Source: an uncultured Gemmatimonadales bacterium | GTDB taxonomy: Bacteria; Gemmatimonadota; Gemmatimonadetes; JACCXV01; JAHWKZ01 | DNA: 64,000 nucleotides | Reading direction: 5' to 3' | Assembly (NCBI GenBank): GCA_947259315.1 | Contig: CAMYLR010000008.1 | Span: forward strand, 31,013-95,012 | Shown: positions 1-64,000 of the stretch, one piece after another | How the letters are laid out: every line of letters starts with the position of its first letter | Numbering within the stretch: position 1 is the stretch's first letter | Notes under the pieces: model-generated | Databases searched by the model: none | Seen by the model: the letters and a program-made list of their open reading frames with translations, nothing else | Told to the model about the DNA's origin: nothing | Made by a program: the position numbers and the translations under genes

Positions 1-732
1 CAGGTCTGCCAGGGCCTCGGCGAGACGCGGTTCCCTTTCCACCGTTGCCCCTCGTACGACAGGCGCGGCTTGATAGGGCGGGAAATAGCTCAGATCGTCA
101 TCGAGAACGACCAAATCCAGACCGGCGATCTGGCCGTCCGTGGAGTTGGCCACCGCGACGTCAATCTGGTCATCGGCCAATGCGCGATACATGAGACCCA
201 AGTCGAGTTGCCGTATTGAGCCAAACTCCAGCCCATACATCTCTCGAAGACCGGGATAGCCATCGGGCCGAGCCATGAACTCGGGGCCGAATCCAGCCAC
301 CAGATCGGCCCCCCGAGGAGCGAGGTCGGCGATCGATGCAAAGCCCTGCGCTTCAGCATCCGCTCGACGAACGACGAGCGCGAAGGTGTTCTCGAACCCT
401 AGTGGGTGTGTCCACTCGAGACCCCACCGTTCTCGATAAACACGGCGCACCGTCTGATACACTCGTTCGGGATCGGTGTCGACCGGGAGCTCAAGCACCG
501 CCGTAAGCGCGGTACCCGTGTATTCCACGTAGACGTCGATTTCACCATTCAACAGGGCGTGGTGGCAAACGAAGGTGCCACCCAGATGGAATCGACGCTC
601 GACCGAGACCCCACGCGCTTCCAACTCCTGAGCCACGATCTCGCCCAAAACGTTTTGCTCGGTGAAGTTCTTCGTGCCTACGACGACCGCATCGCTGGGA
701 GTGCAACCACCGAGCACCATCGTCGCGCACAT
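1..732 (-). CDS. Glycine betaine/choline (QAT-family) ABC transporter substrate-binding lipoprotein, partial; the 3' end runs off the window
   Basis: Manual translation of the minus strand from the ATG at 732 gives MCATMVLGGCTPSDAVVVGTKNFTEQNVLGEIVAQELEARGVSV... The LGGC lipobox and the KNFTEQ/ILGEI motifs are typical of OpuAC/OpuCC-type binding proteins. The frame stays open to position 1. The ORF track omits it because it has no in-window stop. The plus ORF 406..1149 is its shadow. Confidence 0.7.
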   Translation of the reverse strand, partial: MCATMVLGGCTPSDAVVVGTKNFTEQNVLGEIVAQELEARGVSVERRFHLGGTFVCHHALLNGEIDVYVEYTGTALTAVLELPVDTDPERVYQTVRRVYRERWGLEWTHPLGFENTFALVVRRADAEAQGFASIADLAPRGADLVAGFGPEFMARPDGYPGLREMYGLEFGSIRQLDLGLMYRALADDQIDVAVANSTDGQIAGLDLVVLDDDLSYFPPYQAAPVVRGATVEREPRLAEALADL

Positions 733-761
733 CGTGACGAGCGCGCGCCAAACGTGCTCGC

Positions 762-1433
762 TCAACGTTCGCGATCCCTAGTCGCGGCCGGCGTGGCCAG
801 CGTCAGCCTCTTCTCCATCGCGCCGAGCAAACCGTCCGCCAACAACGCCAAGAGCGCGGCTGGCAACGCGCCGGCCAGAATCACTGTGTCGTTGACCATC
901 GCCAGCCCCTGGAAGATGTACACACCAAGCCCACCAGCCCCGATAGCGGCTGCGATAGTAGCGATCCCCACCGACGTGACGGTGGCCACTCTGACACCGG
1001 CCAAGATTATTCCTGCTGAAAGTGGCAACTCGACGCGCATCAAGAGCTGCCGATCGGTCATTCCCATTCCCCGAGCCGCTTCGCGCAAGGCAGGGTCTGT
1101 TCCTCGAATTCCAGCGAACGTGTTGCGGACGATCGGAAGGATCGCGTAAAGGGTGAGCGCTACGATAGCGGTACTCGCACCCACCCCACCAAACAAGGGC
1201 AGTGGAATTAGAAAACCGAACATCGCCAGACTGGGAATCGTCTGGACGACATTGGCAAGCCCCATCACCGGTTTTTCCACGCGACCACTCCGTGTGGCCC
1301 AAACACCAAGCGGTACCCCGATCAAAATCGCCCCGCCGACGGAGATCGCTACGAGCAAAAGGTGTTCCGCCGTCAGATTAGCCATCTCTTGACGATGGTC
1401 GGTGGCGTAACGCCACAGATCAAACATCTCCAC
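762..1433 (-). CDS. Glycine betaine/choline ABC transporter permease (OpuBB/ProW-like)
   Basis: 223 aa multi-TM protein with the ABC permease EAA-like region (REAARGMGMTDRQLLMRVELPLS). It overlaps the upstream ATPase by 14 nt and abuts the SBP gene. Confidence 0.85.
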   Translation of the reverse strand: MEMFDLWRYATDHRQEMANLTAEHLLLVAISVGGAILIGVPLGVWATRSGRVEKPVMGLANVVQTIPSLAMFGFLIPLPLFGGVGASTAIVALTLYAILPIVRNTFAGIRGTDPALREAARGMGMTDRQLLMRVELPLSAGIILAGVRVATVTSVGIATIAAAIGAGGLGVYIFQGLAMVNDTVILAGALPAALLALLADGLLGAMEKRLTLATPAATRDRER

Positions 1434-2190
1434 CGCCTACCCGATCCCCGAAGATCTCGGCCAGCGCGTGGATCTCTGGGTGGTCTGTCTCGAGAAACGT
1501 GTCCGGTGTCTCTAGTGCGCCCAGCGTGCCAGCTGTCAGCAGGCCAATCCGATGTCCAACGCACAGCGCCTCACGCACATCGTGGGTAACGAACAGCGCG
1601 GCCTTGCCGAGCTGCCGCATGAGCGCCTTGAACTCTCGCTGAAGACTGGCTCGAGTGACTGGATCCAAGGCACCGAACGGCTCATCCAGTAACAGCAACG
1701 GCGGGTCAGCCGCCAGGGCTCGAGCGACGCCAACCCGCTGGCGCTCACCTCCGGAGAGCTGGTGGGGTCGGCGTGGTCCGTACGCGTCAGCGGGAAGACC
1801 CACCATGTCCAGCAGCGCTCGCGTGCGCTCCTGAATCCGGTCCGGATCCCATCCCAACAACTCCGGAACCAACCCCACGTTGCTGGCTACCGTCATGTGC
1901 GGAAAGAGGCCGATCTCTTGGATCACATAACCGGTGTTGCGGCGTAGCTCCACCGGATCCCAATCCGAGGTCAAACGACCGCCGACGCGCACGACACCCG
2001 CCGTCGGATCTAGCAGTCGGTTCACCAACTTCAGTACGGTCGTCTTCCCAGCCCCCGACCGACCGACGAGAACGATTGTCTCTCGCTCGTTGACCGTAAG
2101 CGAGAAACGATCGAGAATCGTGTGTCGACTATCGATCGAGTAGGTAACGGCCTCGAATTCGACCGGAATCGAGGTTGCGTGCGTATTCAC
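1420..2190 (-). CDS. ABC transporter ATP-binding protein (OpuCA/ProV-type, no CBS tail)
   Basis: Walker A GRSGAGKTT, signature LSGGERQRV, Walker B LLLLDEPFGALD, H-loop VTHD. GTG start. Confidence 0.85.
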   Translation of the reverse strand: MNTHATSIPVEFEAVTYSIDSRHTILDRFSLTVNERETIVLVGRSGAGKTTVLKLVNRLLDPTAGVVRVGGRLTSDWDPVELRRNTGYVIQEIGLFPHMTVASNVGLVPELLGWDPDRIQERTRALLDMVGLPADAYGPRRPHQLSGGERQRVGVARALAADPPLLLLDEPFGALDPVTRASLQREFKALMRQLGKAALFVTHDVREALCVGHRIGLLTAGTLGALETPDTFLETDHPEIHALAEIFGDRVGGGDV

Positions 2191-2200
2191 GTTTCGAAAC
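2191..2200. promoter_or_regulatory. Perfect 10-bp palindrome GTTTCGAAAC in the 24-bp divergent intergenic region; a candidate operator
   Basis: Read directly: gtttcgaaac is followed by the AT-rich taatata, then gggagcc, then the ATG of the egtD-egtB fusion. It is the only non-coding DNA between the divergent ABC operon and the egt gene. Confidence 0.3.
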
Positions 2201-2214
2201 TAATATAGGGAGCC

Positions 2215-4572
2215 ATGGCGACGGTCACCCAAGCGGTCGAGCTGCTTTTCGCCCGTCCCGGAGCGCCACCGTTCACCACACGACGGGGTGACGGGTGGGT
2301 CGTCCACGTCGACCAAACACCCACGTCCGAAGAAGCCTTCGCCTACAGCGTAGCTCGCGGTCTCTCCGACCATCCGCGATGGCTTCACTGTCGATACCTC
2401 TACGACGAGACCGGCAGTGAGTTGTTCACCAAGATCACCGAGCAACCCGAATACTACCTGACCCAGGCAGAAAACCAGATACTGAAGAAGCAGGCGGATG
2501 AAATCCGCGAGGCGGTGGGTCCGCTACCCCTCATGGAACTTGGTGCTGGTACCGCGGTCAAGACGCAGCAACTTCTCAAGGCGTGGCTCGAGACCGATGG
2601 GGTTGCTGAGTACTTGCCGCTCGATATCGACCCTTCCGTCCTGACCCAGGCGGCCGAGCGACTCACGACCGAGCTACCGGGACTATCCGTCACCGGGCTC
2701 GCAACATCCTACGAGCGCGGGCTCGATCTGTTGGGCAAGCACCAACCGCTCTGTCTGGTCTTTCTGGGTTCGTCGATCGGGAACTTCAATCTCGAACAAA
2801 CAGATATGTTCTTGGCGCGACTTCGAGCGTGCCTCTCGCCCGATGACACATTCCTGCTCGGCGTCGACTTGGTCAAGGATATCCCGCAGTTAGAAGCCGC
2901 TTACAACGACGCCGAGGGCGTGAGCGAGGCTTTTACCCGCAACCTGTTTCATCGGATGAATCGCGAGCTGGAGTCCAACGTCCCGGTCGATGCGATCGAC
3001 CACGTCGCTTTCTGGAACGATCGATTGCAGCGTATCGAGATATACGCCCAATTCCAGGAGGAAGTGCGGGTCGAGCTTCCGTCGATCGACCGAAGGTTTC
3101 GGGTGGCGGCCGGCGAGATGGTCCTCACCGAAATCAGCCGCAAATACCAACTGGCGAAAATCGAGTCCGACTTGGCGCGGTTCGGTTTCCAGTTGGAGAG
3201 AGCGTTCACCGACGATGAGCAACGTTTTGGCTTGCTGCTGTCCCGCCGCATCGCTCCCACCGGCGGACCACCGCCATGGACACCTTTTGCAGCCGGGCTC
3301 CGTGCAGCGCGCAGTCAGACGCTCAGGCTCCTGAGCAGTCTGAGCGACGACCAGCTCAAGCAACAGGTTCTCCCGATCTTGAGCCCGATAGCCTGGGACC
3401 TGGGTCACATAGCCGAGTTTGAGGAGTTGTGGTTGGTCAACGCGATCGATGGGCTAAGCGAGAACGCTGACGTGCACGACCGACTCTCCAAAGATTACGA
3501 TGCGATCGCCACCCCACGTGGAGTTCGTGGGCAGCTCGAGCTCCCGGCAAGCCCCGACATAATGGGTCAGCTAAGAAACGTGCGGCGCGAGGCCCTGAGG
3601 CGCGCCCGCGAGGTAGACCTCGACGTGGACCAACGACTGACGAAGGACGGCTTCGTATACCACATGGTTGTCCAACACGAGCAACAACATCAGGAGACGA
3701 TACTCCAGTCCATCGCGCGGATGGAAAACTTCGTGTACGAGCCAGCTTACGGAGAGAGGCCGCCAAAAACGACCTTGCCACCAGACACCGAGATGGTCGT
3801 TATCCCGTCAGGGTTATTTCCAATGGGCACAGATCGAGAGGCCGATACCTACGACAACGAACGCCCCCCCCACTGGGTGGACGTCGATGGGTTCTGGATC
3901 GATACCGCGCCGGTGACAGCCGGGCAGTTTCTCGAGTTTTTCGACCGCGGGGGTTACCAACGACGTGAATGGTGGTCCGAGGAGGGCTGGGCGTGGCGCA
4001 CAGAGCATGAGATCGAGCGCCCGCTCGGCTGGCGGCGCTCGGAAATCGGCTGGGAGGCGATCGAGTTTGGACGCATCGAGCCCCTCGTTCCCACACGACC
4101 CGTACAGCACATCTCGTGGTACGAGGCATGCGCCTACGCGCGCTCGGTGTCCAAGCGACTGCCAACCGAAGCCGAGTGGGAGAAGGCTGCTGCCTGGGAC
4201 CCCGAAGTGCGGCTTACGCGCCGCTTCCCGTGGGGTGACAGCCCACCTGAGTCACATCACGCCAACCTCGGTGCCGACATCTTTGGTCCCGCCCCCGTCG
4301 GCGCTTTTCCCGCCGGTCGTTCCTTCTTTGGCTGTCACCAAATGCTCGGTGACGTCTGGGAATGGACGGCCAGCGAGATGGAGGCGTACCCTGGCTTTGA
4401 GGCCTACCCGTACCCGGAATACTCCCAAGTGCACTTCGGCCAGGGCCACCGGGTTCTTCGCGGAGGGTCATGGGCCACCGGCCGATCGGTCGCCAGGAAT
4501 ACTTTCCGCAACTGGGATCTCCCCCAGCGGCGCCAAATCTTCGCTGGTTTTCGCTGCGCCCGGGACGCTTGA
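2215..4572 (+). CDS. egtD-egtB: Fused ergothioneine biosynthesis protein: N-terminal histidine N-alpha-methyltransferase (EgtD) plus C-terminal hercynine oxygenase / sulfoxide synthase (EgtB); fungal Egt1-like architecture
   Basis: N-terminal half: YLYDETGSELFTKITEQPEYYLTQAENQIL, LMELGAGTAVKT, LVFLGSSIGNF and LLGVDLVKD match EgtD. C-terminal half: the DinB_2-like IAWDLGHIAEFEELWLV, then the FGE-sulfatase domain with RVLRGGSWAT, FRNW and GFRCARDA, matches EgtB. Confidence 0.85.
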   Translation: MATVTQAVELLFARPGAPPFTTRRGDGWVVHVDQTPTSEEAFAYSVARGLSDHPRWLHCRYLYDETGSELFTKITEQPEYYLTQAENQILKKQADEIREAVGPLPLMELGAGTAVKTQQLLKAWLETDGVAEYLPLDIDPSVLTQAAERLTTELPGLSVTGLATSYERGLDLLGKHQPLCLVFLGSSIGNFNLEQTDMFLARLRACLSPDDTFLLGVDLVKDIPQLEAAYNDAEGVSEAFTRNLFHRMNRELESNVPVDAIDHVAFWNDRLQRIEIYAQFQEEVRVELPSIDRRFRVAAGEMVLTEISRKYQLAKIESDLARFGFQLERAFTDDEQRFGLLLSRRIAPTGGPPPWTPFAAGLRAARSQTLRLLSSLSDDQLKQQVLPILSPIAWDLGHIAEFEELWLVNAIDGLSENADVHDRLSKDYDAIATPRGVRGQLELPASPDIMGQLRNVRREALRRAREVDLDVDQRLTKDGFVYHMVVQHEQQHQETILQSIARMENFVYEPAYGERPPKTTLPPDTEMVVIPSGLFPMGTDREADTYDNERPPHWVDVDGFWIDTAPVTAGQFLEFFDRGGYQRREWWSEEGWAWRTEHEIERPLGWRRSEIGWEAIEFGRIEPLVPTRPVQHISWYEACAYARSVSKRLPTEAEWEKAAAWDPEVRLTRRFPWGDSPPESHHANLGADIFGPAPVGAFPAGRSFFGCHQMLGDVWEWTASEMEAYPGFEAYPYPEYSQVHFGQGHRVLRGGSWATGRSVARNTFRNWDLPQRRQIFAGFRCARDA

Positions 4573-5606
4573 TCGGGCCCGGAGAGCTCGCTAAACGACT
4601 GGCAGGGTTGGCGCTCAACATCGATGAGTGTCGGATCGAGGTCGGCTCGGTTCCGACCGTCGGTTATTACGATGGAGCGCCCCGACCCACCGGCACGATC
4701 TCGTTGATCGGCGGCCATGATGTCGGTCGCGGTGAGAACGTCGATTGGACTCCGGAAGATCAGGCAGCGTTCAGGGACGCCGTGCAAGACAAGGTTCCCA
4801 TCGGATCAACAACGGTCGGCGATCTGACCCAGCGACTGGAAGGCGACCTTGTCGCGCATCACCGAGCGGCGATCGAAGCGGCAGCTATCGACTTGGCGTT
4901 ACGTCAAGCCGGAAGCAACCCTTTTGTTGTGGCTGGTTTGCCGGCGAAACCGGTGACTTTTTGTTGGTCGATTGGTCACGATTTGGCAACCACCGCCGGC
5001 GGACTGTTACAGGCGGTGCGCGCAACTCTGGAAGCCGAACCAGGCGCGCGCTTCAAGCTCGACGTGCCGGCTGAAGGTTGGCCCGAGTCGATGTGGTCGG
5101 AGCTTGCCACGATTGGCCGGGTGCGGACCGTCGATTTCAAACGCCAAGGCTCACCCGGCTCTGTAGCGCTTGCGCATCAGTACTTGCCTGAGGCTTGGCT
5201 GGAAGACCCACCCTTGGAAGCGCTCGAGGACGACAGCGAACAGTCACACGCGTGGGCCGACCGGGTAGCCGTCGATGGTTACGTGACGCGAGTCGCCGAT
5301 TTGGCCGTATTACCCTTTCGACCGACGGCGATCAACGTGAAAGCGCCGCGCATGGGCGGCCCACTCGAGGCCCTTCGCTGTATAGATCTATGTTGTCAAA
5401 GCGGCTGGGCGTGTTACATCGGTGGGATGTTCGAGGTCGGTCCGGGTCGGCTTCAGGCTCGCGTTTTGGCTTCGCTCTTCAGCAGTAGCCAATGGAACGA
5501 CCTCGCGCCGATACGCGTCTGTGATTCGGATCCGTATCCGCCAAGTCCGTTACCGATGTCATCCGGTTTTCGTGGCTTCGGGGAAGCAACCGTTATGGCC
5601 GACTAG
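4569..5606 (+). CDS. Enolase-superfamily protein (mandelate racemase / muconate lactonizing enzyme subgroup, o-succinylbenzoate synthase-like)
   Basis: N-terminal capping-domain signature AAIEAAAIDLALRQAG. Barrel motifs VRTVDFKRQ, WLEDP, INVKAPRMGG and YIGGMFEVGPG. The start is uncertain. The longest ORF begins at ATG 4470 (103 nt overlap with egtDB). TTG 4569 overlaps the egtDB stop as TTGA. TTG 4608 is also possible. Confidence 0.6.
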   Translation: MIGPGELAKRLAGLALNIDECRIEVGSVPTVGYYDGAPRPTGTISLIGGHDVGRGENVDWTPEDQAAFRDAVQDKVPIGSTTVGDLTQRLEGDLVAHHRAAIEAAAIDLALRQAGSNPFVVAGLPAKPVTFCWSIGHDLATTAGGLLQAVRATLEAEPGARFKLDVPAEGWPESMWSELATIGRVRTVDFKRQGSPGSVALAHQYLPEAWLEDPPLEALEDDSEQSHAWADRVAVDGYVTRVADLAVLPFRPTAINVKAPRMGGPLEALRCIDLCCQSGWACYIGGMFEVGPGRLQARVLASLFSSSQWNDLAPIRVCDSDPYPPSPLPMSSGFRGFGEATVMAD

Positions 5607-7546
5607 CTAGTAGTCGCTCCAGGCTGAGGCGCCGCACCCTCGTCCGCTATTCGGCGCGCAAAGTGATCGATCTCCATCGACCCCAGCTCGCCTTCGGCGT
5701 GGGATCGAACGCTCACATGCCCAATTCCCAACTCGCGCTCGCCGACCACGACCATGTAAGGGGTCTTTTGTGTTTCGGCATCTCGGACCTTGTAGCCCAC
5801 GCCCTCTCTGCGGTCATCGACGTGCACCCGGATCGCGTGGCGCTTCAGGTGGGCGGCGACCGTCTCGGCATAATCGTTGAACTGATCGCTGACCGGAATG
5901 ATGCGCACCTGCTCTGGCGCCAACCAGGTTGGGAAGGCGCCCCCATAGTGCTCGATGAGCACGCCGAGGAAACGCTCGATCGATCCCAAGATCGTTCGAT
6001 GGATCACAACCGGTTGCTGCTCGGTTCCATCCGAAGCGGTGTAGTGCAGATCAAACCGCTCGGCCAAGTTGAAATCCAGCTGGACCGTCGCTAGCTGCCA
6101 TTGACGACCGAGCGCATCAGTTGCCTGGAAGTCGATCTTCGGGCCGTAGAACGCCCCTTCGCCAACGCCAATGGTGAAGTCGCGCTCGTTCTCGACCAAC
6201 GCCTGTTCGAGCACCGCCTCGGCGCGATCCCACATCGCCTCTGTACCGATGAACGTATCTGGGCGAGTCGACAGCTCGATCGCGATCTCGAAACCGAACA
6301 CGTCGCCGAGCACGAACTCTATGAGCCCGAGCAACGACGTTACCTCAGCTTGTATCTGATCAGGCGTACAGAAGATATGCGCATCGTCTTGAACGAAGGT
6401 ACGCACTCGCAGGAGACCGCTGATGACGCCCGATTTCTCGTATCGATGTAGTCGACCGAAGTCGGCATATCGGATCGGTAGGTCACGATACGATCGCTTT
6501 CGGCTCGCGTACACGAACGTCGATGCCGGACAGTTCATCGGCTTTACCGCCAGCTCGCGATCGTCCGCCGCCGTGAAGTACATGTGCTCACGGTAGTTGT
6601 CGTAGTGCCCCGAGCGGTGCCAGAGCTCGACGTCGTAGATCTGAGGCGTGACGATCTCCTCGTGCGGCCATTCGGTTTCGAACAGCTCGCGCATAAAGCT
6701 CTGCAAGCGATTGTAGATCCAGGCGCCCTTGGGGTGAAAGTATGGGCTGGCTGGCGCGTTGGAATGGAACGAGAAAAGGTCCAGCTCGCGCCCAAGCCGC
6801 CGATGATCGCGGGCTTTGGCCTCCTCGATCCGCTCCAGGTGTTGCTGCAACTCGGCTTTGTCGAAGAAAGCTGTCCCATAGATGCGGGTCAGCATCTTGT
6901 TTCGCTCGTCGCCACGCCAATAAGCTCCTGCAGTGGACAACAGCCGGAACGTCCCCAGCCTTCCAGTAGCCGGCACATGCGGGCCGCGACAGAGATCCAC
7001 CCACTCCCCCTGACGGTACAGCGTCAGCGTCTCACCCGCGGGCAGGTCCTCGATGATCTCGATCTTGTAGGGCTCATCCAGCTCGCGAAACAAGGCCAAT
7101 GCTTCATCCCGGGACACGACTTCGCGCTCAATACCCAGGTCCTCCTTGACGATCTTGGCCATCTCGGCCTCGATCGCCTCGAAGTCTTCAGGCGTGAACG
7201 GCGTGTCGCGGTCGAAATCGTAGTAGAACCCGTCAGCTATGACGGGACCGATCGTGACTTTGACTTCGGGCCACAGCCGCTGCACCGCCTGCGCCATGAG
7301 ATGCGCCGTGGAGTGTCGGAATATGTCCAGCGCTTCGGGATCACGGCGGGTCAAGATCCGGAGCTTAGAATCACCCTCCAGCGGTCTACCCAGGTCGTAC
7401 GGCTGCCCGTCCACCTCGGCGGCCAACGCCGCCCGAGCTAAACCGGCACCGATTCGACTAGCGACGTCGAGCGGAGTCGAACCGGCAGCTACCTCGAGCG
7501 TGGCCCCGTCCGGCAGAGCCACCGTTGTGGTCTTGTTATTGGTCAT
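5603..7546 (-). CDS. thrS: Threonine--tRNA ligase
   Basis: 647 aa. N-terminal TGS domain, HSTAHLMAQA, class II aaRS core and a C-terminal anticodon-binding domain. Confidence 0.95.
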   Translation of the reverse strand: MTNNKTTTVALPDGATLEVAAGSTPLDVASRIGAGLARAALAAEVDGQPYDLGRPLEGDSKLRILTRRDPEALDIFRHSTAHLMAQAVQRLWPEVKVTIGPVIADGFYYDFDRDTPFTPEDFEAIEAEMAKIVKEDLGIEREVVSRDEALALFRELDEPYKIEIIEDLPAGETLTLYRQGEWVDLCRGPHVPATGRLGTFRLLSTAGAYWRGDERNKMLTRIYGTAFFDKAELQQHLERIEEAKARDHRRLGRELDLFSFHSNAPASPYFHPKGAWIYNRLQSFMRELFETEWPHEEIVTPQIYDVELWHRSGHYDNYREHMYFTAADDRELAVKPMNCPASTFVYASRKRSYRDLPIRYADFGRLHRYEKSGVISGLLRVRTFVQDDAHIFCTPDQIQAEVTSLLGLIEFVLGDVFGFEIAIELSTRPDTFIGTEAMWDRAEAVLEQALVENERDFTIGVGEGAFYGPKIDFQATDALGRQWQLATVQLDFNLAERFDLHYTASDGTEQQPVVIHRTILGSIERFLGVLIEHYGGAFPTWLAPEQVRIIPVSDQFNDYAETVAAHLKRHAIRVHVDDRREGVGYKVRDAETQKTPYMVVVGERELGIGHVSVRSHAEGELGSMEIDHFARRIADEGAAPQPGATTS

Positions 7547-7628
7547 GACTTGGCGAAGCTACGCCGCGTTTCTGGGACCGGCAAAAACAGTGTTGCGGTT
7601 CAGTCGCGCGATCCTCGGCAACGACGGC

Positions 7629-8000
7629 CTAGGTCACGGTTGCGGGTCCAAGCCAGCCCCAGCGCTCGAGATCAACGCTGCCGTCGGCATCGAACTCGAC
7701 ACCTTCCCGCTCCAGCAGCGCGCGTTGAAGCTCCGGTGGGATTCCGACTTTGCCGATCGAGATCTCCCCGCGCACGTTGATCACCCGCTGCCACGGAACG
7801 TCGGCGTCCTCCGGAAGCGCGTGTAGCGCCCACCCCACCGTCCTTGCCGCTCTGGGCTTGCCGCACAACGCGGCTATGTGACCGTAGGTCGCCACTCTCC
7901 CCGGCGGAATCCGGCGAACCATCGCGTAAACATCATCGTAGAACGAGGACCCAGATCGCTTGGCTCCGCCGTGGTCACGTGCCGAAACTGCGCGTCCCAT
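7629..8000 (-). CDS. atl: Alkyltransferase-like protein (Atl; MGMT DNA-binding domain with Trp in place of the acceptor Cys)
   Basis: YGHIAALCG and VPWQRVINVRGEIS, compared with the MGMT motif PCHRV. The PWxRV form is the ATL hallmark. Start-stop overlap with the upstream dehydrogenase. Confidence 0.7.
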   Translation of the reverse strand: MGRAVSARDHGGAKRSGSSFYDDVYAMVRRIPPGRVATYGHIAALCGKPRAARTVGWALHALPEDADVPWQRVINVRGEISIGKVGIPPELQRALLEREGVEFDADGSVDLERWGWLGPATVT

Positions 8001-9127
8001 CAGCTCGACGCTTGGCCGGCAGCAGCCCCCACGAGCCGAGACACGACCATATCACCCATTTCAGAGGTCGCGATCCCACTTCGGGCATCGGCCGACGGGA
8101 CATCTCCGCTCTGCAGCAGGTCACCGACTGCACGTTCGATCCGCTGAGCGCCGCTCGCCTCACCCAGGAAGTCGAGCATCATAGAGGTCGCCGAGATCGC
8201 GCCCAACGGGCAGGCGACGTTCTGCCCCGTGTACTTGGGAGCCGACCCGTGGACAGGCTCGAACATCGATGTGCGCCCCGGATGGATATTGCCCGACGCA
8301 GCGATACCCATCCCGCCCTGCAGCATCGCTCCCAGGTCGGTGATGATGTCACCGAACAGGTTCGTCGTAACGATGACATCAAACCACTCCGGGTTCTTCA
8401 CCATCCACATACAGCACGCATCGACGTAGGCATGGTCGGTCTCGATCTCAGGGAAGTCGCGGGCGACGTACTCGTACGCTCGGGTCCACAGATCGTGGGG
8501 TCGAATCGCATTCGCCTTGTCGACCAGGGTGACACGCGCGGGGCGGTCGGGGTTCCCGGCTGCCTCGCGATCCCTCCCCCTCTTTCGCGCCAACTCGAAG
8601 GCGTACCGGCACGCCCGCTCGCACCCTTTCCACGTATAGAGGCCGTTGACGAGCGCGACCTCGTCGGGCGTGTCTTTCTTGAGATGACCGCCGATCTGCG
8701 CGTAGAGCCCTTCGGTATTCTCCCGCACGACGACGAACTCGATGTCGCTAGGCCCCTTGTCCTTGAGTGGACATAGATGTTCGGAGTACAGCTTGATCGG
8801 TCGCAGATTCACATACAGGTCGAGGCCGAAACGAAGACCGAGAATCACTGAGCGCTCGACCAGTCCCGGCTCGACGTCGGGGTGACCGATCGCACCGAGG
8901 AGCACCGCGTCCAGCCCGCGCCACTCCTCGATCACCGATTCGGGTACGAGCTCGCCTGTCTTCAGGTAGTGATCACTGCCGTACTCGTACTCGACGAGCT
9001 CGGTCTGGAACCCCTCGAGCTCGGCCGAAGCGGTGAGGACCTTTACGCCCTCCGCCGCCACTTCGGGGCCGATCCCATCACCGGGAATCACGCCGATTCT
9101 GTATGTGGTCATCGCAGCATCTCGCAC
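8000..9127 (-). CDS. 3-isopropylmalate / tartrate dehydrogenase family (beta-decarboxylating NAD dehydrogenase)
   Basis: TTYRIGVIPGDGIGPEV and NLFGDIITDLGAMLQGGMGIAASGNI. The GTG start is at 9127. An in-frame ATG at 9112 (MTTYRIG...) is the alternative. Confidence 0.8.
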   Translation of the reverse strand: MRDAAMTTYRIGVIPGDGIGPEVAAEGVKVLTASAELEGFQTELVEYEYGSDHYLKTGELVPESVIEEWRGLDAVLLGAIGHPDVEPGLVERSVILGLRFGLDLYVNLRPIKLYSEHLCPLKDKGPSDIEFVVVRENTEGLYAQIGGHLKKDTPDEVALVNGLYTWKGCERACRYAFELARKRGRDREAAGNPDRPARVTLVDKANAIRPHDLWTRAYEYVARDFPEIETDHAYVDACCMWMVKNPEWFDVIVTTNLFGDIITDLGAMLQGGMGIAASGNIHPGRTSMFEPVHGSAPKYTGQNVACPLGAISATSMMLDFLGEASGAQRIERAVGDLLQSGDVPSADARSGIATSEMGDMVVSRLVGAAAGQASS

Positions 9128-9191
9128 ACCCCCACGCTACGGAGTGCCCGTCGTTTCTGCCCATCTTATTGCGGGACGAAAGATTGAGAGT

Positions 9192-9267
9192 TGGTGGAGC
9201 TGATCGGAATCGAACCGACGACCTCCTGAGTGCGATTCAGGCGCTCTCCCAGCTGAGCTACAGCCCC
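9192..9267 (-). tRNA. tRNA-Ala (anticodon CGC)
   Basis: The reverse complement GGGGCTGTAGCTCAGCTGGGAGAGCGCCTGAATCGCACTCAGGAGGTCGTCGGTTCGATTCCGATCAGCTCCACCA folds as a cloverleaf. It has the G3:U70 Ala identity pair, the anticodon loop AUCGCAC, and an encoded CCA. Confidence 0.85.
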
Positions 9268-9321
9268 AACCTGGCTCGAATATACCCGTCGACTGTCAGC
9301 GCGTCGACGCAAAACGGCACA

Positions 9322-10359
9322 CTAGCCGGTCAGTAAACCCTCACCAACTTCGGTCCACTGCTTCAGGTAATACTCCATCGTCTCCCGAAGGGTGTCCCGC
9401 AGATTGTACTCCGGTTCCCAGCCTAGCGAGCGGATCTTCGTGATGTCGGGGACTAATCGATCCGAGTCCTCGTAGCCTTCGCCGTAGAACTCTTCGCCAT
9501 CCACATCAACGACGTCACTGCGCGACGTCTCACCTGTAAGCTCCTCGTACAACTCGATCATCAGGCTCGCTAGATCGCGAATCGTGATGTTGTTGTCTGG
9601 ATTGCCGACGTTGAAGATCTGGTTGCGGGTCGCGCTCGGGTTATCGAGAATCGTTTGGAACGCGCGGTTGGCATCCCAAACATGCAGGAACGATCGATGC
9701 GCGTCACCTCCGTCAACCAGCTGTATGCGCCCACCGGTCAGGAGAGCCGACATGAAATGGGCAAAGACCCTTGGCCCACCCTGGCTGTTGGCGGGCACCA
9801 GGTAGTCGATCCGACTCCCACAGAAGTTGAACGGCCGGATTATGGTGTATTCGATATTTCCGGCGGTCCCGTGCCCGTGGATGACCCTCTCAAGCAACAC
9901 TTTCGATGTGGCGTAAATCCACCGCTGTTTGTCCACTGGCCCAAAGACGCTGTCAGACTCGTCCTCGTAGTAGCGCTCCCCCTCTGTCAGCTTCCCGTAG
10001 ACCTCAGCTGAAGAGTATTGAACGAGCTTCACGCCTTCGTTCTCCAGGCACATCCGAAGGACTTTCATGTTCTGATAGAAATTGAGATCAAAAACCTCTA
10101 GGGGTGTCGTGTTGTACAGACTGGGGTTCGCGTAAGCGACCAGATCCACGACCAGATCTGCGTCACCGATAAGCCCTCGTACGGGCTCATCATCTTGGCG
10201 TACGTCCATTTCATGAAAAATGAAATTCTCGCCCTCGATTCCAGCCAACTTCTCGTGGGTGATGTCGACACCAACGACGTCGTGCTCCCCCATCGAAATC
10301 AGGTGCTCAACCATGTGGGAGCCGATGAACCCCCCGGCTCCTAGAATCAGTATTTTCAA
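9322..10359 (-). CDS. NAD-dependent epimerase/dehydratase; UDP-glucuronic acid decarboxylase (ArnA C-terminal domain / UXS-like)
   Basis: MKILILGAGGFIGSH, YxxxK (YATSKVLLER), and a strong resemblance to the ArnA decarboxylase domain. GC is visibly lower than in its neighbours. Confidence 0.8.
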   Translation of the reverse strand: MKILILGAGGFIGSHMVEHLISMGEHDVVGVDITHEKLAGIEGENFIFHEMDVRQDDEPVRGLIGDADLVVDLVAYANPSLYNTTPLEVFDLNFYQNMKVLRMCLENEGVKLVQYSSAEVYGKLTEGERYYEDESDSVFGPVDKQRWIYATSKVLLERVIHGHGTAGNIEYTIIRPFNFCGSRIDYLVPANSQGGPRVFAHFMSALLTGGRIQLVDGGDAHRSFLHVWDANRAFQTILDNPSATRNQIFNVGNPDNNITIRDLASLMIELYEELTGETSRSDVVDVDGEEFYGEGYEDSDRLVPDITKIRSLGWEPEYNLRDTLRETMEYYLKQWTEVGEGLLTG

Positions 10360-10459
10360 TTGATTGCTCCCTTCACAGCCTGCGTTGTATTCGAGATTGC
10401 CCAGCGGATACCCACAATCTGCACTCTCACCCCGTCTTCAGGTAGACCTCTAGTAGGTG

Positions 10460-10924
10460 TCAATGATGGTAGGGCTCACCGCGCACGATCGTCCAAGCGC
10501 GATAGAGCTGCTCAACCAGCACGACCTGTGCCAACTCGTGAGCGAGGGTCTGCGGTCCCAGCGCGATTCTGCGGTCGGCGGCCGCAGTCACCGCTGGCGA
10601 CAGCCCATCCGCCCCACCAACCACAAAAACCGCGCGCCCGATCCCATCCGCGCGCCACTCGTCGAGCAGATTCGCCCAACCCTCCGAGGCCAGCGACTCG
10701 GCCTGCGGTGTAAGCGCCACCAACCGGTCGCGCGGTCCGATCGCAGCGGTCTTGAGAAGGCGTTGGCCTTCCTCGTCCAGCGCCTCCGCACCGGCTTTCT
10801 TTGAAGGCTTGACGTGCTTCCACTGGACTCGACAGTAACGCTCGACTCGAGCCAAGTAATCGGCAACCCCGGATCGCGCCCAATCGCTCCTGAGCTTGTC
10901 GACGGCGATGATTTCGATTTCCAC
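10460..10924 (-). CDS. rlmH: 23S rRNA (pseudouridine1915-N3)-methyltransferase RlmH (SPOUT)
   Basis: IIAVDKLRSDWARSGVADYLARV ... VFVVGGADGLSP ... LVEQLYRAWTIVRGEPYHH aligns along its whole length to RlmH. Confidence 0.9.
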   Translation of the reverse strand: MEIEIIAVDKLRSDWARSGVADYLARVERYCRVQWKHVKPSKKAGAEALDEEGQRLLKTAAIGPRDRLVALTPQAESLASEGWANLLDEWRADGIGRAVFVVGGADGLSPAVTAAADRRIALGPQTLAHELAQVVLVEQLYRAWTIVRGEPYHH

Positions 10925-10930
10925 GTACTC

Positions 10931-12523
10931 TTAGCCGACCGGGGATTCGACCTCTCGAACCAGTACCGTATCGCGCTGCTGGGCGGGATCGGTCTCGGGG
11001 TAGGTGAGCGTATGATGGAGGCCACGACTCTCATGACGCCGGCGCGCCGATTCCACGATCAGCTGGGCAACCTGGAACAAGTTCACCGTCTCTCCCATTT
11101 CCGGGACCGCAGAAAAGCTCGGTACACGACGTCCTAGTTCCTCCAGCTGACCCGCGGCTCGTGCCAACCCGTCGTCATCCCTGACGATACCGGCCCCATC
11201 CCACAAGATCTTGCCGATCTCCGTCCGTAACTCAACCGCCGAGTTCTCGACCGGTGGCGTCGGTGCCATGATCGGTGGCTCTTCCGCACCCGGGCTACGC
11301 TCAGCCAGTAGATCCTGGGTTACCTCGGCCGCCCGCTCACCGAATACGACCGCCTCCAAGAGAGAATTCGATGCCAGCCGGTTGGCGCCGTGCACCCCTG
11401 TGCACGCCACCTCACCCACGGCGAGAAGAGCATGAATTGCGGTACGCCCCCAATGATCGGTCTGAATCCCCCCACACAAGTAATGCGCGGCTGGAACGAC
11501 CGGGAGCATATCCTCCGGCGGGTCGAACCCTCGCTCCCGACAGGTAGCGAGGATGTTCGGGAATCGTTCCTCGAACCGCTCGCGCGAGATCGGGCTGCAA
11601 TCCAGCCAAACATGGCTCGCCCCGGTGTTGCGCATCTCGGCGTCGATGGCTCGTGCCACCTCGTCTCTGGGCGCCAACTCGGCCGTGCCGTGATTTTGCA
11701 TGAACGGCTGCCGGTCGAGATTGCGTAGGATCGCCCCCTCGCCTCGAACCGTCTCGCTGATCAGAAACGGCCTTCCCTCAACGGGATACAGCCCTGTCGG
11801 GTGAAACTGGATGAACTCCATGTTGGCGATCGCCGCGCCAGCTCGATACGCCATTGCAATGCCGTCGCCGGTGGCGATCGATGGGTTGGTCGTAAAGCGA
11901 TACGCCTGACCGCACCCACCGGTGGCCACATAGGTCACACGGGCGTGGACAGCCACTAACTCCCCTCCGTGGCGATCGACGACCACCGCGCCCGCGCAGC
12001 GCGGGCCGCGGTCCGACTCCACCACCCACAGGTCGAGGGCGAAATAGTGCTCGTGAATCCGTACACCTGCACGGTCTGCGGCATCGAGAAGCCCGGCCTC
12101 AATCGCTCGCCCGGTGAGATCATCTGCGCGCACGATTCGTCGCGCTGAGTGGCCACCTTCCCGAGCTAGCGAAAGCTCTTTTGGATCGTCCGTCGAGTAG
12201 CTAAAGCGAACTCCGTAGTCTATGAGCTCGCGTACTCTCGCAGGGCCTTCCTCGACCAGAAGGCGCACCGCATCCACGTCGCACAAGCCGTCACCGGCCT
12301 GCAACGTATCAGCGATGTGCGCATCAAATGAGTCGGTCGGGTCCATGACCGCAGCGATGCCCCCCTGCGCGTAGTTCGTGTTCGCCTCGGAGTCTTCCTT
12401 CTTCGTGATTACCGTTACAGTCCCGTACGCCGCGGCTTTGATGGCATACGAAAGACCGGCGATGCCGCTACCGAGAACCAGAACGTCAGTCTCCACAACT
12501 CGGTCCGTCGCGCGAGTGCTCAT
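10931..12523 (-). CDS. nadB: L-aspartate oxidase
   Basis: FAD-binding DVLVLGSGIAGL, a fumarate reductase/succinate dehydrogenase flavoprotein fold, HPTGL and RGEGA. Confidence 0.9.
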   Translation of the reverse strand: MSTRATDRVVETDVLVLGSGIAGLSYAIKAAAYGTVTVITKKEDSEANTNYAQGGIAAVMDPTDSFDAHIADTLQAGDGLCDVDAVRLLVEEGPARVRELIDYGVRFSYSTDDPKELSLAREGGHSARRIVRADDLTGRAIEAGLLDAADRAGVRIHEHYFALDLWVVESDRGPRCAGAVVVDRHGGELVAVHARVTYVATGGCGQAYRFTTNPSIATGDGIAMAYRAGAAIANMEFIQFHPTGLYPVEGRPFLISETVRGEGAILRNLDRQPFMQNHGTAELAPRDEVARAIDAEMRNTGASHVWLDCSPISRERFEERFPNILATCRERGFDPPEDMLPVVPAAHYLCGGIQTDHWGRTAIHALLAVGEVACTGVHGANRLASNSLLEAVVFGERAAEVTQDLLAERSPGAEEPPIMAPTPPVENSAVELRTEIGKILWDGAGIVRDDDGLARAAGQLEELGRRVPSFSAVPEMGETVNLFQVAQLIVESARRRHESRGLHHTLTYPETDPAQQRDTVLVREVESPVG

Positions 12524-13668
12524 CGGGGGCTCGAAACCAACACGTCTGAAACGAGCTCGGTCAACAATCCGGCCTCTGAGGGTTGCAAGCGTCGCCGAAG
12601 AACGCCGACCGGCCGATCATTGAACCACTCGGCCTGACACTTGATAGCATCTTTCTCTGTGGCCACGAATGGCACGTTGGGGTGCTTAGCCACGAGTGCG
12701 GTTATTTCGCGCTGAGAGAAGCGGTAGTGATCAGGGAAAGCGATCACCTTTGTCGGGGACCAACCGGCTTCCTCGGCAAATCGAACGACCGAGGCCGGAT
12801 CCGCCACGCCCGCGATGACGGTGACCCTGCGATCGTCGACCTCAAACCGTACCGGGCTCCCGGTCAACCATCCGGCCAAATCAACGGTCCCTGCATCTCG
12901 CCACTGGGCCACCGTTCCGGGTATGTGCTCCCACCACGACGCGAGCGCTCGGCCGATCGACCCCGCCGGCCAAGTGCGTGATCGAGGATCGACACCGCTG
13001 ACCACCCAGGCCCCGCTGGGCGGCTGCCATGATGATCGTTGGCGGAGCGGCCCCGAGGGCAAACACTTGGCCGGTGCCATCAAATCTCGGGTAGTAAATG
13101 CGATCAGGTCCAGCTGGCGGGCGACCTTCCGATGTTGCAGCCCGTCATCGAGCAGAAACAGGTCAACGTCGGTCACAGCTAAAACCGCTCGAGCGGCAGC
13201 CGAGCGATCCGCGCCCACGCCAACCCACGCGCCGGCTCTCGCCAGCAACGCCGGTTCATCTCCGACCGCAGCGACGTCCACCGATGCCGCCGCGGGCGCT
13301 ATCACCGTTGTGTCGTTGGCGCTGCGTCCGTATCCGCGTGAAAGCACCGCCACCCGCGTTCCGCTCGGTACCCCTTCGGTGATCAACCAATGGACCAGCG
13401 ATGTCTTTCCGCCACCGCCAATAGTGACATTCCCGATGCTTATCGTAGGGGCACCCAGATGGATCGCGCTCGCGTCACGTCTCAGGCGACGATCGGCGAC
13501 GATAGCCCAACCGGAAGCGATCGGAGCCGCCAGCCCGCGAAACGCAGCACTCAACGCGCCACCGTTGCCGTAGACGGTCCGACGTGCCCAACCATACGCG
13601 GCCGCGCGCTCGACGACCGTTGACCCGCCGCTTGCGTGGGGGTCCGATCGCTCTGCTCTAGCGATCAT
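12520..13668 (-). CDS. lpxK: Tetraacyldisaccharide 4'-kinase
   Basis: ISIGNVTIGGGGKTS P-loop, LSRGYGR and LDDGLQH. Confidence 0.85.
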   Translation of the reverse strand: MIARAERSDPHASGGSTVVERAAAYGWARRTVYGNGGALSAAFRGLAAPIASGWAIVADRRLRRDASAIHLGAPTISIGNVTIGGGGKTSLVHWLITEGVPSGTRVAVLSRGYGRSANDTTVIAPAAASVDVAAVGDEPALLARAGAWVGVGADRSAAARAVLAVTDVDLFLLDDGLQHRKVARQLDLIAFTTRDLMAPAKCLPSGPLRQRSSWQPPSGAWVVSGVDPRSRTWPAGSIGRALASWWEHIPGTVAQWRDAGTVDLAGWLTGSPVRFEVDDRRVTVIAGVADPASVVRFAEEAGWSPTKVIAFPDHYRFSQREITALVAKHPNVPFVATEKDAIKCQAEWFNDRPVGVLRRRLQPSEAGLLTELVSDVLVSSPR

Positions 13669-14426
13669 CCCGAAAGGGTCGCTCGACGCCGCCGCTCCAC
13701 TCGGCGCGGCTGCTCGGTGAGCTCGCTCTCAAGCTGCCTATGGAGGATGCACAACCGTTTCCCCAGCTCCTGACTCGCGCTCGCGATCAGTCGCTCGTCG
13801 GCAGCCTTCGCAATCCACACCGCAGATCCGTAGCGGATCTTCACCCGAGCCCCGGGCCACGGTATCTCAAACCGATCCCACGACTCCACTCGCTTACAGG
13901 GCCGAGCGGCGGCGGCAACTGGCACCAGCGCGTGGCCGGTTCTGCGCGCGAGCGCAACGGCACCGGGCAACACGCTATGAATGTCCGTATGAGCGTCGGG
14001 GGTAATCGCCAAGTCCCCTCCGGCAGCTGCGTGACGCATCATAGCGCGAAACCCAGCCACCGGTGTCCGGCGCCGGGAGCCGCGAATCGGGACATATCCG
14101 AGCGGGTCAACGATTTTGGCTGCCATTACGCCATCTGGGTGACTGGATACCAGCACGCCGACCTCTTTGCCGGCGTGGAGAGCTGCCAGCTCCAGCATCC
14201 GCCCATGCCAGAAGCAAAAGATGACGCCGCAGTGCTCGTCTCGCACCGCTTGGAGGTGTTCGAGACCCGTCACGTCTGCGCGCCATGTGCTGGACAGCGC
14301 CTTCACGAACCGAGCTACGAGCCAACCACTATTACTGGCGAGAAACCGAAGACGAGGACGGCTCACTGGATCCTCCCGAGCATCCAAGTGGCGAGGATTA
14401 CCGCGGCAAGTACGACCACCATCCAC
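13665..14426 (-). CDS. DUF374 / lysophospholipid acyltransferase-like protein, commonly found beside kdtA/lpxK
   Basis: FCFWHGRMLELA motif. 4-nt overlap with lpxK. Confidence 0.5.
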   Translation of the reverse strand: MDGGRTCRGNPRHLDAREDPVSRPRLRFLASNSGWLVARFVKALSSTWRADVTGLEHLQAVRDEHCGVIFCFWHGRMLELAALHAGKEVGVLVSSHPDGVMAAKIVDPLGYVPIRGSRRRTPVAGFRAMMRHAAAGGDLAITPDAHTDIHSVLPGAVALARRTGHALVPVAAAARPCKRVESWDRFEIPWPGARVKIRYGSAVWIAKAADERLIASASQELGKRLCILHRQLESELTEQPRRVERRRRATLSG

Positions 14427-14498
14427 CGCGTTCTCACTCGCCTAGGTCTGTGTGGCGAGACGGCCTGGCGCTCCTTCCAGGCCTTGATGAGGACCATC

Positions 14499-15284
14499 CT
14501 AGACTGTTACTCCCCGCTCGCTCTCACTTATAAACGTGATAAAGCGGACAATCTCCGGGTACGGATGAAGCTCGTCCTTGGCTCGAGCAAGCGCCTGCGT
14601 GATGTTGAGCTTGGAGTTGAAGAAAAGCCGGTAGGCTCGCTTGAGCTCACTCTTGACGTTCTCTGGGAAACCCCTTCGGTCCAGGCCGACTGAGTTGAGC
14701 CCAAACAGTGCCGCTGGATCACCTGCCGCCTTGACGTATGGTGGAACATCCTTCTGGATGCGAGAGCAGCCGCCGATAAAAGCATGCGCGCCGATACGGA
14801 CGAATTGATGCACCGGTGTCATCCCACCGATGATGGCGTTTTCGTCGACGCTGACGTGTCCCGCCAGGTTCACCGCATTTGACAGGATGACGCCGTCGCC
14901 GACCAGGCAATCGTGCGCTACATGGACGTACGCCATGAGCAAACACGCGTCACCGATGCTCGTGTACCCCTGGGCAAGTGTACCGCGGTTCACCGTCGCG
15001 TACTCGCGAATCACTGTGCCGTCGCCGATCACGCACGTGGTCGGCTCGCCCTGGTACTTCAGATCTTGAGGATCGCTCCCCACGACGGCCCCGTAGTGGA
15101 TCTTGCACCGTTCCCCGATCGTAGTGTCACGCTCGATGACCGCGTGTGCCGCTATGCGTGTGCCAGCGCCGATCGTCACGCCAGGACCGATGATCGCATA
15201 CGGGCCGACGGAAACATCGGCACCGATCTGTGCCCCTTCGTCGACGATCGCAGTCGTGTGGATGCTCTCCGTGATCGACTTCAT
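14499..15284 (-). CDS. lpxA: Acyl-ACP--UDP-N-acetylglucosamine O-acyltransferase
   Basis: Left-handed beta-helix hexapeptide repeats; the N-terminus MKSITESIHTTAIVDEGAQIG is typical. The track ORF extends to 15362, overlapping fabZ. The ATG at 15284 gives an ATGA-type junction with lpxC-fabZ. Confidence 0.9.
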   Translation of the reverse strand: MKSITESIHTTAIVDEGAQIGADVSVGPYAIIGPGVTIGAGTRIAAHAVIERDTTIGERCKIHYGAVVGSDPQDLKYQGEPTTCVIGDGTVIREYATVNRGTLAQGYTSIGDACLLMAYVHVAHDCLVGDGVILSNAVNLAGHVSVDENAIIGGMTPVHQFVRIGAHAFIGGCSRIQKDVPPYVKAAGDPAALFGLNSVGLDRRGFPENVKSELKRAYRLFFNSKLNITQALARAKDELHPYPEIVRFITFISESERGVTV

Positions 15285-16633
15285 TTTTCGACCAATGTTG
15301 CCATCAGATCCGCTTCGGCTACAACGGTACCGTCGACGCGAGCCAAACCACGCATCTTGCAATGCGCGCCTCGCCGTCGCACCATCTCGAGTTCGCAGAC
15401 CAGCTGATCCCCAGGTCGAACCGGATGTCTGAACCTGACGTTGTCTAAGCCGGTGAAGTAGACGACCTTTTCCTCGCCTGCATCTACCGAACTCATCAAA
15501 AGCAAACCGCCAACTTGGCCCATGGCCTCGACGATCAGCACCCCCGGCATCACCGGATGACCCGGGAAATGACCCTGGAAGAACGGCTCGCTTATCGTCA
15601 CGTTCTTGATGCCGACGACGCGTTCTCCGTCTTCCATCTCGATGACTCGATCAACGAGCAGGAACGGATAGCGATGTGGGATCGTGTCCAGGATCTGTGA
15701 CACGTCGAGCACGGTCTTCGAAGGCTGATGCTCCGAGACCGCTACTTCTGACTGCCTACCGACATGCGGGCTCGCGTTGTTGCCGTTCTCGCCGGCCATT
15801 CGTCGCTTTAGGATCTGCACCAGCGCCAGGTGGGTCCGGTGGCCGGACCTATGAGCGATAATGTGAGCCTGAATGTCGACGTTTAGAACTTTCAAATCGC
15901 CGAGCAAATCCAGGATCTTGTGACGGACCAGCTCGGTTGGGAATCGGAGTCGTTCTTCACTCAGGATCTCGTCGTCACCGATCACGATCGCATTGCGGAG
16001 ATTGCCACCGCGAATTAGACCAGCTTCTCTCAGCTGTTCGATCTCGCCCAGGAACCCGAATGTCCGAGCGGGCGCGATTTCTTTTTCAAACGTGTCCGGC
16101 GTGATCTCAAACGACTCGAACTGATGTTGGACTAGCGGGTGATCAAAATCGATCGAGAATGAGACTTGTAACCGATCCGAGGGCAGCAGGGTAATCTCGA
16201 CACCACCGTCCTCATAGAAGATCGGTTCCTCGACACGATAACGCTTGCGCTCCGCGTCGAGCTCCGTGAGTCCCGCCTCTTGCAACGCCTTCCAAAACGG
16301 CAAGCTGGATCCGTCTCCTACAGGTGGCTCACTGGAATCGAGTTCAATCCGCAGATTGTCTATGCCTCGCACCGCAAGCGCAGCAAGGACGTGCTCGATC
16401 GTGTGGACTTTGCTACCGTCGATCCCAATCGACGTCCCTCGTTCCACGCCAATTACGTGGTCGGGCTCCACGACGATCTCCGGATGCCCTTCCAGATCGA
16501 TGCGAACAAACCGGATACCAGTGTTCGCCTCCGCGGGAAGAAACGTCATGTGACACTGATTCCCGGTGTGGAGTCCAACTCCGCTATAGGTCACAGGACG
16601 CGCAATGGTGAGTTGCCGCTCGTTACTCGTCAT
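15281..16633 (-). CDS. lpxC-fabZ: Bifunctional UDP-3-O-acyl-GlcNAc deacetylase / (3R)-hydroxyacyl-ACP dehydratase (LpxC-FabZ fusion)
   Basis: N-terminal LpxC (TLLPSDRLQ, HKILDLLGDL, HRSGH). C-terminal FabZ hotdog (RYPFLLVDRV, FFQGHFPGHPVMPGVLIVEAMGQ). Confidence 0.9.
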   Translation of the reverse strand: MTSNERQLTIARPVTYSGVGLHTGNQCHMTFLPAEANTGIRFVRIDLEGHPEIVVEPDHVIGVERGTSIGIDGSKVHTIEHVLAALAVRGIDNLRIELDSSEPPVGDGSSLPFWKALQEAGLTELDAERKRYRVEEPIFYEDGGVEITLLPSDRLQVSFSIDFDHPLVQHQFESFEITPDTFEKEIAPARTFGFLGEIEQLREAGLIRGGNLRNAIVIGDDEILSEERLRFPTELVRHKILDLLGDLKVLNVDIQAHIIAHRSGHRTHLALVQILKRRMAGENGNNASPHVGRQSEVAVSEHQPSKTVLDVSQILDTIPHRYPFLLVDRVIEMEDGERVVGIKNVTISEPFFQGHFPGHPVMPGVLIVEAMGQVGGLLLMSSVDAGEEKVVYFTGLDNVRFRHPVRPGDQLVCELEMVRRRGAHCKMRGLARVDGTVVAEADLMATLVEK

Positions 16634-16661
16634 ATCGTTTTCGTGAGTTACCGGAGGTCCT

Positions 16662-17684
16662 CTAAGATTTGGATCTCACCCTGCGCTCCAACGCCTTGAC
16701 ACGCTGGAACAGCTCGGGGAGTCGGGAGAAAAGCGCGTGTGCGCGCATTTGTTCTCGATGAGATCGCGCCGGATAGCCTGAGTACTCGGCGTCTGCTGGG
16801 ATGTCGCCAATCACCCCTCCCTGAGCGCCAACCCTGGCGCGGGCACCGATCTTCACGTGGCCTACGATCCCTACCTGACCCGCTAACATAGCGCTCTCGC
16901 CCACCTCTGTGCTGCCTGCGATACCGACTTGAGCAACTATGACAGCGTTTTTACCTATTTGAACATTATGAGCAATGTGGACCAGGTTGTCAATCTTGAC
17001 CCCAGACTCGATGATCGTCTCTCCGGCCGACCCACGATCGATCGTGACGTTGGCACCAATCTCGACGTCATCGCCGATCGACAAACCTCCCCGCTGGGGA
17101 ACCTTGTAGTGCTGTCCGAGCTTGTCGGTCGCATAGCCGAAACCGTCGGAGCCTAGCACAGCCCCGCTCTGAACGATGCAGCTTTTTCCGAGGTGGGTAC
17201 CCCGATGCACCGTCACACGCGAGAAGAGTTGACTATTGTCGCCGATCTCGGTGCCCTCTTCGATGACGCAGAGCGGACCGATCACAACGCCTGATCCCAC
17301 TACCACGCCTGGGCCGATGATGCAGCCAGCGCCAATCGAGACGTCGTCCGGCAGTGTCGTCGCTGAATCCACGATCGCCGATTCATGAACACCAAACTCG
17401 ACCGCAGGCGGGGGTAGCAACAGATCCACGGCGCGTGCGAATGACAGATAGGGGTTTTCGCTTCGCAGCACATTCTGGCCATTGGCCTGATAATCCTCGT
17501 CAACGACCAGCGCTCCGGCGGACGATGCCAGAGCTGCTTCCAAGTACTTGGGGTTTGCGAGGAAGGAGAGGTCTTCCGGGCCGGCCCCATCTAGCGGGGC
17601 GACACCGCTGACCTCGACCAGAGGGTCACCATCCAGTCGGGCGTCGATCGCCCTCGCCAGCTCACCTAGCGAGTACGATGGCAT
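16662..17684 (-). CDS. lpxD: UDP-3-O-acylglucosamine N-acyltransferase
   Basis: 340 aa with hexapeptide repeats and an LpxD N-terminal domain. Confidence 0.9.
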   Translation of the reverse strand: MPSYSLGELARAIDARLDGDPLVEVSGVAPLDGAGPEDLSFLANPKYLEAALASSAGALVVDEDYQANGQNVLRSENPYLSFARAVDLLLPPPAVEFGVHESAIVDSATTLPDDVSIGAGCIIGPGVVVGSGVVIGPLCVIEEGTEIGDNSQLFSRVTVHRGTHLGKSCIVQSGAVLGSDGFGYATDKLGQHYKVPQRGGLSIGDDVEIGANVTIDRGSAGETIIESGVKIDNLVHIAHNVQIGKNAVIVAQVGIAGSTEVGESAMLAGQVGIVGHVKIGARARVGAQGGVIGDIPADAEYSGYPARSHREQMRAHALFSRLPELFQRVKALERRVRSKS

Positions 17685-17714
17685 GCGACCTCCAGGTCAA
17701 CCGGTGGAGTTTCG

Positions 17715-18263
17715 TTAGTTCGAAGACGGTGCAACAGGCTCCGAAGCCCGGAGCTTCTGAATGACCTCCTCGGTGATGTTGAGCGCTGGGTCTCCGGCGA
17801 CTAGGGCGCCGTCGTTCAGATCGAATATCAACGAGTATTGCCCCTCTCGCCTGGTCTGATCGATTACTCGATTCACACGCTCAATAATCGGTTGCATGAG
17901 TTCGGCTTGACGTGTTCCAGCCTCCCCTTCAGGCCCGAACTTGCTCTGGAAATACTCCTGCATCTCACGCTCGAGTCTGAGCATCTCTTCTTGACGCTCG
18001 GTCTTTTTCTCGGGCGACAGAATCACCTCCTGCCGCTTGTATTCCTCGAACAGCTCTTGCAGCTCAGTCTGTCTCTGAGCCAGCGAATCGCGCCACTCAT
18101 TAGCGGTTCGATTGAACTCCTCATTGGCCTCCGTGTAGCCGGGCGCTTGCTTGATGACCGCATCCGAGTCCACGTAGGCGATTTTTAACTCGCCATCCTG
18201 CGCCAGCGCGACACCGGGTAGAACAGCCAGCAAGAGAGCCGCGACAACGATCCTTCCGGACAT
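17715..18263 (-). CDS. skp: Periplasmic chaperone Skp/OmpH
   Basis: Signal peptide MSGRIVVAALLLAVLPGVALAQ followed by a coiled-coil E/K/Q-rich OmpH domain. The track ORF starts 30 nt further upstream. Confidence 0.8.
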   Translation of the reverse strand: MSGRIVVAALLLAVLPGVALAQDGELKIAYVDSDAVIKQAPGYTEANEEFNRTANEWRDSLAQRQTELQELFEEYKRQEVILSPEKKTERQEEMLRLEREMQEYFQSKFGPEGEAGTRQAELMQPIIERVNRVIDQTRREGQYSLIFDLNDGALVAGDPALNITEEVIQKLRASEPVAPSSN

Positions 18264-18353
18264 GATGGATTCCCTCCTCATAGGTATTGTCACCAGCCAG
18301 ATAATTTAGCTCGTACGCCCCAAATCTGCTGCCTGACACGCGGGACCCAGGAC

Positions 18354-20699
18354 TCAGCGCTGCAGCATGCCAAACCGGAAATGCAACTCCCACCCCGGAT
18401 CCGGGTTACCCAAGACGTCCCGCCGATCAAACCCATACCCATAGTCGAGCCCCAACGGTCCAACCCCGGGTAGCTCGACGGACACCCCAATACCCGCGCC
18501 ACGCTTCAGGTCGGCAAACGTCATGTCACGAAACTCCCGGAACACGTCTCCAGCATCGTAGAAAACAGAGGCATATATCGTATCCGAGATCTTGAAGAAG
18601 TGCTCAGCCGTCAGGAGCAGGAAGGCGTTTCCACGATCACTGCCGCAGGAATCACCCTCCGGCGAGCCTGAATTCAATAACCCAACGCAGTTATCCTGAT
18701 AGCCACGAAGCCCTTCGGCGGGGAACTGCACCCCTCCCAAGACAAACTGCTCGGTGATCGGGACGAAGCCGGTGGCATTGATCCCCCCGGTCTTGAACTT
18801 CAGGTTTATCGTCGTCCGATCGTTGAACGTGGACGCAAACCAGGAGCTCTCGAACTCATACTTCTGGAACCCGACGTTCCCGCCCAGTGGTCCACCTGCC
18901 AAGTCGACATTTAGCGCGTGCCGGGCACCTTGAATAGGGTGGCGGCGAGGGAGCCGGGTGTCTCGAACCAACCCGAGCGTGAGGCTCGACTCGGTACGTG
19001 GGTACTCTTCTTCGAACGACTCGTTGGTGCCGGTTGTGTCTTCCAGGTCAACCCGCTGCCACTTGTAGCCGTAGAATACTCGTGACGCGTTGTCAAACGG
19101 CAGTGGCGTACCAAACCGGACGCTCGCACCAAGCGCGTCTTGACGAAAGGTCTGGTTTGTAAACCGGCGGTCGAAACTAAAGAACGAGGTCGAAAGAGAG
19201 GTTCGGGTACCCAGGAACACCGGTTCGGTGTACCCCAACTCGATATTCTGGTTACGGCTGCCGAACTCCCACCGGATGCGACCCACTTTTGCCTGCCCGA
19301 ACAGGTTTGGCTGCTCGTAGCCGATAAACCCGGACAAACCAGTCCCCCCTCCCACGGCAGCGCCCAACGAGAGCGATCCCGTGCGGCGCTCTGTCAGCTC
19401 AAAGGACAGGTCGATGTCGCCCGTCTCTTGATCTACGACGCGTGTGGTCGGAATGATCCCGGGCTCGAAGAACCCAAGCCCTTCTAACGCGAGCAGGCTA
19501 TTGCGAACGTCGGTCCGGCGAAAACGTCCTCCCGGCTGGACGAAGAGTTGCCTTCGAATGACTGATTCGTGGGTTACGGTGTTGCCCTTGATCGACACGC
19601 GTTGCACGTGGGCCGGCGTGCCCTCGCGGATCTGCCAAGTGAGATCGACCACGGCGGTATCGGGGCGCACCCTGCGAATCGGTTGCACCTGAGCGTAGAT
19701 GAACCCGTCGTCGGCGTACAGGTTCAACAGGTCGGCCTGGGTCTGCTGAACCGCCTCGGTATCAAACACGCGACCTGACTCGACCTTGACAAACCCCCGG
19801 AGGTCGGCTCGAGAGAAACGGGTGTTACCCTCGATCTCGATGTTGCCGGTTCGGTAGCGGGTACCTTCCTCGACGGTCGCAAAGAGTCGCATCTTGCCTT
19901 CGGTTTCGTCGACTTGCAGCGAGTCCGAGACTACCCGCATGTCCAGATACCCATGTCGCCCGTAGAATGATGGAAGCACTTGGCTCAGATCGGCCCGCCA
20001 TTTGGCCTCATCGAACTCGCCGTCCTTCCAAAACCAGAAGCCCTCTGGCTCTGTCTCGAGCTCTTTCCGCAGTTTCTTGTCGGAGAACGCTTCGTTTCCG
20101 TCAAACTCGATCGTCTTGATCGCTACTTTCCGGCCTTCGTTGACGGTGACGGAGACCGCCGTCGAATCCGCGGCTGGCGCTTTAGCTTCTATTCTCACGT
20201 CGGCGAGATAGAAACCTCTGACCTGATACAACTCCCTTACGTCTAACTCTGCCTGGTGAACGCGACTGTCAACCAAGCGATCACCGGGTCGCAGTTTGAG
20301 CGCCTCCTCGACATCACGCTCACTCACTTCGTCCACGCCATCGAACGCCAGGGCGGTGACAACGGGCGCCTCTTCCACCCTCAGCACGAGAGTGACGCCT
20401 CCATCGGCCGGGCGCGTATCGATCTGGATGTCGTTGAAGAGATACGTCTTCCAAAGGGTACGGATCGCTTGCTGCATCACGCGCGGCGTGAGCAGCGCGT
20501 CACGTCGCAGTCCGGAAAGAGCGCCGACCCGCTGGGGATCGATCGTCTGTGTTCCCTCGACGACGATTTCCGATATCCGCACGCCAACAGCTTGGGGATA
20601 CGACGGCTGTGCGGCGAGCAGTATTGCGGCAACTACCAGGCTGAGGGGCAGCGCGAAGCGCGCTAGCGCGCGGGCGGGGGCAGCCCGCGACGCCGTCAA
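18354..20699 (-). CDS. bamA: Outer membrane protein assembly factor BamA
   Basis: 781 aa. Signal peptide, POTRA repeats, and a C-terminal Omp85 barrel ending in an F-containing C-terminus. Confidence 0.9.
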
Positions 20700-23188
20700 C
20701 CGACCTCTTCCTGGATCGACCCGGCTCCCTCCGGCTTGCGGGGACTGTCGACAACGAAGACCAGCTTGTCGTTCTCGTCGTCCACGTTGACGACCACCTC
20801 ATCACCGGCAGCGAAGGTGCCCTGGAGCAACTCCTCCGAAAATGGATCTTCCAAGTAACGCTGCATCGCTCGTTTCAGGGGACGGGCTCCAAACTTCTCA
20901 TCGAACCCCTTCTCGGCGAGGAAATGCTTCGCTTCGTCGGACAGTACGAGAGTGAGCTCTCTCTCACCCAACCGCTCCAGGACGTCACGGAACAGGATAT
21001 CAACGATCTCCACGATGTGTTGCTCGGAGAGCGGATGGAAGACGATGATCTCATCCAGCCGGTTCAAGAACTCCGGATTGAAGGTGTTGTCGATCTCATC
21101 TTTGACCGCTTCCTCGATCTGCATTGCGCGCGACGACTCGGTTGGCTTGTGAAAACCAAGTGCCTTGCCACCCGTGATCCGTCGTGCACCGATGTTCGAG
21201 GTCATGATCACGACCGTGTTCTTGAAGTCGATCTTCCGTCCGTAGTTATCCGTGATGTGTCCCTCGTCCAAGATCTGAAGCAGGATGTTGAAGACATCCG
21301 GATGGGCCTTCTCGATCTCGTCCAACAGAACCACCGAGTACGGTTTCCGGCGGACTTCCTTGGTCAGATAGCCAGAGTCCTCGTAGCCGACATAACCCGG
21401 CGGCGCGCCGAGAAGACGGCTGACCGTGAACTTCTCCATGTACTCCGACATATCGATCCGAATGAGCGAGTTCGGGTCCGCGAACAGGAACCGGGCCAGC
21501 GCTCGAGCTAGCTCTGTCTTTCCAACACCCGTTGGACCGGAGAAAATGAACGATCCAATAGGTCGACGGGGGTCCTTGAGACCAGCCCGGGTTCTCCGAA
21601 TCGCCTTGGAGATCGCCTCGATGGCCGGGTTCTGACCGACGATGAACTTGTGCAGCTCATCCTCCATCTGCAGCAGGCGCTCCGTCTCCTCCTCCTTGAG
21701 ACGAACGACTGGGACTCCCGTCCAGCGACTCACGATGAACGCTACGTCCTCCGTGCTCAGGGCCGGGCGTTCAGCATTCGAACCGCGCTCCCACTCCAGC
21801 TTCTTGCGTTTGATCGTGGATTTCAGCTCACGCTCACTATCGCGGAGTTTGGCGGCGGTCTCGTAATCTTGAGCCTTGATCGCCTGATCCTTGCGGACGA
21901 CGATCTCCTGTACCTCTTCTTCCAGTGCCAATAGCTCTGGTGGTGGTACCTGAGTCGCCAGGTGCACACGCGCGCATGCTTCATCGATCACATCGATCGC
22001 CTTGTCTGGCAGGAAACGATCAGTGATGTAGCGCTCGGAGAGTCGAGCTGCCGTTTCGAGCGTGTCATCCGGGATATCGACGTTGTGGTGCTCTGAATAC
22101 CGCGGACGCAAGCCTTGGAGGATCTCGACCGTTTCATCGATCGTCGGCGGATCTACGACTACCGGCTGAAAACGGCGCTCCAGCGCTCCGTCCTTTTCGA
22201 TGTACTTGCGATACTCGTTCAACGTGGATGCGCCGACACACTGAAGTTCGCCACGGGCCAAAGCGGGCTTCAACATGTTGGATGCGTCGATCGCACCTTC
22301 CGCTGCCCCGGCCCCGACCAGTGTGTGCAGCTCATCGATAAACAGGATCACGTTCTGTGACTGCTTGATTTCGTTGATGACCGCTTTGAGTCGCTCTTCG
22401 AACTGACCGCGATACTTCGTGCCGGCAATCACGGCCGCCATATCGAGAGAAAGGACCCGATGATCCCGGAGGCTATGGACGATCTCGCCGTTCGTTATGC
22501 GCTGCGCGAGGCCCTCCACGATGGCGGTCTTGCCCACACCCGGTTCACCGATCAGTACGGGGTTGTTCTTCTTCCGGCGTGAGAGGACCTCGATAACACG
22601 CTCGATCTCCTTGTGCCGGCCGATCGTCGGATCGAGTTCTCCGTCGCGCGCCAGATCCGTCAGATCCCGACAGAAGTGGTCTAGCGCCGGTGTCTTGGAC
22701 TTTTTGTCGCTCGTCTTGGACGTCTGGCCTCCGCTCTCCATAGAGCTCAGCTCCCCTCCGAGCAGGCGAATCGTCTCGTTACGGGCTACGTCGATCGTGA
22801 CTCCAACATCATCCAAAACTTGGGCTGCCACGCCCTTTTCCTCTCGCAACAGGCCGAGCAAGAGATGCTCGGTGCCCACGTATGAGTGCTTGAGACTCCG
22901 TGCTTCCGCAACCGAAAACTCGAGCACCTTCTTGGCCCGGGTCGTGTACGGAACCTCGTCTGCCGTCATGTCACTCTTTCCGAGCTCGACCCGCTCCTCG
23001 ATCCGCTCTCGCAACTCATCGAGGTCAGCGTTCAGGTTCGTCAGGATCGCCGCCGCGACGCCCTCGCCTTCTCGGATGAGTCCCAGCAGAATATGCTCGG
23101 TGCCCACGTAGTCGTGATGCAGGCGGGTCGCCTCTTCGCGTGCCATCGAAAGGACTTTGCGCACTCGATCGGTGAAATTGCTATTCAT
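20696..23188 (-). CDS. clpC: ATP-dependent Clp protease ATP-binding subunit ClpC
   Basis: Two Clp_N repeats, two AAA+ modules ([18 protein letters not shown]) and a UVR motif. The N-terminus [20 protein letters not shown] is typical. The track ORF extends 54 nt further upstream. Confidence 0.9.
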
Positions 23189-24263
23189 CGGTATCCTGTC
23201 CTTCCTCCGCCAGCATTTCTCGCACCAAGGAAGCCCGCTCAATCTCGCGCTCCCGCTTGTCGAGCTTGCGACCAGCGCGCTTCTCCAGATGGGCTATCTG
23301 GGTCCACAATAATAGTTGATTGAGCGTGGATACCCCGATCCGAGGCAGCAGTTTCATGCTCACGCCTAGACGTACGGCGGACAGCAGATTCATCATCTCG
23401 TCGAACGAAAGCGAGCGGGCGCAAGTCATCAGACCGTACGCTCGCCACACCTTGTCCTCGATTTCGTCCAGTGCGTCCCGAACAAGAACCTGGCGCGCGT
23501 TCTCCTCGTACTCGATCACCTGACGGGTGATCTGACCCAGGTGATCAACCAACTCATCCTCACTCTTGCCAAGCGTGGTTTGGTTAGAGATCTGAAAGTA
23601 GTTCCCGATAACGTCAGACCCTTCGCCATAAAGTCCACGGAACGTTAGACCGATTTGAGCCAAACCCTGAAGCACCTTGGCGATCTCGCGTGTCAGAACG
23701 AGTGCCGGCAAATGAGCCAACACGGAGGCCCGCAGACCGGTGCCAGTGTTTGTCGGGCAGCTAGTCAGAAAGCCGAATCGATGATGATAGGCGAAGCGCA
23801 ACTGGCTGCGCAGCGTTTCATCAGTTCGGCTGGCGATTTGCCACGAGGTTTCGATCTGCAGACCTGGCGTCAGCGCCTGTATGCGCACATGGTCCTCTTC
23901 GTTGATCAAAAGGGCCAAACGGCCCCCGTCCCCCACCAAAAGACCGCTCGCCTCACGGAACTTCACCATCTCACGGCTGACCAGGTGTCGTTCGAGAAGC
24001 ACTGTCAGATCGGTCTCGGGCAAATCCGCCAACCGTACGAACTGGCGCATATCGTTACTCGTCGACTCGAAGGCCTCGACGATCTCCTCCATGACCAGCT
24101 CCTGCTGGCTCCCGCTTATCGTCTCCCGGAACGGATATCGCTCCAGGTTGCGCGCCAATCGGATGCGCGTCGACAGAATCACACCCGCATGCGGGCCGTC
24201 TCCAGTGATCCAAGCCAACCCACCTTCAACAGGTTGCAGGAGATCGTCACTGGGCAGGTTCAC
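23181..24263 (-). CDS. mcsB: Protein arginine kinase McsB (ATP:guanido phosphotransferase)
   Basis: [12 protein letters not shown] phosphagen-kinase motif; N-terminus [18 protein letters not shown]. Confidence 0.85.
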
Positions 24264-24817
24264 TCCTGTACCCCTCCTACGTCTTCCACTCCTGATTGTG
24301 CATCCGCTGAAACTGTGATCGCCTGGTCTGATTCCAACTCCACGATCGCGTCGCGCAACTCGGCGGCCCGCTCGTACTCCTCGTTATCGACCGCCTGTCG
24401 GAGCTCGCGGCGCAGGGATGCCAGTTTGGCTTCTGGGCCAGACGGTAGTTGTACGCCTTCATCCTCACAGATGCCAACATGCTCGTTGGAGCCATGGATT
24501 CTCCTCAGCAGCGCGCTCATTTCTTGCTCAAAGGTAGAGTAGCATCGAGAGCACCCGAGCCTGCCGGTCTTTCGGAATTGCCGAAAAGTACACCCGCACC
24601 GGGGGCAAGCCGCGTTCGTATTTGTCGCACTGGTGAAGATCGGCGCGCCCATCTCGGACAGGAAATCCGACAACGGCGCTTGGGATCCCGGCAGCGGAGT
24701 CTTGAGTCCGCGCTCCTCTGCGCACGACTGGCACAGATGCAGGGTCTCGGTCTCGTCGTTCACTATCTGGGTGAAGTGAACGCTGGCCGGGTTTTCGTGG
24801 CAATCTTCACACAGCAT
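24260..24817 (-). CDS. mcsA: McsA, activator of McsB (zinc-finger / UVR protein)
   Basis: MLCEDCHENPASVHFTQIVNDETETLHLCQSCAEE and CPRCGCTFRQFRKTGRLGCSRCYSTFEQ align with B. subtilis McsA (MICQECHERPATFHFTKVVNG...). UVR-like C-terminus EEYERAAELRDAIVELE. The track ORF starts at TTG 24835. Confidence 0.8.
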   Translation of the reverse strand: MLCEDCHENPASVHFTQIVNDETETLHLCQSCAEERGLKTPLPGSQAPLSDFLSEMGAPIFTSATNTNAACPRCGCTFRQFRKTGRLGCSRCYSTFEQEMSALLRRIHGSNEHVGICEDEGVQLPSGPEAKLASLRRELRQAVDNEEYERAAELRDAIVELESDQAITVSADAQSGVEDVGGVQE

Positions 24818-24909
24818 AACTGCAATCCTGGTCAAAGAGATTCACTACCAGCACCTAGAAGGTAATTGCACCGCCACATCGAGTAAAACGCGCCTCTGTG
24901 TGGCGATGT

Positions 24910-25659
24910 TCAAACCCCCGTTGGGTCCGACCACCCCTCGGGAGCCACACCAGCGGTGACCGGCGCCACGACTCCGTCGTCCAAACGCAAGAGACGGTCC
25001 GTCCTACCGGCGAGGCGCTCGTCATGGGTCGCTACCACAAACGCCACCCGCTTCTCTCGCGCCAAGCTGAACATCAGGTCGTGCAGGTGCTCGCTGTTGG
25101 CGCGATCCAGATTGCCTGATGGCTCATCAGCCAGGATCACCATTGGCTCGTGAACCAGTGCCCGCGCAAACGCGACTCGCTGCTGCTCGCCGCCGGACAG
25201 CGCGCTTGGCCGATGGGTCAAGCGTTCGCCCAAACCAACTTCTTCCAACACCGCACGAGCCTTACTCCGTGCGGTGTCGTCGTCGACCCCTTGGATACGA
25301 AGCGGCAGGGTTACGTTCTCCAGCGCCGAGAACTCCATCAGTAGATGATGAAACTGGAAGACAAACCCCAACAGCTTACTGCGGACTCTGGACAACTCGC
25401 TGTCAGACAACTGGCTGAGGTGCTGACCAGCCAGCACAACCCGCCCTCGAGTCGGTCGATCGAGGCCCCCCAAGAGGTGCAGGAGGGTGCTCTTGCCGGC
25501 TCCCGAAGCGCCAACAACGCCCACCGTCTCGCCGGGTTGCACCTCCAAATCTACACCCCGCAACACCACCAATGGGCCCCCACCGCTTGGGTACTCCTTG
25601 TGCAGACGGTGCCCTACCAGCACTGGACCGTCGGCTTCGTAGTCCCGTCGATCACTCAT
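24910..25659 (-). CDS. lolD: Lipoprotein-releasing system ATP-binding protein (LolD-type ABC ATPase)
   Basis: GASGAGKST, LSGGEQQRVAFARAL and ILADEPSGNLD; MacB/LolD family. Confidence 0.8.
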   Translation of the reverse strand: MSDRRDYEADGPVLVGHRLHKEYPSGGGPLVVLRGVDLEVQPGETVGVVGASGAGKSTLLHLLGGLDRPTRGRVVLAGQHLSQLSDSELSRVRSKLLGFVFQFHHLLMEFSALENVTLPLRIQGVDDDTARSKARAVLEEVGLGERLTHRPSALSGGEQQRVAFARALVHEPMVILADEPSGNLDRANSEHLHDLMFSLAREKRVAFVVATHDERLAGRTDRLLRLDDGVVAPVTAGVAPEGWSDPTGV

Positions 25660-26890
25660 ACCGAATGGCGTCGACCGGTGCCATGCGCGCAGCCTGCGAA
25701 GCCGGATACCACGTGGCCACGAGGCTGATTAACAAGCTGGCACCCACGATCAGCGCTACCCCAAGTGGTTCCACTTCCACCGGCAAGGTGTCGATGAAGT
25801 AAACGTCGCCGGGCAGTGAGATGAATCGATAGCGGGCCAGCAGGAAAGCGGCAACGAGTCCGACCACAGTGCCAAGACCCGTACCGACGACGCCGATCAG
25901 GGCACCTTGGTAGACGAAAACTCTTCGAACCGATCGGCCCTCTAGCCCCATCGAGCGCAAGATCCCGATCTCTTTCGTCTTGTCCATCACGATCATCGTC
26001 AGCGTGCTGATGATGTTGAACGCGGCCACCAGCACGATGAGAACCAGTATAATGAACATGGCTCTCTTCTCTAGTTTCAGCGCCGCGAACAAGGGCTGAT
26101 TTAGCTCGATCCAGGTTGTCACGTAAAACGGGCCCTCGAGCTGATCGACGACCCGCTCGCCGACGTCACTCGCCTGCCAAATATCAGCCACCCTGGCGGC
26201 CACGCCGTAAGCGATATCCCCCGATTGCAGATACTGTTGCATCGACTCGAGAGACGCATAAACGAACTTCGAATCGTACTCGAAGAGGCCGCTCTTGAAC
26301 GTCCCTGCGAGGATGAACTTCTGGAGCTTGGGTACCGTGCCGTAGAGGGGAGAGACGGCGGCCACTTCAGGTGTAGTCAGGGTCAACGTATCGCCAGGGA
26401 ATGCTCCCAACCGATCGGCCAACAGATAGCCGACAACGACCTTTGGGTAGGGCTCGTCCGGAGCCTGCCGCAGCTCATAGCGGCCCGACAAGATCTGGTT
26501 CTTGGTGTCGGCGACTTGAGACTCGAGATCCGGATCTACGCCCCGGATCACCGCTCCCTCGTTGCGGCCCCGACCGTGACCGATGATCCCTTCGGTGTAG
26601 ATGAATGGAGCCGCGCCCTCTACACCGGGTGTAGCGGCGATTTCCTCCAGCACATCCCGGTACTCTGTGAGCGGCTCGGAGTTGTACTTCTGCACGATGA
26701 GGTGTGGCGTGTTGGTGAGGATCTTGTCTCTCAGATCGCGCTGCAAACCACTCATAACGCTCATCACTATGACCAACGCCGCGACCCCGACGAACACGCC
26801 TCCGATCGCAATCAGACCGATCACCGAGATCACCCCCGATCGGCGCTTGGACGTCAAGTAACGCAGCGCGATTTGCCACTCCAGACTCAC
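25652..26890 (-). CDS. Lipoprotein-releasing system permease (LolC/LolE, FtsX-like with a MacB periplasmic domain)
   Basis: 412 aa. N-terminal TM, a large periplasmic domain, a C-terminal FtsX 3-TM bundle, and [10 protein letters not shown]. Confidence 0.8.
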
Positions 26891-28407
26891 GACTCACCCT
26901 CGTTTTCAACCCGACCCTCCTCGGGACGCAGTGCCGGGAATAGGATGACATCCCTGATGGCCGGTTGATCGGTCAAGAACATCACTAGGCGGTCAATGCC
27001 GATCCCCATACCGGCAGTTGGCGGCATGCCGTACTCAAGAGCTCTCAAGAAATCTTCGTCTACGACGTTCGGCGCCTCCAGGTCACCAGCCGCAGCGAGC
27101 TCGGCTTGATCCTCTAACCGGCGCCGCTGGTCGCGAGGATCATTAAGCTCACTAAAAGCGTTTGCCCATTCGCGCCCAAACAGGTAGGCCTCGAATCGTT
27201 CCACCAGCCGGGGATCGCGTGGGTGAGCCTTGGCCAAGGGCGACGTCAACCGCGGGTGATCAATCACGAACACCGGCCCTTCGAGAGTCGGCTCGACGAG
27301 ATGATCGAAGAGCGCCTCTAGGATCTTGCCCTCTCGCTCTTGTTCCGAGATCTCGATTTCGTGTTGCGCCGCCTCCGCGACCAGAGCTGTCCGTGACAGA
27401 TCGTCGACCGCTACACCGTGGTCGGCTAACGCATTCAAGAAACCGAGCCGTGGCCACGGTGGCGTGACGTCTACGCTCCGACCTTGGTACGTAATCTCGG
27501 CACCACCGGTCACTTCTCCTACCAGACCGACCAAAAGCTCTTCCGCCAGCACCATGAAATCCTCGTAATCGGCGTACGCCTGATAGAACTCGAGCATCGT
27601 GAACTCAGGACTGTGAAACCGATCAATGCCTTCATTGCGGAAGTCCTTGGCCACCTCGTAGACACGCTCGAGCCCCCCAACGATGCACCTTTTCAGATAC
27701 AACTCATCGGCGATACGCAAATACAACGGAACGCCCAGCGCTTGGTGATGGGTCACGAACGGGCGCGCGGTGGCGCCACCATACACCGGTTGCAGAACGG
27801 GCGTCTCGACCTCGAGAAAACCGCGGTTTTCGAGCTCGTCTCTCAGATATCGGATGATCTGTGACCGACGCTCAAAAACTCCCCTGGCCTCCGGCCGGAC
27901 GGCAAGGTCGGCGTAGCGCTGCCGATAACGAAATTCGCGATCGACCACGCGGTGGTACGCCCGATCTCCGTCCTCTGATTCCACGAGCTTCCCAAACGGC
28001 AGCGGCCGCAGAGCCTTCGCCAGCAGCACCGCCTCGCGTACCCGCACGGTGATCTCCCCCGTCCGCGTACGAAATAGATGGCCCGCAACTCCGACAAAGT
28101 CCCCTATATCCAGGTGATCAACCAGACGGTACGCGTCGCCAAGCTCGTCTTGCCGCAGATATGCCTGGACGCGACCTGACCGGTCAGCCACATGAAAGAA
28201 CGTCGTCTTCCCGTGCCGGCGAACGGTCACGACTCGACCCGCGATTCGGCATTCGATGTCCTCCCCTTCGTCCTCGAAGGCCTCGACCAGATCCGCAGCC
28301 GAATCGGTCACCTCCCAGGACGACGGATACGGATCGACACCGATTCGCTCGAGGTCGATCAGTTTCGACAGTCGAACCGATTGAGGATCAGTTTCTCGGT
28401 CAGGCAT
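26887..28407 (-). CDS. lysS: Lysine--tRNA ligase (class II)
   Basis: OB-fold N-domain and class II motifs (FRNEG, GIDRLVMF). Confidence 0.95.
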   Translation of the reverse strand: MPDRETDPQSVRLSKLIDLERIGVDPYPSSWEVTDSAADLVEAFEDEGEDIECRIAGRVVTVRRHGKTTFFHVADRSGRVQAYLRQDELGDAYRLVDHLDIGDFVGVAGHLFRTRTGEITVRVREAVLLAKALRPLPFGKLVESEDGDRAYHRVVDREFRYRQRYADLAVRPEARGVFERRSQIIRYLRDELENRGFLEVETPVLQPVYGGATARPFVTHHQALGVPLYLRIADELYLKRCIVGGLERVYEVAKDFRNEGIDRFHSPEFTMLEFYQAYADYEDFMVLAEELLVGLVGEVTGGAEITYQGRSVDVTPPWPRLGFLNALADHGVAVDDLSRTALVAEAAQHEIEISEQEREGKILEALFDHLVEPTLEGPVFVIDHPRLTSPLAKAHPRDPRLVERFEAYLFGREWANAFSELNDPRDQRRRLEDQAELAAAGDLEAPNVVDEDFLRALEYGMPPTAGMGIGIDRLVMFLTDQPAIRDVILFPALRPEEGRVENEGES

Positions 28408-29523
28408 CAGCTGCTGCTACCGGCTGTCTGCTTCAGATACGCCTCCATGAACTCGATCAGATGTTGCCCCTGGAGCACACCCTCGACATCCGACATCTCA
28501 TACCCCGTTCGGTGGTCCTTGACCATCGTGTATGGATGCAGCACGTACGACCTGATCTGGCTGCCGAACGCGATCTCCTTCTTCTCCGCCTCCAGCTCCT
28601 CGCGTGACTTCTCACGCTCGGCCTTGAGGTACTGGTGTAGCCTCGATCTCAACAGGCGCATGGCGGTCTCACGATTCCGATGTTGACTGCGCTCAGCTTG
28701 ACTCTGAACGACGATGCCTGTCGGGAGGTGAGTGATCCGCACCGCACTGTCCGTCTTGTTCACATGTTGTCCGCCTGCACCGCTGGCGCGATACGTGTCG
28801 ATCTTCAAGTCCTTGTCTACGACCTCTACGTTGATCTCGTCCGCCACATCCGGATAGACAAACACCGAGGCGAAGGAGGTGTGCCGCCGGGCGGCAGAAT
28901 CAAACGGGCTTATGCGCACTAGCCGATGCACGCCTTTCTCCGCTTTGAGGTAGCCGTAGGCGTGGTCACCCTTGACCTCGATCGTGACGCGGTCGATCCC
29001 CGCCTCTTCGCCTTCCTGAATATCGATGATCTGATAAGCGTAGCCGTTGCTCTCAAACCATCGCGTGTACATGCGCATGAGCATCGAGGCCCAATCCTGG
29101 CTCTCAGTGCCACCTGCACCAGGGTGAATGGTGAGGATTGCGTCGCGAGAATCGTCCGCATCGCTCAGCATGCCTCTCAGTTCGAGGCGAGCCAGCCGAT
29201 CGGCGATGCCTCCCTCGAGCGCACCAAACTCGTCCCAAAGAGCAGCCTCTTCCTCACCCTCGAGCAGAGACAGCATCTCACCGGCTTCGTCGACCTCGAC
29301 TCGGAGTGCATCGTACTCTCCGACCCACGACTGGTGTTGCTTGATCTCGGCTAGTATCGCCCGCGCGCGCTCATTATCAACCCAGAAATCCGGCGCCGCG
29401 GACTCCGTCTCGAGCGCGGCTATCCGCTCTCGCTTGGAAGGCAGGTCAAAGATAGCTCCCGAGGAGCTCGAGCCGCTCCTCTAGTTGCGACAATCGGCGG
29501 CGGTGGTCTCGTACGTCACTCAT
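28407..29523 (-). CDS. prfB: Peptide chain release factor 2, made from two frames by programmed +1 ribosomal frameshift (29523..29449 joined to 29447..28407)
   Basis: Frame 0 reads MSDVRDHRRRLSQLEERLELLGSYL then UGA. The sequence tat CTT TGA Cct is the canonical CUU UGA C shift site, with an SD-like GGGAG just upstream. The +1 frame continues DLPSKRERIAALETESAAPDFW... into the 289-aa ORF containing GGQ (SGAGGQHVN) and the SPF motif. Confidence 0.9.
29445..29451 (-). other. prfB programmed +1 frameshift heptamer CUUUGAC
   Basis: Read directly on the minus strand: ...ggg agc tat ctt tga cct gcc... The in-frame UGA sits at codon 26, as in E. coli prfB. Confidence 0.8.
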
Positions 29524-29544
29524 ACAATCTTGTAAGATAGCGTA

Positions 29545-30528
29545 TCATGTTTGCCCTTGCTCAGTTATCATGGGGCCGGCGACCGAGGTCTGATGCTCAC
29601 TCATGTCGCCCCGGCGATCGACTACGTACAGTGATCCCTTGAATGACTTGGCGTAGTGCTTCATCTCGGTTGCCAACTCGCTCACTTTCGCGGGGTGCGT
29701 GAACTGGCGCCGCACGTTGGTGACACAACCAATCGACAACGTCATCAACGGTATCTCGCGAACACGCCCCTGCCGGTCTTCGGCGATGTAGAAGCCACGC
29801 TGTCGATCCTGGTCGGGATACTGCAGTGGCATCAGCGTATCGAACGTCTCGATGACTGCGTTGGATACTCGAGCTAAGTCTTCGAACGGCACGGTGTAAA
29901 TAAAGTCGTCCCCACCAATGTGACCCACGAAGCCGCTTGACGATAGCCGCCGCACTATGTCCCGGAGGATCAGGGAGAGGATCCAAATCACCTTGTCACC
30001 GCGCGGATACGAGTAGACGTCGTTGAATTCCTTGAACGAGTCGATGTCAGCGTAGCACACCGCGAACCGCTCACCGCCGGCGATCCTGCGCTCGATCTCA
30101 TGCTGAATGATCTTTGTGCCGGGCAACATCGTGGATGGGTGGACCGCTACATCCCGGGCAACCCGTTTTAGCACCATCCTGAGCCGTAGCCGCTGCTCAC
30201 GGCCAGAGTGGGTGCCGCTCAAGAACTCATCTGCCCCGCTCTGGAAGCCGTTGGCGATCTGTTCGACTTGATGCTCGCGCGACATGAACACGATCGGGAC
30301 GACCGAGTTGAACGGATCCGCCTTGAGTCGCTCGCACAGCTCCGAGGCGATCGCGAAATTGTCATCGGCGTCAAGCACGACGAGATCCACGATCCCCCGA
30401 TCGAGCGCCTGTCGGACCTCAACGGCGGTCTCGAGCGGGACGATGTCGCCGCCTTCTTCCTCGACAAATCGCTCCAGCGACTCGGGCGTGCGCAACGCAT
30501 GCGACAGATAGAGCACCCTGAGGCTCAT
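29545..30528 (-). CDS. Response regulator receiver + GGDEF domain protein (diguanylate cyclase-like; GGDDF variant)
   Basis: N-terminal receiver-like fold (DLVVLDADDN) without the N-terminal acidic pair. C-terminal GGDEF domain with HIGGDDFIY and RYGGDEF-type flanking motifs (FAVCYADIDSFKEFND). Confidence 0.8.
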   Translation of the reverse strand: MSLRVLYLSHALRTPESLERFVEEEGGDIVPLETAVEVRQALDRGIVDLVVLDADDNFAIASELCERLKADPFNSVVPIVFMSREHQVEQIANGFQSGADEFLSGTHSGREQRLRLRMVLKRVARDVAVHPSTMLPGTKIIQHEIERRIAGGERFAVCYADIDSFKEFNDVYSYPRGDKVIWILSLILRDIVRRLSSSGFVGHIGGDDFIYTVPFEDLARVSNAVIETFDTLMPLQYPDQDRQRGFYIAEDRQGRVREIPLMTLSIGCVTNVRRQFTHPAKVSELATEMKHYAKSFKGSLYVVDRRGDMSEHQTSVAGPMITEQGQT

Positions 30529-30591
30529 GACTTCTCCAAGCTGTGGGGTTGTCAGGGATGGCGCAACCGTGTCCCATCCCGATGATCGGGA

Positions 30592-33081
30592 TCAGTTGCT
30601 GATCCGGATTCCTGCCAGCGCGGTACGAGGTAGGCCGGGCCGCGCGCCAGCCGGCCGGCGAGCGACCACGTACTCTGCGGCAGTGAGGTTCTGTACCCCT
30701 GCAAACAGCGTCGCCCGCGGCGACAGGGTGTACTCGCTACCCACGCTCCAAACGGTGTAATCATCCGTCCCTTGTCCAGGGGGAATCGCACCACGGCCGG
30801 CCTGTGTTCGAGCGACGCTAACGTGATCGGCCGTGAGCTCGATCATCCAAACCGGGTGGGCGATACCGATCGCTGCATGCAATTGATGGCGCGGGACGTA
30901 GGGTAGCTCGTCGCCTTTTTCGACCGCGCCCCACGGTGGGAACGAGCTTTCAAAGCTGGCCCCAAACTCGGTCGAGGTATAGGTGTAAGCCAACCGGACG
31001 GGCGCTGACCATCGCTGGCTGGAGCCAAGCGGCTGATCACTGTTTAGCGCCAACTCGATGCCGGACACGCGCGCGGCGCCACCGTTGAACAATTCCCCCT
31101 CGCCGGTGTCATCGCCCACCGCCAGCGTGGCTTGGCCGAGGATGTTCTCGTAGTCGTTGTAGAACACGGTGGCTTGTGCTTCTGTGTGTGACCCGGTCAG
31201 TCGCAACCCAAGCTCGTAATTGAGGCTTCTCTCGGCTTCCGTGTCGTCGTCGGCTCCCGGTCCCGGCGGACCAAATCCGCGGTGCACACCACCAAAGAGA
31301 TCGATTCCCGCGTCAACCTCGTACCCGACCCCGAGACCGGGGATCCACGCGTCGACGTGCGTCTCCCTCACCCTCTCCGGCGCAATCCGCGTCGGATCGT
31401 CTACCGCGTAATCGGTACGTGAAAAGTCTATCGATTCGTAACGGACGCCGGGGGTCAGGCTCCACCGGCCGATCTCGACGCGATCCTGAAAGAACACGGC
31501 TTGCGCGGTTGCTTCACTAACTCGATTGGATTGGCTACCTGGCGATCCAGCGCTTGTCCGCGCCATCTCGCCCGCCAACATCTGGAAGCCATCCTCGTGT
31601 TGGAATCGATCTTCTTCATCTCTGTGGTATCGGATGCCAACCTCTATCTCGTGCTCGCTGAAACCAGCCTCAGCCACCAACCCGATCACGGATTGCACCC
31701 CGGTCGATGCGTAGTCGCGGTTGTTGGCTCGCACAGCCAACGCGTCCACGTCGCTGTCGCTTCCGCGTAACACAGCCAACGCGCCCAAATGCTGGTCGGG
31801 ATCGCTCAGGACATCAGCGATCGCAACGCCATTGACTCTCTCCAGCTTGTACCAGTTCCTGCCAAAATCGTTGTGATACACAACCGTGTTCACATCCGGT
31901 CCGGCCGGAAACCGTATCGCGTGTCGTAGCTGGAACTGTCGGTGATCGGCACGCATTACGTCCTCACTCGAGGCCCGATACCGACGAAACGGTTGACTCC
32001 GGAAGTCGGCCTCCGTCAGCCCGAGGTACGTCTCGTTCGACGTCTCGTCATAGACTCCGAGCTTTAACTCCAGCTGCTGGTACAAATGGGCTTCACGGTC
32101 GGTGTTGATCCGCAGCTTCAACCGATAGTCGTGAACATCAAAGCCCGTGTCACCCCCCCCGTCGAGCTCTTTGAAACCGCCGGTCCGAATCTGGTACGTC
32201 TCCGCCAACCAACCGAAGTGATCGCGTGCATCGCCGATTCCGACCCACGCTTTCCCCGTCTCGTCAGCGCCAGCCTCGAAGTCGCCAAACCATTCCAGTT
32301 GATCGGGAATCGGGGTAGAGACAAAGTTGATCGCCCCCCCGATGGTGTGCGGTCCGTACTTGATCTGGCTCGAGCCCTTGCGGATCTCGATGGCGTTCAT
32401 CCGGCCTGCCACCGGGGCGTAGTAGGCGGCTGGCGCAGCGTACGGAGCCGGAGCGATCAACACGCCATCTTCCATGAGCGTGATCTTCGAGCTGCGCTCT
32501 GAGCCGGTGCCGCGGATCCCGATATTGGGTCGCAGCCCATAACCCTCTTCTTCTTGGATGTTGACCCCAGGGATCTCGCGCAGAAAGGCGTTCACATCGT
32601 CATAGAGCAGTTTGCGCCGATTGAGCTCCTCCGGCCCCAAGTAGTGTGCTGAGCCGTGAATGCGACCCAAACCGTCCTTGCCACCCACCACGCTGAAGCG
32701 GTTGAGAACAACCTCGATCGGCGGGGCACGCAGCGCACCGGGTCCAAGTGCAACCTCAGTTGTCCGCTGTTCGCCAGCCGCGAGCTCTACCGTCAAGCGC
32801 TGGGTTTGCCAGCCCAATGCCCTGACCTCGACCTGCACTCGTCCGGCCGGCAGTCGATCCAATACCGCCCAGCCCCCACTGTCCGACACCGCTATCCGAT
32901 CGACGGTCGGGACTTCGACCCGTGCGCCGGCGATCGGATCTCCAGCCTCAGACATGACCCGGGTCTTGAGCTGGCCAGTGCCCTGAGCAAAGGCGCCAGG
33001 TCCCACCAGCAGCAGGCTTGCACCCAGCACACAAAGCGCCGCGCCTATTCGTTGAGATCGATTCTCAATCATCGGCTTCAC
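30592..33081 (-). CDS. TonB-dependent outer membrane receptor with a CarboxypepD_reg-like N-terminal domain
   Basis: Signal peptide, then a carboxypeptidase-regulatory-like domain (GARVEVPT...). Plug domain (YGPHTIGGAINFVS), a 22-strand barrel, and a C-terminal aromatic residue. Confidence 0.85.
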   Translation of the reverse strand: MKPMIENRSQRIGAALCVLGASLLLVGPGAFAQGTGQLKTRVMSEAGDPIAGARVEVPTVDRIAVSDSGGWAVLDRLPAGRVQVEVRALGWQTQRLTVELAAGEQRTTEVALGPGALRAPPIEVVLNRFSVVGGKDGLGRIHGSAHYLGPEELNRRKLLYDDVNAFLREIPGVNIQEEEGYGLRPNIGIRGTGSERSSKITLMEDGVLIAPAPYAAPAAYYAPVAGRMNAIEIRKGSSQIKYGPHTIGGAINFVSTPIPDQLEWFGDFEAGADETGKAWVGIGDARDHFGWLAETYQIRTGGFKELDGGGDTGFDVHDYRLKLRINTDREAHLYQQLELKLGVYDETSNETYLGLTEADFRSQPFRRYRASSEDVMRADHRQFQLRHAIRFPAGPDVNTVVYHNDFGRNWYKLERVNGVAIADVLSDPDQHLGALAVLRGSDSDVDALAVRANNRDYASTGVQSVIGLVAEAGFSEHEIEVGIRYHRDEEDRFQHEDGFQMLAGEMARTSAGSPGSQSNRVSEATAQAVFFQDRVEIGRWSLTPGVRYESIDFSRTDYAVDDPTRIAPERVRETHVDAWIPGLGVGYEVDAGIDLFGGVHRGFGPPGPGADDDTEAERSLNYELGLRLTGSHTEAQATVFYNDYENILGQATLAVGDDTGEGELFNGGAARVSGIELALNSDQPLGSSQRWSAPVRLAYTYTSTEFGASFESSFPPWGAVEKGDELPYVPRHQLHAAIGIAHPVWMIELTADHVSVARTQAGRGAIPPGQGTDDYTVWSVGSEYTLSPRATLFAGVQNLTAAEYVVARRPAGARPGLPRTALAGIRISN

Positions 33082-33149
33082 GATACCGCCAAAAGCGGAC
33101 CTGTCAAGTCTGTTTTTTGGTAACGATTATCGAATGGGGATCGTTGGTG

Positions 33150-34000
33150 CTACGGCTCGATTAGCCTGAGGTGACTCTGCTGCTCGATCTCGATCGATCG
33201 GCGCGCAACCAAACCGTCTTCAACTATGACCCGCGTGATCTCAGCCTCGGCGTTGGTCTCCACTCGGATTGTCTGGCCCCGTTCGTGAGCGAAGTACATC
33301 CGCCCTCGCACCCGAATTCGCTCTTCGGCCGAGACGGCGCCGGAATCGTCGTCCTTCTCGGGGGCAGTAGGCAGATAGACGTCACCGTCGAAGGCGATGA
33401 TCGCGATCGGTTCACCGTCCTCCTCGGTTAGATCCTCGAGGACGTAGTTGGACGTCGTGACGACCGGTTCGGCCTCTGGCGAGAGCACCTTGACCTGCTG
33501 AGTCCAACTGTCACCGATCTTGAGCGCTCGTTGGGGGAAAACCGGTTGTGTCTGCTCCAAGTAGGTGCGGAAATCCATATCGTGGAACAGGGTCTTCGCG
33601 GTCTCGAGGTTGGTGACGTCGATGATCCTGCCCTGAGGGCTGATCTCGAGGTTGATCGTGAAGTCGCCGGGTTCTGACTCCTCTTCGTCTTCGACCCTGG
33701 CGGGTAGGTGATAGGTCCATGCCAGCAGATAGTTGCCGCTCGGGGTTAGATCGGTCGCGACTTCGTCAACGCGCAGGCGCCGCTCATACGTTCTCGTGGT
33801 CTTGTCTGCGGTGACCGTATCGGGATAAGTCGCGGTACCGTTGGCGGTGTACTCGTAGTAGAGGGTGTCTCCCACTTGGTAGTGGAGTCGCAGCGCTACC
33901 TGGGGCTCGTCGGGGGCCTCTCGACAGCCGGTCAGGCACAAAGCGGCCAGCAGCAGCGGAAGCAGCTGCCTCTTTCTATCCGGGTTTAGGGAGTTCATGG
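33150..34000 (-). CDS. Hypothetical lipoprotein
   Basis: The internal ATG gives MNSLNPDRKRQLLPLLLAALCLTGC (lipobox LTGC). The longer track ORF (to 34403) overlaps the anti-sigma gene and is probably an over-extension. Confidence 0.5.
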
Positions 34001-34480
34001 CGCTTCGGCGAGACTCGCCAGGATGACGCCCTTGGACAGTGGATCGACGCTGCCGACGGCAACCGTGGCTCGCTCGAAGAACTCGTAATCGTCCTCCCAT
34101 CCACTGTCGAAAGCGACCGCCGGAACCGGCGGTTCCGATTCCATGGGCTCGCTGCGGGCTCCCCACCACACGCCGATCAATAGCACGATCGAAGCCGCCA
34201 TACCGAGAGCCGGAGCCATCCAACGCGTCGCTCGTGGCGCGCTGCGAGCAACGAACGGCCACCGCGCCCAAAAGGAGTCCCAGTACCCGATCGGCGGCCG
34301 TGGCGGATCGGCACCATACCAGCGGAGCGAACTCAACAACGCGCCACACTCCTCGTGCTGCATCCGGCAGGCCTCGCACCTCCATAGATGCACCTCGGCA
34401 CACCGCGCGCGGGCGGGATCGAGCCGTCCGTCCAGCAGTTCGTACAGCGTCTCCCTATCGAGGTGCTGGGTTTGACTCAT
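33995..34480 (-). CDS. Anti-sigma factor (zinc-finger type, single TM)
   Basis: HxxxCxxC (EVHLWRCEACR), TM segment MAPALGMAASIVLLIGVWW, and an SD (GGAGG) upstream of the ATG at 34480. Confidence 0.6.
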   Translation of the reverse strand: MSQTQHLDRETLYELLDGRLDPARARCAEVHLWRCEACRMQHEECGALLSSLRWYGADPPRPPIGYWDSFWARWPFVARSAPRATRWMAPALGMAASIVLLIGVWWGARSEPMESEPPVPAVAFDSGWEDDYEFFERATVAVGSVDPLSKGVILASLAEAP

Positions 34481-34575
34481 GCGTCGCGATTCCTCCATTT
34501 CGGACTCCATTACCTAGACGCAAACCCCGAGCCGATGTTCAAGCGCATCATCGTGACCCGCCCCGGCGAACCACC

Positions 34576-35181
34576 TCAGCGGTGCTTGGAGAGAATGCGG
34601 CGCAGTTTCTCACGCCCGTAAAACAGGTTGGATCGAACCGTCGCCGTCGGGCAACCGCACTTCCGAGCCACCTCTTCAGTCGACAACCCCTCGATATCGT
34701 GAAGTACCACGATCTCCCGCTGCCGCGGCGGCAGCACAGCAATCGCCCGCTCGAGCTTCAACAGGAACTCCCGATGCTCGACCCGCTGGTCGGGCGATTC
34801 GGAGCGGTGATCGGCAAAGCCTTCCTCGAACCCCTCGGGTGATTGAGACTCGACCGCAGTCGACCGCTGGCGGCGACGTAGATGGTCCAAAGCGGTGTTG
34901 ACGATGATCCTCCGGGCCCACGGGAAGAACGCCTCCGGTCGTGATAGCCGGGCGAGGTTTTGATACACCTTCACGAACCCCTCTTGCAGCACGTCGTTGG
35001 CATCCTCATGCGATCCCGTGTACCTCCGGGCCAACGCGTAGAAAGCGTCTTGATATGCCGATATGAGATCGCGAAAGGCGCGTGCGTCATGACCCGCGGC
35101 TCGAGCGACCAAATCGGCCAAGCGCTCGTCCACGGCCGCCGTTGTTGAGGTTTGTCTGATTGAGGTCGTCGAGTCTGTCAT
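34576..35181 (-). CDS. ECF (group IV) RNA polymerase sigma factor
   Basis: Sigma-70 region 2 (VLQEGFVKVYQNL, FFPWARRIIVNTALD) and region 4 (LSTEEVARKCGCPTATVRSNLFYGREKLRR). Confidence 0.85.
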   Translation of the reverse strand: MTDSTTSIRQTSTTAAVDERLADLVARAAGHDARAFRDLISAYQDAFYALARRYTGSHEDANDVLQEGFVKVYQNLARLSRPEAFFPWARRIIVNTALDHLRRRQRSTAVESQSPEGFEEGFADHRSESPDQRVEHREFLLKLERAIAVLPPRQREIVVLHDIEGLSTEEVARKCGCPTATVRSNLFYGREKLRRILSKHR

Positions 35182-36899
35182 AGCGCCTTTCCGCGCGTGC
35201 CCTGCTCCTCAACACCTAAGATCCAAGCTGCGACCCGGCCGATCGGAAGGTCGTCTCCGGGCGTCCAATACGCACGATCCTCAAACACTTCGGACGAGGT
35301 ATCGGCTGGTTGGCCTTCGATCTCACTGATGATCAACCGAGCTCGCTCACGCCATCGCTCGAGGTTGGCCGGTTGCAGGTCAACCCAGCCCGCATCAGCC
35401 CAGCGCTCGATGCTCTCCGGCGTCAGCTCCTCGCGCGCCTCTTCGAAATACACCGGAATCTTCATCTCGGGACCCCTGATCAACCGGCCGCTCGGCAATC
35501 GGATCGGAAGCCCGATCGATAGAATGTGCGATCTCAGCTTCGTATCCTGGGTGACGATCTCAGCGCACGCGGCGCTCATTTCTTCTGGATCACTGTTTGC
35601 CACCGCCTCGAGACTGCCCCGCGCGCGCCTCAGCAGAGCGGCCTCGTAGAGGAGCTTCGACAAACGCGGTGGACCGAGCATTTCGAACGCCACCGACTCG
35701 AAACCGGTATCGGCTTCCAGCTCCCGCATCTGCTCAAGTGCTCGGTGGCGCATGACACCCGCTCGATACGTTGGTCCAAGCGTCGAACCGTCCAGCGCGG
35801 CGACCACCTCACGGCCCGTGGTGCCACCCTTGATCTCAGCGATTACGTCGGCGGCGATCTCTTCAGGCGTGACGAACTCCATCTGCCCAAGCGCGGTCAC
35901 CGTCTCGAACTCCTCGCAAGAGAAGACCCCGTTCTCCCCGGTATCGATAAAAACCGACTCCAGCAGCGCCTGCCCTCCCTCACTGCCCTGCACCGGCGCC
36001 CAACCGGTTGCATCGTCGGCTATCGCCGCACCCACCTCCACGGCGCGCTCAGTCTCGCAGTCGTAGAGCGGTATCGGGCGTCCACCCACGGTGACCGGAC
36101 CAGCCCCGATTTCTTTCCAGGCGATCGCCGCGCTCGGCTTGATCTCCTTCACGATCGGGGCGTCCGGCGTACGAGCCAACAGGTAGAGCAGCATCGAGTG
36201 AGCGCCCGCGATCGACGACTTGGTTAGCAGGACGCGGCTCGGTTTCTCCTCGGAGTGCGTGTACGGGATGTTCAACCCCATGCCCCCCGAACCAGTGGTG
36301 CCCACTTTCAGATAGAAAGACGCCCCGGCTGCTTTGAGCGACGCCCTGAGAACCTGGACGTGCCGGATCAATTGCGGGAGCGAGAGCGTCGTCAGGTGTT
36401 GTTCGATGACGTCAGACAACTCCTGAGCGCCAGCCGTGCCGGCGTCGACGCGGGCCACAACGTTCTGCACTCGGCGAACGCTGTAAAAAACATCCTGGTA
36501 TGCGAATGCCGTTGCGGTGTTAATGCAGTCGATGACCACGTGGGGGCGTGAGTCAGTTAACAACCGATACAAGTATGCCTCGGACAAGATCTCGCTGCTG
36601 AGCTCCTTCATTGTGTCGTCAATGATCTCGCGGCGCGTGGATCGGTCCACGAGCAGCACGGTGCGGTTCTCGTCCTTCAGCGAGTCACGTACGAACACAT
36701 TGCCCCAGGCGGGTTCGAACCCAACGCCTTCGGACGAGAATCTCTCCCTAAGTGCTGCTACAGCTTCCTCGGCCTCGTTTCGCCGAAGCGAATGGATCAC
36801 AACCGCCTCTGGCGCCTCCGGGATCAACGCCCTGGCGATCGCTCTCCCAACCAATCCCCATCCGCCGAGGATGAGCACCCTGCGATCCCTAAGATCCAT
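35178..36899 (-). CDS. Hypothetical protein, 573 aa: an N-terminal Rossmann-type NAD(P)-binding fold plus a large uncharacterised C-terminal region
   Basis: RRVLILGGWGLVGRAIARAL is a GxGxxG dinucleotide-binding motif; KVGTTGSGGMG is glycine-rich. No family assigned by inspection. ATGA overlap with the ECF sigma gene and an 11-nt overlap with rluB. Confidence 0.6.
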   Translation of the reverse strand: MDLRDRRVLILGGWGLVGRAIARALIPEAPEAVVIHSLRRNEAEEAVAALRERFSSEGVGFEPAWGNVFVRDSLKDENRTVLLVDRSTRREIIDDTMKELSSEILSEAYLYRLLTDSRPHVVIDCINTATAFAYQDVFYSVRRVQNVVARVDAGTAGAQELSDVIEQHLTTLSLPQLIRHVQVLRASLKAAGASFYLKVGTTGSGGMGLNIPYTHSEEKPSRVLLTKSSIAGAHSMLLYLLARTPDAPIVKEIKPSAAIAWKEIGAGPVTVGGRPIPLYDCETERAVEVGAAIADDATGWAPVQGSEGGQALLESVFIDTGENGVFSCEEFETVTALGQMEFVTPEEIAADVIAEIKGGTTGREVVAALDGSTLGPTYRAGVMRHRALEQMRELEADTGFESVAFEMLGPPRLSKLLYEAALLRRARGSLEAVANSDPEEMSAACAEIVTQDTKLRSHILSIGLPIRLPSGRLIRGPEMKIPVYFEEAREELTPESIERWADAGWVDLQPANLERWRERARLIISEIEGQPADTSSEVFEDRAYWTPGDDLPIGRVAAWILGVEEQGTRGKAL

Positions 36900-37686
36900 C
36901 CTGCCCCGTCCTTAGATTCTCCTCGCCGCGACCCAAACCAACCAACGCCATCAGTTCCTCCACCTCTCCTCGTTCCAACCAACGCCACTGGCCCGCTGAC
37001 AGATCCGTCGCCTCCAGGAACGCGTACCGAGTGCGCACGAGTCGCTCCACGTAACCTCCACAGGCAGCGATAATACGTCGCACCTCACGCTTCCGGCCCT
37101 CCGACAACTCCAGCTCTATCATCCAGTGATCGGTCGTCGTCGATCGACTGCGGTCGAGGCACCGAAACCGATAGGGCCCAGTCATGCCATCATCCAATTC
37201 GAGTCCTCGCTCCGATCCTGCAGCCAGCCGATCCATGTCGAATCGCCCCGTCACATCGACTCGATAGACACGTTTGACACCCCATCTTGGATGAGTCAAT
37301 CGGTGCGACAACTCACCGTCAGTCGTGAACAACAGAACACCTTCCGTGTCGCGATCCAATCGACCCACGTAGATCAGTCGACCTCGATCGGGCTCGGGGA
37401 TGAATCCGTACACCGTTTTGCCACCCCGAGGATCTCGGCGGGTGGTCAGCACCCCAGCCGGCTTGTTGAACAACAGACACTCCGGCATAGATCGCGTGCC
37501 GTTCCCAAACTCGGCCTCCACGATCTCGCCTCGATAGGTGACCCGGTCCGAGGGCCCAACGACAGTCCCCGGCTGCGTAACGACACAACCGTTCACAGCT
37601 ACCAGCCCGGCCGCGATCAAGTCCTCGCATTTGCGGCGGGACGCAATCCCGGCTTGAGCGAGATAACGCTGCAGTCGAACGGTCAC
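36889..37686 (-). CDS. rluB: Pseudouridine synthase, RsuA/RluB family (S4 domain + catalytic domain)
   Basis: S4 domain LQRYLAQAGIASRRKCEDLI; catalytic YVGRLDRDTEGVLLFTTDGEL. Confidence 0.85.
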   Translation of the reverse strand: MTVRLQRYLAQAGIASRRKCEDLIAAGLVAVNGCVVTQPGTVVGPSDRVTYRGEIVEAEFGNGTRSMPECLLFNKPAGVLTTRRDPRGGKTVYGFIPEPDRGRLIYVGRLDRDTEGVLLFTTDGELSHRLTHPRWGVKRVYRVDVTGRFDMDRLAAGSERGLELDDGMTGPYRFRCLDRSRSTTTDHWMIELELSEGRKREVRRIIAACGGYVERLVRTRYAFLEATDLSAGQWRWLERGEVEELMALVGLGRGEENLRTGQDGS

Positions 37687-38303
37687 TCACTTTCCTCGGC
37701 GACCGCGTCCCCGGAGTCGAACTCCAACTCCTCCTGGCGCTCACGATCGGCGAAGAGAACCTCCAGCTCTTCCGGCTTGGGAAGCGCGTCGAGGCCCGGC
37801 AAACCGAAGTACTCGAGAAAGTGGCCCGTAGTGCGGTACAGGAGCGGCCGACCGAGCCCCTCTCCCCGACCGGCGACCTGTACCAGACCGCGTTCCAGAA
37901 GCGTCCTCAGAACGGCGTCCACCGACACGCCACGGATCGACTCGAGCTCGACTCTGGCTACTGGCTGCTTGTAAGCGATGATCGCGAGCGTCTCTAGCGC
38001 GGGGCGAGACAGCCGCGGACGCGGTGCGGCCGCACGGAGCCGCTCGATCCAAGCCGCATAATCCGACCGGGTGACGATTTGAAACCCATCGGCGATGCGT
38101 TTGATTCCGAATGCTCTGCGCTGCAGAGCGTAGTCCGTCTGCAGGTCGCGGACGATGTCTTCGATCATCGCCGGCGTCGTCTCCCCGATCAAACCCGCCA
38201 GCTGCCCCGAGGTGAGTGGCTCGTCGGCAGCGAATAACAGCGCTTCGACGATGTGCTTGGTATCGAGAACCGCCCCGGTGGGAGCAGCGTTTGCATCAGT
38301 CAT
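37683..38303 (-). CDS. scpB: Segregation and condensation protein B
   Basis: IVEALLFAADEPLT and ETLAIIAYKQPVARVELESIRGV (winged helix). Starts at the internal ATG (MTDANAAPTG) with an ATGA junction to scpA. Confidence 0.85.
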   Translation of the reverse strand: MTDANAAPTGAVLDTKHIVEALLFAADEPLTSGQLAGLIGETTPAMIEDIVRDLQTDYALQRRAFGIKRIADGFQIVTRSDYAAWIERLRAAAPRPRLSRPALETLAIIAYKQPVARVELESIRGVSVDAVLRTLLERGLVQVAGRGEGLGRPLLYRTTGHFLEYFGLPGLDALPKPEELEVLFADRERQEELEFDSGDAVAEESE

Positions 38304-39052
38304 TTCTTGAATCCCTCGCCTACGAAGACGTTGATATCGCCGAACCGCTCGGCCTGCCGCAACCGAATCTCGCCCTCGCGAGCCATCTCCAGCAGAGCTA
38401 CAAAGGTCACGATCCAATGGGAGCGGGGTTCACCCACCACGAATAGCTCGCGGAAAGAACTCCGACCATCTCGCTTCAATCGACTGCGAATGAAATCGAC
38501 CTTCTCCTCGATCGTGACCGCGAGCGGCTCCAGATGGTGGACCCGATCCCGGGCTGCTTGCTCCATAACGTCGGCAAAAGCCCGCAATAGATCGCCGAGT
38601 GTGGCCCGATTGGCGGGTTCCTCCTCGGCTCTCGCTTCGTCCTCCGCCAGCCACTCCCGGTATCCTCTGCTGAACAACAGTCGACGCGACGATTCATGGT
38701 CCCGGAGGTGTTCGGCGATCTCCTTGAACTGCTGGTACTCGATGATCTTCAGCACCAGCTCTCGCCGCGGATCCTCCAGCTCCTCGTCGTCCAAATCCGG
38801 CTGCGGGAGCAGCATCTGAGCCTTTATCCGCATCAACGTCGCTGCCATCAACAAGAACTCGCCGGCACTCTCGAGTTTTTCACGCGTCATCGCCTCGACG
38901 TATTCGAGAAACTGCTCGGTGATCAGCGCTATCGGTATGTCATAGATGTCCACCTCGTTCTTCTTGACGAGGTAGACCAAGAGGTCGAGTGGGCCCTCGA
39001 AGTCGAGGGTCTCGAGCTTTACGCTGTGACCGGTCGATTCGACGTCTGCCAT
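38300..39052 (-). CDS. scpA: Segregation and condensation protein A (kleisin)
   Basis: LETLDFEGPLDLLVYLVKKNEVDIYDIPIALITEQFLEY. Confidence 0.85.
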   Translation of the reverse strand: MADVESTGHSVKLETLDFEGPLDLLVYLVKKNEVDIYDIPIALITEQFLEYVEAMTREKLESAGEFLLMAATLMRIKAQMLLPQPDLDDEELEDPRRELVLKIIEYQQFKEIAEHLRDHESSRRLLFSRGYREWLAEDEARAEEEPANRATLGDLLRAFADVMEQAARDRVHHLEPLAVTIEEKVDFIRSRLKRDGRSSFRELFVVGEPRSHWIVTFVALLEMAREGEIRLRQAERFGDINVFVGEGFKK

Positions 39053-40089
39053 AGGCCGATCGCCTCACGTACTTCGCGCATCGTTTCTCGGGCCACCTTC
39101 TGAGCTGCCTCACGTCCAGTGGCGAGTATTTCGGCCAGCTGATTCGGGTCGGATCGCAACTCAGCCGCTCGCTCCCGCATCGGTGCAAACGTCTCGCTCA
39201 ACACATCAGCCATTAGCATCTTGTCTTCGTAACAGCCGATCTCGGCGCTTCGGCACTGTTGTTCGACCCGATCGATCGTGGTCGAATCGGAAAAGTACCC
39301 GTGCCACGCGAACACGTTACACACCTCGGGCCGACCAGGGTCCTCGCGACGTTTGCGTTGTGGGTCGGTAAACGCAGTCGCCATCCGCTCCCGGATCTGC
39401 TCCGGCGATTCGAGTATCCCGATGTGGTTTCCCTTGGTCTTGGACATCTTGCTCTGGCCGTCGAGACCCAGCACCCGCGGGGTCTCGGTCAGCAGAACCT
39501 GAGGTTCCGGAAATGTCTCGCCGAATGCGTTGTTGAAACGCCGGGCCAACATGCGGGCCAGCTCGAGGTGCTGCGACTGGTCCTCCCCGACCGGAACACG
39601 ATCGGCCTTGTAGAGCAAAATGTCTGCCGACTGGAGCACGGGGTACATGAGGAGCCCGGCGTTGACCGCTTCTCCGCCGCCGGCAGTCTTGTCCTTGAAC
39701 TGGGTCATTCTTTGCAGCTGTCCAAGCGGTGCGAGCGATGTCAGGATCCAAGCCAACTCGGTGTGCTCGGGAACTTCAGACTGGATGAACATGTGACTCT
39801 TGTCAGGATCCAGACCGGCGGCGATCAGTGAAACCAACATGTCCTCGGTCAGCTTCCGGAGTTCCCGGGGATCGAACGGACTGGCGATAGCATGGTAGTC
39901 TACGATCGGGTAGAAGCACTCGTACTCGTCCTGCAACCGGACCCAGTTCCGAACCGCACCCAGGTAGTTCCCGATGTGCAGCTCGCCTGTCGGCTGGATG
40001 CCGCTGAGGACGCGGGGCTTTACCGCCGCGGGTTCACTCGACGTACTCACCCGATCCCCAGCGCGAGGCGCACCATCGTCCAGGTCCAT
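39019..40089 (-). CDS. trpS: Tryptophan--tRNA ligase
   Basis: Class I HIGH (GELHIGNYLG) and KMSKS (SKMSKT). The ATG (MDLDDG...) at 40089 overlaps the upstream M50 protease gene by 43 nt. The track ORF, extended to 40605, lies almost entirely inside that gene and is rejected. Confidence 0.85.
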   Translation of the reverse strand: MDLDDGAPRAGDRVSTSSEPAAVKPRVLSGIQPTGELHIGNYLGAVRNWVRLQDEYECFYPIVDYHAIASPFDPRELRKLTEDMLVSLIAAGLDPDKSHMFIQSEVPEHTELAWILTSLAPLGQLQRMTQFKDKTAGGGEAVNAGLLMYPVLQSADILLYKADRVPVGEDQSQHLELARMLARRFNNAFGETFPEPQVLLTETPRVLGLDGQSKMSKTKGNHIGILESPEQIRERMATAFTDPQRKRREDPGRPEVCNVFAWHGYFSDSTTIDRVEQQCRSAEIGCYEDKMLMADVLSETFAPMRERAAELRSDPNQLAEILATGREAAQKVARETMREVREAIGLWQTSNRPVTA

Positions 40090-40688
40090 ATGCGGGTCAC
40101 GCCAAACACGACGCCCCCAACCGGTGTGAACACAAGAAGCAGCAGGACGATGATCAAGCCGTAACGACCCGTTGACTGATACGAATAGGCCATCGGACGC
40201 GGCAGGAAGTTGGCTACCACGTGCGAGCCGTCCAGCGGGGGCACAGGCAGCATATTGAACACCGCCAGGATGAAATTGATGAAGATCCCGTACTCGCAAA
40301 GCAACTGAATCCCCGGCGATATAGCCCCGCCAGAGATAACCCGAGTGACAAACAGAGCGGCAGCAAACGCGAATGCCAGCAGGATGTTCGACGCCGGACC
40401 CGCCAACGATACGGTAATATCTCCCCACTTGCGGTCGCGGAAGTTCTCCAGCGTGACCGGTACCGGCTTGGCCCAACCAAACAGTATGCTCGAGCCACTC
40501 AATAACAGGAACAGCGGCACCAGAATCGAGCCAAAGAGGTCGATGTGTGGGACCGGGTTTAGGGTCAGCCGCCCGAGCATCCGTGCCGTGGGATCCCCCC
40601 ACCACTCAGCCACGTACCCGTGAGCGTACTCATGCACGATCACCGAAAAGAGCAGAACCGGCAGCAGGAAAACAAGCGATTCGTTCAT
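40047..40688 (-). CDS. Site-2 protease family (peptidase M50) membrane metalloprotease
   Basis: HEYAHG (HExxH), NMLPVPPLDG (LDG motif), and multiple TM segments. Confidence 0.8.
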   Translation of the reverse strand: MNESLVFLLPVLLFSVIVHEYAHGYVAEWWGDPTARMLGRLTLNPVPHIDLFGSILVPLFLLLSGSSILFGWAKPVPVTLENFRDRKWGDITVSLAGPASNILLAFAFAAALFVTRVISGGAISPGIQLLCEYGIFINFILAVFNMLPVPPLDGSHVVANFLPRPMAYSYQSTGRYGLIIVLLLLVFTPVGGVVFGVTRIWTWTMVRLALGIG

Positions 40689-40843
40689 GACATCGGAGAG
40701 TTAAGGTGTGATGGGCCCAGAGAGTCGCACGCGCGCGGCAACTGCGAGTACCTTAACCTATGCTTGCTTGGAGCGAGGTGTCAAAACGGCTGGCCAGGGT
40801 CCCGTTGCCGAACCGTCCACGGCGGTCTATCTTGCTGACCCAC

Positions 40844-40870
40844 TTTGGATTACGTTTTCAAATATTATTT
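40844..40870 (+). promoter_or_regulatory. Candidate promoter of rpsT: TTTG ... TATTATTT (a Bacteroidetes-style -33/-7 arrangement)
   Basis: cacTTTGgattacgttttcaaaTATTATTTctgcgaggaaccATG lies in an otherwise GC-rich genome. The spacing is approximate and no TSS data are available. Confidence 0.3.
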
Positions 40871-40882
40871 CTGCGAGGAACC

Positions 40883-41143
40883 ATGCCGAACGTGAAGTCT
40901 GCCGCCAAACGCGCCCGTACAAACGACCGGCGTCGCCTGCAAAACCGCGATGCCCGCTCGCGTCTTCGTACCGCCATCAAGAAGGTCCGTCAGGCCGGCT
41001 CGAGCGAAGACGCCAGGTCGGCTCTTCGAGATGCGGAGAGCCTGCTCGACCGCTTGACCGGTCGGGGAATCATCCACAAGAACGCCGCCGCCCGGCACAA
41101 ATCTCGTCTAAGCGCGCACGTAGCCAAGCTCGAAGCGCGCTAG
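40883..41143 (+). CDS. rpsT: 30S ribosomal protein S20
   Basis: MPNVKSAAKRARTNDRRRLQNRDARSRLRTAIKKV... The track ORF has a spurious 41-codon 5' extension. Confidence 0.9.
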   Translation: MPNVKSAAKRARTNDRRRLQNRDARSRLRTAIKKVRQAGSSEDARSALRDAESLLDRLTGRGIIHKNAAARHKSRLSAHVAKLEAR

Positions 41144-41937
41144 CGATCCCCTTCGCCGTTGAGCGTGTCGCGCACGATCTCGGCGATTCCACGTCGTACC
41201 TCAGCGCTCCCCGAGGCGAGCCCACCAGGGTAATCACGCTCGGCCAAAGGCTCGATATCGGTGACTGCACAACCCGGATTTTGAACCCCCGAGCCATATG
41301 CATCCAGCGTCATCAGCTGGTCGACCTCCTGGCGCGACAATCGATTGACGTTCCCGAGCAGGTGCGCGACCAATAGTGATCGCGCCGCCTGTTCGAGAGA
41401 CTCCATGACGTTGATCGAAACCGCCAACGAACTCCCGTAGGCAACCGCCCCGTGGTTGGCGAGCAGAAGCGCGTCGTGGGCTCTGACGTACGGTGCCAGC
41501 TGTTCCGCCAGCTCATCGGTGGACGGTGTCCCGTACGGGACGATCGGTACCCAACCCAGTGTGGCGATGATCTCCGGAATAACGCACTCGTTGAGGGATT
41601 GACCCGCAATGGCAAAACCGGTCGCGATGGGTGGATGGGCGTGGACGATCGCTGCAACGTCACTACGCAGTTCGTAGATCTTCAGATGCATCTTCAACTC
41701 ACTCGATGGTCGACCGGTCCCCGCTAACCGCTGGCCGGCCATGTCGGTAACCACCAGCGACTCGGGTGCGAGAAACCCCTTGCTGACCCCGGACGGGGTG
41801 GCTAGCACCCTCGCCTTGTCTAACCGGACTGATATGTTGCCCTCCGCACCGCCCACTAATCCGCGCCCATACAGCCGACGTCCAACCTCGACCATCTCGG
41901 CTCGCGTCCGTTCCAGGGTCTCGGCTGGATTCGCCAT
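41140..41937 (-). CDS. Class II aldolase/adducin family protein (fuculose-1-phosphate aldolase / MtnB-like)
   Basis: GNISVRLD, IVHAHPP and metal-binding His residues. Its start overlaps the rtcB stop. Confidence 0.75.
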   Translation of the reverse strand: MANPAETLERTRAEMVEVGRRLYGRGLVGGAEGNISVRLDKARVLATPSGVSKGFLAPESLVVTDMAGQRLAGTGRPSSELKMHLKIYELRSDVAAIVHAHPPIATGFAIAGQSLNECVIPEIIATLGWVPIVPYGTPSTDELAEQLAPYVRAHDALLLANHGAVAYGSSLAVSINVMESLEQAARSLLVAHLLGNVNRLSRQEVDQLMTLDAYGSGVQNPGCAVTDIEPLAERDYPGGLASGSAEVRRGIAEIVRDTLNGEGDR

Positions 41938-43385
41938 TATCCCTTTACAACCCCAATCGGCTTGAGCTCAGCCACGCGGCGGCTCACTCCAGCCGCCTCC
42001 ATCACCTCGACCACGTCCGCAACGTCCTTATACGCATGCGGCATCTCCTCAGCCACCGTTCGCATGCCCGTCGCCCTGACCACGACCCCCTTGGCCTCCA
42101 TTTCCCCGATCAAATCACGTCCACGAGAGCGTTTCTTGGACTGTGTACGACTCATCTTACGACCGGCGCCATGACACGTGGAGCCGAAGGTCTTCTCCAT
42201 CGCACCGGCCGCCCCCGCACAGACGTAGGAGTAGTTACCCATGCTACCCGGTACCAACACGGGTTGCCCAACGTCGCGGTACGCTGGCGGTACCTCTGCA
42301 TGTCCTGCTGGGAACGCTCGCGTTGCGCCTTTCCGGTGAACGCACACTGACATTCTCCGTCCATCGAGCTCGTGCTCCTCGATCTTGGCGATGTTGTGAC
42401 AGACATCGTAGACGAGCCGCATGCCCAGCCTAGCCGCGGGAAGGCGAAAGATCTCTTGAAAAGCTTCGCGGACCTTGTGCAACATGACCTGTCGGTTGCA
42501 CCAAGCGTAGTTGGCCGCACACCTCATGGCGCCCAAATAAGAGCGACCGTCGGGTGAGTCGAGCGGCGCTGCAGCGAGCTGAACATCGGGCAGCCGATAG
42601 CCGAAGTCCGCGAGCCGGGGCCGAATTCTCTTGAGTGAGTCATCACAAACCTGATAGCCCAACCCCCGCGACCCGGAGTGGATCATTACCACGATTTGAT
42701 CCGGAAACAGCCCATAGGCGTTAGCCAGGGTGGTGTCAAACAATCGAGCCACCCGCTGCACCTCGAGAAAGTGGTTGCCGGATCCCAGCGTGCCAACCTG
42801 CCCGAGCCCGCGCTTCTTGGCACGATCAGAGACGCAGTCGGGATCGGCGCCGCCCAGACGACCTCCGGCCTCTGTGTGTTCGAGATCGAGCGTGTCTCCA
42901 TAACCCTGCTCGATGGCCCACCGGGATCCGTTCACGAGCACGTTTTCCAGGTCGCCCCGAGATAGCTTGCGGATAGCACCCGATGCTCCAACGCCACTGG
43001 GCACGAGTTGATACAACCGATCGATGAGCGATCGACGCACCGTGTCATCGAGATCAGCGAACACCAGATCGCTGCGCGCCAAACGAACGCCGCAATTGAT
43101 GTCGTATCCCACACCACCGGGTGAAATGGCACCACTTCGCGCGTCGGTGGCGGCGACACCACCGATCGGAAATCCGTAGCCCCAGTGGATATCGGGCATC
43201 GCCAGCGACCACCCGACGACACCCGGCAGGCAGGCGACATTGCGGACCTGCTCGAGGCTATGATCGGTCCGAATCGCGGCCATGAGCTCTTCGGATGCGA
43301 ATATTCGTCCCGGTACATGCATCTCACCGGTCTTTGGGATCTCCCAGAGATAGGGTTCGATCTTTTTGACTTCGATTTCGTTCAT
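41937..43385 (-). CDS. rtcB: RNA-splicing ligase RtcB (3'-phosphate/5'-OH RNA ligase)
   Basis: GYDINCGVR, GSGNHF, HSGSRGLG, a nucleophilic His region (STCHGAGR), and a metal-binding Cys. Confidence 0.9.
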   Translation of the reverse strand: MNEIEVKKIEPYLWEIPKTGEMHVPGRIFASEELMAAIRTDHSLEQVRNVACLPGVVGWSLAMPDIHWGYGFPIGGVAATDARSGAISPGGVGYDINCGVRLARSDLVFADLDDTVRRSLIDRLYQLVPSGVGASGAIRKLSRGDLENVLVNGSRWAIEQGYGDTLDLEHTEAGGRLGGADPDCVSDRAKKRGLGQVGTLGSGNHFLEVQRVARLFDTTLANAYGLFPDQIVVMIHSGSRGLGYQVCDDSLKRIRPRLADFGYRLPDVQLAAAPLDSPDGRSYLGAMRCAANYAWCNRQVMLHKVREAFQEIFRLPAARLGMRLVYDVCHNIAKIEEHELDGRRMSVCVHRKGATRAFPAGHAEVPPAYRDVGQPVLVPGSMGNYSYVCAGAAGAMEKTFGSTCHGAGRKMSRTQSKKRSRGRDLIGEMEAKGVVVRATGMRTVAEEMPHAYKDVADVVEVMEAAGVSRRVAELKPIGVVKG

Positions 43386-43402
43386 GCGGTTAGAAATTGG
43401 CG

Positions 43403-43840
43403 CTACACGTCGAAAATGACCCGTGCCCTCCAGAGCACGTTCCCAGCAGTCTCCTTGTGGTCAAAGGCGAGTTGATGATACGTCACGGCTTTGAGTTCAC
43501 TCGCCTCGGCTAAACGCTCGGCCGACACCGAGACTCCCTTCACCAACCCGACGCACCCCTCGGGATCGACCGCGGAGACTTGGGACTCGAGCGCCACGAA
43601 GCTCTCTTCCTCGAGCAGTCGATAGAGTTCCTCACACCACGCTTTGAGCAAATCCGGGTAGCCGTCAGCGGTCACCACGACCGCGCGCTCTGCATCGGAT
43701 ACGAGATCTGAGGTGTCGGCCATCAGCAGGCAGGTCAGACCGCGCTGGGCAGCCTCCAGCACCTCGGCCGGAGACTCTCCCTCCAAGTCGAGGCCGACGT
43801 CAGCCGTGTGGTCGATCTCGACGAACTTGCCGGGTGTCAC
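43403..43840 (-). CDS. Archease (RtcB activator)
   Basis: 145 aa with the N-terminal conserved DHTADVG motif (EIDHTADVGL), as in archeases. Confidence 0.8.
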   Translation of the reverse strand: MTPGKFVEIDHTADVGLDLEGESPAEVLEAAQRGLTCLLMADTSDLVSDAERAVVVTADGYPDLLKAWCEELYRLLEEESFVALESQVSAVDPEGCVGLVKGVSVSAERLAEASELKAVTYHQLAFDHKETAGNVLWRARVIFDV

Positions 43841-43908
43841 ACTGGCATGTTAGGGGTGGAAACGGTCGGCAGCAACCGCGATGTGGTGTGGGGCACGTAG
43901 TCTAGCGA

Positions 43909-44952
43909 TTAGACGATTCGCAGCTTCTCGCCATGGCCAGGGGGATCTTCGTGATCACCCAGATGCAGCGATTCGAGATTGGCACCCAACGACCGGTAGC
44001 AACGCCGGGCTTCGCGCCACGCCTCGAGTGCTTCTTGGCTTCTGTCCTGCCCAATTAGAAGCTCTCCCAACTCCGCCCAAGCCTCGGCTTCACAGTTTGG
44101 CGCGCGACCATCGGCGCACATCTCGAGGGCCCGTTTCAGGCTTTTCTCGGCTTCGGCGAACTCTCCCATTCGACCAGCGATCGACCCTAGCACGAACACC
44201 GTCTCGGCCTCGAGCGAGTTGCTGCTAAACCACTCGCAAAAGGATTGCACTGTCTTAGCCAACGTGTGGGCGCGAATCAAATCCCCTTGATCGAGCGCCA
44301 ACCGGGCGCGATTCAGCATGACTTTCGCCCCCAGGTAGAGATCGAGGCGCCGTTTGCACTTGTCCACTGCGCGATCGAATAGCGCGTCCGCCTCATCGAT
44401 CCGCCCCAGACCCGCCAACACGGTCCCCATGTTGCTGAGCAATCGCGGTCCGCAATTGTCGTAGTCCAACTCCTCAAAACGGGATAGCGCCCAATCGAGC
44501 GACTCCGTTGCGCGCTGACGATCTCCAAGTGCCGTCCACAGCAGACCCTCGTTGGTTTCGATCTCGACCAGCAAACGCTCGTCACCAATCGTTCCCGCAT
44601 GCTCCCTGGCGACACCGTAGCGCCGGCTCGCTTCGTGCCAGTTGCCGCGCTCGTACTCGATCACCCCGAGCAGATTCTCGGCCTCGGCCAACAGCCGCTC
44701 ATCGCCGAGGTTCGCCGCCACGTCTCGACTCGCGAGAACGTCCTCGACAGCTCGATCCCACTGACCGAGTCGCATCCGAATCTCGGCCGCCTCACGCCAA
44801 GCATTGGAGCACGTTTGTTCGCAATCCGGCACTTTGGCTGCCATCTCGGCGGCGGCGGTAAACTCTGACAGCGCCTCGTTCAGCCGCCGACGACTGATCG
44901 CCGCGCGCGCCCTTTCCATCGCTTGAGTGGCTGCATCTCGTGTGGGTACCAT
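43909..44952 (-). CDS. Tetratricopeptide-repeat protein
   Basis: Multiple TPR-like helical repeats with A/L/E/W/Y periodicity. First gene downstream of the sigma-54 promoter. Confidence 0.7.
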   Translation of the reverse strand: MVPTRDAATQAMERARAAISRRRLNEALSEFTAAAEMAAKVPDCEQTCSNAWREAAEIRMRLGQWDRAVEDVLASRDVAANLGDERLLAEAENLLGVIEYERGNWHEASRRYGVAREHAGTIGDERLLVEIETNEGLLWTALGDRQRATESLDWALSRFEELDYDNCGPRLLSNMGTVLAGLGRIDEADALFDRAVDKCKRRLDLYLGAKVMLNRARLALDQGDLIRAHTLAKTVQSFCEWFSSNSLEAETVFVLGSIAGRMGEFAEAEKSLKRALEMCADGRAPNCEAEAWAELGELLIGQDRSQEALEAWREARRCYRSLGANLESLHLGDHEDPPGHGEKLRIV

Positions 44953-45004
44953 GTGAAGCCTTCATCCGTTGACCGGGGGTCAAAGGGGGTACCCGGGAAA
45001 CGTC

Positions 45005-45019
45005 GCAACCCTTGTGCCA
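45005..45019 (-). promoter_or_regulatory. Sigma-54 (-24/-12) promoter: TGGCAC-N5-TTGC
   Basis: The reverse complement of 45001..45020 is ctGGCACaagggTTGCgacg. It matches the TGGCACG-N4-TTGCW consensus with exact GG/GC spacing. It lies about 50 nt upstream of the TPR gene ATG (44952). Confidence 0.55.
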
Positions 45020-45048
45020 GCCTCTCTCGAAAACGCGCTAAGAGGCTG
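45018..45048. repeat. Perfect 8-bp inverted repeat, CAGCCTCT-N15-AGAGGCTG, abutting the -24 element
   Basis: Read directly: cagcctct ctcgaaaacgcgcta agaggctg. There is no U-tract, so it looks more like an operator/UAS than an intrinsic terminator. Confidence 0.5.
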
Positions 45049-45162
45049 ATCCGTAGCAGTATAACTGAAGCAGATCAAGCATCGATTGAGATGCCGGCAC
45101 GCAGGGTGTGCTGGATTGTGCCGGGACGAGACGTGCTGGCCCGGCTCACCGCGTCAGGGACG

Positions 45163-45750
45163 TCAGGAGCGGCGGAGATCGTACTTCTCGATCTTCCGCT
45201 TGAGACGTGGTCGGCTGATACCGAGTTCGCGCGCAGCGGCGGTGCGGTTCCAATCGTTTCTCTGGAGCGCGAAAGCGATAATGCGCTTCTCGTACTCATC
45301 AAATCGAAGACCACCGGGTGGAACGGCGACAGTGAAGCTATTGGTCTCACTCACTGATCTGGTCGCATTGGACCACCCGGTATGCAGATCGTCGATCGCG
45401 GCGGTCAGACGGCCACGATCATGCGGCAACGCGAAATAGTCCTTAGCCCCACCGGTGAGCGCTTGCACCGCCGAATCGGCGGTCGGTTGCCGGGTAACCG
45501 CGAGCACCGCTGGTTGTGGTGTTCTGCCAACGATATCTGCGAGTATCTGGCCCGAGTACTCACCGACAAAGTCGAGGTCTAGGACTACCAGATCAACCTC
45601 CGGGGGGAGCGAACCACTGCCTCCCGCCTTGTGAAACACGCATTGGAGATTTGGCGCTCGGGGCACCAGCTCAGCGTACTCGGTCGCTGCGCCGTAGACC
45701 GCAACGCGGTAGGGCGGTGGAACGCTGTTGCTCAGCTCACCCCGAGCCAC
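45163..45750 (-). CDS. Two-domain regulator: atypical receiver-like domain + Fis-type HTH (NtrC-family C-terminus), with no AAA+ sigma-54 activation domain
   Basis: C-terminal FALQRNDWNRTAAARELGISRPRLKRKIEKY (Fis/NtrC HTH). Receiver-like beta3-beta5 with DLVVLDLDF, AVT and AKDYFALP, but no N-terminal acidic pair. Confidence 0.7.
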   Translation of the reverse strand: MARGELSNSVPPPYRVAVYGAATEYAELVPRAPNLQCVFHKAGGSGSLPPEVDLVVLDLDFVGEYSGQILADIVGRTPQPAVLAVTRQPTADSAVQALTGGAKDYFALPHDRGRLTAAIDDLHTGWSNATRSVSETNSFTVAVPPGGLRFDEYEKRIIAFALQRNDWNRTAAARELGISRPRLKRKIEKYDLRRS

Positions 45751-45970
45751 AACTGGGCATGAGCCTGAACCTGACCGCCGATCGGCAGTGCCGGGTCCAG
45801 CACACGACGATCTACATCCGTCTCCAGCCTGACTGCGGCAGATTTCGGCAGATCGTGCGCCAGGTAAAAGGCTACGCGCCTAGCAACATCGCCGGCGGAT
45901 AGGTCGTGATCGACAACATCGGAGATTGCACGCTCGCCAAATCGAACCACGAGCGGCAACGGTGGACGGC

Positions 45971-46213
45971 TCACGCCGGCTTTTCGTCGACCAATGTCTC
46001 TGTTTCCGATTCGATGTCGGGTTCGGTTGCCGAGTACTGCTCGGTCCGCCGTTCATCGAGCTCAGATTCCAAGTTGTCGATCCGTTCCCCACCGAGCTCG
46101 AACAACTCACTGATCTTCTCGAGCACCAACTGGCGAGTTTCTCTGCCCGCCAGAGGGGCCACGAAGATCCCGACCCCGACCCCAACAACGAACGCTTTCA
46201 CTCTCGCAAACAT
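45971..46213 (-). CDS. YtxH-like small membrane protein (DUF948)
   Basis: N-terminal TM GVGVGIFVAPLAGRETRQLVLEKISEL, followed by an acidic tail. Confidence 0.45.
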   Translation of the reverse strand: MFARVKAFVVGVGVGIFVAPLAGRETRQLVLEKISELFELGGERIDNLESELDERRTEQYSATEPDIESETETLVDEKPA

Positions 46214-46244
46214 GACTGCTCCTTCAGTGCGCCGAGCTTCGGCG

Positions 46245-46667
46245 CTACGACCTGGTCTTCAATAAGTCGCGGATTTCACCCAGCAAGACCTCCTGCTTGG
46301 GCGGCTCCGCCGGTGCCTCTTCTTCCTTCTTCTTGGCCCGATTGACATTCCGGATCACGAGGAAGACCGAGAACGCGACGATGACAAACGTGATGATGTG
46401 GTTGACGAACATCCCCCAGTTGAGGGTTACCGCGCCCGCTTCGTGTGCCGCTTCGACGGTCGCGTAAGGCCCCGCCGGCGAGCCCTGGCTCAGGACTGCG
46501 AAGAAGTTGGCGAAATCGACCCCGCCAAGCGCCAATCCAATCGGCGGCATGAGCACGTCCGCGACCAAAGAGCCGATCACCGTCGCAAACGCCGCGCCGA
46601 TGATGATACCAACCGCCATATCGAGCATGCTGCCCTTCATGGCGAACTCCTTAAACTCGTTTAGCAC
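46245..46667 (-). CDS. mscL: Large-conductance mechanosensitive channel
   Basis: (V)LNEFKEFAMKGSMLDMAVGIIIGAAF...IMPPIGLALGGVDF...LLGEIRDLLK aligns along its full length with E. coli MscL. GTG start at 46667 with GGAGG 7 nt upstream. The track ORF is over-extended to 46736. Confidence 0.9.
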   Translation of the reverse strand: MLNEFKEFAMKGSMLDMAVGIIIGAAFATVIGSLVADVLMPPIGLALGGVDFANFFAVLSQGSPAGPYATVEAAHEAGAVTLNWGMFVNHIITFVIVAFSVFLVIRNVNRAKKKEEEAPAEPPKQEVLLGEIRDLLKTRS

Positions 46668-46706
46668 GGTGTCCTCCAGGCTGGTGAAGAGATTACGTGA
46701 ATCGAT

Positions 46707-46793
46707 TGGTGCCCAAGGGGAGATTCGAACTCCCACGGCCTTTCGGCCACTGCCCCCTCAAGACAGCGTGTCTACCAATTCCACCACTTGGGC
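46707..46793 (-). tRNA. tRNA-Leu (anticodon GAG), class II with a long variable arm
   Basis: The reverse complement GCCCAAGTGGTGGAATTGGTAGACACGCTGTCTTGAGGGGGCAGTGGCCGAAAGGCCGTGGGAGTTCGAATCTCCCCTTGGGCACCA folds as a cloverleaf. Anticodon stem CTGTC/GGCAG, loop TTGAGGG. CCA encoded. Confidence 0.85.
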
Positions 46794-46808
46794 CAGCTTG
46801 GTGTTTCT

Positions 46809-47240
46809 CTACTCGCCGGCGGGGGCCGCGCCCTCGTCTGCGGTGGGCGGAGGATTCGCCTCGCTCGGAGCCGCCGCACCCTCAGCGGCCGGAGCGGCGG
46901 CCTCGCCACCGAGAATACCTTGCAGATCGGTCGGGGTTTGAGGCTCCGTCACCGGGGCCTGACCCTCGCCTTGGAGCTCGCGCTCGATCAGGCTCGTCGG
47001 CCGGGTCCCACGCACCGTCAGCAGCGAGATCGCCAAACAGATGACCAGAAACGCCCCCCCAAGCCACTTCGTCGCATTGTGGAGAAACGTTGCCGTCTGA
47101 CGGCTGCCCATCATCTCCATGCCGGTACCGGCTCCACCAAACCCGGCTGCCAGCCCGCCCCCCTTCCCCGACTGCAGGAGCACGACCACGACCAACGCCA
47201 GGCAATCCAGCATCAATAGAATTATAAGTGCACTGTACAT
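46809..47240 (-). CDS. secG: Preprotein translocase subunit SecG (with an Ala/Pro/Glu-rich C-terminal tail)
   Basis: LLQSGKGGGLAAGFGGAGTG...FLVICLAISLL: the SecG two-TM core. Confidence 0.8.
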   Translation of the reverse strand: MYSALIILLMLDCLALVVVVLLQSGKGGGLAAGFGGAGTGMEMMGSRQTATFLHNATKWLGGAFLVICLAISLLTVRGTRPTSLIERELQGEGQAPVTEPQTPTDLQGILGGEAAAPAAEGAAAPSEANPPPTADEGAAPAGE

Positions 47241-47274
47241 AGAGGTTTACAATCTACCCCGACCTACGAACTCG

Positions 47275-48054
47275 TCAAGCAGCGACTTCGGCGGCGGCCG
47301 CGGCGATCACGGCGAAATCGTGCGCGTCTAGACTCGCTCCACCGACCAAGGCGCCATCGATGTCGGGTTGGCCCAGCAGCTCAGCCGCATTGTCAGGCTT
47401 CACGCTGCCGCCATACAAAATCGGCATCGCCGATGCGATCGATGGTGACGCGATCGAAGCAACGGCGTCGCGTATCGTCGCGTGCATCTGCTGCGCATCC
47501 GCGGGAGCAGCCGTGCGCCCCGTGCCGATCGCCCAAACCGGCTCGTATGCCAGCGCGAGACGGCTGTATTCATCGCGCGATAGTCCGTCGATCGCTCGCG
47601 AGAGCTGGCCAAGCACGACCGCTTGCTGCCGGCCGGCTTCCCTCTCTTCGAGAGTCTCACCGACACACAACATCGGATCGAGGCCGGCACTCAATACGGC
47701 AACGACCTTTTTCGCGCACTGTGCGTCCGTCTCGCCACAAAGCTGACGACGCTCCGAATGACCGACCAGGACCAACTCCGCGCCAGCTGCAGCTAGCATC
47801 CTGGGGGCAACCTCGCCGGTGTAAGCGCCCTCCGATTCCCAATGACAGTTCTGGCCCCCTACCTGAGCCCGCTTGGCGACCGCCTCTACCACCGCGGGGA
47901 TCAACACCGCAGCCGGAAAGAACACCAGCCGAACGCCGGTGCCCGCGTCCGGCAGCGCGTCATAGAAGGAGCTCATATACGTACCCACATCGGCGATCGT
48001 CTTGTACATCTTCCAGTTGGCGGCGACGATGGTGGGCCGGCTTGACGCGCTCAC
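47275..48054 (-). CDS. tpiA: Triosephosphate isomerase
   Basis: AANWKM, VGHSERR, AYEPVWAIGTG and GGSVKP. Confidence 0.9.
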   Translation of the reverse strand: MSASSRPTIVAANWKMYKTIADVGTYMSSFYDALPDAGTGVRLVFFPAAVLIPAVVEAVAKRAQVGGQNCHWESEGAYTGEVAPRMLAAAGAELVLVGHSERRQLCGETDAQCAKKVVAVLSAGLDPMLCVGETLEEREAGRQQAVVLGQLSRAIDGLSRDEYSRLALAYEPVWAIGTGRTAAPADAQQMHATIRDAVASIASPSIASAMPILYGGSVKPDNAAELLGQPDIDGALVGGASLDAHDFAVIAAAAAEVAA

Positions 48055-49283
48055 GCGGCGCTCCTTTCGGTCGCTGGGTCCAACACCTCGATCCCCGGTA
48101 AGGTGGCCCCAGAAACAAGCTTGAGCGCTGCTCCGCCACCCGTCGAGACGTGACTGACACTACCCGCTAGACCGCCGCGCTCGAGTGCCGCGATCGAGTC
48201 ACCACCACCAATGACCGTATAAGCCCCACGAGAGGTGACATCAGCCAGCCCCTTCGCCACCGCCAACGTCCCGGCATCAAATGGTGGTGTTTCGAAGACT
48301 CCCAGCGGACCGTTCCAGAAGACGGTACGCGCTCCCTTCAGCGCATTGACAATCGCCCCAACCGAGGCGGGGCCGATATCAAGAATCTTGCGATCCGGTG
48401 GCACCGCGTCTGAAGACACGGTTTCGCGTTTCGCATTCGCGTCCAAGTCGGCCGCCACGACCGCGTCGGCTGGCAACAGCAGCACGTCCGGGTATCGATC
48501 CAGGATCTGGCGTGCCGACTCGACACGGTCGGGCTCAACCAATGAGTCACCGACTTCTGCACCGGTAGCGAGCAGGAACGTGTTCGCCATTCCGCCGCCC
48601 AGGCAGACGCAGTCGCATCTGTCGGCGAGCTCGTCAACGATCTCCAGCTTGCCAGCGATCTTGGCCCCGCCGAGTACCGCCACGAATGGCCGTTCTGGCT
48701 CCAGCAGTCGATGAAATGCGTTCAGCTCGCGCTCAACGAGTTGACCCGCAACCCGCGGGCTCAGATGGTCGGTGACCCCAACCGTTGAGGCGTGCGCGCG
48801 GTGGCAAGTCCCAAAGGCGTCCTGGACGAAAAGCTGGCCAAAACGCGCCAGAAGGGCGGCAAAACCGGAATCATTGGCGGTCTCACCGGATTCGAAACGA
48901 AGGTTCTCGAGCAGGAACACGTCACCGGGTTGACCCATGCGGACCAGCTTCAGGGCGCGCTCGTCGAACGGCTCCGAGAGAAAAATGATGCGTCGTCCGA
49001 GCAACTCCTCGAGGCATCGCGCCACCGGAGCCAACGACAGCTCAGCTCGCCGTTCGCCACCCGGTCGTCCCAAATGACTGACCAGTACAACCGTCGCGCC
49101 GCGCTGGGTGAGTTCGGTCACCGTCGGCAGAGTAGCTCGAATTCGAGCGTCGCTAGCCACTCGCAGGTTGTCGCCCTGACCCTCCAGCGGAACGTTGAAG
49201 TCGACTCGTACCAGCGCTCGCCGACCGTTCACTTCCTCGGGCTTGAGGTCACCAACCGTGCGGCGTGTCAGGACGGTACCCAC
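48051..49283 (-). CDS. pgk: Phosphoglycerate kinase
   Basis: RVDFNVPL and a hinge/ATP-binding GGGA region. Confidence 0.95.
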   Translation of the reverse strand: MGTVLTRRTVGDLKPEEVNGRRALVRVDFNVPLEGQGDNLRVASDARIRATLPTVTELTQRGATVVLVSHLGRPGGERRAELSLAPVARCLEELLGRRIIFLSEPFDERALKLVRMGQPGDVFLLENLRFESGETANDSGFAALLARFGQLFVQDAFGTCHRAHASTVGVTDHLSPRVAGQLVERELNAFHRLLEPERPFVAVLGGAKIAGKLEIVDELADRCDCVCLGGGMANTFLLATGAEVGDSLVEPDRVESARQILDRYPDVLLLPADAVVAADLDANAKRETVSSDAVPPDRKILDIGPASVGAIVNALKGARTVFWNGPLGVFETPPFDAGTLAVAKGLADVTSRGAYTVIGGGDSIAALERGGLAGSVSHVSTGGGAALKLVSGATLPGIEVLDPATERSAA

Positions 49284-49291
49284 GTTCGATC

Positions 49292-50290
49292 CTAGAGAAA
49301 CTTGCCGAGGTACCGGGCCAAATCGACAAGCCGCGTGGCGTAACCCATCTCGTTGTCATACCAGGCCAACACTTTGAGCAGCGTCCCATCAATCACCGAC
49401 GTTGACAGCGCGTCCACGGTCGCCGACTCGGTCGTCGATACGTAGTCGACCGAAACCAGTGGCTCGTCACTGACCTTCAGCACGCCGGCCAACCGACCCT
49501 TTGCTGCTTCGCGGAAGGCGGCGTTGATCTGCTCCGCATCGGTCGCACGTTCGACCTCGACGGTCAAGTCGACCAGCGACACGTCCGGGGTCGGGACACG
49601 GATCGCCATACCGTCGATCTTCCCCGTCAACTCGGGAAGCACTATCGCCGCCGCCTTGGCTGCGCCGGTTGTCGTCGGGATCATCGAGAGCGCCCCGGCG
49701 CGCGCCCGTCGCAGATCTTTGCTGGGGGTATCGAGCATGTTCTGGCTGGCCGTGTAGGCGTGGGTCGTCGTCATCAATCCGTGTACCCAACCCGCCGTAT
49801 CCATGATCACCTTGGCAACCGGGCTCACACAGTTAGTGGTGCACGACGCGTTCGAGATCACGTCGTGGCTGGCTTCGAGACGATCCTCGTTGACGCCCAT
49901 CACAACCATGATGTCGCAATCCTTACCCGGCGCGGAGATGATCACCTTCCGGGCGCCGGCCGCTAGATGTTGGACAGCCTTGTCGCGATCGCGGAAGAGA
50001 CCGGTCGATTCGATCACCACGTCGACCCCCATATCACCCCACGGCAACTTGGCCGGGTCTGGCTCCGAAACGACCTCGATTACGTCGTCTCCGACATGAA
50101 GCTTCCCATTTTCGGCCCGAGCATCAACGCCAAGCCGACCGTGAACCGAATCGTATTTCAGCAAGTGAGCTAGCGTGGTGGCGTCAGTCAGATCGTTGAC
50201 CGCCACCAGATCGAGATCTCGCTCAGTTCGTCGCAGTGACCGATACGCGATGCGGCCAATACGGCCGAACCCGTTGATGGCGAGACGCAT
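49292..50290 (-). CDS. gap: Glyceraldehyde-3-phosphate dehydrogenase (type I)
   Basis: INGFGRIGR and the ASCTTNC active site. Confidence 0.95.
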   Translation of the reverse strand: MRLAINGFGRIGRIAYRSLRRTERDLDLVAVNDLTDATTLAHLLKYDSVHGRLGVDARAENGKLHVGDDVIEVVSEPDPAKLPWGDMGVDVVIESTGLFRDRDKAVQHLAAGARKVIISAPGKDCDIMVVMGVNEDRLEASHDVISNASCTTNCVSPVAKVIMDTAGWVHGLMTTTHAYTASQNMLDTPSKDLRRARAGALSMIPTTTGAAKAAAIVLPELTGKIDGMAIRVPTPDVSLVDLTVEVERATDAEQINAAFREAAKGRLAGVLKVSDEPLVSVDYVSTTESATVDALSTSVIDGTLLKVLAWYDNEMGYATRLVDLARYLGKFL

Positions 50291-50360
50291 CCTGGACCTC
50301 CGTGTGATTGGGGATCGATGACATCAGAACGAAATCTAGAAAGGTGTGACCGGCCGTAAG

Positions 50361-51083
50361 TTATCCGGCGTTTCGATCGGTGGCGAGGGCGAACGTCACG
50401 CCGACGACACGGCCAGTGCCGCCGACGATCAGCGCACTGGCAGCGGCGTGGAGCGTGGCTCCGCTCGTGGCGACGTCATCGATCAGACCAACCGTCGCAC
50501 TCGACTCGAACGACCTTCGGCGCGCGAACGCGCCGCTCACGTTGGCAACGCGATCGGCCCGGCCAAGCCCAACCTGTGGCGGCGTTGTTCGCGATCTCTC
50601 GAGCGCGTTGACGACCGGACGATCGATCCTCATCGCCAACCGGTCGGCGATCAGCCGAGCTTGGTTGAACCCGCGTTCACGGTACCTGAGGGGATGAAGC
50701 GGCACCGGCACGAGGAGGTCGGGTTGGTGACCTCGAAGTCGGATCGTGTCGGCCATCTTCTCGGCGCATATGTCCGCCAGGTGACGCCAGCCGCCATACT
50801 TGATCGCCCGCACGATCGCTTCCGCCACGCCCTGATAGCGAACGGCAGCGACCGCGGTGAGCTCCGCCGGCCAGTCGCTACACCGCCAGCAGACCATCGC
50901 TCGATGCGCCAGGACCAACCCGCAGCGGGCGCAACGTGGATCCCCGAGCGGTTCCAGCCGCGAAATGCACAGGCTGCACACGGCGGGACGGGCGAATGCG
51001 AGGCGATCGTCACAGTGAACGCACCGCGGGGGCAACAGCAAGTCCGTGGCGAACTCGACGACCCCCGCTAAGATGTTGTCCAA
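50361..51083 (-). CDS. ComF-family protein (double zinc ribbon + phosphoribosyltransferase domain)
   Basis: CVHCDDR...CSLC...CARCG...CWRCS zinc ribbons. PRTase motif LIDDVATSGATL. Confidence 0.75.
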   Translation of the reverse strand: MDNILAGVVEFATDLLLPPRCVHCDDRLAFARPAVCSLCISRLEPLGDPRCARCGLVLAHRAMVCWRCSDWPAELTAVAAVRYQGVAEAIVRAIKYGGWRHLADICAEKMADTIRLRGHQPDLLVPVPLHPLRYRERGFNQARLIADRLAMRIDRPVVNALERSRTTPPQVGLGRADRVANVSGAFARRRSFESSATVGLIDDVATSGATLHAAASALIVGGTGRVVGVTFALATDRNAG

Positions 51084-51128
51084 TAAGGGTATCCCCCGCC
51101 TCAGATGGGAGGGGTTTTTGACTGACGA

Positions 51129-51596
51129 CTAGCTGCCGGGGAGGGTCAGACGGGGGAATTGGCTGGAGAGCGTGGCCAGATAGCGACTGCGCTCATCGCC
51201 GCTCAGGATCGAAACCAGCCTTTCGAGCCAGTGCTCCGCAGCCTCCATCCGCTCGGTGAAGTAGTTGGCCGCTACCAACCCCAAGTACGCGAGACGGATC
51301 CCATCGTCCAACTCGATCGCCCGCTCGAACGCTCCGATCGCGTTTCCGTAGTCACCGAGGTGCAAGTACGAGCCACCGAGTAGCGCGTGCGCGTTGCCGT
51401 GTTGAGGCTTGAGCTCGACGACGCGACGAAAAAGCGGAACTGCGTCCTCGTACCGCCCTTCCACATACAGCTCGCCAGCCAACACGTACAACGAATCCGC
51501 TTCGTCGGTGAAGACGGTTTCGGCACCTGCCGCGGAGTGCGTGGCAAACAGCATGCCGATAACGATCAACCCTAAAGATGCAATCCGAACTGGCAA
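51129..51596 (-). CDS. Secreted TPR-repeat protein
   Basis: Signal peptide (LGLIVIGMLFATHSAAGAE) and TPR-like repeats (GRYEDAVPLFRRVVELKPQHGNAHALLG). Confidence 0.6.
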   Translation of the reverse strand: MPVRIASLGLIVIGMLFATHSAAGAETVFTDEADSLYVLAGELYVEGRYEDAVPLFRRVVELKPQHGNAHALLGGSYLHLGDYGNAIGAFERAIELDDGIRLAYLGLVAANYFTERMEAAEHWLERLVSILSGDERSRYLATLSSQFPRLTLPGS

Positions 51597-51680
51597 AGAA
51601 TCGGTCCTCGAGATTGTGAGTTTGGGGAGTTGGGGTACTGGATTTGTAACACTGAACCTTAACTAATTGTGCTCGATTCG

Positions 51681-52160
51681 TCAACCGTTCGACAACCGTC
51701 GAAGATGCTTCTCCACAAAGCTTTCGAGGCAAACCCGGATCTCTTCAAATGCAATCTCGTAAGCTCTGCGACCCCACCCAATGGGATCCCCGACACCATG
51801 ACCGATCTGACCGGTGGGATCGAATTCCGTTATCACTCGAGCATCTGCGGTGTCGTCGAGCGCCAGTACACGCGCCACATGGCCGTGCGACATGCCAAGG
51901 ACAATGTCAGCCCACTGGACGAGCTCGACGGTTAGCGGGCGTGCTTGGTGACCCGACAAGTCGAGTCCCGCTTCCGCGGCGATCGCTTGCGATTCCGGAT
52001 GTGCTGGCCAGCCAGCAGTGGCGTGGGTACCGGCTGAACCAACCTCGATATCGATCCCCGCTTCCTGGGTCAGACGACTCAGCAGGGCCTCGGCTATAGG
52101 CGTTCGGCAGGTATTGCCGGTGCACACAACCAGCACACGATAAGGACGCGACGCAGTCAT
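51681..52160 (-). CDS. Low-molecular-weight protein-tyrosine phosphatase / arsenate-reductase-fold protein
   Basis: VLVVCTGNTCRTPIAEAL (CX5R P-loop) and a DP motif. Confidence 0.8.
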   Translation of the reverse strand: MTASRPYRVLVVCTGNTCRTPIAEALLSRLTQEAGIDIEVGSAGTHATAGWPAHPESQAIAAEAGLDLSGHQARPLTVELVQWADIVLGMSHGHVARVLALDDTADARVITEFDPTGQIGHGVGDPIGWGRRAYEIAFEEIRVCLESFVEKHLRRLSNG

Positions 52161-52218
52161 CGAACTAAGGTCGCCCGCCTCCGGCCGCTCTGCAATACTC
52201 GCACCAGTTGTTCCTCAC

Positions 52219-52878
52219 CTACACTCGAATGTCCGGCCGGATGGCGCGGAGTTCGGTTACGCCGATCGCACCCTCGCGCACGAGACGTGGTAGCTCCTCG
52301 GTAACGTCCACGATCGAAGACGGATCAACCGTGACGGATTGAACAGTCTCCGGTCGTGTCGCTGTCAACGCGACCCCGATCGCACTGGCTCGGGGCGCCT
52401 TCGACAGTTGCTGTACCGCGACCTCAACGGACGTTGACGGCGGTACACCGCGACGATTGGCGCTAGTCGAGAACAGCGGTCCGCCCCAGGCGGTGACCAG
52501 CCGTCGTGACACCGGATCGACGGCCGGTCGCATCGCCAGTTTGTCGTCGACCGTGACCGCAGCGGGCGCACCCTCCGCGGCGACCACGATCAACGTCAGC
52601 GGACCAGGCCACAGGGCTGTGGCTAGCTCTTCTGCTGCGGCGTTCCACGCTGCCGCCGACGATCGGGCGGTTGCCGCGTCTTTCACCAGGCACACGAAGG
52701 GACGCGGTTTGCGGTAGCCTTTGATCCGGCGCGCCGCATCAACGGCTCCGGTATGGTGGGGATCGCCGCTGAGACTGGTGACTGTCTCCGTGGGATGGAT
52801 GACGAGCCGGCCCTCGCCCAGCACTCGAGTCGCCGCCGCGATCCCGTCGTCATCCGCCGGTTCTATCGCGATCGTCAA
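52219..52878 (-). CDS. tsaC: L-threonylcarbamoyladenylate synthase (YrdC/Sua5 domain)
   Basis: VIHPTETV, WPGPLTLI and STSANRRG. Confidence 0.8.
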   Translation of the reverse strand: MTIAIEPADDDGIAAATRVLGEGRLVIHPTETVTSLSGDPHHTGAVDAARRIKGYRKPRPFVCLVKDAATARSSAAAWNAAAEELATALWPGPLTLIVVAAEGAPAAVTVDDKLAMRPAVDPVSRRLVTAWGGPLFSTSANRRGVPPSTSVEVAVQQLSKAPRASAIGVALTATRPETVQSVTVDPSSIVDVTEELPRLVREGAIGVTELRAIRPDIRV

Positions 52879-52890
52879 TCGATGTGAGGG

Positions 52891-54348
52891 TCAAACACGG
52901 ACATCATCCGCCATCTCCAGCTCTCCCGGATACGACTCGAGTCGTGGCCGAACGACCTCCCGAACGAAGCGCCGCGTCTGCTCCGGCGCTCGTCCAACCA
53001 GGGCTGCAGGGTCGGAAGCAGCCTGCCACGCCGCAGACGGCAACTCGGCAAAACCCTGTTCGCTCGCCAATCGCGTCAAGAGATCGTTCGCACCTCCCAC
53101 CGCCACCTGATCGGCCGCCTCGCGCGCAAGAACCCGAATTCGTTCGTGAAGCGCCTGACGATCACCACCCGCAGCGACCGCCGCCATCAACAGATTCTCG
53201 CTCGCCATCGCCGGGATCTCATCAGCCAGATGACGGGCGATTACCGTTTCCGAGACCTCGAGGCCCGTAGCCACGCTGTAGTAAAGAACCAGCAACGCAT
53301 CGATCGCCAGGTATAACTCCGGTATCGCGATCCGCTTGTTGGCGGAATCGTCGAGCGAGCGCTCGAGCCATTGCGTTGCCGCCGTATGAGCGAGGTTGGC
53401 TCCGGTTTGGATGGCCAGTCTCGATAATCCGCTGATGCGCTCGGCTCGCATCGGGTTTCGCTTGTACGCCATCGCCGATGACCCAACCTGTCGCTCCCCG
53501 AACGGCTCGAGGACCTCGCCGAGATGCTGCAGGAGCCGCATGTCGTAACTGAACTTGCTCGCGGATTGAGCGACCCCGGTCAGCGTGGCGGCCCACGCCG
53601 AGTCGACTCGTCGAGAGTACGTCTGCCCAGTGATTGGAAACGCGCCTGCCGCGTCGAGCTTTTCCACGACCGCGTTTTCGAGCGCGTCAACTTTGTCCGC
53701 GTCGCCACCGGTCAGCGCCAGAAACGAGGCTTGAGTCCCGGTGGTCCCCTTGATGCCCCGGAGTCGAAAGCTGTCCAGCCGATACCCGATCTCGTCGAGA
53801 TCGAACATGAGGTCGGCGATCCACATGCACGCACGCTTTCCGACGGTCGTCGGCTGAGCGGGCTGGAAGTGAGTCCACGACAGCGTAGGTCGATCGGCGT
53901 GTGTCTCCGCGAATTCTGCCAGTGCTTTGACAACGCAGAGCGTTTTCCGCTCGACCACACGCAGCGCTTCGCGCATGATCAGCAAGTCACCATTGTCGAC
54001 CACGAAAGCGCTGGTCGCACCCAGGTGTATCACCCCTGCCGCTTGTGGGGCTGCCTCCCCATAGGTATGAACGTGAGCCATCACGTCGTGACGCAGCTCT
54101 CGCTCGAGATCGCCAGCGCGATCGAAATCGATGCGGTCGATCGCCTCTTTCAAGGCGACAACCTGCTCGGTGGTGACACCGCCGACACCGAGCTCGGCCT
54201 GAGACTCGGCAAGCGCGATCCAGATCTGCCGCCACGTCCGGACCCGGCGGCGAGCAGAGAAGAGAGCCGCCATCTCGTCGCTCGCATACCGTTCGAGAAG
54301 TGGGTGCTCGAACCGGCTCCCCTGATCCTGGGGCGTAGAACTGCTCAA
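52891..54348 (-). CDS. purB: Adenylosuccinate lyase
   Basis: Fumarase/ASL fold with the signature GSSAMAYKRNP. Confidence 0.9.
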   Translation of the reverse strand: MSSSTPQDQGSRFEHPLLERYASDEMAALFSARRRVRTWRQIWIALAESQAELGVGGVTTEQVVALKEAIDRIDFDRAGDLERELRHDVMAHVHTYGEAAPQAAGVIHLGATSAFVVDNGDLLIMREALRVVERKTLCVVKALAEFAETHADRPTLSWTHFQPAQPTTVGKRACMWIADLMFDLDEIGYRLDSFRLRGIKGTTGTQASFLALTGGDADKVDALENAVVEKLDAAGAFPITGQTYSRRVDSAWAATLTGVAQSASKFSYDMRLLQHLGEVLEPFGERQVGSSAMAYKRNPMRAERISGLSRLAIQTGANLAHTAATQWLERSLDDSANKRIAIPELYLAIDALLVLYYSVATGLEVSETVIARHLADEIPAMASENLLMAAVAAGGDRQALHERIRVLAREAADQVAVGGANDLLTRLASEQGFAELPSAAWQAASDPAALVGRAPEQTRRFVREVVRPRLESYPGELEMADDVRV

Positions 54349-54794
54349 GCGCCGGGTGGTTTGGAGGCCCGACCCAGAATTCTCAACGCGAGATGAGCGG
54401 CGTTGGCTCCGTTGTCGATCCCCACCGTAGCGACCGGCACGCCGGGCGGCATCATGGCGATCGCCAACAGTGCATCCGCTCCACGCAGTGGACCTGCGCC
54501 GACTGGTAGTCCGATGACCGGCAGTGTGGTGTGTGCAGCCACGACACCGGGTAACGCCGCCGCCAGGCCCGCAGCTGCGATAACGACCCGAAAACCATCC
54601 TCGGCGGCGCGACCGGCCAGGTCGGCGACACGGTCCGGATTGCGGTGAGCTGAGGCGATCTCGAAACGGTACCCCACGTTCGCTGCCTGCAGAACCTTTT
54701 CGGCCTTGGCAACGATATCGCGATCGGACTCCGACCCGGCCAGGATCAACACTTCAGGATTATCTGCGTTCGTTCCGCTGGCCATCGCCATCAA
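54345..54794 (-). CDS. purE: N5-carboxyaminoimidazole ribonucleotide mutase
   Basis: ILAGSESD, AAGLAAALPGVVAAHTTLPVIGLP. Confidence 0.85.
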   Translation of the reverse strand: MMAMASGTNADNPEVLILAGSESDRDIVAKAEKVLQAANVGYRFEIASAHRNPDRVADLAGRAAEDGFRVVIAAAGLAAALPGVVAAHTTLPVIGLPVGAGPLRGADALLAIAMMPPGVPVATVGIDNGANAAHLALRILGRASKPPGA

Positions 54795-55687
54795 TCAATC
54801 CACTCGTGAAAGTCGTCTCCGATGACGCCGCGTTGCTTGTAGCGCAACATGGCGTCCTGACAAGAGCAGGCAAAGGGAGTGTCCGGAATGGCGTCAAGCA
54901 GACTCCACGTGATTTCTGGAATCCGGTTGACGGCTTCATCCGACCGCTTCCGACGTTCCGTATCATCTACCTCGCCGCCCACCCCCTCGGCGAAAGCCGT
55001 CACGTAAGCGATCGGGTGGTAACAGATCTCTAGCTCGCGTGCCAGGAATGCTTCTGGCGCCAGCGTCATACCAACCAGCTCCGCTCCCAGTTGGCGCAGC
55101 ATCTTCACCTCCGCCGGTGTCTCCAGCCGCGGGCCTTCCATCACCGCGTACACGGCTCCACTCGCTACAGGCGTTCCATACTCTCCTAACACGCTTTCGG
55201 AGGCTTTCTCCAGCGTCGGGCAAAAGACGGGTTCTTGCCTTAGCAAACCGATGCCCTTGTTCTCAAAGAACGTGCGCGAACGATTCCGCGTCATGTCGAG
55301 CAAGTCGCCCGGAAGCACGAAATCTCCGATCTCCAGACTCGGAGTAAGCGACCCGGGACCCGTCCAAGCGATGATCCTCCGCACGCCCAACTCCTTCAGC
55401 GCCCACACGTTGGCGCGGTAGTTCACAAACGGCGCCGACACCCTGTACTGCCCCTCCCCATGCCGTGGCAGCACGTAGAACCGCCGGCCCTGATGCTCCA
55501 TGAACAGAATCGGCATCGAGCACCCGAACGGGGTTTCCTTGACCAACATGTCGGTAATAGTCCCCAACCGCTGCCGCGCGAGTCGGTACACCTTACCGCC
55601 AGCGATAAACGCGATCTCGCTGTGTTGCTCTTCGTATGCGCGGGAAAGCAGTTGCGGGAAAGCATCGGGCTTTGACTCGGGTGTCAC
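54791..55687 (-). CDS. mtnP: S-methyl-5'-thioadenosine phosphorylase family (PNP/MTAP), with a Cys-containing C-terminal extension
   Basis: SAPFVNYRANVWALKELGV, VGMTLAPEAFLARELEICY. Confidence 0.8.
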   Translation of the reverse strand: MTPESKPDAFPQLLSRAYEEQHSEIAFIAGGKVYRLARQRLGTITDMLVKETPFGCSMPILFMEHQGRRFYVLPRHGEGQYRVSAPFVNYRANVWALKELGVRRIIAWTGPGSLTPSLEIGDFVLPGDLLDMTRNRSRTFFENKGIGLLRQEPVFCPTLEKASESVLGEYGTPVASGAVYAVMEGPRLETPAEVKMLRQLGAELVGMTLAPEAFLARELEICYHPIAYVTAFAEGVGGEVDDTERRKRSDEAVNRIPEITWSLLDAIPDTPFACSCQDAMLRYKQRGVIGDDFHEWID

Positions 55688-56484
55688 ACGCCGTCAGTGC
55701 GCGATGTGTCGCGACCCAGCATGCTGGCCTCGACTCCAGCCAGCCGGTCGAGCGCGTCAAGCGCTGCCTCCTTTTCAGCTTCCTTTTTCGTACGACCCCA
55801 ACCGGATCCCAACGGCTCTCCTTCGAGCCAAACTTGACACCGGAAGTTTATATCCGCGCGATCGCTGCCTGGAGCGGCTTGAGCACGGTTTGTACGGTAG
55901 GTCAGTTGACCCCGACCGAGCTCGTGAATCATCTCCTGGAGCCGGTTCTTGGCGGTGTGGAATCCGCCTTCGAACTCGATGTCCCGCGACAGGATGCTCT
56001 GCTCGATGAAACGCTTGGCGACCCCGAAGCCGCCATCCAAGTATAGCGCGCCGATCACCGATTCCAGTGAATCTGCCGCGATCTTCCGACGCCCACCACC
56101 TTCGAGGAGGTTCTGGTCATCGCCGGTCTGTACGCAATCAGGCAACCCGATCGCCTCAGAAGCTCGCGCCAGAAACCGCCTCGAGATGATGTGCGCTCGC
56201 TGCTGCGACAGCATTCCTTCCTGGGCTTCAGGGTGACGTGCGAACAGCCAGTCGCTGACGACCAGGTTCAGGACCGAGTCACCGAGAAATTCCATCCGCT
56301 CGTACGACTCGCCACGACTATCCGAATTCAGCAAGAACGATGGGTGTGTTGTGGCTCGACCCAACAAATCTCGATTCTTGAACTCGTGGTCGAGCACGTG
56401 TTCAAGCAGTCTGAGCCGGTCCTCGCGCTCCTTCGACCGTGCGAAACCGCCCAAGAATCGACGGATCCGGCCGCGCAGCCTCAC
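55684..56484 (-). CDS. rnc: Ribonuclease III
   Basis: ERMEFLGDSVLNLVVSDWLF (RNase III signature) plus a C-terminal dsRBD. Confidence 0.9.
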   Translation of the reverse strand: MRLRGRIRRFLGGFARSKEREDRLRLLEHVLDHEFKNRDLLGRATTHPSFLLNSDSRGESYERMEFLGDSVLNLVVSDWLFARHPEAQEGMLSQQRAHIISRRFLARASEAIGLPDCVQTGDDQNLLEGGGRRKIAADSLESVIGALYLDGGFGVAKRFIEQSILSRDIEFEGGFHTAKNRLQEMIHELGRGQLTYRTNRAQAAPGSDRADINFRCQVWLEGEPLGSGWGRTKKEAEKEAALDALDRLAGVEASMLGRDTSRTDGV

Positions 56485-56487
56485 GAG

Positions 56488-57729
56488 CTATTCCTCGAAG
56501 CGCTTGACTGCGAGGGTTGCGTTGTGACCTCCAAAGCCAAAGGAGTTGGTCAACGCCCCTATCACACTGGCCTCGCGCATCTCGTTAGGGACGTAATCGA
56601 GATCACACTCGGGGTCCGGAAACTCATAGTTGATGGTCGGGGGAACTTTGCCGGTCGCCAACACCATCGTGGTGACCACGAACTCGAGTCCGCCGGCCCC
56701 TCCCAGAAGATGCCCTGTCATCGACTTCGTTGAACCGACCAGAATCTCCAAAGCGTGGTCGCCAAAGACCGTCTTGATGGCTTGTGTTTCGTACGCGTCG
56801 TTGAGCGGCGTAGATGTGCCATGAGCGTTGATATAGCCGATTTCGGTGGGATCCAGACCGGCTTCATCGATCGCGCGCTTCATCGCCCGAGCGGCGCCCT
56901 CACCTTGCGGCGCCGGAGCGGTTATGTGGTGTGCGTCAGCGGTCATCCCAACGCCGACAACCTCACCGTAGATACGAGCTCCGCGGTCGCGCGCGTGGTC
57001 CAGCTCTTCGAGAATCGCCATCCCTGCGCCTTCACCGAGCACGAATCCATCTCTTTCCGCATCAAATGGCCGGCATGCGCGCTCGGGCTCGTCGTTTCTG
57101 GTCGACATCGCCTTCATGGCCGCGAACCCACCGATCGACATCTCCGTCACCGCGGCCTCTGACCCACCCGCAATCATGATCTCGCCGTCGCCATGTTTGA
57201 TCAGACGGAACGCATCGCCGATCGCGTGCGCGCTGGATGCACATGCAGAGACGGTACAGTAGTTCGGTCCTTTGGCCCCATAACGCATAGAGACAACGCC
57301 GCTGGCCATGTCTGGAATCATCATCGGGATATAGAACGGGCTTATTCTCGAAGGCCCCCCCTCGAGATAGCGGCGGTTTTGAGTTTCATGCGTAGCGATC
57401 CCCCCGATTCCCGACCCGATGATCACGCCGACACGCGTCTGATCCTCGGTGTTCATGTCGATACCACTATCGGCCAGCGCCATATCCGAAGTCGCTACAG
57501 CGAGCTGAGTAAACAGGTCTTGCCGGCGGATCTCTTTTTTATGAATGAACGCCTCAGGATCGAAATCCTGGACCTCGGCTGCTATCTGGGTGGCAAAAAG
57601 ACCTGGATCGAACCGGGTAATACGGCGCACTCCACCCTGGCCCCGCAGGAGTGCGTCCCACGACGACTCCAGGTCATTGCCCAGCGCCGTGACAAGCCCC
57701 ATTCCGGTGACGACCACACGGCGTCCCAT
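56488..57729 (-). CDS. fabF: 3-oxoacyl-ACP synthase II
   Basis: Active-site Cys (TVSACASSAH) and a His/His pair (NAHGTST, GHLLGGAG). Confidence 0.95.
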   Translation of the reverse strand: MGRRVVVTGMGLVTALGNDLESSWDALLRGQGGVRRITRFDPGLFATQIAAEVQDFDPEAFIHKKEIRRQDLFTQLAVATSDMALADSGIDMNTEDQTRVGVIIGSGIGGIATHETQNRRYLEGGPSRISPFYIPMMIPDMASGVVSMRYGAKGPNYCTVSACASSAHAIGDAFRLIKHGDGEIMIAGGSEAAVTEMSIGGFAAMKAMSTRNDEPERACRPFDAERDGFVLGEGAGMAILEELDHARDRGARIYGEVVGVGMTADAHHITAPAPQGEGAARAMKRAIDEAGLDPTEIGYINAHGTSTPLNDAYETQAIKTVFGDHALEILVGSTKSMTGHLLGGAGGLEFVVTTMVLATGKVPPTINYEFPDPECDLDYVPNEMREASVIGALTNSFGFGGHNATLAVKRFEE

Positions 57730-57763
57730 CAGGATACGGTGTCTCGATCTAAGGTGAGGTTTG

Positions 57764-58000
57764 CTACTCTTCGGTCTTGTTCTTTAAGTACGAAGTCGCT
57801 TCCCCAACAGTGGTGAGCTTCTCAGCGTCTTCATCTGGAATCTCGATGTCGAACTCCTCCTCGAATGCCATAACCAGCTCGACGGTGTCAAGCGAGTCAG
57901 CGCCCAGATCTTCGACAAAGGACGCATCAGCACTCACTTTCTCGCCGTCTACACCGAGGTTCTCGACGATGATCTCTTTCACCCGTGCCTCGACGGTCAT
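57764..58000 (-). CDS. acpP: Acyl carrier protein
   Basis: [19 protein letters not shown] phosphopantetheine site. Confidence 0.95.
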
Positions 58001-58057
58001 CCAATCTCCTCCCTATACAGGTTGATCAGCTGCTTCGAAAGAATGAAGAGAGCGGTC

Positions 58058-58798
58058 TCAGCGTGTTAGACCTCCATCCACGCAGATAACCTGGCCCGTA
58101 ATATAGTCGCTCATCGGTGAGGCGAGGAACAACGCCAGATTGGCCACGTCGTCGGGGAGTCCCAACCGACCCAGCGGGATTCGACCGAGAAACTCCTCTC
58201 GTGCTCCATCGCCGAGCGCCGCGGTCATTTCGGTCTCGACAAAACCCGGCGCAATGACGTTAACGGTCACGTTTCGGGACGCTAGCTCCTCGGCCAGTGA
58301 CTTCGAGAACCCGATTAGCCCAGCCTTGGAGGCGGCGTAATTGGATTGGCCGGCGTTTCCGGTGACACCAACGATTGAAGCGATGTTAATGATACGGCCC
58401 TCTTTCTGACGTATCATCCGCTTGGCCGCCAATCTGCACCAGTGATAAGCGCCATAAAGATTGGTCTCGAGCACACTGCGCCACTCCTCGGGTTTCATCC
58501 TGAGCAGCAGGTTATCACGAGTTATGCCGGCATTGTTGACCAGCACATCGAGCTGGCCAAACTCGTCTTGGTAGGTGCCCCAGGCGTGCTCGACCTGTTC
58601 CTGGTCAGCCACATCACCGGTGAGCTCGAGGCTGGCCACGCCTTTCTGCCGCAGTGCGTTCGCCGTTTCGGCCACTGTGTCCGCGTTGCGCGCAAAAACC
58701 GCCACGTCGGCGCCAGCCGCGGCCAGACCCTCGGCGATAGCACGACCGATTCCTCGATTGCCGCCGGTGACCAGGGCTTTTCTGCCGCTGAGATCTAT
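58058..58798 (-). CDS. fabG: 3-oxoacyl-ACP reductase (SDR); start codon unresolved
   Basis: The track ORF starts at GTG 58705, downstream of the essential Rossmann motif. The same frame is open upstream and encodes ...SIDLSGRKALVTGGNRGIGRAIAEGL. No ATG/GTG/TTG lies in frame between the fabD stop (58795) and the motif. The only candidates are ATA 58798 and ATC. Confidence 0.8.
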   Translation of the reverse strand: MDLSGRKALVTGGNRGIGRAIAEGLAAAGADVAVFARNADTVAETANALRQKGVASLELTGDVADQEQVEHAWGTYQDEFGQLDVLVNNAGITRDNLLLRMKPEEWRSVLETNLYGAYHWCRLAAKRMIRQKEGRIINIASIVGVTGNAGQSNYAASKAGLIGFSKSLAEELASRNVTVNVIAPGFVETEMTAALGDGAREEFLGRIPLGRLGLPDDVANLALFLASPMSDYITGQVICVDGGLTR

Positions 58799-59772
58799 GC
58801 TGGTCGTGATACCGATCGCGATGCCTCCTCGATGATCTGTTCCTCGGTGTCGATCGGGCGCCCCGCAAGTGACCGGTCGATCCGTCTCAAGAGCCCAGTT
58901 AGCACTTTGCCGGGACCGACCTCGAGAAACACGGTAGCTCCGAGATCGCGGAGCCGGTTCACGCAGTCGACCCAGCGCACCGGCGCTGTCAATTGCCCGA
59001 GTAGCCGCGCGCGAATCGCGTCCGGTTCGGTCACGGGTTCCGCGTCTACGTTCGCCACCACCGGACAGATCGCTGTGCGGACATCGACGGCATCGAGAAC
59101 GGCTCCAAGCTCACGCGCCGCTGGCGCCATGAGCGCTGAATGAAAAGCGCCCGAGACATTTAGCTCGACCGCTTTACGCGCACCCCATTCTGGGGCCACC
59201 TCGATCGCTCGCCTAACGGCGCTCACTGATCCCGACACGACGATCTGTCCAGGAGCGTTGAAGTTGGCCGGTGTCAGCACTTCATCAGATCCCCGAACCG
59301 CGTCGCAAAGTGCCACCACGTCGGCGCTATCCATGCCGATCAGTGCGGCCATCGTGCCCGGTCGGTCGCGCCCAGTCGCGGCCATCGCCTCCCCACGTGC
59401 CCGAACCAGCCGGAGCCCATCCGAGAACGAGAGGCTACCAGCTACGACATGAGCCGAGAACTCGCCGAGGCTATGGCCTGCGGCCGACTCCGGTTCTATG
59501 CCTTCGGCTGCGAGCACCCGCGCCACCGCTACCGAATGCGTGAGGAGCGCCGGCTGGGCGTTCTCCGTCGCGCGCAGCTCTTCCTCTGGGCCATCCCAAC
59601 ACAACCTCGACAACGCCACGCCGAGTAAGTCGTCGGCCTGCTCAAACGTCTGCTTGGCCTCAGCCCGCGCGGCTGCCAAATCAGCACCCATTCCAACGAA
59701 CTGGCTTCCCTGTCCGGGGAACTGGAACGCGATCGACGACAACGCTAGAGGCGAAGCACGGCCGAGCCCCAC
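58795..59772 (-). CDS. fabD: Malonyl-CoA--ACP transacylase
   Basis: FPGQGSQFVGM and GHSLGEFSA. Confidence 0.9.
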   Translation of the reverse strand: MGLGRASPLALSSIAFQFPGQGSQFVGMGADLAAARAEAKQTFEQADDLLGVALSRLCWDGPEEELRATENAQPALLTHSVAVARVLAAEGIEPESAAGHSLGEFSAHVVAGSLSFSDGLRLVRARGEAMAATGRDRPGTMAALIGMDSADVVALCDAVRGSDEVLTPANFNAPGQIVVSGSVSAVRRAIEVAPEWGARKAVELNVSGAFHSALMAPAARELGAVLDAVDVRTAICPVVANVDAEPVTEPDAIRARLLGQLTAPVRWVDCVNRLRDLGATVFLEVGPGKVLTGLLRRIDRSLAGRPIDTEEQIIEEASRSVSRPA

Positions 59773-60782
59773 GCGAGCCCGCCACCAAAGGCGGTCATCA
59801 GGACGGTACCGCCGGGCGGCACCATCTCGTTGCGTCGGACTTCGTCGAGCGCAATCGGTATCGATGCCGAGCTCGTGTTTCCATACCGATCGATGTTGAT
59901 GTACAAACGCTCGCGATCGACACCGAGCCGCTTGGCGAGCGACTCGATGATCCGGATGTTGGCCTGGTGCGGAATGACCAGGTCGATGTCGTCTATCGTC
60001 ATCCCCGCTTTCCCAAGAACGATCCGACTCGATTCTTCCATCGCCAGCACAGCGCGCTTGAAAACGTCACGCCCTTCTTGTTTCACGAACTCGAGTCGTT
60101 CACTCTGCGTCTCGGAAGTTGAAGGCATGGCCGCTCCGCCAGCTGGTCGCCACAGCATCTGGGCGCAACGCCCATCGGTCTGCATGTGGGTCGCCAAAAG
60201 ACCGGTGCCGCCATTGGCCACGTCACCACCGGACCCGAGCAGCGCCGCACCTGCCCCATCACCAAACAAGACGCACGTCGATCGATCGGTGTAGTCGATG
60301 ATAGCGGACATCTTCTCCGCTCCGATAACGAGCGCGTTCTCGAACAGCTCGGCTTTCAACAGACCGTCGGCGATTGCCACGCCGTAGAGCCAGCCCGCGC
60401 ACGCCGCGCTCACGTCAAACGCGGCAGCGCGGTGAGCCCCGAGTCGGGCCTGGGTCTCACACGCGGTAGACGGGAGCAAGTGGTCCGGGGTAGCGGTGGA
60501 CAGAACGATGAGGTCGACGTCTATCGGCTCGACTCCGGCGTCCGACAGTGCCTTTGAGCCAGCCCTGGCAGCGAGATCAGCCGTGTCTTCTCCATCGGCA
60601 CAGATGCGCCTTTCCCGGATCCCGGATCGAGTTCTGATCCACTCGTCCGATGTATCGACCATCTTCTCGAGCTCGGCGTTGGTGAGCACGCGATCTGGAA
60701 CCGCCAATCCGGTACCCCGAATGAAACCCTGCCGTTGAGCCTGCTTCTGGTCGCTGATAATGCCCGCTGCCTGGCTTCTCAT
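59745..60782 (-). CDS. fabH: 3-oxoacyl-ACP synthase III
   Basis: LEKMVDTSDEWIRTRSGIRERRI, active-site Cys (ACAGW), and a His/Asn. Confidence 0.9.
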   Translation of the reverse strand: MRSQAAGIISDQKQAQRQGFIRGTGLAVPDRVLTNAELEKMVDTSDEWIRTRSGIRERRICADGEDTADLAARAGSKALSDAGVEPIDVDLIVLSTATPDHLLPSTACETQARLGAHRAAAFDVSAACAGWLYGVAIADGLLKAELFENALVIGAEKMSAIIDYTDRSTCVLFGDGAGAALLGSGGDVANGGTGLLATHMQTDGRCAQMLWRPAGGAAMPSTSETQSERLEFVKQEGRDVFKRAVLAMEESSRIVLGKAGMTIDDIDLVIPHQANIRIIESLAKRLGVDRERLYINIDRYGNTSSASIPIALDEVRRNEMVPPGGTVLMTAFGGGLAWGSAVLRL

Positions 60783-61816
60783 GCGCCCTCCTTCAGCTTT
60801 TCGTCAGTGGCTGTCGCGGCCACGAACTCGCTGACCGCCTCTTCGATGTGGCGGTTTAGTTTTCGCGCTGCGGCTGTTTTCGCCACGTCGATGGCGTTCC
60901 GAAACGCTTTTACGCTGGAACCACCGTGGCCGATGACCACGATGCCGTTCACTCCCAGCAGTGGGGCACCACCGTACTCCGCGTAATCGATCTTCCTTCG
61001 CACCGAATCGAAAGCGGGCCGCATGAGCAAGGCCCCCAACCCGGCCAGGCGGCTCTTGCTCACTTCGTCCCGAACCGAGTCGGCGAGAAAATCGATAAAT
61101 GACTCGCCGAACTTCAGTAGCACATTGCCTACAAAACCGTCACACACGACCACATCCGCCGCCCCCCTTAGCACATCGCGTCCCTCGACATTACCGATGA
61201 AGTTCAAATCGCTGACCCTCAATAGCTGGTGTGTGGCCACGGTGAGGTCGTTTCCCTTGCTTGGCTCCTCGCCGATCGACAATAGCCCCACCCGGGGTCG
61301 GTCGCGGCCCAAGACATCGATCGCATAGATGTGACCCATGATAGCAAACTGAACGAGGTGCTCAGGCCGACACTCGGCGTTGGCTCCGACGTCGAGCACC
61401 AGGCAGGGTAAACCCTGAGTTGGGAAGATCGTCACAATCGCAGGTCTCGAGATGCCCACGATGCGCCCCAACGTCAACAGCGCCCCGGCCATGACCGCCC
61501 CAGTGTTCCCAGCCGAAATAAACGCGTCGGCGCGACCAGACTTCTGTAATTCGAGTCCCACCGCGATCGAGGAATCCCTTTTGCGACGCAAAGCTGCAGA
61601 CGGGGCGTCGTGCATCTCGATCACTTGGGGGGCGTGTCGAATCCGCAGCCGGTCGCCCGCGTAGGGCTGACCTTCTAAACACTGCGAGATCCTTCGCTCG
61701 TCGCCCGTCAGCACGATCTCGAGCGGCTCCTCGCATTCCTCGATAGCCGCCAGCGCAGCCGTCACCGGATACTCTGGAGCGTGATCTCCTCCCATGGCGT
61801 CGAGCACGATTCGCAT
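60779..61816 (-). CDS. plsX: Phosphate acyltransferase PlsX
   Basis: MRIVLDAMGGDHAP. The ATG at 61816 has a GAGGTG SD upstream. The track ORF is extended by 8 codons. Confidence 0.9.
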   Translation of the reverse strand: MRIVLDAMGGDHAPEYPVTAALAAIEECEEPLEIVLTGDERRISQCLEGQPYAGDRLRIRHAPQVIEMHDAPSAALRRKRDSSIAVGLELQKSGRADAFISAGNTGAVMAGALLTLGRIVGISRPAIVTIFPTQGLPCLVLDVGANAECRPEHLVQFAIMGHIYAIDVLGRDRPRVGLLSIGEEPSKGNDLTVATHQLLRVSDLNFIGNVEGRDVLRGAADVVVCDGFVGNVLLKFGESFIDFLADSVRDEVSKSRLAGLGALLMRPAFDSVRRKIDYAEYGGAPLLGVNGIVVIGHGGSSVKAFRNAIDVAKTAAARKLNRHIEEAVSEFVAATATDEKLKEGA

Positions 61817-61856
61817 CGCTCGTGTTTCACCTCTGGCCAACAGGCCTTGGAGGTGT

Positions 61857-62039
61857 CTAGAACTCCTCCACGTCGACGATGTGGCGTCCCGCGTAGTGGC
61901 CGCAGTGCGGACAGACCCGATGCGGGAGCTTGGGCTGCAAACATTTGTCGCACTTGATCACGGTCGGCGCGGCCACTTTCTTGTGGGTCCGACGATTGCG
62001 TCGCCGCGTTTTGCTGATCCTTCGTTTTGGTACTGCCAT
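61857..62039 (-). CDS. rpmF: 50S ribosomal protein L32
   Basis: MAVPKRRISKTRRRNRRTHKK...C..C...CPHCG. Confidence 0.9.
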   Translation of the reverse strand: MAVPKRRISKTRRRNRRTHKKVAAPTVIKCDKCLQPKLPHRVCPHCGHYAGRHIVDVEEF

Positions 62040-62069
62040 CGGTATTGGTCTCCGAGATACAGGTTGTCT

Positions 62070-62582
62070 TCAATCATCGAATCGGAGCGCGCTCAAAGCG
62101 CCCCAGCGTTCGTCAGTTTCGTCCCTTTCGCAGTCGCACTCTTTTTGGTTCAAGTTCTGACCACATTGCGGGCACATTCCAGCACATCGCTTATCACACA
62201 ACGGAAATCGATTGCGTTCCAAAAACAGCCACTCGCGCACCGGCTCATCGATCTCGATCTCCGTCGCCTTGGGGTCGATCGGAATAACGTCCGCGTCCCC
62301 AATCTCATCGTCCGCACTCTTGGATTGCTGGTAAACAACCCAAAAACGATCGTCGATCGTGACTTTCACGGGCTCCAGGCATCTTCGGCACGAACCCACG
62401 GACGAGCCGAGGACGTTAACCGTTACGACGTACATCCCTCCGGTCGCGTTGGTTACCTCGACATCCAGCTGGATCGGCTCGGTGATCTGACTTCCGTAGC
62501 CATCCAGCATGGGATCGTCTGGCGCGATCGTGAAGCCGGTCTTTAGCCGGCCCCCTGAAAGACGCGAGAGATCAACGATCAT
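62070..62582 (-). CDS. YceD/DUF177 family protein (large-subunit rRNA accumulation protein), conserved upstream of rpmF-plsX
   Basis: C-terminal CxxC...CxxC (CDKRCAGMCPQCG...CDC) and acidic stretches. Conserved yceD-rpmF-plsX-fabHDG-acpP-fabF synteny. Confidence 0.8.
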   Translation of the reverse strand: MIVDLSRLSGGRLKTGFTIAPDDPMLDGYGSQITEPIQLDVEVTNATGGMYVVTVNVLGSSVGSCRRCLEPVKVTIDDRFWVVYQQSKSADDEIGDADVIPIDPKATEIEIDEPVREWLFLERNRFPLCDKRCAGMCPQCGQNLNQKECDCERDETDERWGALSALRFDD

Positions 62583-62638
62583 AACCGTATAAGTATATTC
62601 TCGATAGCTACTTGGAACAACGTGGTAAGGTCACGCGC

Positions 62639-63046
62639 CTACTCCCCGAAGAAGAACCCTATCTCAACGGTTGCGTTCTCCGGGGAGTCCGACGCGTGGA
62701 TGGCGTTGCGCTCAACCGACTCGGCGTACAGGCGCCGAACCGTGCCTTCGTCGGCCTCGCTCGGATCGGTCGCTCCGATCGATCGCCTGAGTCCAGCGAC
62801 GGCGTCCTCGCGCTCCAACACCATCGGCACACACGGGCCGCTGGTCATGAAATCCACCAGACTCTCGAAGAATGGCCGCTCCGCGTGTATCGCGTAGAAG
62901 TCGCGCGCACGCTCGCCAGTCAAGGTTTGCATGCGCATCTCACGGATTACGAAACCGTCCGCCTCGAGGTGGGCCAGAACGGCGCCGATCAGGTTCTTCC
63001 CGACCGCGTCTGGCTTGATGATCGCAAGGGTCCGCTCGGTTGGCAT
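62639..63046 (-). CDS. ndk: Nucleoside diphosphate kinase
   Basis: [20 protein letters not shown] (active His). Confidence 0.95.
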
Positions 63047-63945
63047 CAGAACTGTAGCAACTTTCGAATAAGGGAACGACGACTAATCAATCCGACCCAC
63101 TTCCCGTCCTTTGTCAACGGCAACGGGTCAGCGTTCTTGTTGACTATGATCGAAGCTGCCTCGCTGATGCTGGCCTCGACCGGCAAGCAGAGGACCGCTT
63201 TCGACATGACATCCCGAACCGAAGGATCGGCTTCCTCCCGAGTCGCCAAATCTGACGGGCTTTCGAACACCCGTAGGTAACCCGGAAGGAAATCCCGGAT
63301 CAGATCCTTCTCCGAGATCATACCGACGATCTCATCTCTCTTGTTTACTACTGGCAGTCCAGTGTACTCCCCACGCGTCATTAACCGAGCCGCCTCGCGC
63401 AGAGGCATCTCCGGATAGATCCGCTGCGATGCGGGCTGCATGACATCGATGACCGAGAACTTCTGAACTCGCGGCGCGTTGCGAACTGCCGGGAGATCGA
63501 CGATCGATTGAGCGTCGGGGGCAGAGAGCACCGCGTCGAGCACGCCTTCTTCGCGCAGCAGCGCCGCCAGAGTAGCAACCGTCTCTAGATAGGCGCCTGA
63601 CTCTCCGGGCGGCGCAGCGACGAGCACCAACAGCCGGCCCCGGGTCTCGCCACCCGTCTCGGCGGGTACCCTCAGCGGCCGCTCGACGATGCCGACCGAA
63701 ACCACGATCCGGTCGATGGCGTCCGACCAAAGGTGCGAGATAAACGCGCCGGCACCAACGCCCATGGTGTCCTCGGCACCCAGTGTACTGACTTCTCGCA
63801 AGAACCGTTCGCCGTCGACGACGCCGGGTTGGCTGGCAGCAAAAGCCGCCAGCTCATCCAACGCCTCGGCATAGGAGGTGGCAGCGAGCCGCGGCGCTAC
63901 CTGACCGACCGAGAGGATCGGTTTCGTTCGAGTCGCCTCAGCCAA
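63046..63945 (-). CDS. PTS EIIA(Ntr)/PtsN-like domain fused to a C-terminal CBS-domain pair
   Basis: N-terminal PTS_EIIA_2-like region ([13 protein letters not shown] with a His, [24 protein letters not shown]). Two C-terminal CBS motifs (VIDVMQP..., VRDVMSK...). TTG start. Confidence 0.6.
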
Positions 63946-64000
63946 GAGCGTCCTCGATCAGTCCGACGATATCCGCTGGACGCTCGGCCACGGCGATCCC
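63938..64000 (-). CDS. 3' end of an unidentified CDS that continues beyond the window
   Basis: Open minus-strand frame ...[20 protein letters not shown] then stop. It overlaps the downstream EIIA-CBS gene start by 8 nt. Confidence 0.3.
   Translation of the reverse strand, partial: GIAVAERPADIVGLIEDALG

What the first reader, a model, noticed from the sequence alone, without database searches (positions are those of the whole stretch)
1..2214. Betaine/QAT-family ABC importer divergently abutting the egt gene, with a 10-bp perfect palindrome as the only intergenic DNA
An ATPase-permease-SBP operon on the minus strand starts 24 bp from egtD-egtB. The SBP has KNFTEQ and a lipobox. That 24 bp is GTTTCGAAAC (a perfect palindrome) plus TAATATA, which is AT-rich in a roughly 67% GC genome.

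The QAT family includes the EgtUV ergothioneine transporter. The layout therefore suggests a co-regulated unit. The importer may handle ergothioneine or hercynine salvage, or betaine/choline uptake, next to the biosynthetic gene, under one shared operator.
Basis: partly seen in the sequence, partly recalled or inferred. Interest (0 to 1): 0.5.

Follow-up and report, generated by a model that had tools for sequence, protein, structure and literature searches.

The report
Betaine importer wired to ergothioneine genes
A three-gene betaine-type uptake pump sits back-to-back with the ergothioneine-making gene in a Gemmatimonadota genome; the pairing is conserved in related species and probably runs from one tiny two-way promoter, but the 10-bp palindrome is not a conserved control site and the pump's cargo is still unknown.

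Summary
The gene layout is real. On the minus strand an ATPase (1420-2190), a permease (762-1433) and a lipoprotein OpuAC-type binding protein (1-765, cut by the window edge) form an operon. It starts 24 bp from a fused egtD-egtB gene (2215-4572).

The link to ergothioneine genes is not chance. In related genomes, 26 of 27 loci with a binding protein at least 60% identical carry the fused egtDB next door. More distant members of the same binding-protein family sit beside EgtD-family methyltransferases in several other gene orders.

The "shared operator" reading fails. GTTTCGAAAC occurs only in the closest relatives, and the window holds 106 perfect 10-bp palindromes. The conserved element is CTATATTA (27 of 27 loci). 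It reads as two overlapping -10 boxes on opposite strands, the known symmetric bidirectional promoter geometry, and it predicts near-leaderless mRNAs in both directions.

The binding pocket has an aromatic cage and a Lys/Thr/Arg carboxylate clamp. It lacks the S. pneumoniae EgtU ergothioneine determinants and is not a clean AfProX match either.

My best guess (about 0.45) is uptake or recapture of the amino-acid betaine made next door, hercynine or ergothioneine. A generic glycine-betaine or proline-betaine importer remains a strong rival.

Side observation: an enolase-superfamily gene (DUF8230) follows fused egtDB in nearly all lineages examined, including distant ones.

The parts
1..765 (-). 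Substrate-binding lipoprotein of the ABC importer (OpuAC/PF04069, cluster F-III type). The N-terminal 255 aa lie in the window and the C-terminal ~40 aa lie beyond coordinate 1. The TTG start at 765 overlaps the permease stop (TTGA).
   Evidence: Pfam PF04069, E=2e-52. Lipobox VLGG-C21, with the Cys invariant. Pocket residues K32, F34, Y82, T85, N126, F128, E162, R166, Y193 and Y231 were mapped on AfProX and H. pylori EgtU. A 100% identical protein, P0001, is in the protein collection.
762..1433 (-). Single permease gene (223 aa). With only one permease gene, a homodimeric membrane domain is expected.
   Evidence: PF00528, E=7e-23. The nearest solved relative is the OpuA permease 7ahc, E=4e-21.
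1420..2190 (-). ABC ATPase (256 aa) of the ProV subfamily, without the C-terminal CBS regulatory module. GTG start at 2190.
   Evidence: PF00005. TIGR01186 proV matches profile positions 11-219 of 363 only, at 238 bits against a cut-off of 326.6. GRSGAGKT, LSGGERQR, LLLLDEP and THD are visible in the translation.
2191..2200 (.). GTTTCGAAAC, a perfect 10-bp palindrome. It is lineage-specific and lies between the -10 box and the ATPase start codon.
   Evidence: One exact copy in the window. It is found only in L001, L008 and L009 at the orthologous site, with one unrelated copy in L013. The site is degraded or absent in the other 23 related intergenic regions. The window holds 106 perfect 10-bp palindromes.
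2200..2208 (.). CTAATATAG (CTATATTAG on the minus strand), the conserved core of the intergenic region. It reads as two overlapping -10 hexamers: TAATAT 2201-2206 on + and TATATT 2207-2202 on -. The -11A and -7T of each strand pair with each other. Predicted start sites are about 2213 (+) and about 2195 (-), 18 bp apart.
   Evidence: CTATATTA is invariant in 27 of 27 related intergenic regions, always 6-8 nt from the egtDB ATG, while the flanks vary. The geometry matches published bidirectional promoters (PMC10268837). Only one exact copy occurs in the window. Start sites are inferred, not measured.
2215..4572 (+). Fused EgtD-EgtB: histidine N-alpha-methyltransferase plus sulfoxide synthase, the first two steps of ergothioneine synthesis.
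   Evidence: TIGR03438 at 304 bits (cut-off 290.9) and TIGR03440 at 380 bits (cut-off 360). PF10017, PF12867 and PF03781. The EgtB half is nearest the type I M. thermoresistibile EgtB 4x8b, at 334 bits.
4569..5606 (+). DUF8230, an enolase-superfamily protein translationally coupled to egtDB (TTG start overlapping the TGA stop). It is a constant partner of fused egtDB.
   Evidence: Profile against PDB: OSBS / N-acylamino-acid racemase / dipeptide epimerase group, 1wue 4e-18. AlphaFold model pLDDT 92.5. Foldseek top hits fall in the same group, TM 0.62-0.73. It follows egtDB in most close relatives and in 4 of 4 distant lineages.

Best explanation
This is a type I ABC importer of the quaternary-amine (QAT, OpuAC-type) family. 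It consists of a CBS-less ATPase, one permease and a lipid-anchored binding protein, and in this Gemmatimonadota lineage it is hard-wired to ergothioneine biosynthesis.

The two divergent operons are egtDB-DUF8230 and ATPase-permease-SBP (followed by a glyoxalase-I-like gene just outside the window). They share a 24-bp gap whose only conserved element is an 8-9-bp AT box. That box works as two overlapping -10 hexamers on opposite strands, so RNA polymerase can start in either direction about 18 bp apart. The resulting mRNAs would have leaders of 0-5 nt.

The binding protein holds a quaternary ammonium group in an aromatic cage (Tyr82, Phe128, Tyr193, Tyr231, with Asn126 as the base). It clamps a carboxylate with Lys32, Thr85 and Arg166, so it takes a carboxylate-bearing betaine.

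This binding-protein family keeps turning up beside EgtD-family trimethylating enzymes in several independent gene orders. The most likely cargo is therefore the amino-acid betaine made next door, hercynine and/or ergothioneine, taken back up after release or scavenged from the surroundings.

Shown: gene identities, operon structure, pocket residues, conservation of synteny and of the AT box. Inferred: the transcription start sites, co-regulation and the substrate.
For: Gene and domain calls.

Synteny:
- 26 of 27 loci with an SBP at least 60% identical have fused egtDB next door, and 28 of 29 have the VOC gene downstream.
- The adjacency is kept after rearrangement in L007.

Independent arrangements with the same SBP family:
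- egtD (TIGR03438 at 333-341 bits, above cut-off) and an EgtB/OvoA-like synthase sit directly upstream and co-directional in L077 and L080; L042 shows the same order by tblastn.
- egtDB-DUF8230-PNPOx-ATPase...permease-SBP in L090, whose SBP is 54% identical to a 94%-identical full-length relative of the window's SBP (P0002) and carries the same motifs.
- A distant PF10017 methyltransferase directly upstream of the ATPase in 23 of 46 further loci.
- Overall 55 of 73 loci with enough flank have a PF10017 gene adjacent.

Pocket:
- The Lys/Thr/Arg clamp and the cage were mapped by alignment to AfProX and H. pylori EgtU and are near-invariant across the family.
- Several positions are shared with the H. 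pylori ergothioneine binder but not with AfProX: His68, Asn126, Thr127, Leu189 (Ile in H. pylori) and Gln232.

Promoter:
- CTATATTA is invariant in 27 of 27 intergenic regions at a fixed distance from the egtDB ATG.
- The reciprocal -11A/-7T pairing and 18-bp spacing follow PMC10268837.
- There is no Rfam hit and no unusual RNA fold in the region.
Against: - No binding or transport data exist, so the substrate is a guilt-by-association inference.
- Phe34 occupies the position that is Gly in S. pneumoniae EgtU and Ser in H. pylori EgtU. The G244F mutation lowers ergothioneine affinity 100-fold, and AfProX, a glycine-betaine binder, has Phe there.
- The pocket signature is almost the same whether the neighbour is EgtD+EgtB, a lone distant methyltransferase or nothing. 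This fits a generic betaine as well as a pathway product.
- 17 of 46 more distant loci have no PF10017 gene within reach, and 3 of 4 distant fused egtDB loci have no ABC importer nearby.
- The lone methyltransferase of the distant clade has a different substrate pocket from EgtD; for example the Asn of GSTIGN is replaced.
- The simple sigma-70 scan did not call the AT box, because no -35 match exists. Gemmatimonadota promoter rules are unknown.
Confidence: 0.45

Rival explanations
1. A general osmoprotectant importer for small betaines (glycine betaine, proline betaine, possibly DMSP). It sits beside egt and other methyltransferase genes because both belong to a stress response, or because imported betaine feeds one-carbon units to regenerate the SAM that trimethylation consumes (three SAM per product).
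For: - Overall the SBP is nearest betaine/choline binders: the Thermoanaerobacter OpuBC scaffold at 181 bits and AfProX at 157 bits, against H. pylori EgtU at 148 and S. pneumoniae EgtU at 124-127.
- Phe34, Glu162 and Pro161 are AfProX-like, and the K/T/R clamp equals AfProX K13/T66/R149.
- The pocket is the same irrespective of the neighbouring enzyme.
- In L003 and L005 a GcvT-like gene, two FAD amine oxidases and a Rieske oxygenase flank the cluster, which could be a betaine demethylation route. A crude neighbour clustering suggests the same in about six further close relatives.
Against: - The ATPase lacks the CBS module that osmotically gated QAT systems carry (the link to gating is established knowledge, not tested here).
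- The cage has Phe128 where AfProX-type glycine-betaine binders have Tyr111, and Asn126 where AfProX has Asp109.
- A generic importer would not be expected to be captured by PF10017 genes in four or five different gene orders.
- No BHMT-type gene was seen next to the cluster, although this was not searched systematically.
Confidence: 0.35
2. One reading: GTTTCGAAAC is the operator of a dimeric regulator that controls both operons and perhaps a wider regulon.
For: It is a perfect palindrome located between the shared -10 box and the ATPase start, where a bound protein would block both polymerase orientations. It is retained in three close relatives.
Against: - It is not conserved beyond relatives at about 89% SBP identity, while the gene arrangement and the AT box are conserved.
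- There is one copy in 64 kb and no other promoter-associated copy in 87 loci.
- Perfect 10-bp palindromes are common here, 106 in the window.
- No regulator gene is part of the conserved cluster.
Confidence: 0.05
3. The importer brings in some other quaternary compound unrelated to the neighbouring pathway (choline, carnitine or another onium compound), and the adjacency is inherited gene order without functional meaning.
For: The closest solved relative by score is a choline/betaine binder. Most clade-level synteny could be vertical inheritance within one phylum.
Against: - The Lys32/Arg166 carboxylate clamp is invariant, whereas the choline-type Thermoanaerobacter protein has Ile and Lys at those positions.
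- The adjacency re-forms in different orders and with different EgtB types, and it also occurs with a fused egtDB only about 53% identical to the window's (L090).
Confidence: 0.1

Closest known systems
EgtUV / EgtU ergothioneine ABC importer (S. pneumoniae SPD_1642-1643; H. pylori EgtUV; L. monocytogenes BilE)
   Same: It belongs to the same transporter family (QAT) and the same SBP subcluster, F-III. It also has a single permease type (homodimer expected). It shares the aromatic cage, the Lys/Thr/Arg carboxylate clamp and an acidic residue at the E375 position (Glu162). Gly63, His68, Asn126, Thr127, Leu189 (Ile in H. pylori) and Gln232 resemble the H. pylori binder.
   Different: The permease and SBP are separate genes, and the SBP is a lipoprotein. 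Phe34 stands where EgtU has Gly244 (S. pneumoniae) or Ser (H. pylori), Asn33 where they have Ile or Pro, and there is no Phe293/Tyr337 switch. Phe128 replaces Tyr341. It is encoded by a predicted ergothioneine producer next to egtDB, whereas EgtU was described in non-producers, in streptococci under a MarR-type repressor (PMC9732360, PMC12341727). No binding data exist.
Archaeoglobus fulgidus ProX (glycine betaine / proline betaine binding protein, 1SW1/1SW2)
   Same: It is the best non-engineered PDB match (157 bits). K13/T66/R149 correspond to K32/T85/R166, F15 to F34, and Y63, Y190 and Y214 to Y82, Y193 and Y231.
   Different: AfProX uses four tyrosines and Asp109. Here Tyr111 is Phe128 and Asp109 is Asn126. 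His68 replaces Tyr, Leu189 replaces Pro, and Gln232 replaces Asp. The genomic context is also different.
OpuB/OpuC and ProU/OpuA osmoprotectant ABC importers
   Same: They share the OpuAC-fold SBP, a BPD_transp_1 permease and a ProV-subfamily ATPase.
   Different: There is no CBS tandem on the ATPase, and there is one permease gene rather than the two of OpuB/OpuC (the latter from general knowledge). The carboxylate clamp is unlike the choline-specific OpuBC. Nothing here indicates osmotic regulation.
Symmetric bidirectional promoters (Warman et al. 2021; Middlemiss et al. 2023, PMC10268837)
   Same: The two -10 hexamers overlap on opposite strands, -11A and -7T pair reciprocally, and the predicted start sites are 18 bp apart.
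   Different: Here both directions drive protein-coding operons with almost no leader. The element is under strong purifying selection across species (27 of 27). No start-site data exist, and sigma-factor rules for this phylum are unknown.
Recapture systems for self-made compatible solutes, and the enolase-superfamily plus betaine-SBP clusters of hydroxyproline-betaine catabolism (both recalled from the literature, not checked here)
   Same: The logic matches: a producer carries a high-affinity importer for its own product. A betaine-binding SBP is also co-located with an enolase-superfamily enzyme.
   Different: The transporter classes and substrates differ. Nothing here has been tested biochemically.

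Membership tests
QAT-family ABC importer with OpuAC-type (cluster F-III) binding protein | SBP with the PF04069 fold | tested here: met
   PF04069, E=2.3e-52, covering profile positions 2-224 of 257; the rest lies outside the window.
QAT-family ABC importer with OpuAC-type (cluster F-III) binding protein | Aromatic cage for the quaternary ammonium group | tested here: met
   Y82, F128, Y193 and Y231 with N126 as the base align with AfProX Y63/Y111/Y190/Y214/D109 and S. pneumoniae EgtU F293/Y341/Y419/Y443/N339. They are invariant in 87 homologues.
QAT-family ABC importer with OpuAC-type (cluster F-III) binding protein | ProV-type ATPase and BPD_transp_1 permease in the same operon | tested here: met
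   PF00005 and PF00528. TIGR01186 scores 238 bits, below its cut-off of 326.6 because the CBS half is absent. The reading frames overlap.
EgtU/EgtUV ergothioneine transporter | Permease and binding domain fused in one chain | tested here: not met
   The genes are separate, 762-1433 and 1-765, and the SBP has its own signal peptide and lipobox.
EgtU/EgtUV ergothioneine transporter | Small residue at the Gly244 position (Gly in S. pneumoniae type, Ser in H. pylori) | tested here: not met
   Phe34 is invariant or near-invariant in the family, as in AfProX Phe15. The G244F mutation lowers affinity 100-fold.
EgtU/EgtUV ergothioneine transporter | Phe293/Tyr337 'switch' (S. pneumoniae-type EgtU) | tested here: not met
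   Tyr82 and Phe124, the same as in AfProX and in H. pylori EgtU, so this feature does not define all ergothioneine binders.
EgtU/EgtUV ergothioneine transporter | Carboxylate clamp K242/T296/R379 and an acidic residue at E375 | tested here: met
   K32, T85, R166 and E162. AfProX has these too, so the feature is not discriminating.
EgtU/EgtUV ergothioneine transporter | High-affinity, selective binding and uptake of ergothioneine | not testable with these tools
   This needs ITC or fluorescence titration of the purified SBP and uptake assays.
AfProX-type glycine-betaine/proline-betaine binding protein | Four-tyrosine box with Asp109 at the base | tested here: not met
   Phe128 replaces Tyr111 and Asn126 replaces Asp109, both invariant in the family.
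Osmoregulated OpuA/OpuC/ProU-type systems | Tandem CBS domains on the ATPase | tested here: not met
   The 256-aa ATPase has only ABC_tran and ends at proV profile position 219 of 363.
Ergothioneine biosynthesis genes EgtD and EgtB | Scores above the curated equivalog cut-offs | tested here: met
   TIGR03438 at 304.2 against 290.9, and TIGR03440 at 380.3 against 360. The best PDB hits are EgtB 4x8b and EgtD 4uy5.
Palindromic operator of a shared regulator | Conservation at the orthologous site, or recurrence at other promoters | tested here: not met
   Present in 4 of 28 orthologous intergenic regions, all close relatives. There is a single copy in the window.
Symmetric bidirectional promoter | Overlapping -10 hexamers with reciprocal -11A/-7T | tested here: met
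   TAATAT 2201-2206 (+) and TATATT 2207-2202 (-). A2202 and T2206 serve both strands. The element is conserved in 27 of 27 loci. The rule comes from PMC10268837.
Symmetric bidirectional promoter | Divergent transcription start sites about 18 bp apart | not testable with these tools
   Predicted at 2213 and 2195. No transcript data are available.

The most novel reading that the evidence does not exclude
This may be a previously unrecognised clade of QAT importers (separate lipoprotein SBP with the motifs KNFTEQ / LGGTFVCH / GFxNTF). It would be the dedicated uptake and recapture system for histidine-derived betaines (hercynine, ergothioneine) in bacteria that make them, recognising the ligand differently from EgtU. 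It would form, together with fused EgtD-EgtB, the enolase-superfamily protein DUF8230 (a candidate PLP-independent late-step enzyme) and a glyoxalase-I-like protein, a self-contained ergothioneine module driven by one symmetric bidirectional promoter.
Probability: 0.3. Interest if true: 0.7.

Novelty: new variant of a known kind. Interest (0 to 1): 0.45.

Why it matters
Bacterial ergothioneine importers (EgtU) have so far been described in species that cannot make the compound. If a producer encodes an importer physically and transcriptionally tied to the biosynthetic gene, ergothioneine or hercynine would be released and recaptured, or shared within communities, in soils and sediments where Gemmatimonadota are common.

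That would also provide a second, structurally distinct solution for recognising these betaines. The 9-bp conserved AT box is a clean natural example of a symmetric bidirectional promoter under selection that drives two coding operons with almost no leaders.

The constant egtDB-DUF8230 pairing points to a testable candidate for the late steps of ergothioneine synthesis. In this cluster, no egtC or egtE homologue is adjacent to egtDB.

Tried and rejected
- **Source contig.** I looked for the window's own contig through exact-protein look-ups of the ATPase and of P0001. Neither is on record, so the SBP C-terminus and downstream genes were read from relatives.
- **Dumitrescu et al. 2022 (PMC9691600) and PMC11685028.** Neither paper is held. 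Supplements of the Giedroc papers hold no sequences. I recovered the H. pylori EgtU and AfProX sequences by querying the PDB with short and chimeric sequences instead.
- **S. pneumoniae EgtU.** No residue-level alignment was printed. Its positions were taken from the papers and tied to AfProX numbering.
- **Palindrome as regulon marker.** Rejected.
- **Riboswitch or structured leader.** No Rfam match at E<=1 in 1-6000, and the fold z-score is -0.13.
- **Sigma-70 consensus scan.** It found only an intragenic TTGACC/GAGAAT pair at 2090-2118 and did not call the AT box, for lack of a -35.
- **GGGAG at 2208-2212 as a Shine-Dalgarno site.** It lies only 2 nt from the ATG and upstream of, or at, the predicted start site, so I consider it unlikely to function as one.
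- **Genome-wide leaderless/SD statistics.** A crude ORF caller gave unreliable start codons, so I drew no conclusion.
- **Pocket differences tracking EgtB.** Differences at positions 161, 164, 165 and 192 follow phylogeny, not the presence of EgtB.
- **AT box in distant lineages.** It is absent upstream of egtDB or egtD in L077, L080 and L088-L091, so it is specific to the divergent arrangement.
- **Not done.** No structure model of the SBP was made, because coordinates cannot be inspected with these tools and fold ranking would not settle the ligand. The rest of the window was not scanned for egtA, egtC or egtE.


Full report
**1. What is at 1-2214**

The sequence and ORF list show three overlapping minus-strand genes.
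- An ABC ATPase lies at 1420-2190 (GTG start at 2190, 256 aa).
- A permease lies at 762-1433 (223 aa).
- A substrate-binding protein starts at a TTG at 765. Its start overlaps the permease stop as TTGA, and the gene runs off the window at coordinate 1.

Pfam assigns ABC_tran, BPD_transp_1 and OpuAC (E=2e-52). NCBIfam places the ATPase in the proV subfamily, but it matches only profile positions 11-219 of 363, so the CBS regulatory half is missing.

The SBP begins MSEHVWRALVTMCATMVLGG-C21 and contains K32-N-F-T-E-Q. The lipobox Cys is invariant in homologues.

On the plus strand, 2215-4572 encodes a 785-aa protein that passes the curated cut-offs of both EgtD (TIGR03438) and EgtB (TIGR03440). 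The gap between the two start codons is 24 bp: GTTTCGAAAC TAATATA GGGAGCC.
- The palindrome is 10 of the 24 bases.
- The window is about 61% G+C, not 67%.
- The palindrome is statistically ordinary. The window holds 106 perfect 10-bp palindromes against about 77 expected, including another 38 bp away. GTTTCGAAAC has a single copy, and its one-mismatch variants occur at chance level.

**2. Where it comes from**

A 100% identical SBP, DUF8230 protein and EgtDB are in the protein collection, from one 116-kb NCBI contig. That contig could not be fetched. Named relatives are all Gemmatimonadota metagenome-assembled genomes.

**3. Is the adjacency meaningful?**

I fetched seven loci through exact-protein look-ups. 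I fetched 80 more by scanning one genome per species with an SBP alignment. All were mapped with tblastn.

Loci with an SBP at least 60% identical to the window's:
- 26 of 27 with enough upstream DNA carry the fused egtDB divergently next to the ATPase.
- 28 of 29 with enough downstream DNA carry a 122-130-aa glyoxalase-I-like VOC gene after the SBP.
- L004 and L018 are the same contig, so these counts include one duplicate.
- In L007 the order is ATPase-permease-SBP, then egtDB convergent, then the VOC gene. The three parts stayed together through a rearrangement.

Loci with an SBP 48-59% identical:
- The fused gene is usually absent.
- In L077 and L080 a genuine EgtD (333-341 bits against a cut-off of 290.9) and an EgtB/OvoA-like sulfoxide synthase lie directly upstream of the ATPase on the same strand. 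L042 shows the same order by tblastn, and L046 has a divergent EgtD.
- In 23 of 46 loci the gene directly upstream of the ATPase is a distant PF10017 (EgtD-family) methyltransferase. Its only PDB relatives are EgtD structures. An MFS transporter usually follows the SBP in these loci.

I also looked up four fused EgtDB proteins only about 52% identical to the window's.
- One of them, L090, has egtDB-DUF8230-PNPOx-ATPase, then two inverted genes, then permease-SBP.
- Its SBP is 54% identical to P0002, a full-length relative 94% identical to the window's SBP, and carries the same motifs.
- The other three have no ABC importer nearby.

In total, 55 of 73 loci with enough flank have a PF10017 gene adjacent to this SBP family, in four or five different gene orders. 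That is hard to explain by inherited order alone. It supports a functional link, although the link is not obligatory.

**4. The intergenic region**

I aligned 27 orthologous gaps.
- GTTTCGAAAC is present only in L001, L008 and L009, which are 89-93% identical in the SBP.
- It reads GCCTCGAAAC in L002, L010 and L011, and GCCTCGGAAC in L012.
- Further out it is unrelated sequence. In several loci the gap lengthens to between 30 and more than 700 bp.
- Across all 87 loci then held, the only other copy is an unrelated site in L013.

By contrast, CTATATTA is invariant in 27 of 27 gaps and always lies 6-8 nt from the egtDB ATG.

In the window, TAATAT (2201-2206) on the plus strand and TATATT (2207-2202) on the minus strand overlap. 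As a result A2202 and T2206 serve as -11A and -7T for one strand and as -7T and -11A for the other. This is the arrangement described for bacterial bidirectional promoters, whose divergent start sites are typically 18 bp apart (PMC10268837).

Applying the usual spacing gives predicted starts at about 2213 (+) and about 2195 (-), which are 18 bp apart. The leaders would be about 2 nt before the egtDB ATG and about 5 nt before the ATPase GTG. These start sites are inferences. The simple sigma-70 scan finds no -35 and does not call the site. No Rfam family and no unusual RNA fold is present.

The palindrome lies across the predicted minus-strand start. I find no evidence that it is an operator. 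No regulator gene belongs to the conserved cluster.

The AT box is absent upstream of egtDB or egtD in the lineages with other gene orders. It therefore belongs to this divergent arrangement.

**5. The binding pocket**

The published determinants of S. pneumoniae EgtU are:
- K242, T296 and R379, which clamp the carboxylate.
- F293, Y341, Y419 and Y443, with N339 as the base, which form the cage.
- E375, which contacts the imidazole.
- Invariant G244 (Phe in AfProX).
- The F293/Y337 switch (Y63/F107 in AfProX).
- I243, T274 and P401 around the sulfur (P296, G327 and I451 in H. pylori).

I recovered the H. pylori EgtU (8dp6/8dp7) and AfProX (1sw1) sequences from PDB alignments, using short and chimeric queries. 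I then aligned them with 87 family members. The window protein has the following residues, each listed with its S. pneumoniae (Sp) EgtU equivalent.

| Window residue | Sp EgtU equivalent |
|---|---|
| K32 | K242 |
| N33 | I243 |
| F34 | G244 |
| E36 | E246 |
| G63 | T274 |
| T64 | T275 |
| Y82 | F293 |
| T85 | T296 |
| F124 | Y337 |
| N126 | N339 |
| F128 | Y341 |
| E162 | E375 |
| R166 | R379 |
| D168 | D381 |
| L189 | P401 |
| Y193 | Y419 |
| Y231 | Y443 |

What this shows:
- The cage and the carboxylate clamp are intact and invariant. The ligand is therefore a carboxylate-bearing betaine, not choline. The choline/betaine-type Thermoanaerobacter protein has Ile and Lys at the clamp positions.
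- The Phe/Tyr switch is absent, but it is absent in the H. pylori ergothioneine binder too.
- The one feature shared by both validated ergothioneine binders and missing here is a small residue at the G244 position. Phe34 matches AfProX.
- His68, Asn126, Thr127, Leu189 (Ile in H. pylori) and Gln232 match H. pylori EgtU rather than AfProX. Phe128 matches neither.
- Overall similarity is also undecided: AfProX 157 bits, H. pylori EgtU 148, OpuCC 144, S. pneumoniae EgtU 124-127.
- The pocket signature barely changes across the family, whatever the neighbouring gene. The few differences (positions 161, 164, 165, 192) follow phylogeny.

The protein is therefore not a member of the EgtU family as defined, nor a clean AfProX-type protein. 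Sequence alone cannot name its ligand.

**6. Explanation**

The most economical reading is as follows. This is a QAT-family importer for a carboxylate betaine that selection keeps next to enzymes which trimethylate amino acids. In this lineage it is co-transcribed with them from a shared symmetric promoter.

I favour hercynine and/or ergothioneine as cargo, that is, recapture or scavenging by a producer (about 0.45). The main rival (about 0.35) is a generic glycine-betaine or proline-betaine importer, linked either through stress co-regulation or through methyl-group supply for a pathway that uses three SAM per product. In favour of the rival:
- The AfProX-like Phe34.
- The uniform pocket across the family.
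- GcvT-like, FAD amine oxidase and Rieske oxygenase genes beside the cluster in L003 and L005, and probably in about six further relatives by crude clustering.

The operator model and pure coincidence are unlikely.

**7. Other observations**

- **DUF8230.** The gene after egtDB (4569-5606, TTG start overlapping the egtDB stop) is DUF8230.
  - A profile search and a confident model (pLDDT 92.5) place it in the enolase superfamily, in the muconate-lactonizing enzyme (MLE) subgroup. Its nearest relatives are o-succinylbenzoate synthase (OSBS), N-acylamino-acid racemases and dipeptide epimerases.
  - The Lys and acidic residues expected of that group are invariant.
  - It follows fused egtDB in most close relatives and in all four distant lineages examined.
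  - No paper in the held library links the enolase superfamily with ergothioneine.
  - The EgtB half is type-I-like, and no egtA, egtC or egtE gene is adjacent to egtDB. DUF8230 is therefore a candidate for a late step, either PLP-independent beta-elimination on the cysteine-sulfoxide adduct or a racemase. This is speculation.
- **VOC gene.** The conserved VOC gene scores below the GloA cut-off (94.7 bits against 165).

**8. Verdict**

The palindrome-operator idea is wrong. The ergothioneine-import idea is plausible but unproven, and by the published criteria the protein is not an EgtU. I found no description of this arrangement in the searchable literature. I rate it a new variant of a known kind, of moderate interest.

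Noticed in passing
window 4569-5606 (+); also L088 10459-11391, L089 10185-11144, L090 10267-11235, L091 10487-11551: A DUF8230 gene is translationally coupled to fused egtD-egtB (TTGA overlap). It belongs to the enolase superfamily, nearest OSBS, N-acylamino-acid racemases and dipeptide epimerases. It follows fused egtDB in most close relatives and in 4 of 4 distant lineages. No egtC or egtE gene is adjacent to egtDB, so it is a candidate late-step enzyme of ergothioneine synthesis, or a betaine racemase.
   Followed up: partly
just beyond window coordinate 1; L002 10932-11300, L003 10941-11324, L007 13242-13625: A 122-130-aa glyoxalase-I-like VOC gene directly follows the SBP in 28 of 29 close relatives and stays beside egtDB in the rearranged L007. 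It scores below the GloA cut-off (94.7 bits against 165). Whether it uses ergothioneine or another thiol is unknown.
   Followed up: partly
L033-L086 (e.g. L044 7563-8504, L038 7565-8599; MFS at L052 11370-12914): In Gemmatimonadales the same ABC importer family is preceded by a distant EgtD-family (PF10017) methyltransferase with an altered substrate pocket. It is followed by a 514-aa MFS transporter, with no EgtB present. The flanking genes are an aldo-keto reductase and a Rieske-FMN-reductase fusion. The methyltransferase product is unknown.
   Followed up: partly
L077 6280-10873; L080 1669-6280; L042: These loci carry a co-directional operon, egtD - EgtB/OvoA-like sulfoxide synthase - ATPase - permease - SBP. 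The synthase scores below both the EgtB and OvoA cut-offs, so it is a different type from the window's EgtB domain.
   Followed up: partly
L003 ~8515-8535, L013, L014, L015, L025 (intergenic region upstream of the ATPase): A conserved 6-codon mini-ORF (MAHRPS*, MAHRLL*, MANRFP*) has a stop that overlaps the GTG start of the ATPase (..TTCGTGA). In L005, L017 and L024 the same ATGGCCAAT.. stretch is in frame as the ATPase N-terminus. It could be a leader peptide with translational coupling, or a frame difference between assemblies.
   Followed up: no
L003 1-5061; L005 1-5105: A GcvT-like gene, two FAD amine oxidases and a Rieske ring-hydroxylating oxygenase lie next to DUF8230-egtDB in L003 and L005, and probably in about six further relatives by crude clustering. 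This may be a betaine demethylation route or may be unrelated. In the window, threonyl-tRNA synthetase (5603-7546, minus strand) occupies that side instead.
   Followed up: no
window 1-64000: Nearly all confidently sized ORFs after 5.6 kb are on the minus strand, and GC skew is negative throughout, with the cumulative skew falling steadily. This is consistent with one replichore with co-oriented genes.
   Followed up: no
window 58098-58106 (-): The only near-copy of the AT box with a single mismatch at its end (CTATATTAC) lies close to the predicted end of an ORF at 58058-58705. It was not examined.
   Followed up: no

Follow-up and report, generated by a model that had tools for sequence, protein, structure and literature searches.

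A type I-like EgtD-EgtB fusion and its enolase-superfamily neighbour: a candidate two-gene ergothioneine module in uncultured bacteria

The antioxidant ergothioneine has been the subject of much study and is a target of commercial fermentation. In the type I sulfoxide synthase EgtB, D416 hydrogen-bonds the glutamyl moiety of gamma-glutamylcysteine (gamma-Glu-Cys), and the R87/D416 pair marks thiol binding in EgtB; in SenA, His stands in place of R87 and Phe or Tyr in place of D416. The route from gamma-Glu-Cys also requires EgtC. Type II EgtB uses cysteine, as does fungal Egt1, after which the PLP lyase Egt2 acts. Two further protein groups bear on the locus described here, viz. the N-succinylamino-acid racemases (NSAR), in which K163 is the L-specific base, and EgtU, whose solute-binding domain has been placed in subcluster F-III and whose ergothioneine-specificity determinant is a "Y-to-F switch" at F293.

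Our analyses of a 64,000-nucleotide stretch of DNA from an uncultured Gemmatimonadales bacterium (hereafter the window) concern an open reading frame, with an ATG start and no internal stop codons, that carries both EgtD and EgtB (Table 1). The initial annotation, made from the sequence alone, had described one 785 aa protein with both enzymes complete and the methyltransferase preceding the oxygenase as in fungal Egt1, and Pfam and NCBIfam profiles bear this out; all of the motifs that it listed are present, one of them having been misread by a letter (MELGAGTAVKT, not LELGAGTAVKT). The scores for the NCBIfam models egtD (TIGR03438; 304.2 bits, cut-off 290.9) and egtB (TIGR03440; 380.3 bits, cut-off 360) exceed their thresholds, and those for the SenA model (331.5 bits, cut-off 420) and the OvoA N-terminal model (132.3 bits, cut-off 400) do not. 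The EgtD half matches Mycobacterium smegmatis EgtD (4uy5) at 209 bits and retains the equivalents of Y39, F47, Y56, G161, N166, Y206, E282 and S284, all but G161 of which we take to be histidine-binding residues, with Ser for T213 and Ile for M252. The iron ligands of EgtB (H398/H488/H492, equivalent to H51, H134 and H138) and its catalytic tyrosine (Tyr733, equivalent to Tyr377), whose loss had been named as grounds for rejecting the assignment, are in place. Judged by its sequence, the protein is thus a genuine bifunctional enzyme whose EgtD and EgtB are both bona fide. The N-terminal module would trimethylate L-histidine with SAM to give hercynine, and the C-terminal module, a predicted non-haem-iron sulfoxide synthase, would use O2 to join hercynine and a thiol at imidazole C2. 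The AF2 model of the whole fusion (pLDDT 65.9, pTM 0.46, from an alignment of 13 sequences) is too poor to be read for domain packing. Promoter and terminator scans of the region gave results at chance level, and a tRNA was the sole Rfam match in the window, with no riboswitch or other RNA found in the region.

Table 1. Features of the fusion locus, in window coordinates.
Feature	Position	Strand	Remarks
OpuAC-type quaternary-amine substrate-binding protein	1..777	-	Homologue in locus L001 with PF04069; 3' part lies beyond the window start; start codon near 765
ABC transporter permease, BPD_transp_1 type	762..1433	-	Homologue in locus L001 with PF00528; conserved in 43 loci
ABC transporter ATPase, ProV-like	1420..2190	-	Divergent from fusion; Pfam ABC_tran; NCBIfam proV subfamily 238 bits, under cut-off
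Shine-Dalgarno-like GGGAG	2207..2211	+	4 nt 5' of the ATG at 2215; direct sequence reading
egtD-egtB fusion gene	2215..4572	+	785 aa; predicted hercynine synthase and type I-like sulfoxide synthase; both NCBIfam equivalogs above cut-off; catalytic residues all kept
EgtD domain (Methyltransf_33), residues 44-344	2344..3246	+	Pfam E=2.1e-95; 301/304 profile positions
DinB_2 domain of EgtB, residues 362-496	3298..3702	+	Pfam E=8.3e-15; bears H398, H488, H492 and R435/R438 (= M. thermoresistibile R87/R90)
FGE-sulfatase domain of EgtB, residues 525-783	3787..4563	+	Pfam E=3.9e-63; bears Y733 (= Y377), Y736, N766, W767, D768 (= D416), R772 (= R420)
TTGA overlap	4569..4572	+	DUF8230 TTG start over fusion TGA stop
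DUF8230 gene	4569..5606	+	345 aa; enolase-superfamily (MLE subgroup-like) enzyme and proposed pathway partner, from family, fold and context

The gene directly downstream of the fusion, which the initial annotation overlooked, encodes a protein with a precomputed Pfam assignment to DUF8230 (PF26684/PF26685). The overlap of its start with the stop codon of the fusion suggests translational coupling, and abutting or overlapping junctions (GTGA, TTGA, ATGA) are found in most of the related loci. In 55 of the 64 DUF8230 loci recovered by a scan that was biased to the fusion-linked subfamily through its two search patterns, the gene lies directly 3' of an EgtD-EgtB fusion, and in 6 others the contig ends inside egtB; the loci with the gene after the fusion come from at least four phyla (viz. 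Gemmatimonadota, Binatia, Myxococcota/"Deltaproteobacteria", and Thermodesulfobacteriota). DUF8230 was found at none of 73 unfused egtB loci, and no further gene family recurs throughout the fusion neighbourhoods of 35 related loci. Comparative genomics shows a conserved two-gene operon that opens with the fusion and continues with the overlapping DUF8230 gene, and for this fusion family DUF8230 is a near-obligate partner; the carriers of the operon are all metagenome-assembled genomes (MAGs) of uncultured organisms. Exclusiveness to the fusion holds for the fusion-linked subfamily only and is false for the family, in which a large actinobacterial (Solirubrobacteraceae) subfamily of stand-alone copies has 46 conserved positions in common with it, every polar active-site residue included, and none of 5 such contexts sampled has an Egt gene within 10 kb. 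It follows that the chemistry of the family has no intrinsic tie to the fusion. A "triple fusion" in locus L008 was rejected as Rosetta-stone evidence because the essential EgtB C-terminus is missing, and three longer DUF8230 matches (P0488, P0516, and P0505) are gene-calling artefacts and not natural fusions.

The usual companions, viz. egtA (GCS2), egtC (GATase_4), and egtE (Aminotran_5), are absent from the immediate neighbourhood, as had been noted, and from the 30 ORFs tested between 7.8 and 57 kb of the window, a scan covering all but a few small ORFs and those of the fab region; none of the three is conserved nearby in 35 related loci. Since the scan covered 64 kb, egtC and egtE could sit elsewhere in the genome. 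A class-V aminotransferase gene upstream in locus L003 was rejected as an EgtE candidate, being AGXT/BhcA-like and found in no more than 3 loci. The GGACT-like gene that lies close to thrS in locus L001 was likewise set aside, the matching window ORF (7629-8000) encoding an unrelated MGMT-type DNA-binding protein.

The predicted structure of the DUF8230 protein (AF2; pLDDT 93.6, pTM 0.93) comprises a capping domain and a modified TIM barrel in an NSAR-like fold, and Foldseek aligns it with NSAR, OSBS, AEE and MLE enzymes at E values of 1e-12 to 1e-16 and TM scores of 0.6-0.74; its score against Pfam MR_MLE_C (19.0 bits) is below the threshold of 29.4. The top PDB matches are N-acylamino-acid racemase/NSAR/OSBS proteins (NSAR/OSBS E~1e-15) and dipeptide epimerases. 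These closest structural relatives act on N-acylated amino acids, and the predicted EgtB product is one as well. Metal ligands D188, E211 and D235 correspond to D189, E214 and D239 of NSAR 1sja and catalytic K257 corresponds to its K263, all of them invariant. The strand-2 motif is K162-x-D164 in place of KxK, with the invariant D164 at the position of the catalytic K163 of NSAR, and an invariant Lys occupies the position of N191. The replacement of K163 by Asp argues against a two-base racemase and is compatible with a one-base elimination.

On this evidence, our best explanation of the locus as a whole, to which we assign a probability of about 0.6, is a type I-like EgtD-EgtB fusion with DUF8230 as its pathway partner. 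That the fusion-linked DUF8230 subfamily works in the ergothioneine pathway is in itself quite probable. What it does there is far more tentative: it is possible, but on balance doubtful, that it is a metal-dependent C-S lyase standing in for both EgtC and EgtE. Such an enzyme, with a carboxylate-bound divalent metal and K257 as its single Lys base, would take the alpha-proton from the N-acylated cysteine moiety of gamma-glutamyl-hercynylcysteine sulfoxide and then beta-eliminate hercynyl sulfenate, which would be reduced to ergothioneine; the co-product, gamma-glutamyl-dehydroalanine, would be hydrolysed to glutamine and pyruvate. By this route two polypeptides would make ergothioneine from histidine and gamma-Glu-Cys without PLP. 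There are points that weaken the proposal. With K163 lost in DUF8230, abstraction of the L-Cys alpha-proton would need the substrate to be bound in another way, or the use of the invariant K190. Nor is a dedicated lyase strictly necessary, since many bacteria that have egtB and egtD alone apparently draw on generic PLP lyases encoded elsewhere. On the most far-reaching reading, which we regard as unlikely, DUF8230 would be the first C-S lyase in thiohistidine biosynthesis to depend on a metal and not on PLP, with gamma-glutamyl-hercynylcysteine sulfoxide as its direct substrate and a single step in place of those of EgtC and EgtE. If true, the fusion and DUF8230 would suffice for making ergothioneine from histidine, SAM, O2 and gamma-Glu-Cys, and the stand-alone actinobacterial copies would serve unlinked egtB/egtD genes likewise.

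The operon usually stands alongside the genes of a betaine-type ABC importer, which is tied to the fusion in three different gene orders and whose ATPase gene is linked to it in about 42 of 57 loci. The nearest solved structures of its binding protein are OpuBC, OpuCC, ProX and EgtUC. This association is one of the observations that would favour a different role for DUF8230, viz. that it works in the pathway but catalyses another enolase-superfamily reaction, with C-S cleavage left to unlinked enzymes. Candidates are a racemase/epimerase-type 1,1-proton transfer with hercynine, ergothioneine or the gamma-glutamyl intermediate as substrate, in the manner of HpbD or the dipeptide epimerases, and a tailoring step on the way to some product that is not ergothioneine. 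The betaine epimerase HpbD is reportedly found in a genome context with a betaine-type importer, which the present co-location resembles; racemases and epimerases are the nearest structural relatives of DUF8230; and the stand-alone actinobacterial copies with the same active site suggest a substrate beyond this operon. We nevertheless regard this explanation as rather unlikely, as one of the two lysines for two-base racemisation is the one replaced by Asp, a D-betaine or an epimerised intermediate has no evident physiological role, and the explanation does not account for why DUF8230 pairs strictly with the D-B fusion but not with separate egtB and egtD genes.

A second alternative takes the fusion, as the initial annotation was inclined to do, for a synthase of type II/III that resembles fungal Egt1, depends on cysteine and relies on a distant C-S lyase; the lyase would here be a generic PLP enzyme, and DUF8230 would be unrelated to the pathway. 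The domain order shared with Egt1, the lack of egtA, egtC and egtE in the window, the known production of ergothioneine by bacteria with egtB and egtD alone, and the stand-alone occurrence of DUF8230 in Actinobacteria are in keeping with it. However, the nearest solved relative of the EgtB half is the type I EgtB of M. thermoresistibile (4x8b, 334-335 bits), and its similarity to the type II structures 6qki (Chloracidobacterium thermophilum), 6o6l and 8qf6 is half as great (164-167 bits). The residues by which type I gamma-Glu-Cys contact was judged (R87, R90, D416, and R420; also S43 and D48) identify the window fusion as type I-like, the first four being represented by R435, R438, D768 and R772. 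Across the family, H51, H134, H138, R87, R90, Q137 and R420 are kept in 56/56 fusions, Y377 and Y380 in 55/56, and N414, W415 and D416 in 54/56, whereas the other EgtB-like clades sampled have F/Y at 416 and E/A/I at 420. A neighbour-joining tree (without bootstrap) places the sampled D-then-B fusions in a single clade whose sister is that of the unfused type I enzymes. The overlap of DUF8230 with the fusion stop codon and its position after the fusion across phyla, and at no unfused locus, also stand against an unrelated gene. Taken together, these results make the cysteine-dependent reading improbable; the scores and the retention of R87 and D416 likewise rule out assignment of the C-terminal half to type II EgtB, SenA or OvoA. 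The idea that cyanobacterial type I EgtBs are cysteine users was dropped, the cyanobacterial case involving an OvoA-like enzyme. The conserved contacts suggest, without proving, the choice of donor, and we consider gamma-Glu-Cys, not cysteine, to be the likely thiol donor of the fusion.

The D-then-B architecture, at lengths of 695-858 aa, is present in all of the 120 best homologue clusters (at least 120 protein clusters, mainly from Gemmatimonadota MAGs) and at 55 independent genome loci from different studies. The fusion is thus less rare than was implied at first, being widespread among MAGs of Gemmatimonadota, Binatia and the Myxococcota type, where it is automatically annotated as EgtB. 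The probability that two genes were joined into this ORF through an assembly error or a frameshift is negligible, for although the MAG assemblies of relatives do carry indels (frameshifts in L038, L060, and L065; a deletion in L008), such an artefact is effectively ruled out by this recurrence, the reading frame is continuous as had been stated, the linker between the invariant F338 and L362 has a conserved length (23-32 aa in 56 fusions), and unfused relatives have the reverse gene order, egtB then egtD, from which simple read-through could not yield a D-then-B fusion.

The fusion itself adds little, as fusions of this kind are already known in outline and receive automatic annotation. What is new is the compact module of a type I-like EgtD-EgtB fusion, a dedicated enolase-superfamily enzyme and a betaine-type importer, seen here in uncultured MAGs only, from at least four phyla, which points to an undescribed way of completing the ergothioneine pathway. 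Should DUF8230 be the lyase, this would provide a new reaction class for the enolase superfamily and for thiohistidine biosynthesis, a function for a Pfam DUF, and a two-gene cassette for bioproduction.

Compared with known systems, the DUF8230 protein has the two-domain fold of NSAR/OSBS and the dipeptide epimerases (Foldseek E~1e-15, TM~0.7) and conserves D189/E214/D239, K161, K263 and the GGM-x-E motif of NSAR, but it differs in the invariant Asp at K163 and the invariant Lys at N191, forms a separate Pfam family, and occurs in the context of ergothioneine biosynthesis, whereas those enzymes occur in that of menaquinone or peptidoglycan recycling. The linked binding protein belongs to the same OpuAC clade as the solute-binding domain of EgtU in EgtUV, and EgtUC is the top solved match for its Myxococcota-type version. 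The carboxylate-binding Glu and Arg of EgtU/OpuC/ProX are conserved, but the ergothioneine-specific Phe293 of EgtU is Tyr (YPEYTGT/YPDYTGT) as in ProX and OpuC, and the Gemmatimonadota binding protein is encoded, unlike in EgtU, by a separate gene. Tyr being present in both the Gemmatimonadota and Myxococcota versions, EgtU-type specificity is not supported for this transporter. Type II EgtB (C. thermophilum 6qki; Methylobacterium) has the same fold and overall reaction and is found in minimal egtB+egtD systems, but the fusion scores far lower against it than against type I.

Fungal Egt1 (Neurospora crassa/Schizosaccharomyces pombe, type III), compared here by architecture and description, is likewise a single chain in the order SAM methyltransferase-DinB_2-FGE-sulfatase. 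The type I gamma-Glu-Cys signature retained by the fusion argues against membership of the fungal clade and against a cysteine donor, and the affinity of the EgtB half to bacterial type I enzymes suggests a fusion event independent of that of fungal Egt1. The closest correspondence is with EgtD and type I EgtB of mycobacteria (M. smegmatis/M. thermoresistibile): both modules are orthologue-grade matches, and the iron triad, the catalytic Tyr and the hercynine and gamma-Glu-Cys contacts are identical. The fusions form a clade of their own in the neighbour-joining tree, and the locus differs from mycobacterial egtABCDE in having one polypeptide in D-then-B order and in that its companions are a gene of the enolase superfamily and an ABC transporter of the betaine type, not egtA, egtC and egtE.

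Our analyses have identified a module in which an EgtD-EgtB fusion (the D-B fusion) is followed directly by an enolase-superfamily gene encoding a DUF8230 protein, a partner that the initial annotation overlooked; the features discussed here are listed in the table. The fusion ORF, which has an uninterrupted frame, exceeds the cut-offs of the NCBI curated equivalog models for both egtD (304.2 vs. 290.9 bits) and egtB (380.3 vs. 360 bits), and it scores well under the cut-offs of the SenA (selenoneine) and OvoA (ovothiol) models. The window comes from an uncultured Gemmatimonadota bacterium, and the exact-match protein cluster of the fusion has members titled 'MAG: ergothioneine biosynthesis protein EgtB [Gemmatimonadota bacterium]'. 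The reading of both enzymes from motifs in a single ORF is thus borne out by the Pfam domains and by both equivalog cut-offs, and all of the motifs quoted for it are present, with one letter misread.

Features of the window and of the compared loci (L numbers denote the compared gene loci; positions without an L number are in the window)
Feature	Position	Strand	Remarks
OpuAC-type binding protein	1-777	-	divergent from fusion; truncated by window start
ABC permease	762-1433	-	divergent from fusion
ProV-like ATPase	1420-2190	-	divergent from fusion
Ribosome-binding site	4 nt 5' of fusion ATG	+	GGAG-type; seen in sequence
egtD-egtB fusion	2215-4572	+	785 codons; ATG start
Methyltransf_33	fusion residues 44-344		Pfam, E=2e-95
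DinB_2	fusion residues 362-496		Pfam
FGE-sulfatase	fusion residues 525-783		Pfam, E=4e-63
DUF8230 gene	4569-5606	+	345 codons; TTG start overlaps fusion TGA stop (cTTGA)
thrS	5603-7546	-	convergent with DUF8230 gene
tRNA gene	9195-9267	-	Rfam
Transporter, L001	7637-9934		linked to fusion/DUF8230 pair
FAD amine-oxidase-like/GCV_T set, L001	13390-17755	-	between DUF8230 and thrS
Transporter, L028	11377-13438
Transporter, L056	3265-5912
Disrupted DUF8230, L061	1613-2719
Disrupted DUF8230, L066	3495-4507
EgtD, EgtB and DUF8230 in one frame, L008	4469-7663		Gemmatimonadota MAG M8-58_Bin_324
B-then-D fusion, L113	633-2891		metagenome contig Ga0055471_10001160
Stand-alone DUF8230, L161, L162, L163, L164	10001-11050 (each)
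Stand-alone DUF8230, L165	2841-3902

Of 5.8 billion protein clusters searched, 391 matched the fusion at E<=1e-20, and the best 120 of these all have the three-domain architecture (695-858 aa, 48-100% identity to the fusion); these come mostly from Gemmatimonadota MAGs and in some cases from Binatia, and are automatically named EgtB, 'iron(II)-dependent oxidoreductase' or EgtD. The D-B fusion is real and not rare, and the survey of its frequency that the initial annotation proposed shows it to be widespread, with at least 120 clusters of this architecture. Among the 56 fusions taken from genome loci, 23-32 residues separate the invariant F338 from the invariant L362, and this short linker of constant length disfavors an assembly error as the origin of the fusion; together with the unbroken frame it upholds the earlier statement that no frameshift artefact is evident. 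Frameshifts within egtB or DUF8230 were observed in three long-read MAG assemblies (L038, L060 and L065), where they are likely indel errors, and they call for caution with single-locus gene models in such MAGs. The single frame of L008 was rejected as a true triple fusion because it lacks the last 26 EgtB residues, the N414-R420 motif (M. thermoresistibile numbering) among them; it probably reflects a deletion in the assembly or a pseudogene.

In a neighbor-joining tree of the EgtB halves, which is without bootstrap and hence indicative only, the D-then-B fusions of every phylum form one clade, whose sister is an unfused type I group that includes the M. thermoresistibile enzyme. The unfused relatives mostly have the reverse gene order, egtB then egtD. 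The fusion at L113, on an actinobacterial-looking contig of 73% GC, has EgtB at the N-terminus and EgtD at the C-terminus and is an independent fusion event; the C-terminal type I signature residues, which are those covered by its alignment, are present, and no DUF8230 gene lies within 1 kb 3' of it.

Over its full length the EgtD half can be aligned with M. smegmatis EgtD (209 bits), and it retains the histidine-binding residues Y39, F47, Y56, N166, Y206, E282 and S284 of that enzyme. The EgtB half scores 334 bits against the type I EgtB of M. thermoresistibile (4x8b), 164-167 bits against the type II EgtB of Chloracidobacterium, about 170-179 bits against OvsA, about 135-137 bits against SenA and about 123-129 bits against EgtB-IV. 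In the 4x8b alignment its iron ligands are H398, H488 and H492 (H51, H134 and H138 in 4x8b), its catalytic Tyr is Y733 (Y377), and the substrate residues R87, R90, Q137, Y380, N414, W415, D416 and R420 correspond to R435, R438, Q491, Y736, N766, W767, D768 and R772, each of these positions being kept in 54-56 of the 56 fusions. In published structures D416 hydrogen-bonds the glutamyl part of gamma-Glu-Cys, R90, D48 and S43 contact its cysteinyl part, and the R87/D416 pair is a marker of thiol binding; the sulfur donor is gamma-Glu-Cys for type I enzymes and cysteine for type II enzymes and Egt1. In a metagenome sample, unfused type I-like EgtBs share the signature of the fusion; in all five other EgtB-like clades position 416 is F/Y and position 420 is E/A/I, and in some of them position 377 is F/L. 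Because of the bit scores, the retained contact residues and the differing residues of the other clades, the EgtB half is read as a type I enzyme that probably depends on gamma-Glu-Cys. The cysteine-using, Egt1-like route suggested by the initial annotation is contradicted by the scores against the type I and type II enzymes and by the retained gamma-Glu-Cys contacts.

The association of the fusion with DUF8230 was recovered by two independent scans. A DUF8230-seeded scan of 185,579 species genomes with two peptide patterns identified 64 convincing loci in Gemmatimonadota, Candidatus Binatia, Myxococcota/'Deltaproteobacteria', Thermodesulfobacteriota and others. The carriers of the pair are all MAGs. 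A single EgtD plus EgtB ORF lies directly 5' on the same strand in 55 of the 64; six run into a contig end within egtB, one has no DNA 5' of the gene, and the remaining two have no Egt gene and carry disrupted DUF8230 copies, with an in-frame stop (L061) and a frameshift (L066), respectively. The former may be a sequencing error, since close relatives of L061 are intact. In most loci the fusion and DUF8230 genes abut or overlap (GTGA, TTGA, ATGA), and none of 13 generic enolase-superfamily loci from the same scan has Egt genes. In the fusion-seeded scan of metagenomes, DUF8230 was found at 0 of 73 loci with unfused egtB (61 of them with at least 900 nt downstream), and it is present at those D-then-B fusions that have sequence 3' of them (L082, L146 and L134, which is truncated). 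Around the fusion loci no further gene family occurs universally; a class-V aminotransferase near L003 was rejected as AGXT-like, and just three loci have one. In some Gemmatimonadota, as in L001, DUF8230 is followed by a GCV_T aminomethyltransferase-like gene and two genes of FAD amine-oxidase-like type, a set that resembles N-methyl (betaine or sarcosine-type) demethylation systems. This set is not in the window, where thrS comes directly after DUF8230; the 3' ends of these two genes share 4 nt (5603-5606), with no recognizable terminator there. At the Rfam gathering threshold, the tRNA gene is the only match in the whole 64 kb.

An OpuAC-type betaine ABC transporter is linked to the fusion/DUF8230 pair in about 42 of 57 loci, in three arrangements: upstream and divergent (Gemmatimonadota), after DUF8230 and co-directional (Binatia-type), and upstream and co-directional, with a single ORF for the permease and the binding domain (Myxococcota-type). 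Because this linkage outlasts rearrangement, it suggests that the transporter and the pair are functionally tied. Its binding protein is a quaternary-amine binder of the OpuBC/OpuCC/ProX/EgtU clade, and EgtUC is the top solved match of the Myxococcota version; however, the linked protein has Tyr at the position of Phe293, the ergothioneine-specific residue of EgtU, and its ligand may be hercynine, ergothioneine or an ordinary osmolyte. In the window only 25 nt (2190-2215) separate the divergent ATPase ORF from the fusion start, so that either both promoters are embedded in coding sequence or one of the starts has been annotated too far upstream; the sole sigma-70-like match (2090-2118) is at chance level.

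Homologs of the window DUF8230 protein carry DUF8230_N and DUF8230_C in precomputed Pfam annotation, and the protein itself gives a sub-threshold match of 19 bits to MR_MLE_C in a local Pfam library. Its PDB sequence/profile matches are N-acylamino-acid racemase/NSAR/OSBS enzymes (1wue, 8e-23; 1sja, 2e-19) and dipeptide epimerases, and a Foldseek search with its AlphaFold model (pLDDT 93.6, pTM 0.93) recovers the same racemases/OSBS/epimerases (E~1e-15, TM~0.7). In a profile alignment to Amycolatopsis NSAR, D188, E211 and D235 correspond to the metal ligands (NSAR D189, E214 and D239), K257 to the catalytic Lys of strand 6 (K263) and K162 to the first Lys of KxK (K161), whereas the second catalytic Lys (K163) is replaced by an invariant Asp (D164); an invariant K190 stands at NSAR N191, which is not catalytic. 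The DUF8230 enzyme is thus predicted to be MLE-subgroup-like, with its metal site intact but only one of the two canonical bases.

At the level of sequence, the window encodes EgtD and type I EgtB as one bifunctional protein, in an operon with an apparently catalytically intact enolase-superfamily enzyme, and we infer that gamma-Glu-Cys is the donor and that DUF8230 acts in the ergothioneine pathway. The EgtB product would be gamma-glutamyl-hercynylcysteine sulfoxide, an N-acylated amino acid with a free alpha-carboxylate, and it is a candidate substrate because N-acylated amino acids are the substrate class of the nearest DUF8230 relatives. DUF8230 would remove the cysteinyl alpha-proton with metal assistance, and beta-elimination of the sulfenate would then yield ergothioneine sulfenic acid and gamma-glutamyl-dehydroalanine. 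EgtC and EgtE would not be needed, which agrees with the lack of both in the cluster. The enolase superfamily counts beta-elimination among its hallmark reactions; racemization, the activity of the nearest relatives, fits less well because one of the two racemase bases is lost. A PLP-independent C-S lyase remains a tentative assignment, to which we give a probability of about 0.3.

A search with a divergent actinobacterial copy ruled out that DUF8230 is exclusive to the D-B fusion, as a large, intact subfamily occurs in Solirubrobacteraceae/Actinomycetota; it is absent from the genome scan because both peptide patterns had been fitted to the fusion-linked subfamily. In the 5 contexts sampled the gene stands alone, with neither Egt nor OpuAC genes within 10 kb, and in all 5 a gene of 52-63 aa is called on the opposite strand directly 3' of it. 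The two subfamilies have only 31% identity, yet share 46 conserved positions that include all polar active-site residues; they probably catalyze the same chemistry, perhaps on the same substrate. Taken as a whole, the family is a small one, with about 195 clusters (50% identity, E<=1e-30). The stand-alone subfamily lowers confidence in a function exclusive to the ergothioneine pathway and leaves the operon evidence for the fusion-linked proteins intact; we predict that Actinobacteria with stand-alone DUF8230 carry unlinked type I egtB and egtD.

The literature searched contains no mention of DUF8230 and no link between ergothioneine and the enolase superfamily. The module brings plausible but unproven new enzymology, which would be of high interest if DUF8230 is a PLP-independent C-S lyase. 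The D-B fusion as such is a further member of a kind already known; the novelty lies in how the genes of the ergothioneine pathway are organized, with a type I D-B fusion, DUF8230 and a betaine-type importer combined in one module.

Follow-up and report, generated by a model that had tools for sequence, protein, structure and literature searches.

The locus examined here raises the question of whether an mcsA-mcsB-clpC module, a gene set best known from Gram-positive bacteria, could support arginine phosphorylation-dependent proteolysis in a Gemmatimonadota bacterium with an LPS outer membrane, and how it would be controlled there in the absence of ctsR. The analysis covered a 64-kb stretch of a metagenome-assembled genome around the module (hereafter, the window). 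Orthology, residue conservation, gene order, the absence of CtsR and its operator, the distribution across phyla, and the phylum-coherent trees were obtained directly; from these, we infer the enzymatic activities, the partnership with ClpP, and the transcription of the module. We consider it likely that this bacterium has a complete, vertically inherited phosphoarginine (pArg) protein-quality-control system, with activities predicted by analogy to the characterized systems.

In the ORF listing of the window, mcsA (24260..24817; 185 aa; putative McsB activator combining two zinc fingers with a UVR-like coiled coil), mcsB (23181..24263; 360 aa; protein arginine kinase by family and structure matches), and clpC (20696..23188; 830 aa; AAA+ unfoldase and predicted pArg reader matching B. 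subtilis ClpC) are contiguous on the minus strand, and the overlapping junctions described in the earlier note are indeed present (4 nt for mcsA/mcsB and 8 nt for mcsB/clpC). Gene calls in near-identical public contigs agree with all three genes. The listing extends mcsA to 24835 (24260-24835), and its true start is likely the ATG at 24817, resulting in the protein MLCEDCHENPASVHFTQ; for clpC, the listing gives a TTG at 23242, and the ATG start yields 20696-23188. Directly upstream on the same strand lie lolD (24910-25659) and lolE (25652-26890; block 24910..26890), preceded by lysS and prfB (26887..29523), the latter carrying a +1 frameshift site, at the upstream end of a conserved block. Directly downstream, this block continues (16662..20699, minus strand) with bamA (18354-20699), skp (17715-18293), and lpxD (16662-17684); the bamA start and the clpC stop share 4 nt. 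Thus, prfB-lysS-lolE-lolD-mcsA-mcsB-clpC-bamA-skp-lpxD form one same-strand string with overlapping or abutting junctions. The LPS-diderm setting was confirmed by genes for Skp/OmpH, LpxD, LpxC-FabZ, LpxA, LpxK, LolE, LolD, and a TonB-dependent receptor in the window together with BamA, which scored 457 bits against TIGR03303 (cut-off 297); LolE scored 364 against TIGR02212 (cut-off 362) and LolD 282 against TIGR02211, under the cut-off of 308.

McsB matched Pfam ATP-gua_Ptrans (5e-61), the NCBIfam equivalog NF002194 'protein arginine kinase' (399 bits, cut-off 385), and the McsB structure 6fh1 (E=2e-82), with the C-terminal McsB_C domain aligned through residue 356; it scored 360 against the Bacillus-type model NF053707, under the cut-off of 500. 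Over its whole length, it is 41% identical to the G. stearothermophilus and 39% to the B. subtilis protein. The earlier note had named loss of the catalytic Cys or Glu as evidence against an active arginine kinase. Both are intact: the NEEDH motif (E122-H125) and Cys169 (C167 in B. subtilis), the first residue of a 12-residue McsB motif (residues 169-180), are invariant in 82 sequences, as are R29, R125, R176, R207, and E212 (B. subtilis numbering). The catalytic roles of NEEDH and the Cys have been described (PMC11046695), and the same study states explicitly that activity has never been demonstrated for any non-Bacillota McsB. The pArg receptor site is partly kept (F287, R339, E340, and R343), Ser285 is replaced by Phe in most Gemmatimonadota McsB, and Arg194, which locks the Bacillus octamer, is absent in the phylum with Lys in its place. 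Because of the Arg194 and Ser285 replacements, the 'gated octamer' control of Bacillus probably differs here; together with the partly kept receptor site, the Arg194 change means that allosteric and oligomeric regulation may not apply in the same way.

McsA aligned end-to-end (residues 1-171) with B. subtilis McsA (8wtb_B; E=4e-32), contains a UVR motif (Pfam), has all eight zinc-ligand Cys residues, and retains the McsB-contacting residues R96, G98, Y103, H118, and H124; its score against NF053706 was 139 bits, under the cut-off of 210, and its JGI cluster is named 'protein arginine kinase activator'. The clpC product scored 1014 bits against B. subtilis ClpC versus about 760 against ClpB; Pfam divides it into a pair of Clp_N repeats, two AAA modules, and a short M-domain of the UVR type. 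Aligned to B. subtilis ClpC, it keeps equivalents of E32, E106, and also K85, as well as the ClpP-docking loop LGF (for the roles of the pArg-reader and loop residues, see PMC12583610). Profile searches found no clpP within the 64-kb window, and ClpP is assumed to be the protease partner.

A search for a ywlE-type phosphatase, as the earlier note had proposed, identified one in the same window, 27 kb from the module (51681..52160, minus strand; 159 aa; Pfam LMWPc 1.4e-26). Its P-loop, CTGNTCRT, has Thr at position 5, a residue that directs pArg specificity (PMC8001253, PMC7772506). The YwlE structures 4pic and 4kk3 are among its top PDB matches, CTGNTCR[ST] is found in all close orthologues, and one of these is named 'low molecular weight protein arginine phosphatase' by NCBI. 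A Sua5/TsaC gene (52219-52890) lies directly upstream. The gene product is thus a candidate phosphoarginine phosphatase, and it adds the eraser to the kinase, activator, and reader; judged from sequence, the set of genes for pArg tagging and degradation appears complete and intact.

Next, we consider control of the module. Searches of all six frames of the 64-kb window with a Pfam-verified probe and a nine-sequence CtsR HMM returned a best E of 55, and CtsR was absent from all 71 non-Bacillota loci of our scan and from the near-identical contigs L001-L003, while it was present in 9/9 Bacillota loci and only there. The spacer between lolD and mcsA (24818..24909, minus strand; 92 nt) contains GGTCAAA once (24830-24836), as well as an imperfect inverted repeat (24869-24908). 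The heptad occurs seven times in the window versus 5.8 expected, and tandem operators with ≤3 mismatches four times versus 2.0 expected, both at chance level. The absence of a CtsR gene and of a tandem CtsR box around the lone heptad, both claimed previously, therefore stand. A motif scan of the spacer found no sigma-70-like promoter or terminator; its fold z-score is −1.56, and it is not conserved in other lineages, in which lolD and mcsA frequently adjoin directly. In this lineage, the spacer could hold a promoter of a kind that a sigma-70 scan would miss. The diderm state itself is not what removes CtsR, because a Bacillota locus from the Halanaerobiaceae (L067), which we take to be diderm, keeps ctsR-mcsA-mcsB-clpC.

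We surveyed the distribution of the module in a scan with one genome per species. About 50 Gemmatimonadota species carry McsB, which was also found in Eisenbacteria, Binatia, Acidobacteriota, Ignavibacteria, Verrucomicrobiota, and Planctomycetota. Within Gemmatimonadota, having McsB-McsA(-ClpC) is the normal case, and at least six further diderm phyla share it. The most interesting result of the analysis is the synteny of the block. The order lysS-lolE-lolD-mcsA-mcsB-clpC-bamA-skp-lpxD is kept in essentially all Gemmatimonadota loci, with lolD adjoining mcsA in 39/39 testable loci, clpC adjoining mcsB in 36/36, and bamA following clpC in 32/33, so that the position downstream of lolDE, noted earlier, is conserved rather than incidental. 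The block recurs, whole or in part, in several other phyla: in full in Eisenbacteria, Binatia, and four unclassified lineages, as lolD-mcsAB-clpC in Ignavibacteria and Acidoferrum, and in Verrucomicrobiota with one aminotransferase gene inserted. Most Gemmatimonadales have a lolD-mcsA gap of about −1 nt, and this frequent abutment suggests housekeeping co-transcription; from gene spacing, the lol-mcs-bam arrangement is probably co-transcribed. Because there is no dedicated repressor and the string with the lol and bam genes is tight, the module is most likely expressed as housekeeping genes. The implied rarity in a diderm thus does not hold. Annotation pipelines already recognize the module in this lineage, as with the JGI/IMG gene names on near-identical contigs; a CtsR-less diderm case is published for Chlamydia (PMC10128030), and homologues are reported in 'some gram-negative' bacteria (PMC11046695). 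The finding is real yet fairly ordinary, being the norm for this phylum and several other outer-membrane phyla.

Based on orthology with Bacillus, the second zinc finger of McsA would bind the McsB kinase domain and activate McsB, which would phosphorylate arginines of misfolded or otherwise accessible proteins. The mark would be read by two pArg pockets in the ClpC N-domain, ClpC would unfold the substrate and feed it to ClpP, and the YwlE-type phosphatase would remove the mark. Control would then most likely be mainly post-translational, through McsA, the phosphatase, and autophosphorylation. Because the proteins are true orthologues with intact residues, ctsR and its operator are absent, and a YwlE-type phosphatase is present, pArg-dependent proteolysis without CtsR remains the best reading, no longer as a diderm oddity.

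We weighed four other explanations. Describing the system as classically Gram-positive would suggest recent acquisition from a Gram-positive donor; Bacillota are the group in which the system was discovered and is still most familiar, and Chlamydia mcsAB, flanked by tRNA genes, has been suggested to be acquired (PMC10128030). However, Gemmatimonadota form clades with bootstrap values of 99 (McsB) and 100 (ClpC) without Bacillota members, and such phylum-coherent trees argue against recent transfer from Bacillota. Moreover, gene order is identical across the phylum, the GC content of the module (0.58-0.60) equals that of its neighbors without compositional anomaly, and gene calls and Pfam searches of the surroundings found no mobile-element genes. 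Vertical descent, one of the two origins the earlier note had left to be distinguished, is favored, and a recent transfer is very improbable. Even harder to credit is that 'McsB' is a phosphagen kinase buffering energy via free arginine. Arginine and creatine kinases share the ATP:guanido phosphotransferase domain with the same Cys and a NEEDH-type motif, but domain and alignment comparison showed that their N-terminal specificity domain is absent here (alignments begin at about residue 105-115 of the animal kinases and at residue 16 of McsB), while the McsB C-terminal domain is present, the gene is translationally coupled to those of its partner McsA and of ClpC, and the score exceeds the equivalog cut-off.

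The other two explanations concern function. Bacillus McsB also phosphorylates HrcA (PMC11046695, PMC8370763), and the intact McsA/McsB/ClpC contacts would permit an adaptor function, so the kinase might mainly regulate another heat-shock repressor, e.g. HrcA, or serve as a ClpC adaptor; neither an HrcA gene nor a CIRCE element was found within the 64-kb window, no stress-type operator was seen at the operon, and we regard this as improbable. Somewhat less remote, yet still unlikely, is that the targets of pArg/ClpC proteolysis are precursors bound for the outer membrane or enzymes of envelope biogenesis. If so, co-transcription would keep degradation capacity in step with the flux of envelope proteins, explaining the retention of the module between lolED and bamA-skp-lpxD, and conservation of the block well beyond one phylum and the tight or overlapping junctions, including clpC/bamA, fit this idea. 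On the other hand, prfB-lysS and bamA-skp-lpxD are long-conserved gene strings, as in the E. coli gene order, between which a trapped module could persist passively; in Planctomycetota, mcsAB is retained with none of lol, clpC, and bamA beside it, and the literature searched contained no paper on a functional link between McsB and BamA.

Compared with the class III heat-shock operon ctsR-mcsA-mcsB-clpC of Bacillus subtilis and Geobacillus, the system favored here preserves the gene content, gene order, and close spacing of mcsA, mcsB, and clpC. Conservation extends to the catalytic Cys and NEEDH of McsB, the zinc fingers and McsB-contacting residues of McsA, and the pArg pockets and ClpP loop of ClpC. 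The phosphatase likewise resembles Bacillus YwlE in its P-loop Thr and its Sua5/TsaC neighbor, matching the ywlC..ywlE order in B. subtilis. In contrast, the Gemmatimonadota locus lacks ctsR and the tandem heptad operator, has lolED on one side and bamA-skp-lpxD on the other rather than forming a stress operon of its own, encodes an McsB with Lys at Arg194 and S285F and D338E in the receptor site, and belongs to a host with an LPS outer membrane. Chlamydia trachomatis is also diderm, with no CtsR control described, and its ClpC likewise has a ClpP-binding loop and with ClpP degrades arginine-phosphorylated casein in vitro (PMC10128030); however, its putative kinase pair McsAB is encoded apart from clpC, while the three Gemmatimonadota genes adjoin one another, occur across the phylum, and show a coherent phylogeny. 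The mcsA-mcsB pairs of Planctomycetota (loci L057, L062-L068, L071, L074, L080, and L082), another diderm phylum, share identical catalytic residues, the lack of CtsR, and mostly Lys at Arg194 with Gemmatimonadota, and differ in lacking adjacent clpC, lol, or bam genes. Unlike most Gemmatimonadota, they keep the pArg receptor site (S285, R337, and R341).

The unbroken series of minus-strand genes that the ORF listing gives between 16.6 and 29.5 kb of the window runs from prfB (28407-29523, its frameshift included) through lysS (26887-28407), lolE (25652-26890) and lolD (24910-25659) into mcsA (24260-24817), mcsB (23181-24263) and clpC (20696-23188), and continues with bamA (18354-20699), skp (17715-18293) and lpxD (16662-17684); beyond lpxD, family searches identified lpxC-fabZ, lpxA, a DUF374 gene and lpxK. 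In the ORF listing mcsA and clpC each begin at a TTG codon further upstream; we adopted ATG starts, which agree with B. subtilis McsA and ClpC and with the genes called on public contigs nearly identical in sequence. With these starts mcsA and mcsB overlap by 4 nt, mcsB and clpC by 8 nt, and clpC and bamA by 4 nt, in agreement with the overlapping junctions that the earlier note had described within the module. Two features of the surrounding string were recorded in passing. LpxC is fused to a FabA/FabZ-like dehydratase in a 450-aa protein encoded directly downstream of lpxD (15281-16633, minus strand). Also, prfB begins with a canonical programmed +1 frameshift (29445-29523, minus strand), in which 25 sense codons lead from the ATG at 29523 up to CTT, the site reads CTT TGA C (29451-29445), a Shine-Dalgarno-like element, GGGAG, closely precedes it, and the main ORF carries on in the +1 frame; read on the opposite strand, this site accounts for one of the seven GGTCAAA heptads of the window (29444-29450).

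The window McsB contains an ATP:guanido phosphotransferase domain (Pfam PF00217, residues 57-255, 5e-61) and lacks the phosphagen-kinase N-terminal domain, its alignment beginning at residue 16/17 with McsB 6fh1 and, with animal kinases, at their residue ~105-115. It aligns nearly full length to the structures 6fh1, 8wtb and 6tv6 (E ~1e-82), including the C-terminal dimerization domain, which is aligned through 6fh1 residue 356 and carries PF27454 in homologues. The protein scores 399.2 bits against a cut-off of 385 on NF002194, the NCBIfam equivalog for protein arginine kinase, and falls under the cut-off of the Bacillus-type model NF053707 (360.5 versus 500). We calibrated residue numbering on the published B. 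subtilis positions E121, C167, R190, R194, S285, R337, D338 and R341, all of which fell on the expected letters. The proposal of the earlier note depended on the catalytic Cys and Glu of active arginine kinases, and both are kept: C169 (C167 in B. subtilis) and the NEEDH motif (N121-E122-E123-D124-H125) are invariant across 82 McsB sequences, as are the nucleotide and substrate arginines (82/82). The NEEDH motif and the catalytic, nucleotide and substrate roles of these residues are as defined previously (PMC11046695).

McsA can be aligned to its B. subtilis counterpart over residues 1-171 (8wtb_B, E=4e-32), and the equivalents of C3, C6, C29, C32, C81, C84, C99 and C102 are all Cys, so that both CxxC...CxxC zinc-coordination domains (Z1 and Z2) are present. 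Across 45 Gemmatimonadota sequences these eight Cys are kept almost throughout, the sole exception being a single Q at C6. Pfam also places a UVR motif (PF02151) at residues 136-169. The residues contacting McsB include the conserved R96, G98, Y103, H118 and H124 and the variable peripheral contacts K83R, F97L, H107E and K127I. McsA scores under the cut-off of the NCBIfam equivalog NF053706 (139.1 bits versus 210), a model seemingly tailored to Bacillota. The Pfam architecture of ClpC comprises two Clp_N repeats, two AAA+ modules and a short UVR-type M-domain, and the protein reaches 1014 bits with B. subtilis ClpC versus ~760 with ClpB and ~587 with ClpA, remaining under the NCBIfam cut-offs of the latter two. 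The ClpP-docking [LIV]-G-F loop is present as LGF, aligned to B. subtilis 'NKYVGFNVQ', and a search for clpP in the 64-kb window found none. Both N-domain GTEH(I/L)LLGL motifs are kept in the 830-aa protein, with E31 and E107 corresponding to B. subtilis E32 and E106, which are crucial determinants of the two pArg pockets of ClpC (PMC12583610); K85 is also kept, and the M-domain position of F436 is Tyr.

The search for a ywlE-type phosphoarginine phosphatase produced a candidate when the rest of the window was annotated: a low-molecular-weight phosphatase gene (51681-52160, minus strand; PF01451, 1.4e-26) that immediately follows a Sua5/TsaC gene. The P-loop of the phosphatase, CTGNTCRT, fits the C(X)4CR(S/T) signature of the LMW-PTP fold with Thr at P-loop position 5, and its 'GDPIG' is aligned to the catalytic D-P of YwlE. 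In YwlE, PtpB and DARP, Thr rather than Ile at this position turns LMW-PTPs from pTyr to pArg (PMC8001253, PMC7772506). The best solved relatives include the YwlE arginine phosphatases 4pic and 4kk3, CTGNTCR[ST] is found in all orthologues of at least 51% identity with an intact N-terminus, and remoter homologues often have Ile; one Gemmatimonadota orthologue carries the NCBI name 'low molecular weight protein arginine phosphatase'. As judged from these sequences, it is reasonable to suppose that the window encodes a predicted phosphoarginine writer, its activator, a reader and an eraser in a setting that lacks CtsR.

The absence of CtsR was examined with a probe, the ORF that precedes mcsA in a locus from Paenibacillus (Pfam-verified, PF05848 and PF17727), and with an HMM built from nine such sequences. 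In the Bacillota loci, probe and HMM placed CtsR immediately ahead of mcsA (9/9); they found none among ORFs in all six frames of the 64-kb window (best E=55 by phmmer/HMM, best tblastn E=0.46) nor, up to 8 kb on either side, in 71 non-Bacillota loci from the scan and the three near-identical public contigs. Within the 64-kb window, the statement that no ctsR gene lies ahead of mcsA is therefore upheld. The same is true of the statement that the 5' region has a single GGTCAAA and no tandem CtsR box: the sole match to the tandem heptad operator (A/G)GTCAAANAN(A/G)GTCAAA near mcsA needs 3 mismatches and counts are at chance, and the heptad itself (24830-24836) belongs to a set of 7 copies in the window, with 5.8 expected. 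The heptad was also considered as a -35 box (TTGACC) and ruled out, because 13 nt separate it from the ATG and no -10 box accompanies it. The lolD-mcsA spacer contains an imperfect 10-bp inverted repeat, AUCGCCACAC ... GAUGUGGCGGU (24869-24908, minus strand), which we rejected as an operator or RNA element: its fold z-score of -1.56 is not significant, its arms are mutated in a 98%-identical public contig (L001), and other lineages lack it. A sigma-70 promoter and terminator scan of the spacer returned nothing, with counts at shuffle level, and a CIRCE (HrcA) operator search gave no match. The equivalent spacers in other lineages share no common motif and no heptad operator motif, and Rfam identified only one tRNA across the whole window. 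Control by CtsR seems to have been added specifically in Bacillota, and CtsR is present even in a locus (L067) from Halanaerobiaceae, a diderm family within Bacillota.

We considered whether the module is an oddity for a diderm, as the earlier note had implied, and this implication was not borne out. An exact-sequence look-up of the window McsB gave no match; a 99%-identical protein (P0002) led to three public contigs, NCBI MAG contigs on which 99%-identical McsB copies lie in a gene order identical to that of the window. In JGI/IMG the near-identical genes already go by 'protein arginine kinase activator', 'protein arginine kinase' and 'ClpC', and the closest McsB homologues carry the NCBI names Gemmatimonadota or Longimicrobiales. 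A scan with one genome per species yielded at least 596 confirmed McsB relatives, of which the best 80 were analysed; counts by lineage are lower bounds and skewed toward relatives of the window McsB. Among these best 80 are 48 Gemmatimonadota, nine Bacillota, four unclassified bacteria and many Planctomycetota, together with Eisenbacteria, Binatia, Acidoferrum (Acidobacteriota), Ignavibacteria and Verrucomicrobiota. Chlamydia, too, has McsAB plus pArg-dependent ClpC-ClpP (PMC10128030), and McsB homologues have been noted in 'some gram-negative bacteria', their activity never having been identified (PMC11046695). The module is the standard state of Gemmatimonadota, is common in several other outer-membrane phyla and is already annotated by pipelines. 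Arginine phosphorylation-dependent proteolysis without CtsR in a diderm thus retains its support from the gene set, the residues and the missing CtsR gene, and loses its status as an exception.

The surroundings of the module were compared by running BLAST with ten proteins of the window on every ORF in the loci from the best 80 of the at least 596 relatives, with arrangements counted over testable loci. In Gemmatimonadota lolD adjoins mcsA (39/39), clpC adjoins mcsB (36/36) and bamA follows clpC (32/33), and the same three arrangements recur in Eisenbacteria (2/2, 2/2 and 1/1), Binatia (1/1 each) and unclassified lineages (4/4 each). The first two are found in Ignavibacteria (1/1 each; bamA after clpC 0/1), and in Verrucomicrobiota lolD lies near mcsA (2/2, within 1.1 kb) and clpC adjoins mcsB (2/2; bamA after clpC 0/1). 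A short Acidoferrum contig (L058), under the flank thresholds of this comparison, has lolE-lolD-mcsA-mcsB-clpC. A class IV (branched-chain/D-amino-acid) aminotransferase gene is inserted between lolD and mcsA in one Planctomycetia and two Verrucomicrobiota loci (L054, 3520-4395; L070, 6399-7454; L081, 6550-7422), the same insertion in both PVC phyla. The remaining Planctomycetota have mcsAB alone; in this phylum lolD adjoins mcsA in 1/11 and clpC adjoins mcsB in 0/9, with no locus testable for bamA. In Bacillota clpC adjoins mcsB (7/7), lolD does not adjoin mcsA (0/6) and bamA does not follow clpC (0/6). Whereas the Bacillota operon is ctsR-mcsA-mcsB-clpC without lol or bam neighbours, the module in the window has no ctsR and lies between lolED and bamA-skp-lpxD. 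The estimated gap between lolD and mcsA is approximately -1 nt in most Gemmatimonadales, suggesting co-transcription and translational coupling there; the lineage of the window instead has a 92-nt spacer. The module is likely part of a series of housekeeping genes in which Lol and Bam are its neighbours. As far as the literature searched goes, its cross-phylum embedding between lolED and bamA-skp-lpxD goes beyond existing annotation. In one Gemmatimonadaceae MAG locus (L027, 9103-11791) clpC is spread over three overlapping ORFs, suggestive of frameshift assembly errors or a pseudogene.

A recent acquisition of the module from Bacillota was weighed against inheritance within phyla by tracing McsB and ClpC in bootstrapped neighbour-joining trees. 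In both trees the Gemmatimonadota form a clade (McsB 99/100, ClpC 100/100), as do the window and L004, a locus that groups with it, the Verrucomicrobiota and the Eisenbacteria (100 for McsB and 100 for ClpC in each case); Planctomycetota without L054 reach 94 in the McsB tree. Bacillota are separated from all others at 100 in the ClpC tree, versus 18/100 in the McsB tree, where their monophyly is without support and the deep branches lack resolution. GC across the module is 0.58-0.60, the same as in neighbouring genes. Phylum-coherent clades and matching GC speak for a linked module inherited within phyla and against its recent gain from Bacillota. Inherited gene order is one reading of lolE-lolD-mcsA-mcsB-clpC-bamA-skp-lpxD; that its conservation reflects ancient functional coupling beyond this we regard as improbable. 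The order on which such coupling would draw is found in Gemmatimonadota, Eisenbacteria, Binatia and further lineages and partly in Ignavibacteria, Acidobacteriota and Verrucomicrobiota. Under this improbable reading, phosphoarginine/ClpC proteolysis would keep watch over precursors bound for the outer membrane or over enzymes of envelope biogenesis, which would be a role of arginine phosphorylation unknown from Gram-positive models.

To our knowledge, published accounts of the phosphoarginine tag for degradation deal almost wholly with a CtsR-controlled stress system of Gram-positive bacteria. As the window and roughly 70 related loci show, the kinase-activator-unfoldase module, joined in the window by a YwlE-type eraser, is usual in Gemmatimonadota and frequent in several further outer-membrane phyla, always without CtsR. 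The likely origin of the system shifts well outside Bacillota, where CtsR control looks like an add-on. Cultivable Gemmatimonadota would be a place to ask what arginine phosphorylation does in a diderm. Because no mechanism is changed and the genes are already automatically annotated, the value of these observations is mainly contextual.

The regulatory residues of the kinase differ from those of the Bacillus enzyme. Phosphorylation of Arg194 locks the Bacillus McsB octamer, and S285, R337, D338 and R341 form the pArg receptor site (PMC8370763). The Arg194 position is Lys in the window (K196) and in 44/49 Gemmatimonadota, and the receptor site of the window McsB reads F287, R339, E340 and R343. 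Phe occupies the S285 position in 44/49 Gemmatimonadota, R337 is retained in the window and lost in most Gemmatimonadota, and R341 is invariant. On the evidence of these alignments, the octamer-lock and pArg-receptor residues of Bacillus would be lost in Gemmatimonadota McsB, which, within the literature searched and as far as it reaches, also goes beyond existing annotation.

Elsewhere in the window, a stretch upstream of prfB (29545-35208, minus strand) encodes a GGDEF protein, a TonB-dependent receptor with a CarboxypepD_reg domain, a DUF6263 protein, a zf-HC2 anti-sigma-like protein (seen on L001) and an ECF sigma factor, possibly a cell-surface signalling unit. Three putative ORFs (35178-36911, minus; 37000-37974, plus; 4401-5606, plus; 577, 324 and 401 aa stop-to-stop) gave no Pfam match at E<=1e-5; the last has only a weak o-succinylbenzoate-synthase-like NCBIfam match. 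An RtcB RNA ligase gene (41937-43849, minus strand; 3e-168) adjoins an archease gene, a pairing associated with archaeal and eukaryotic tRNA splicing and repair. Finally, a 787-aa ORF (2209-4572, plus strand) combines an EgtD-like histidine-specific methyltransferase domain (PF10017) with EgtB-like DinB_2 and FGE-sulfatase domains and looks like a fused ergothioneine-synthesis protein with the domain order of fungal Egt1.
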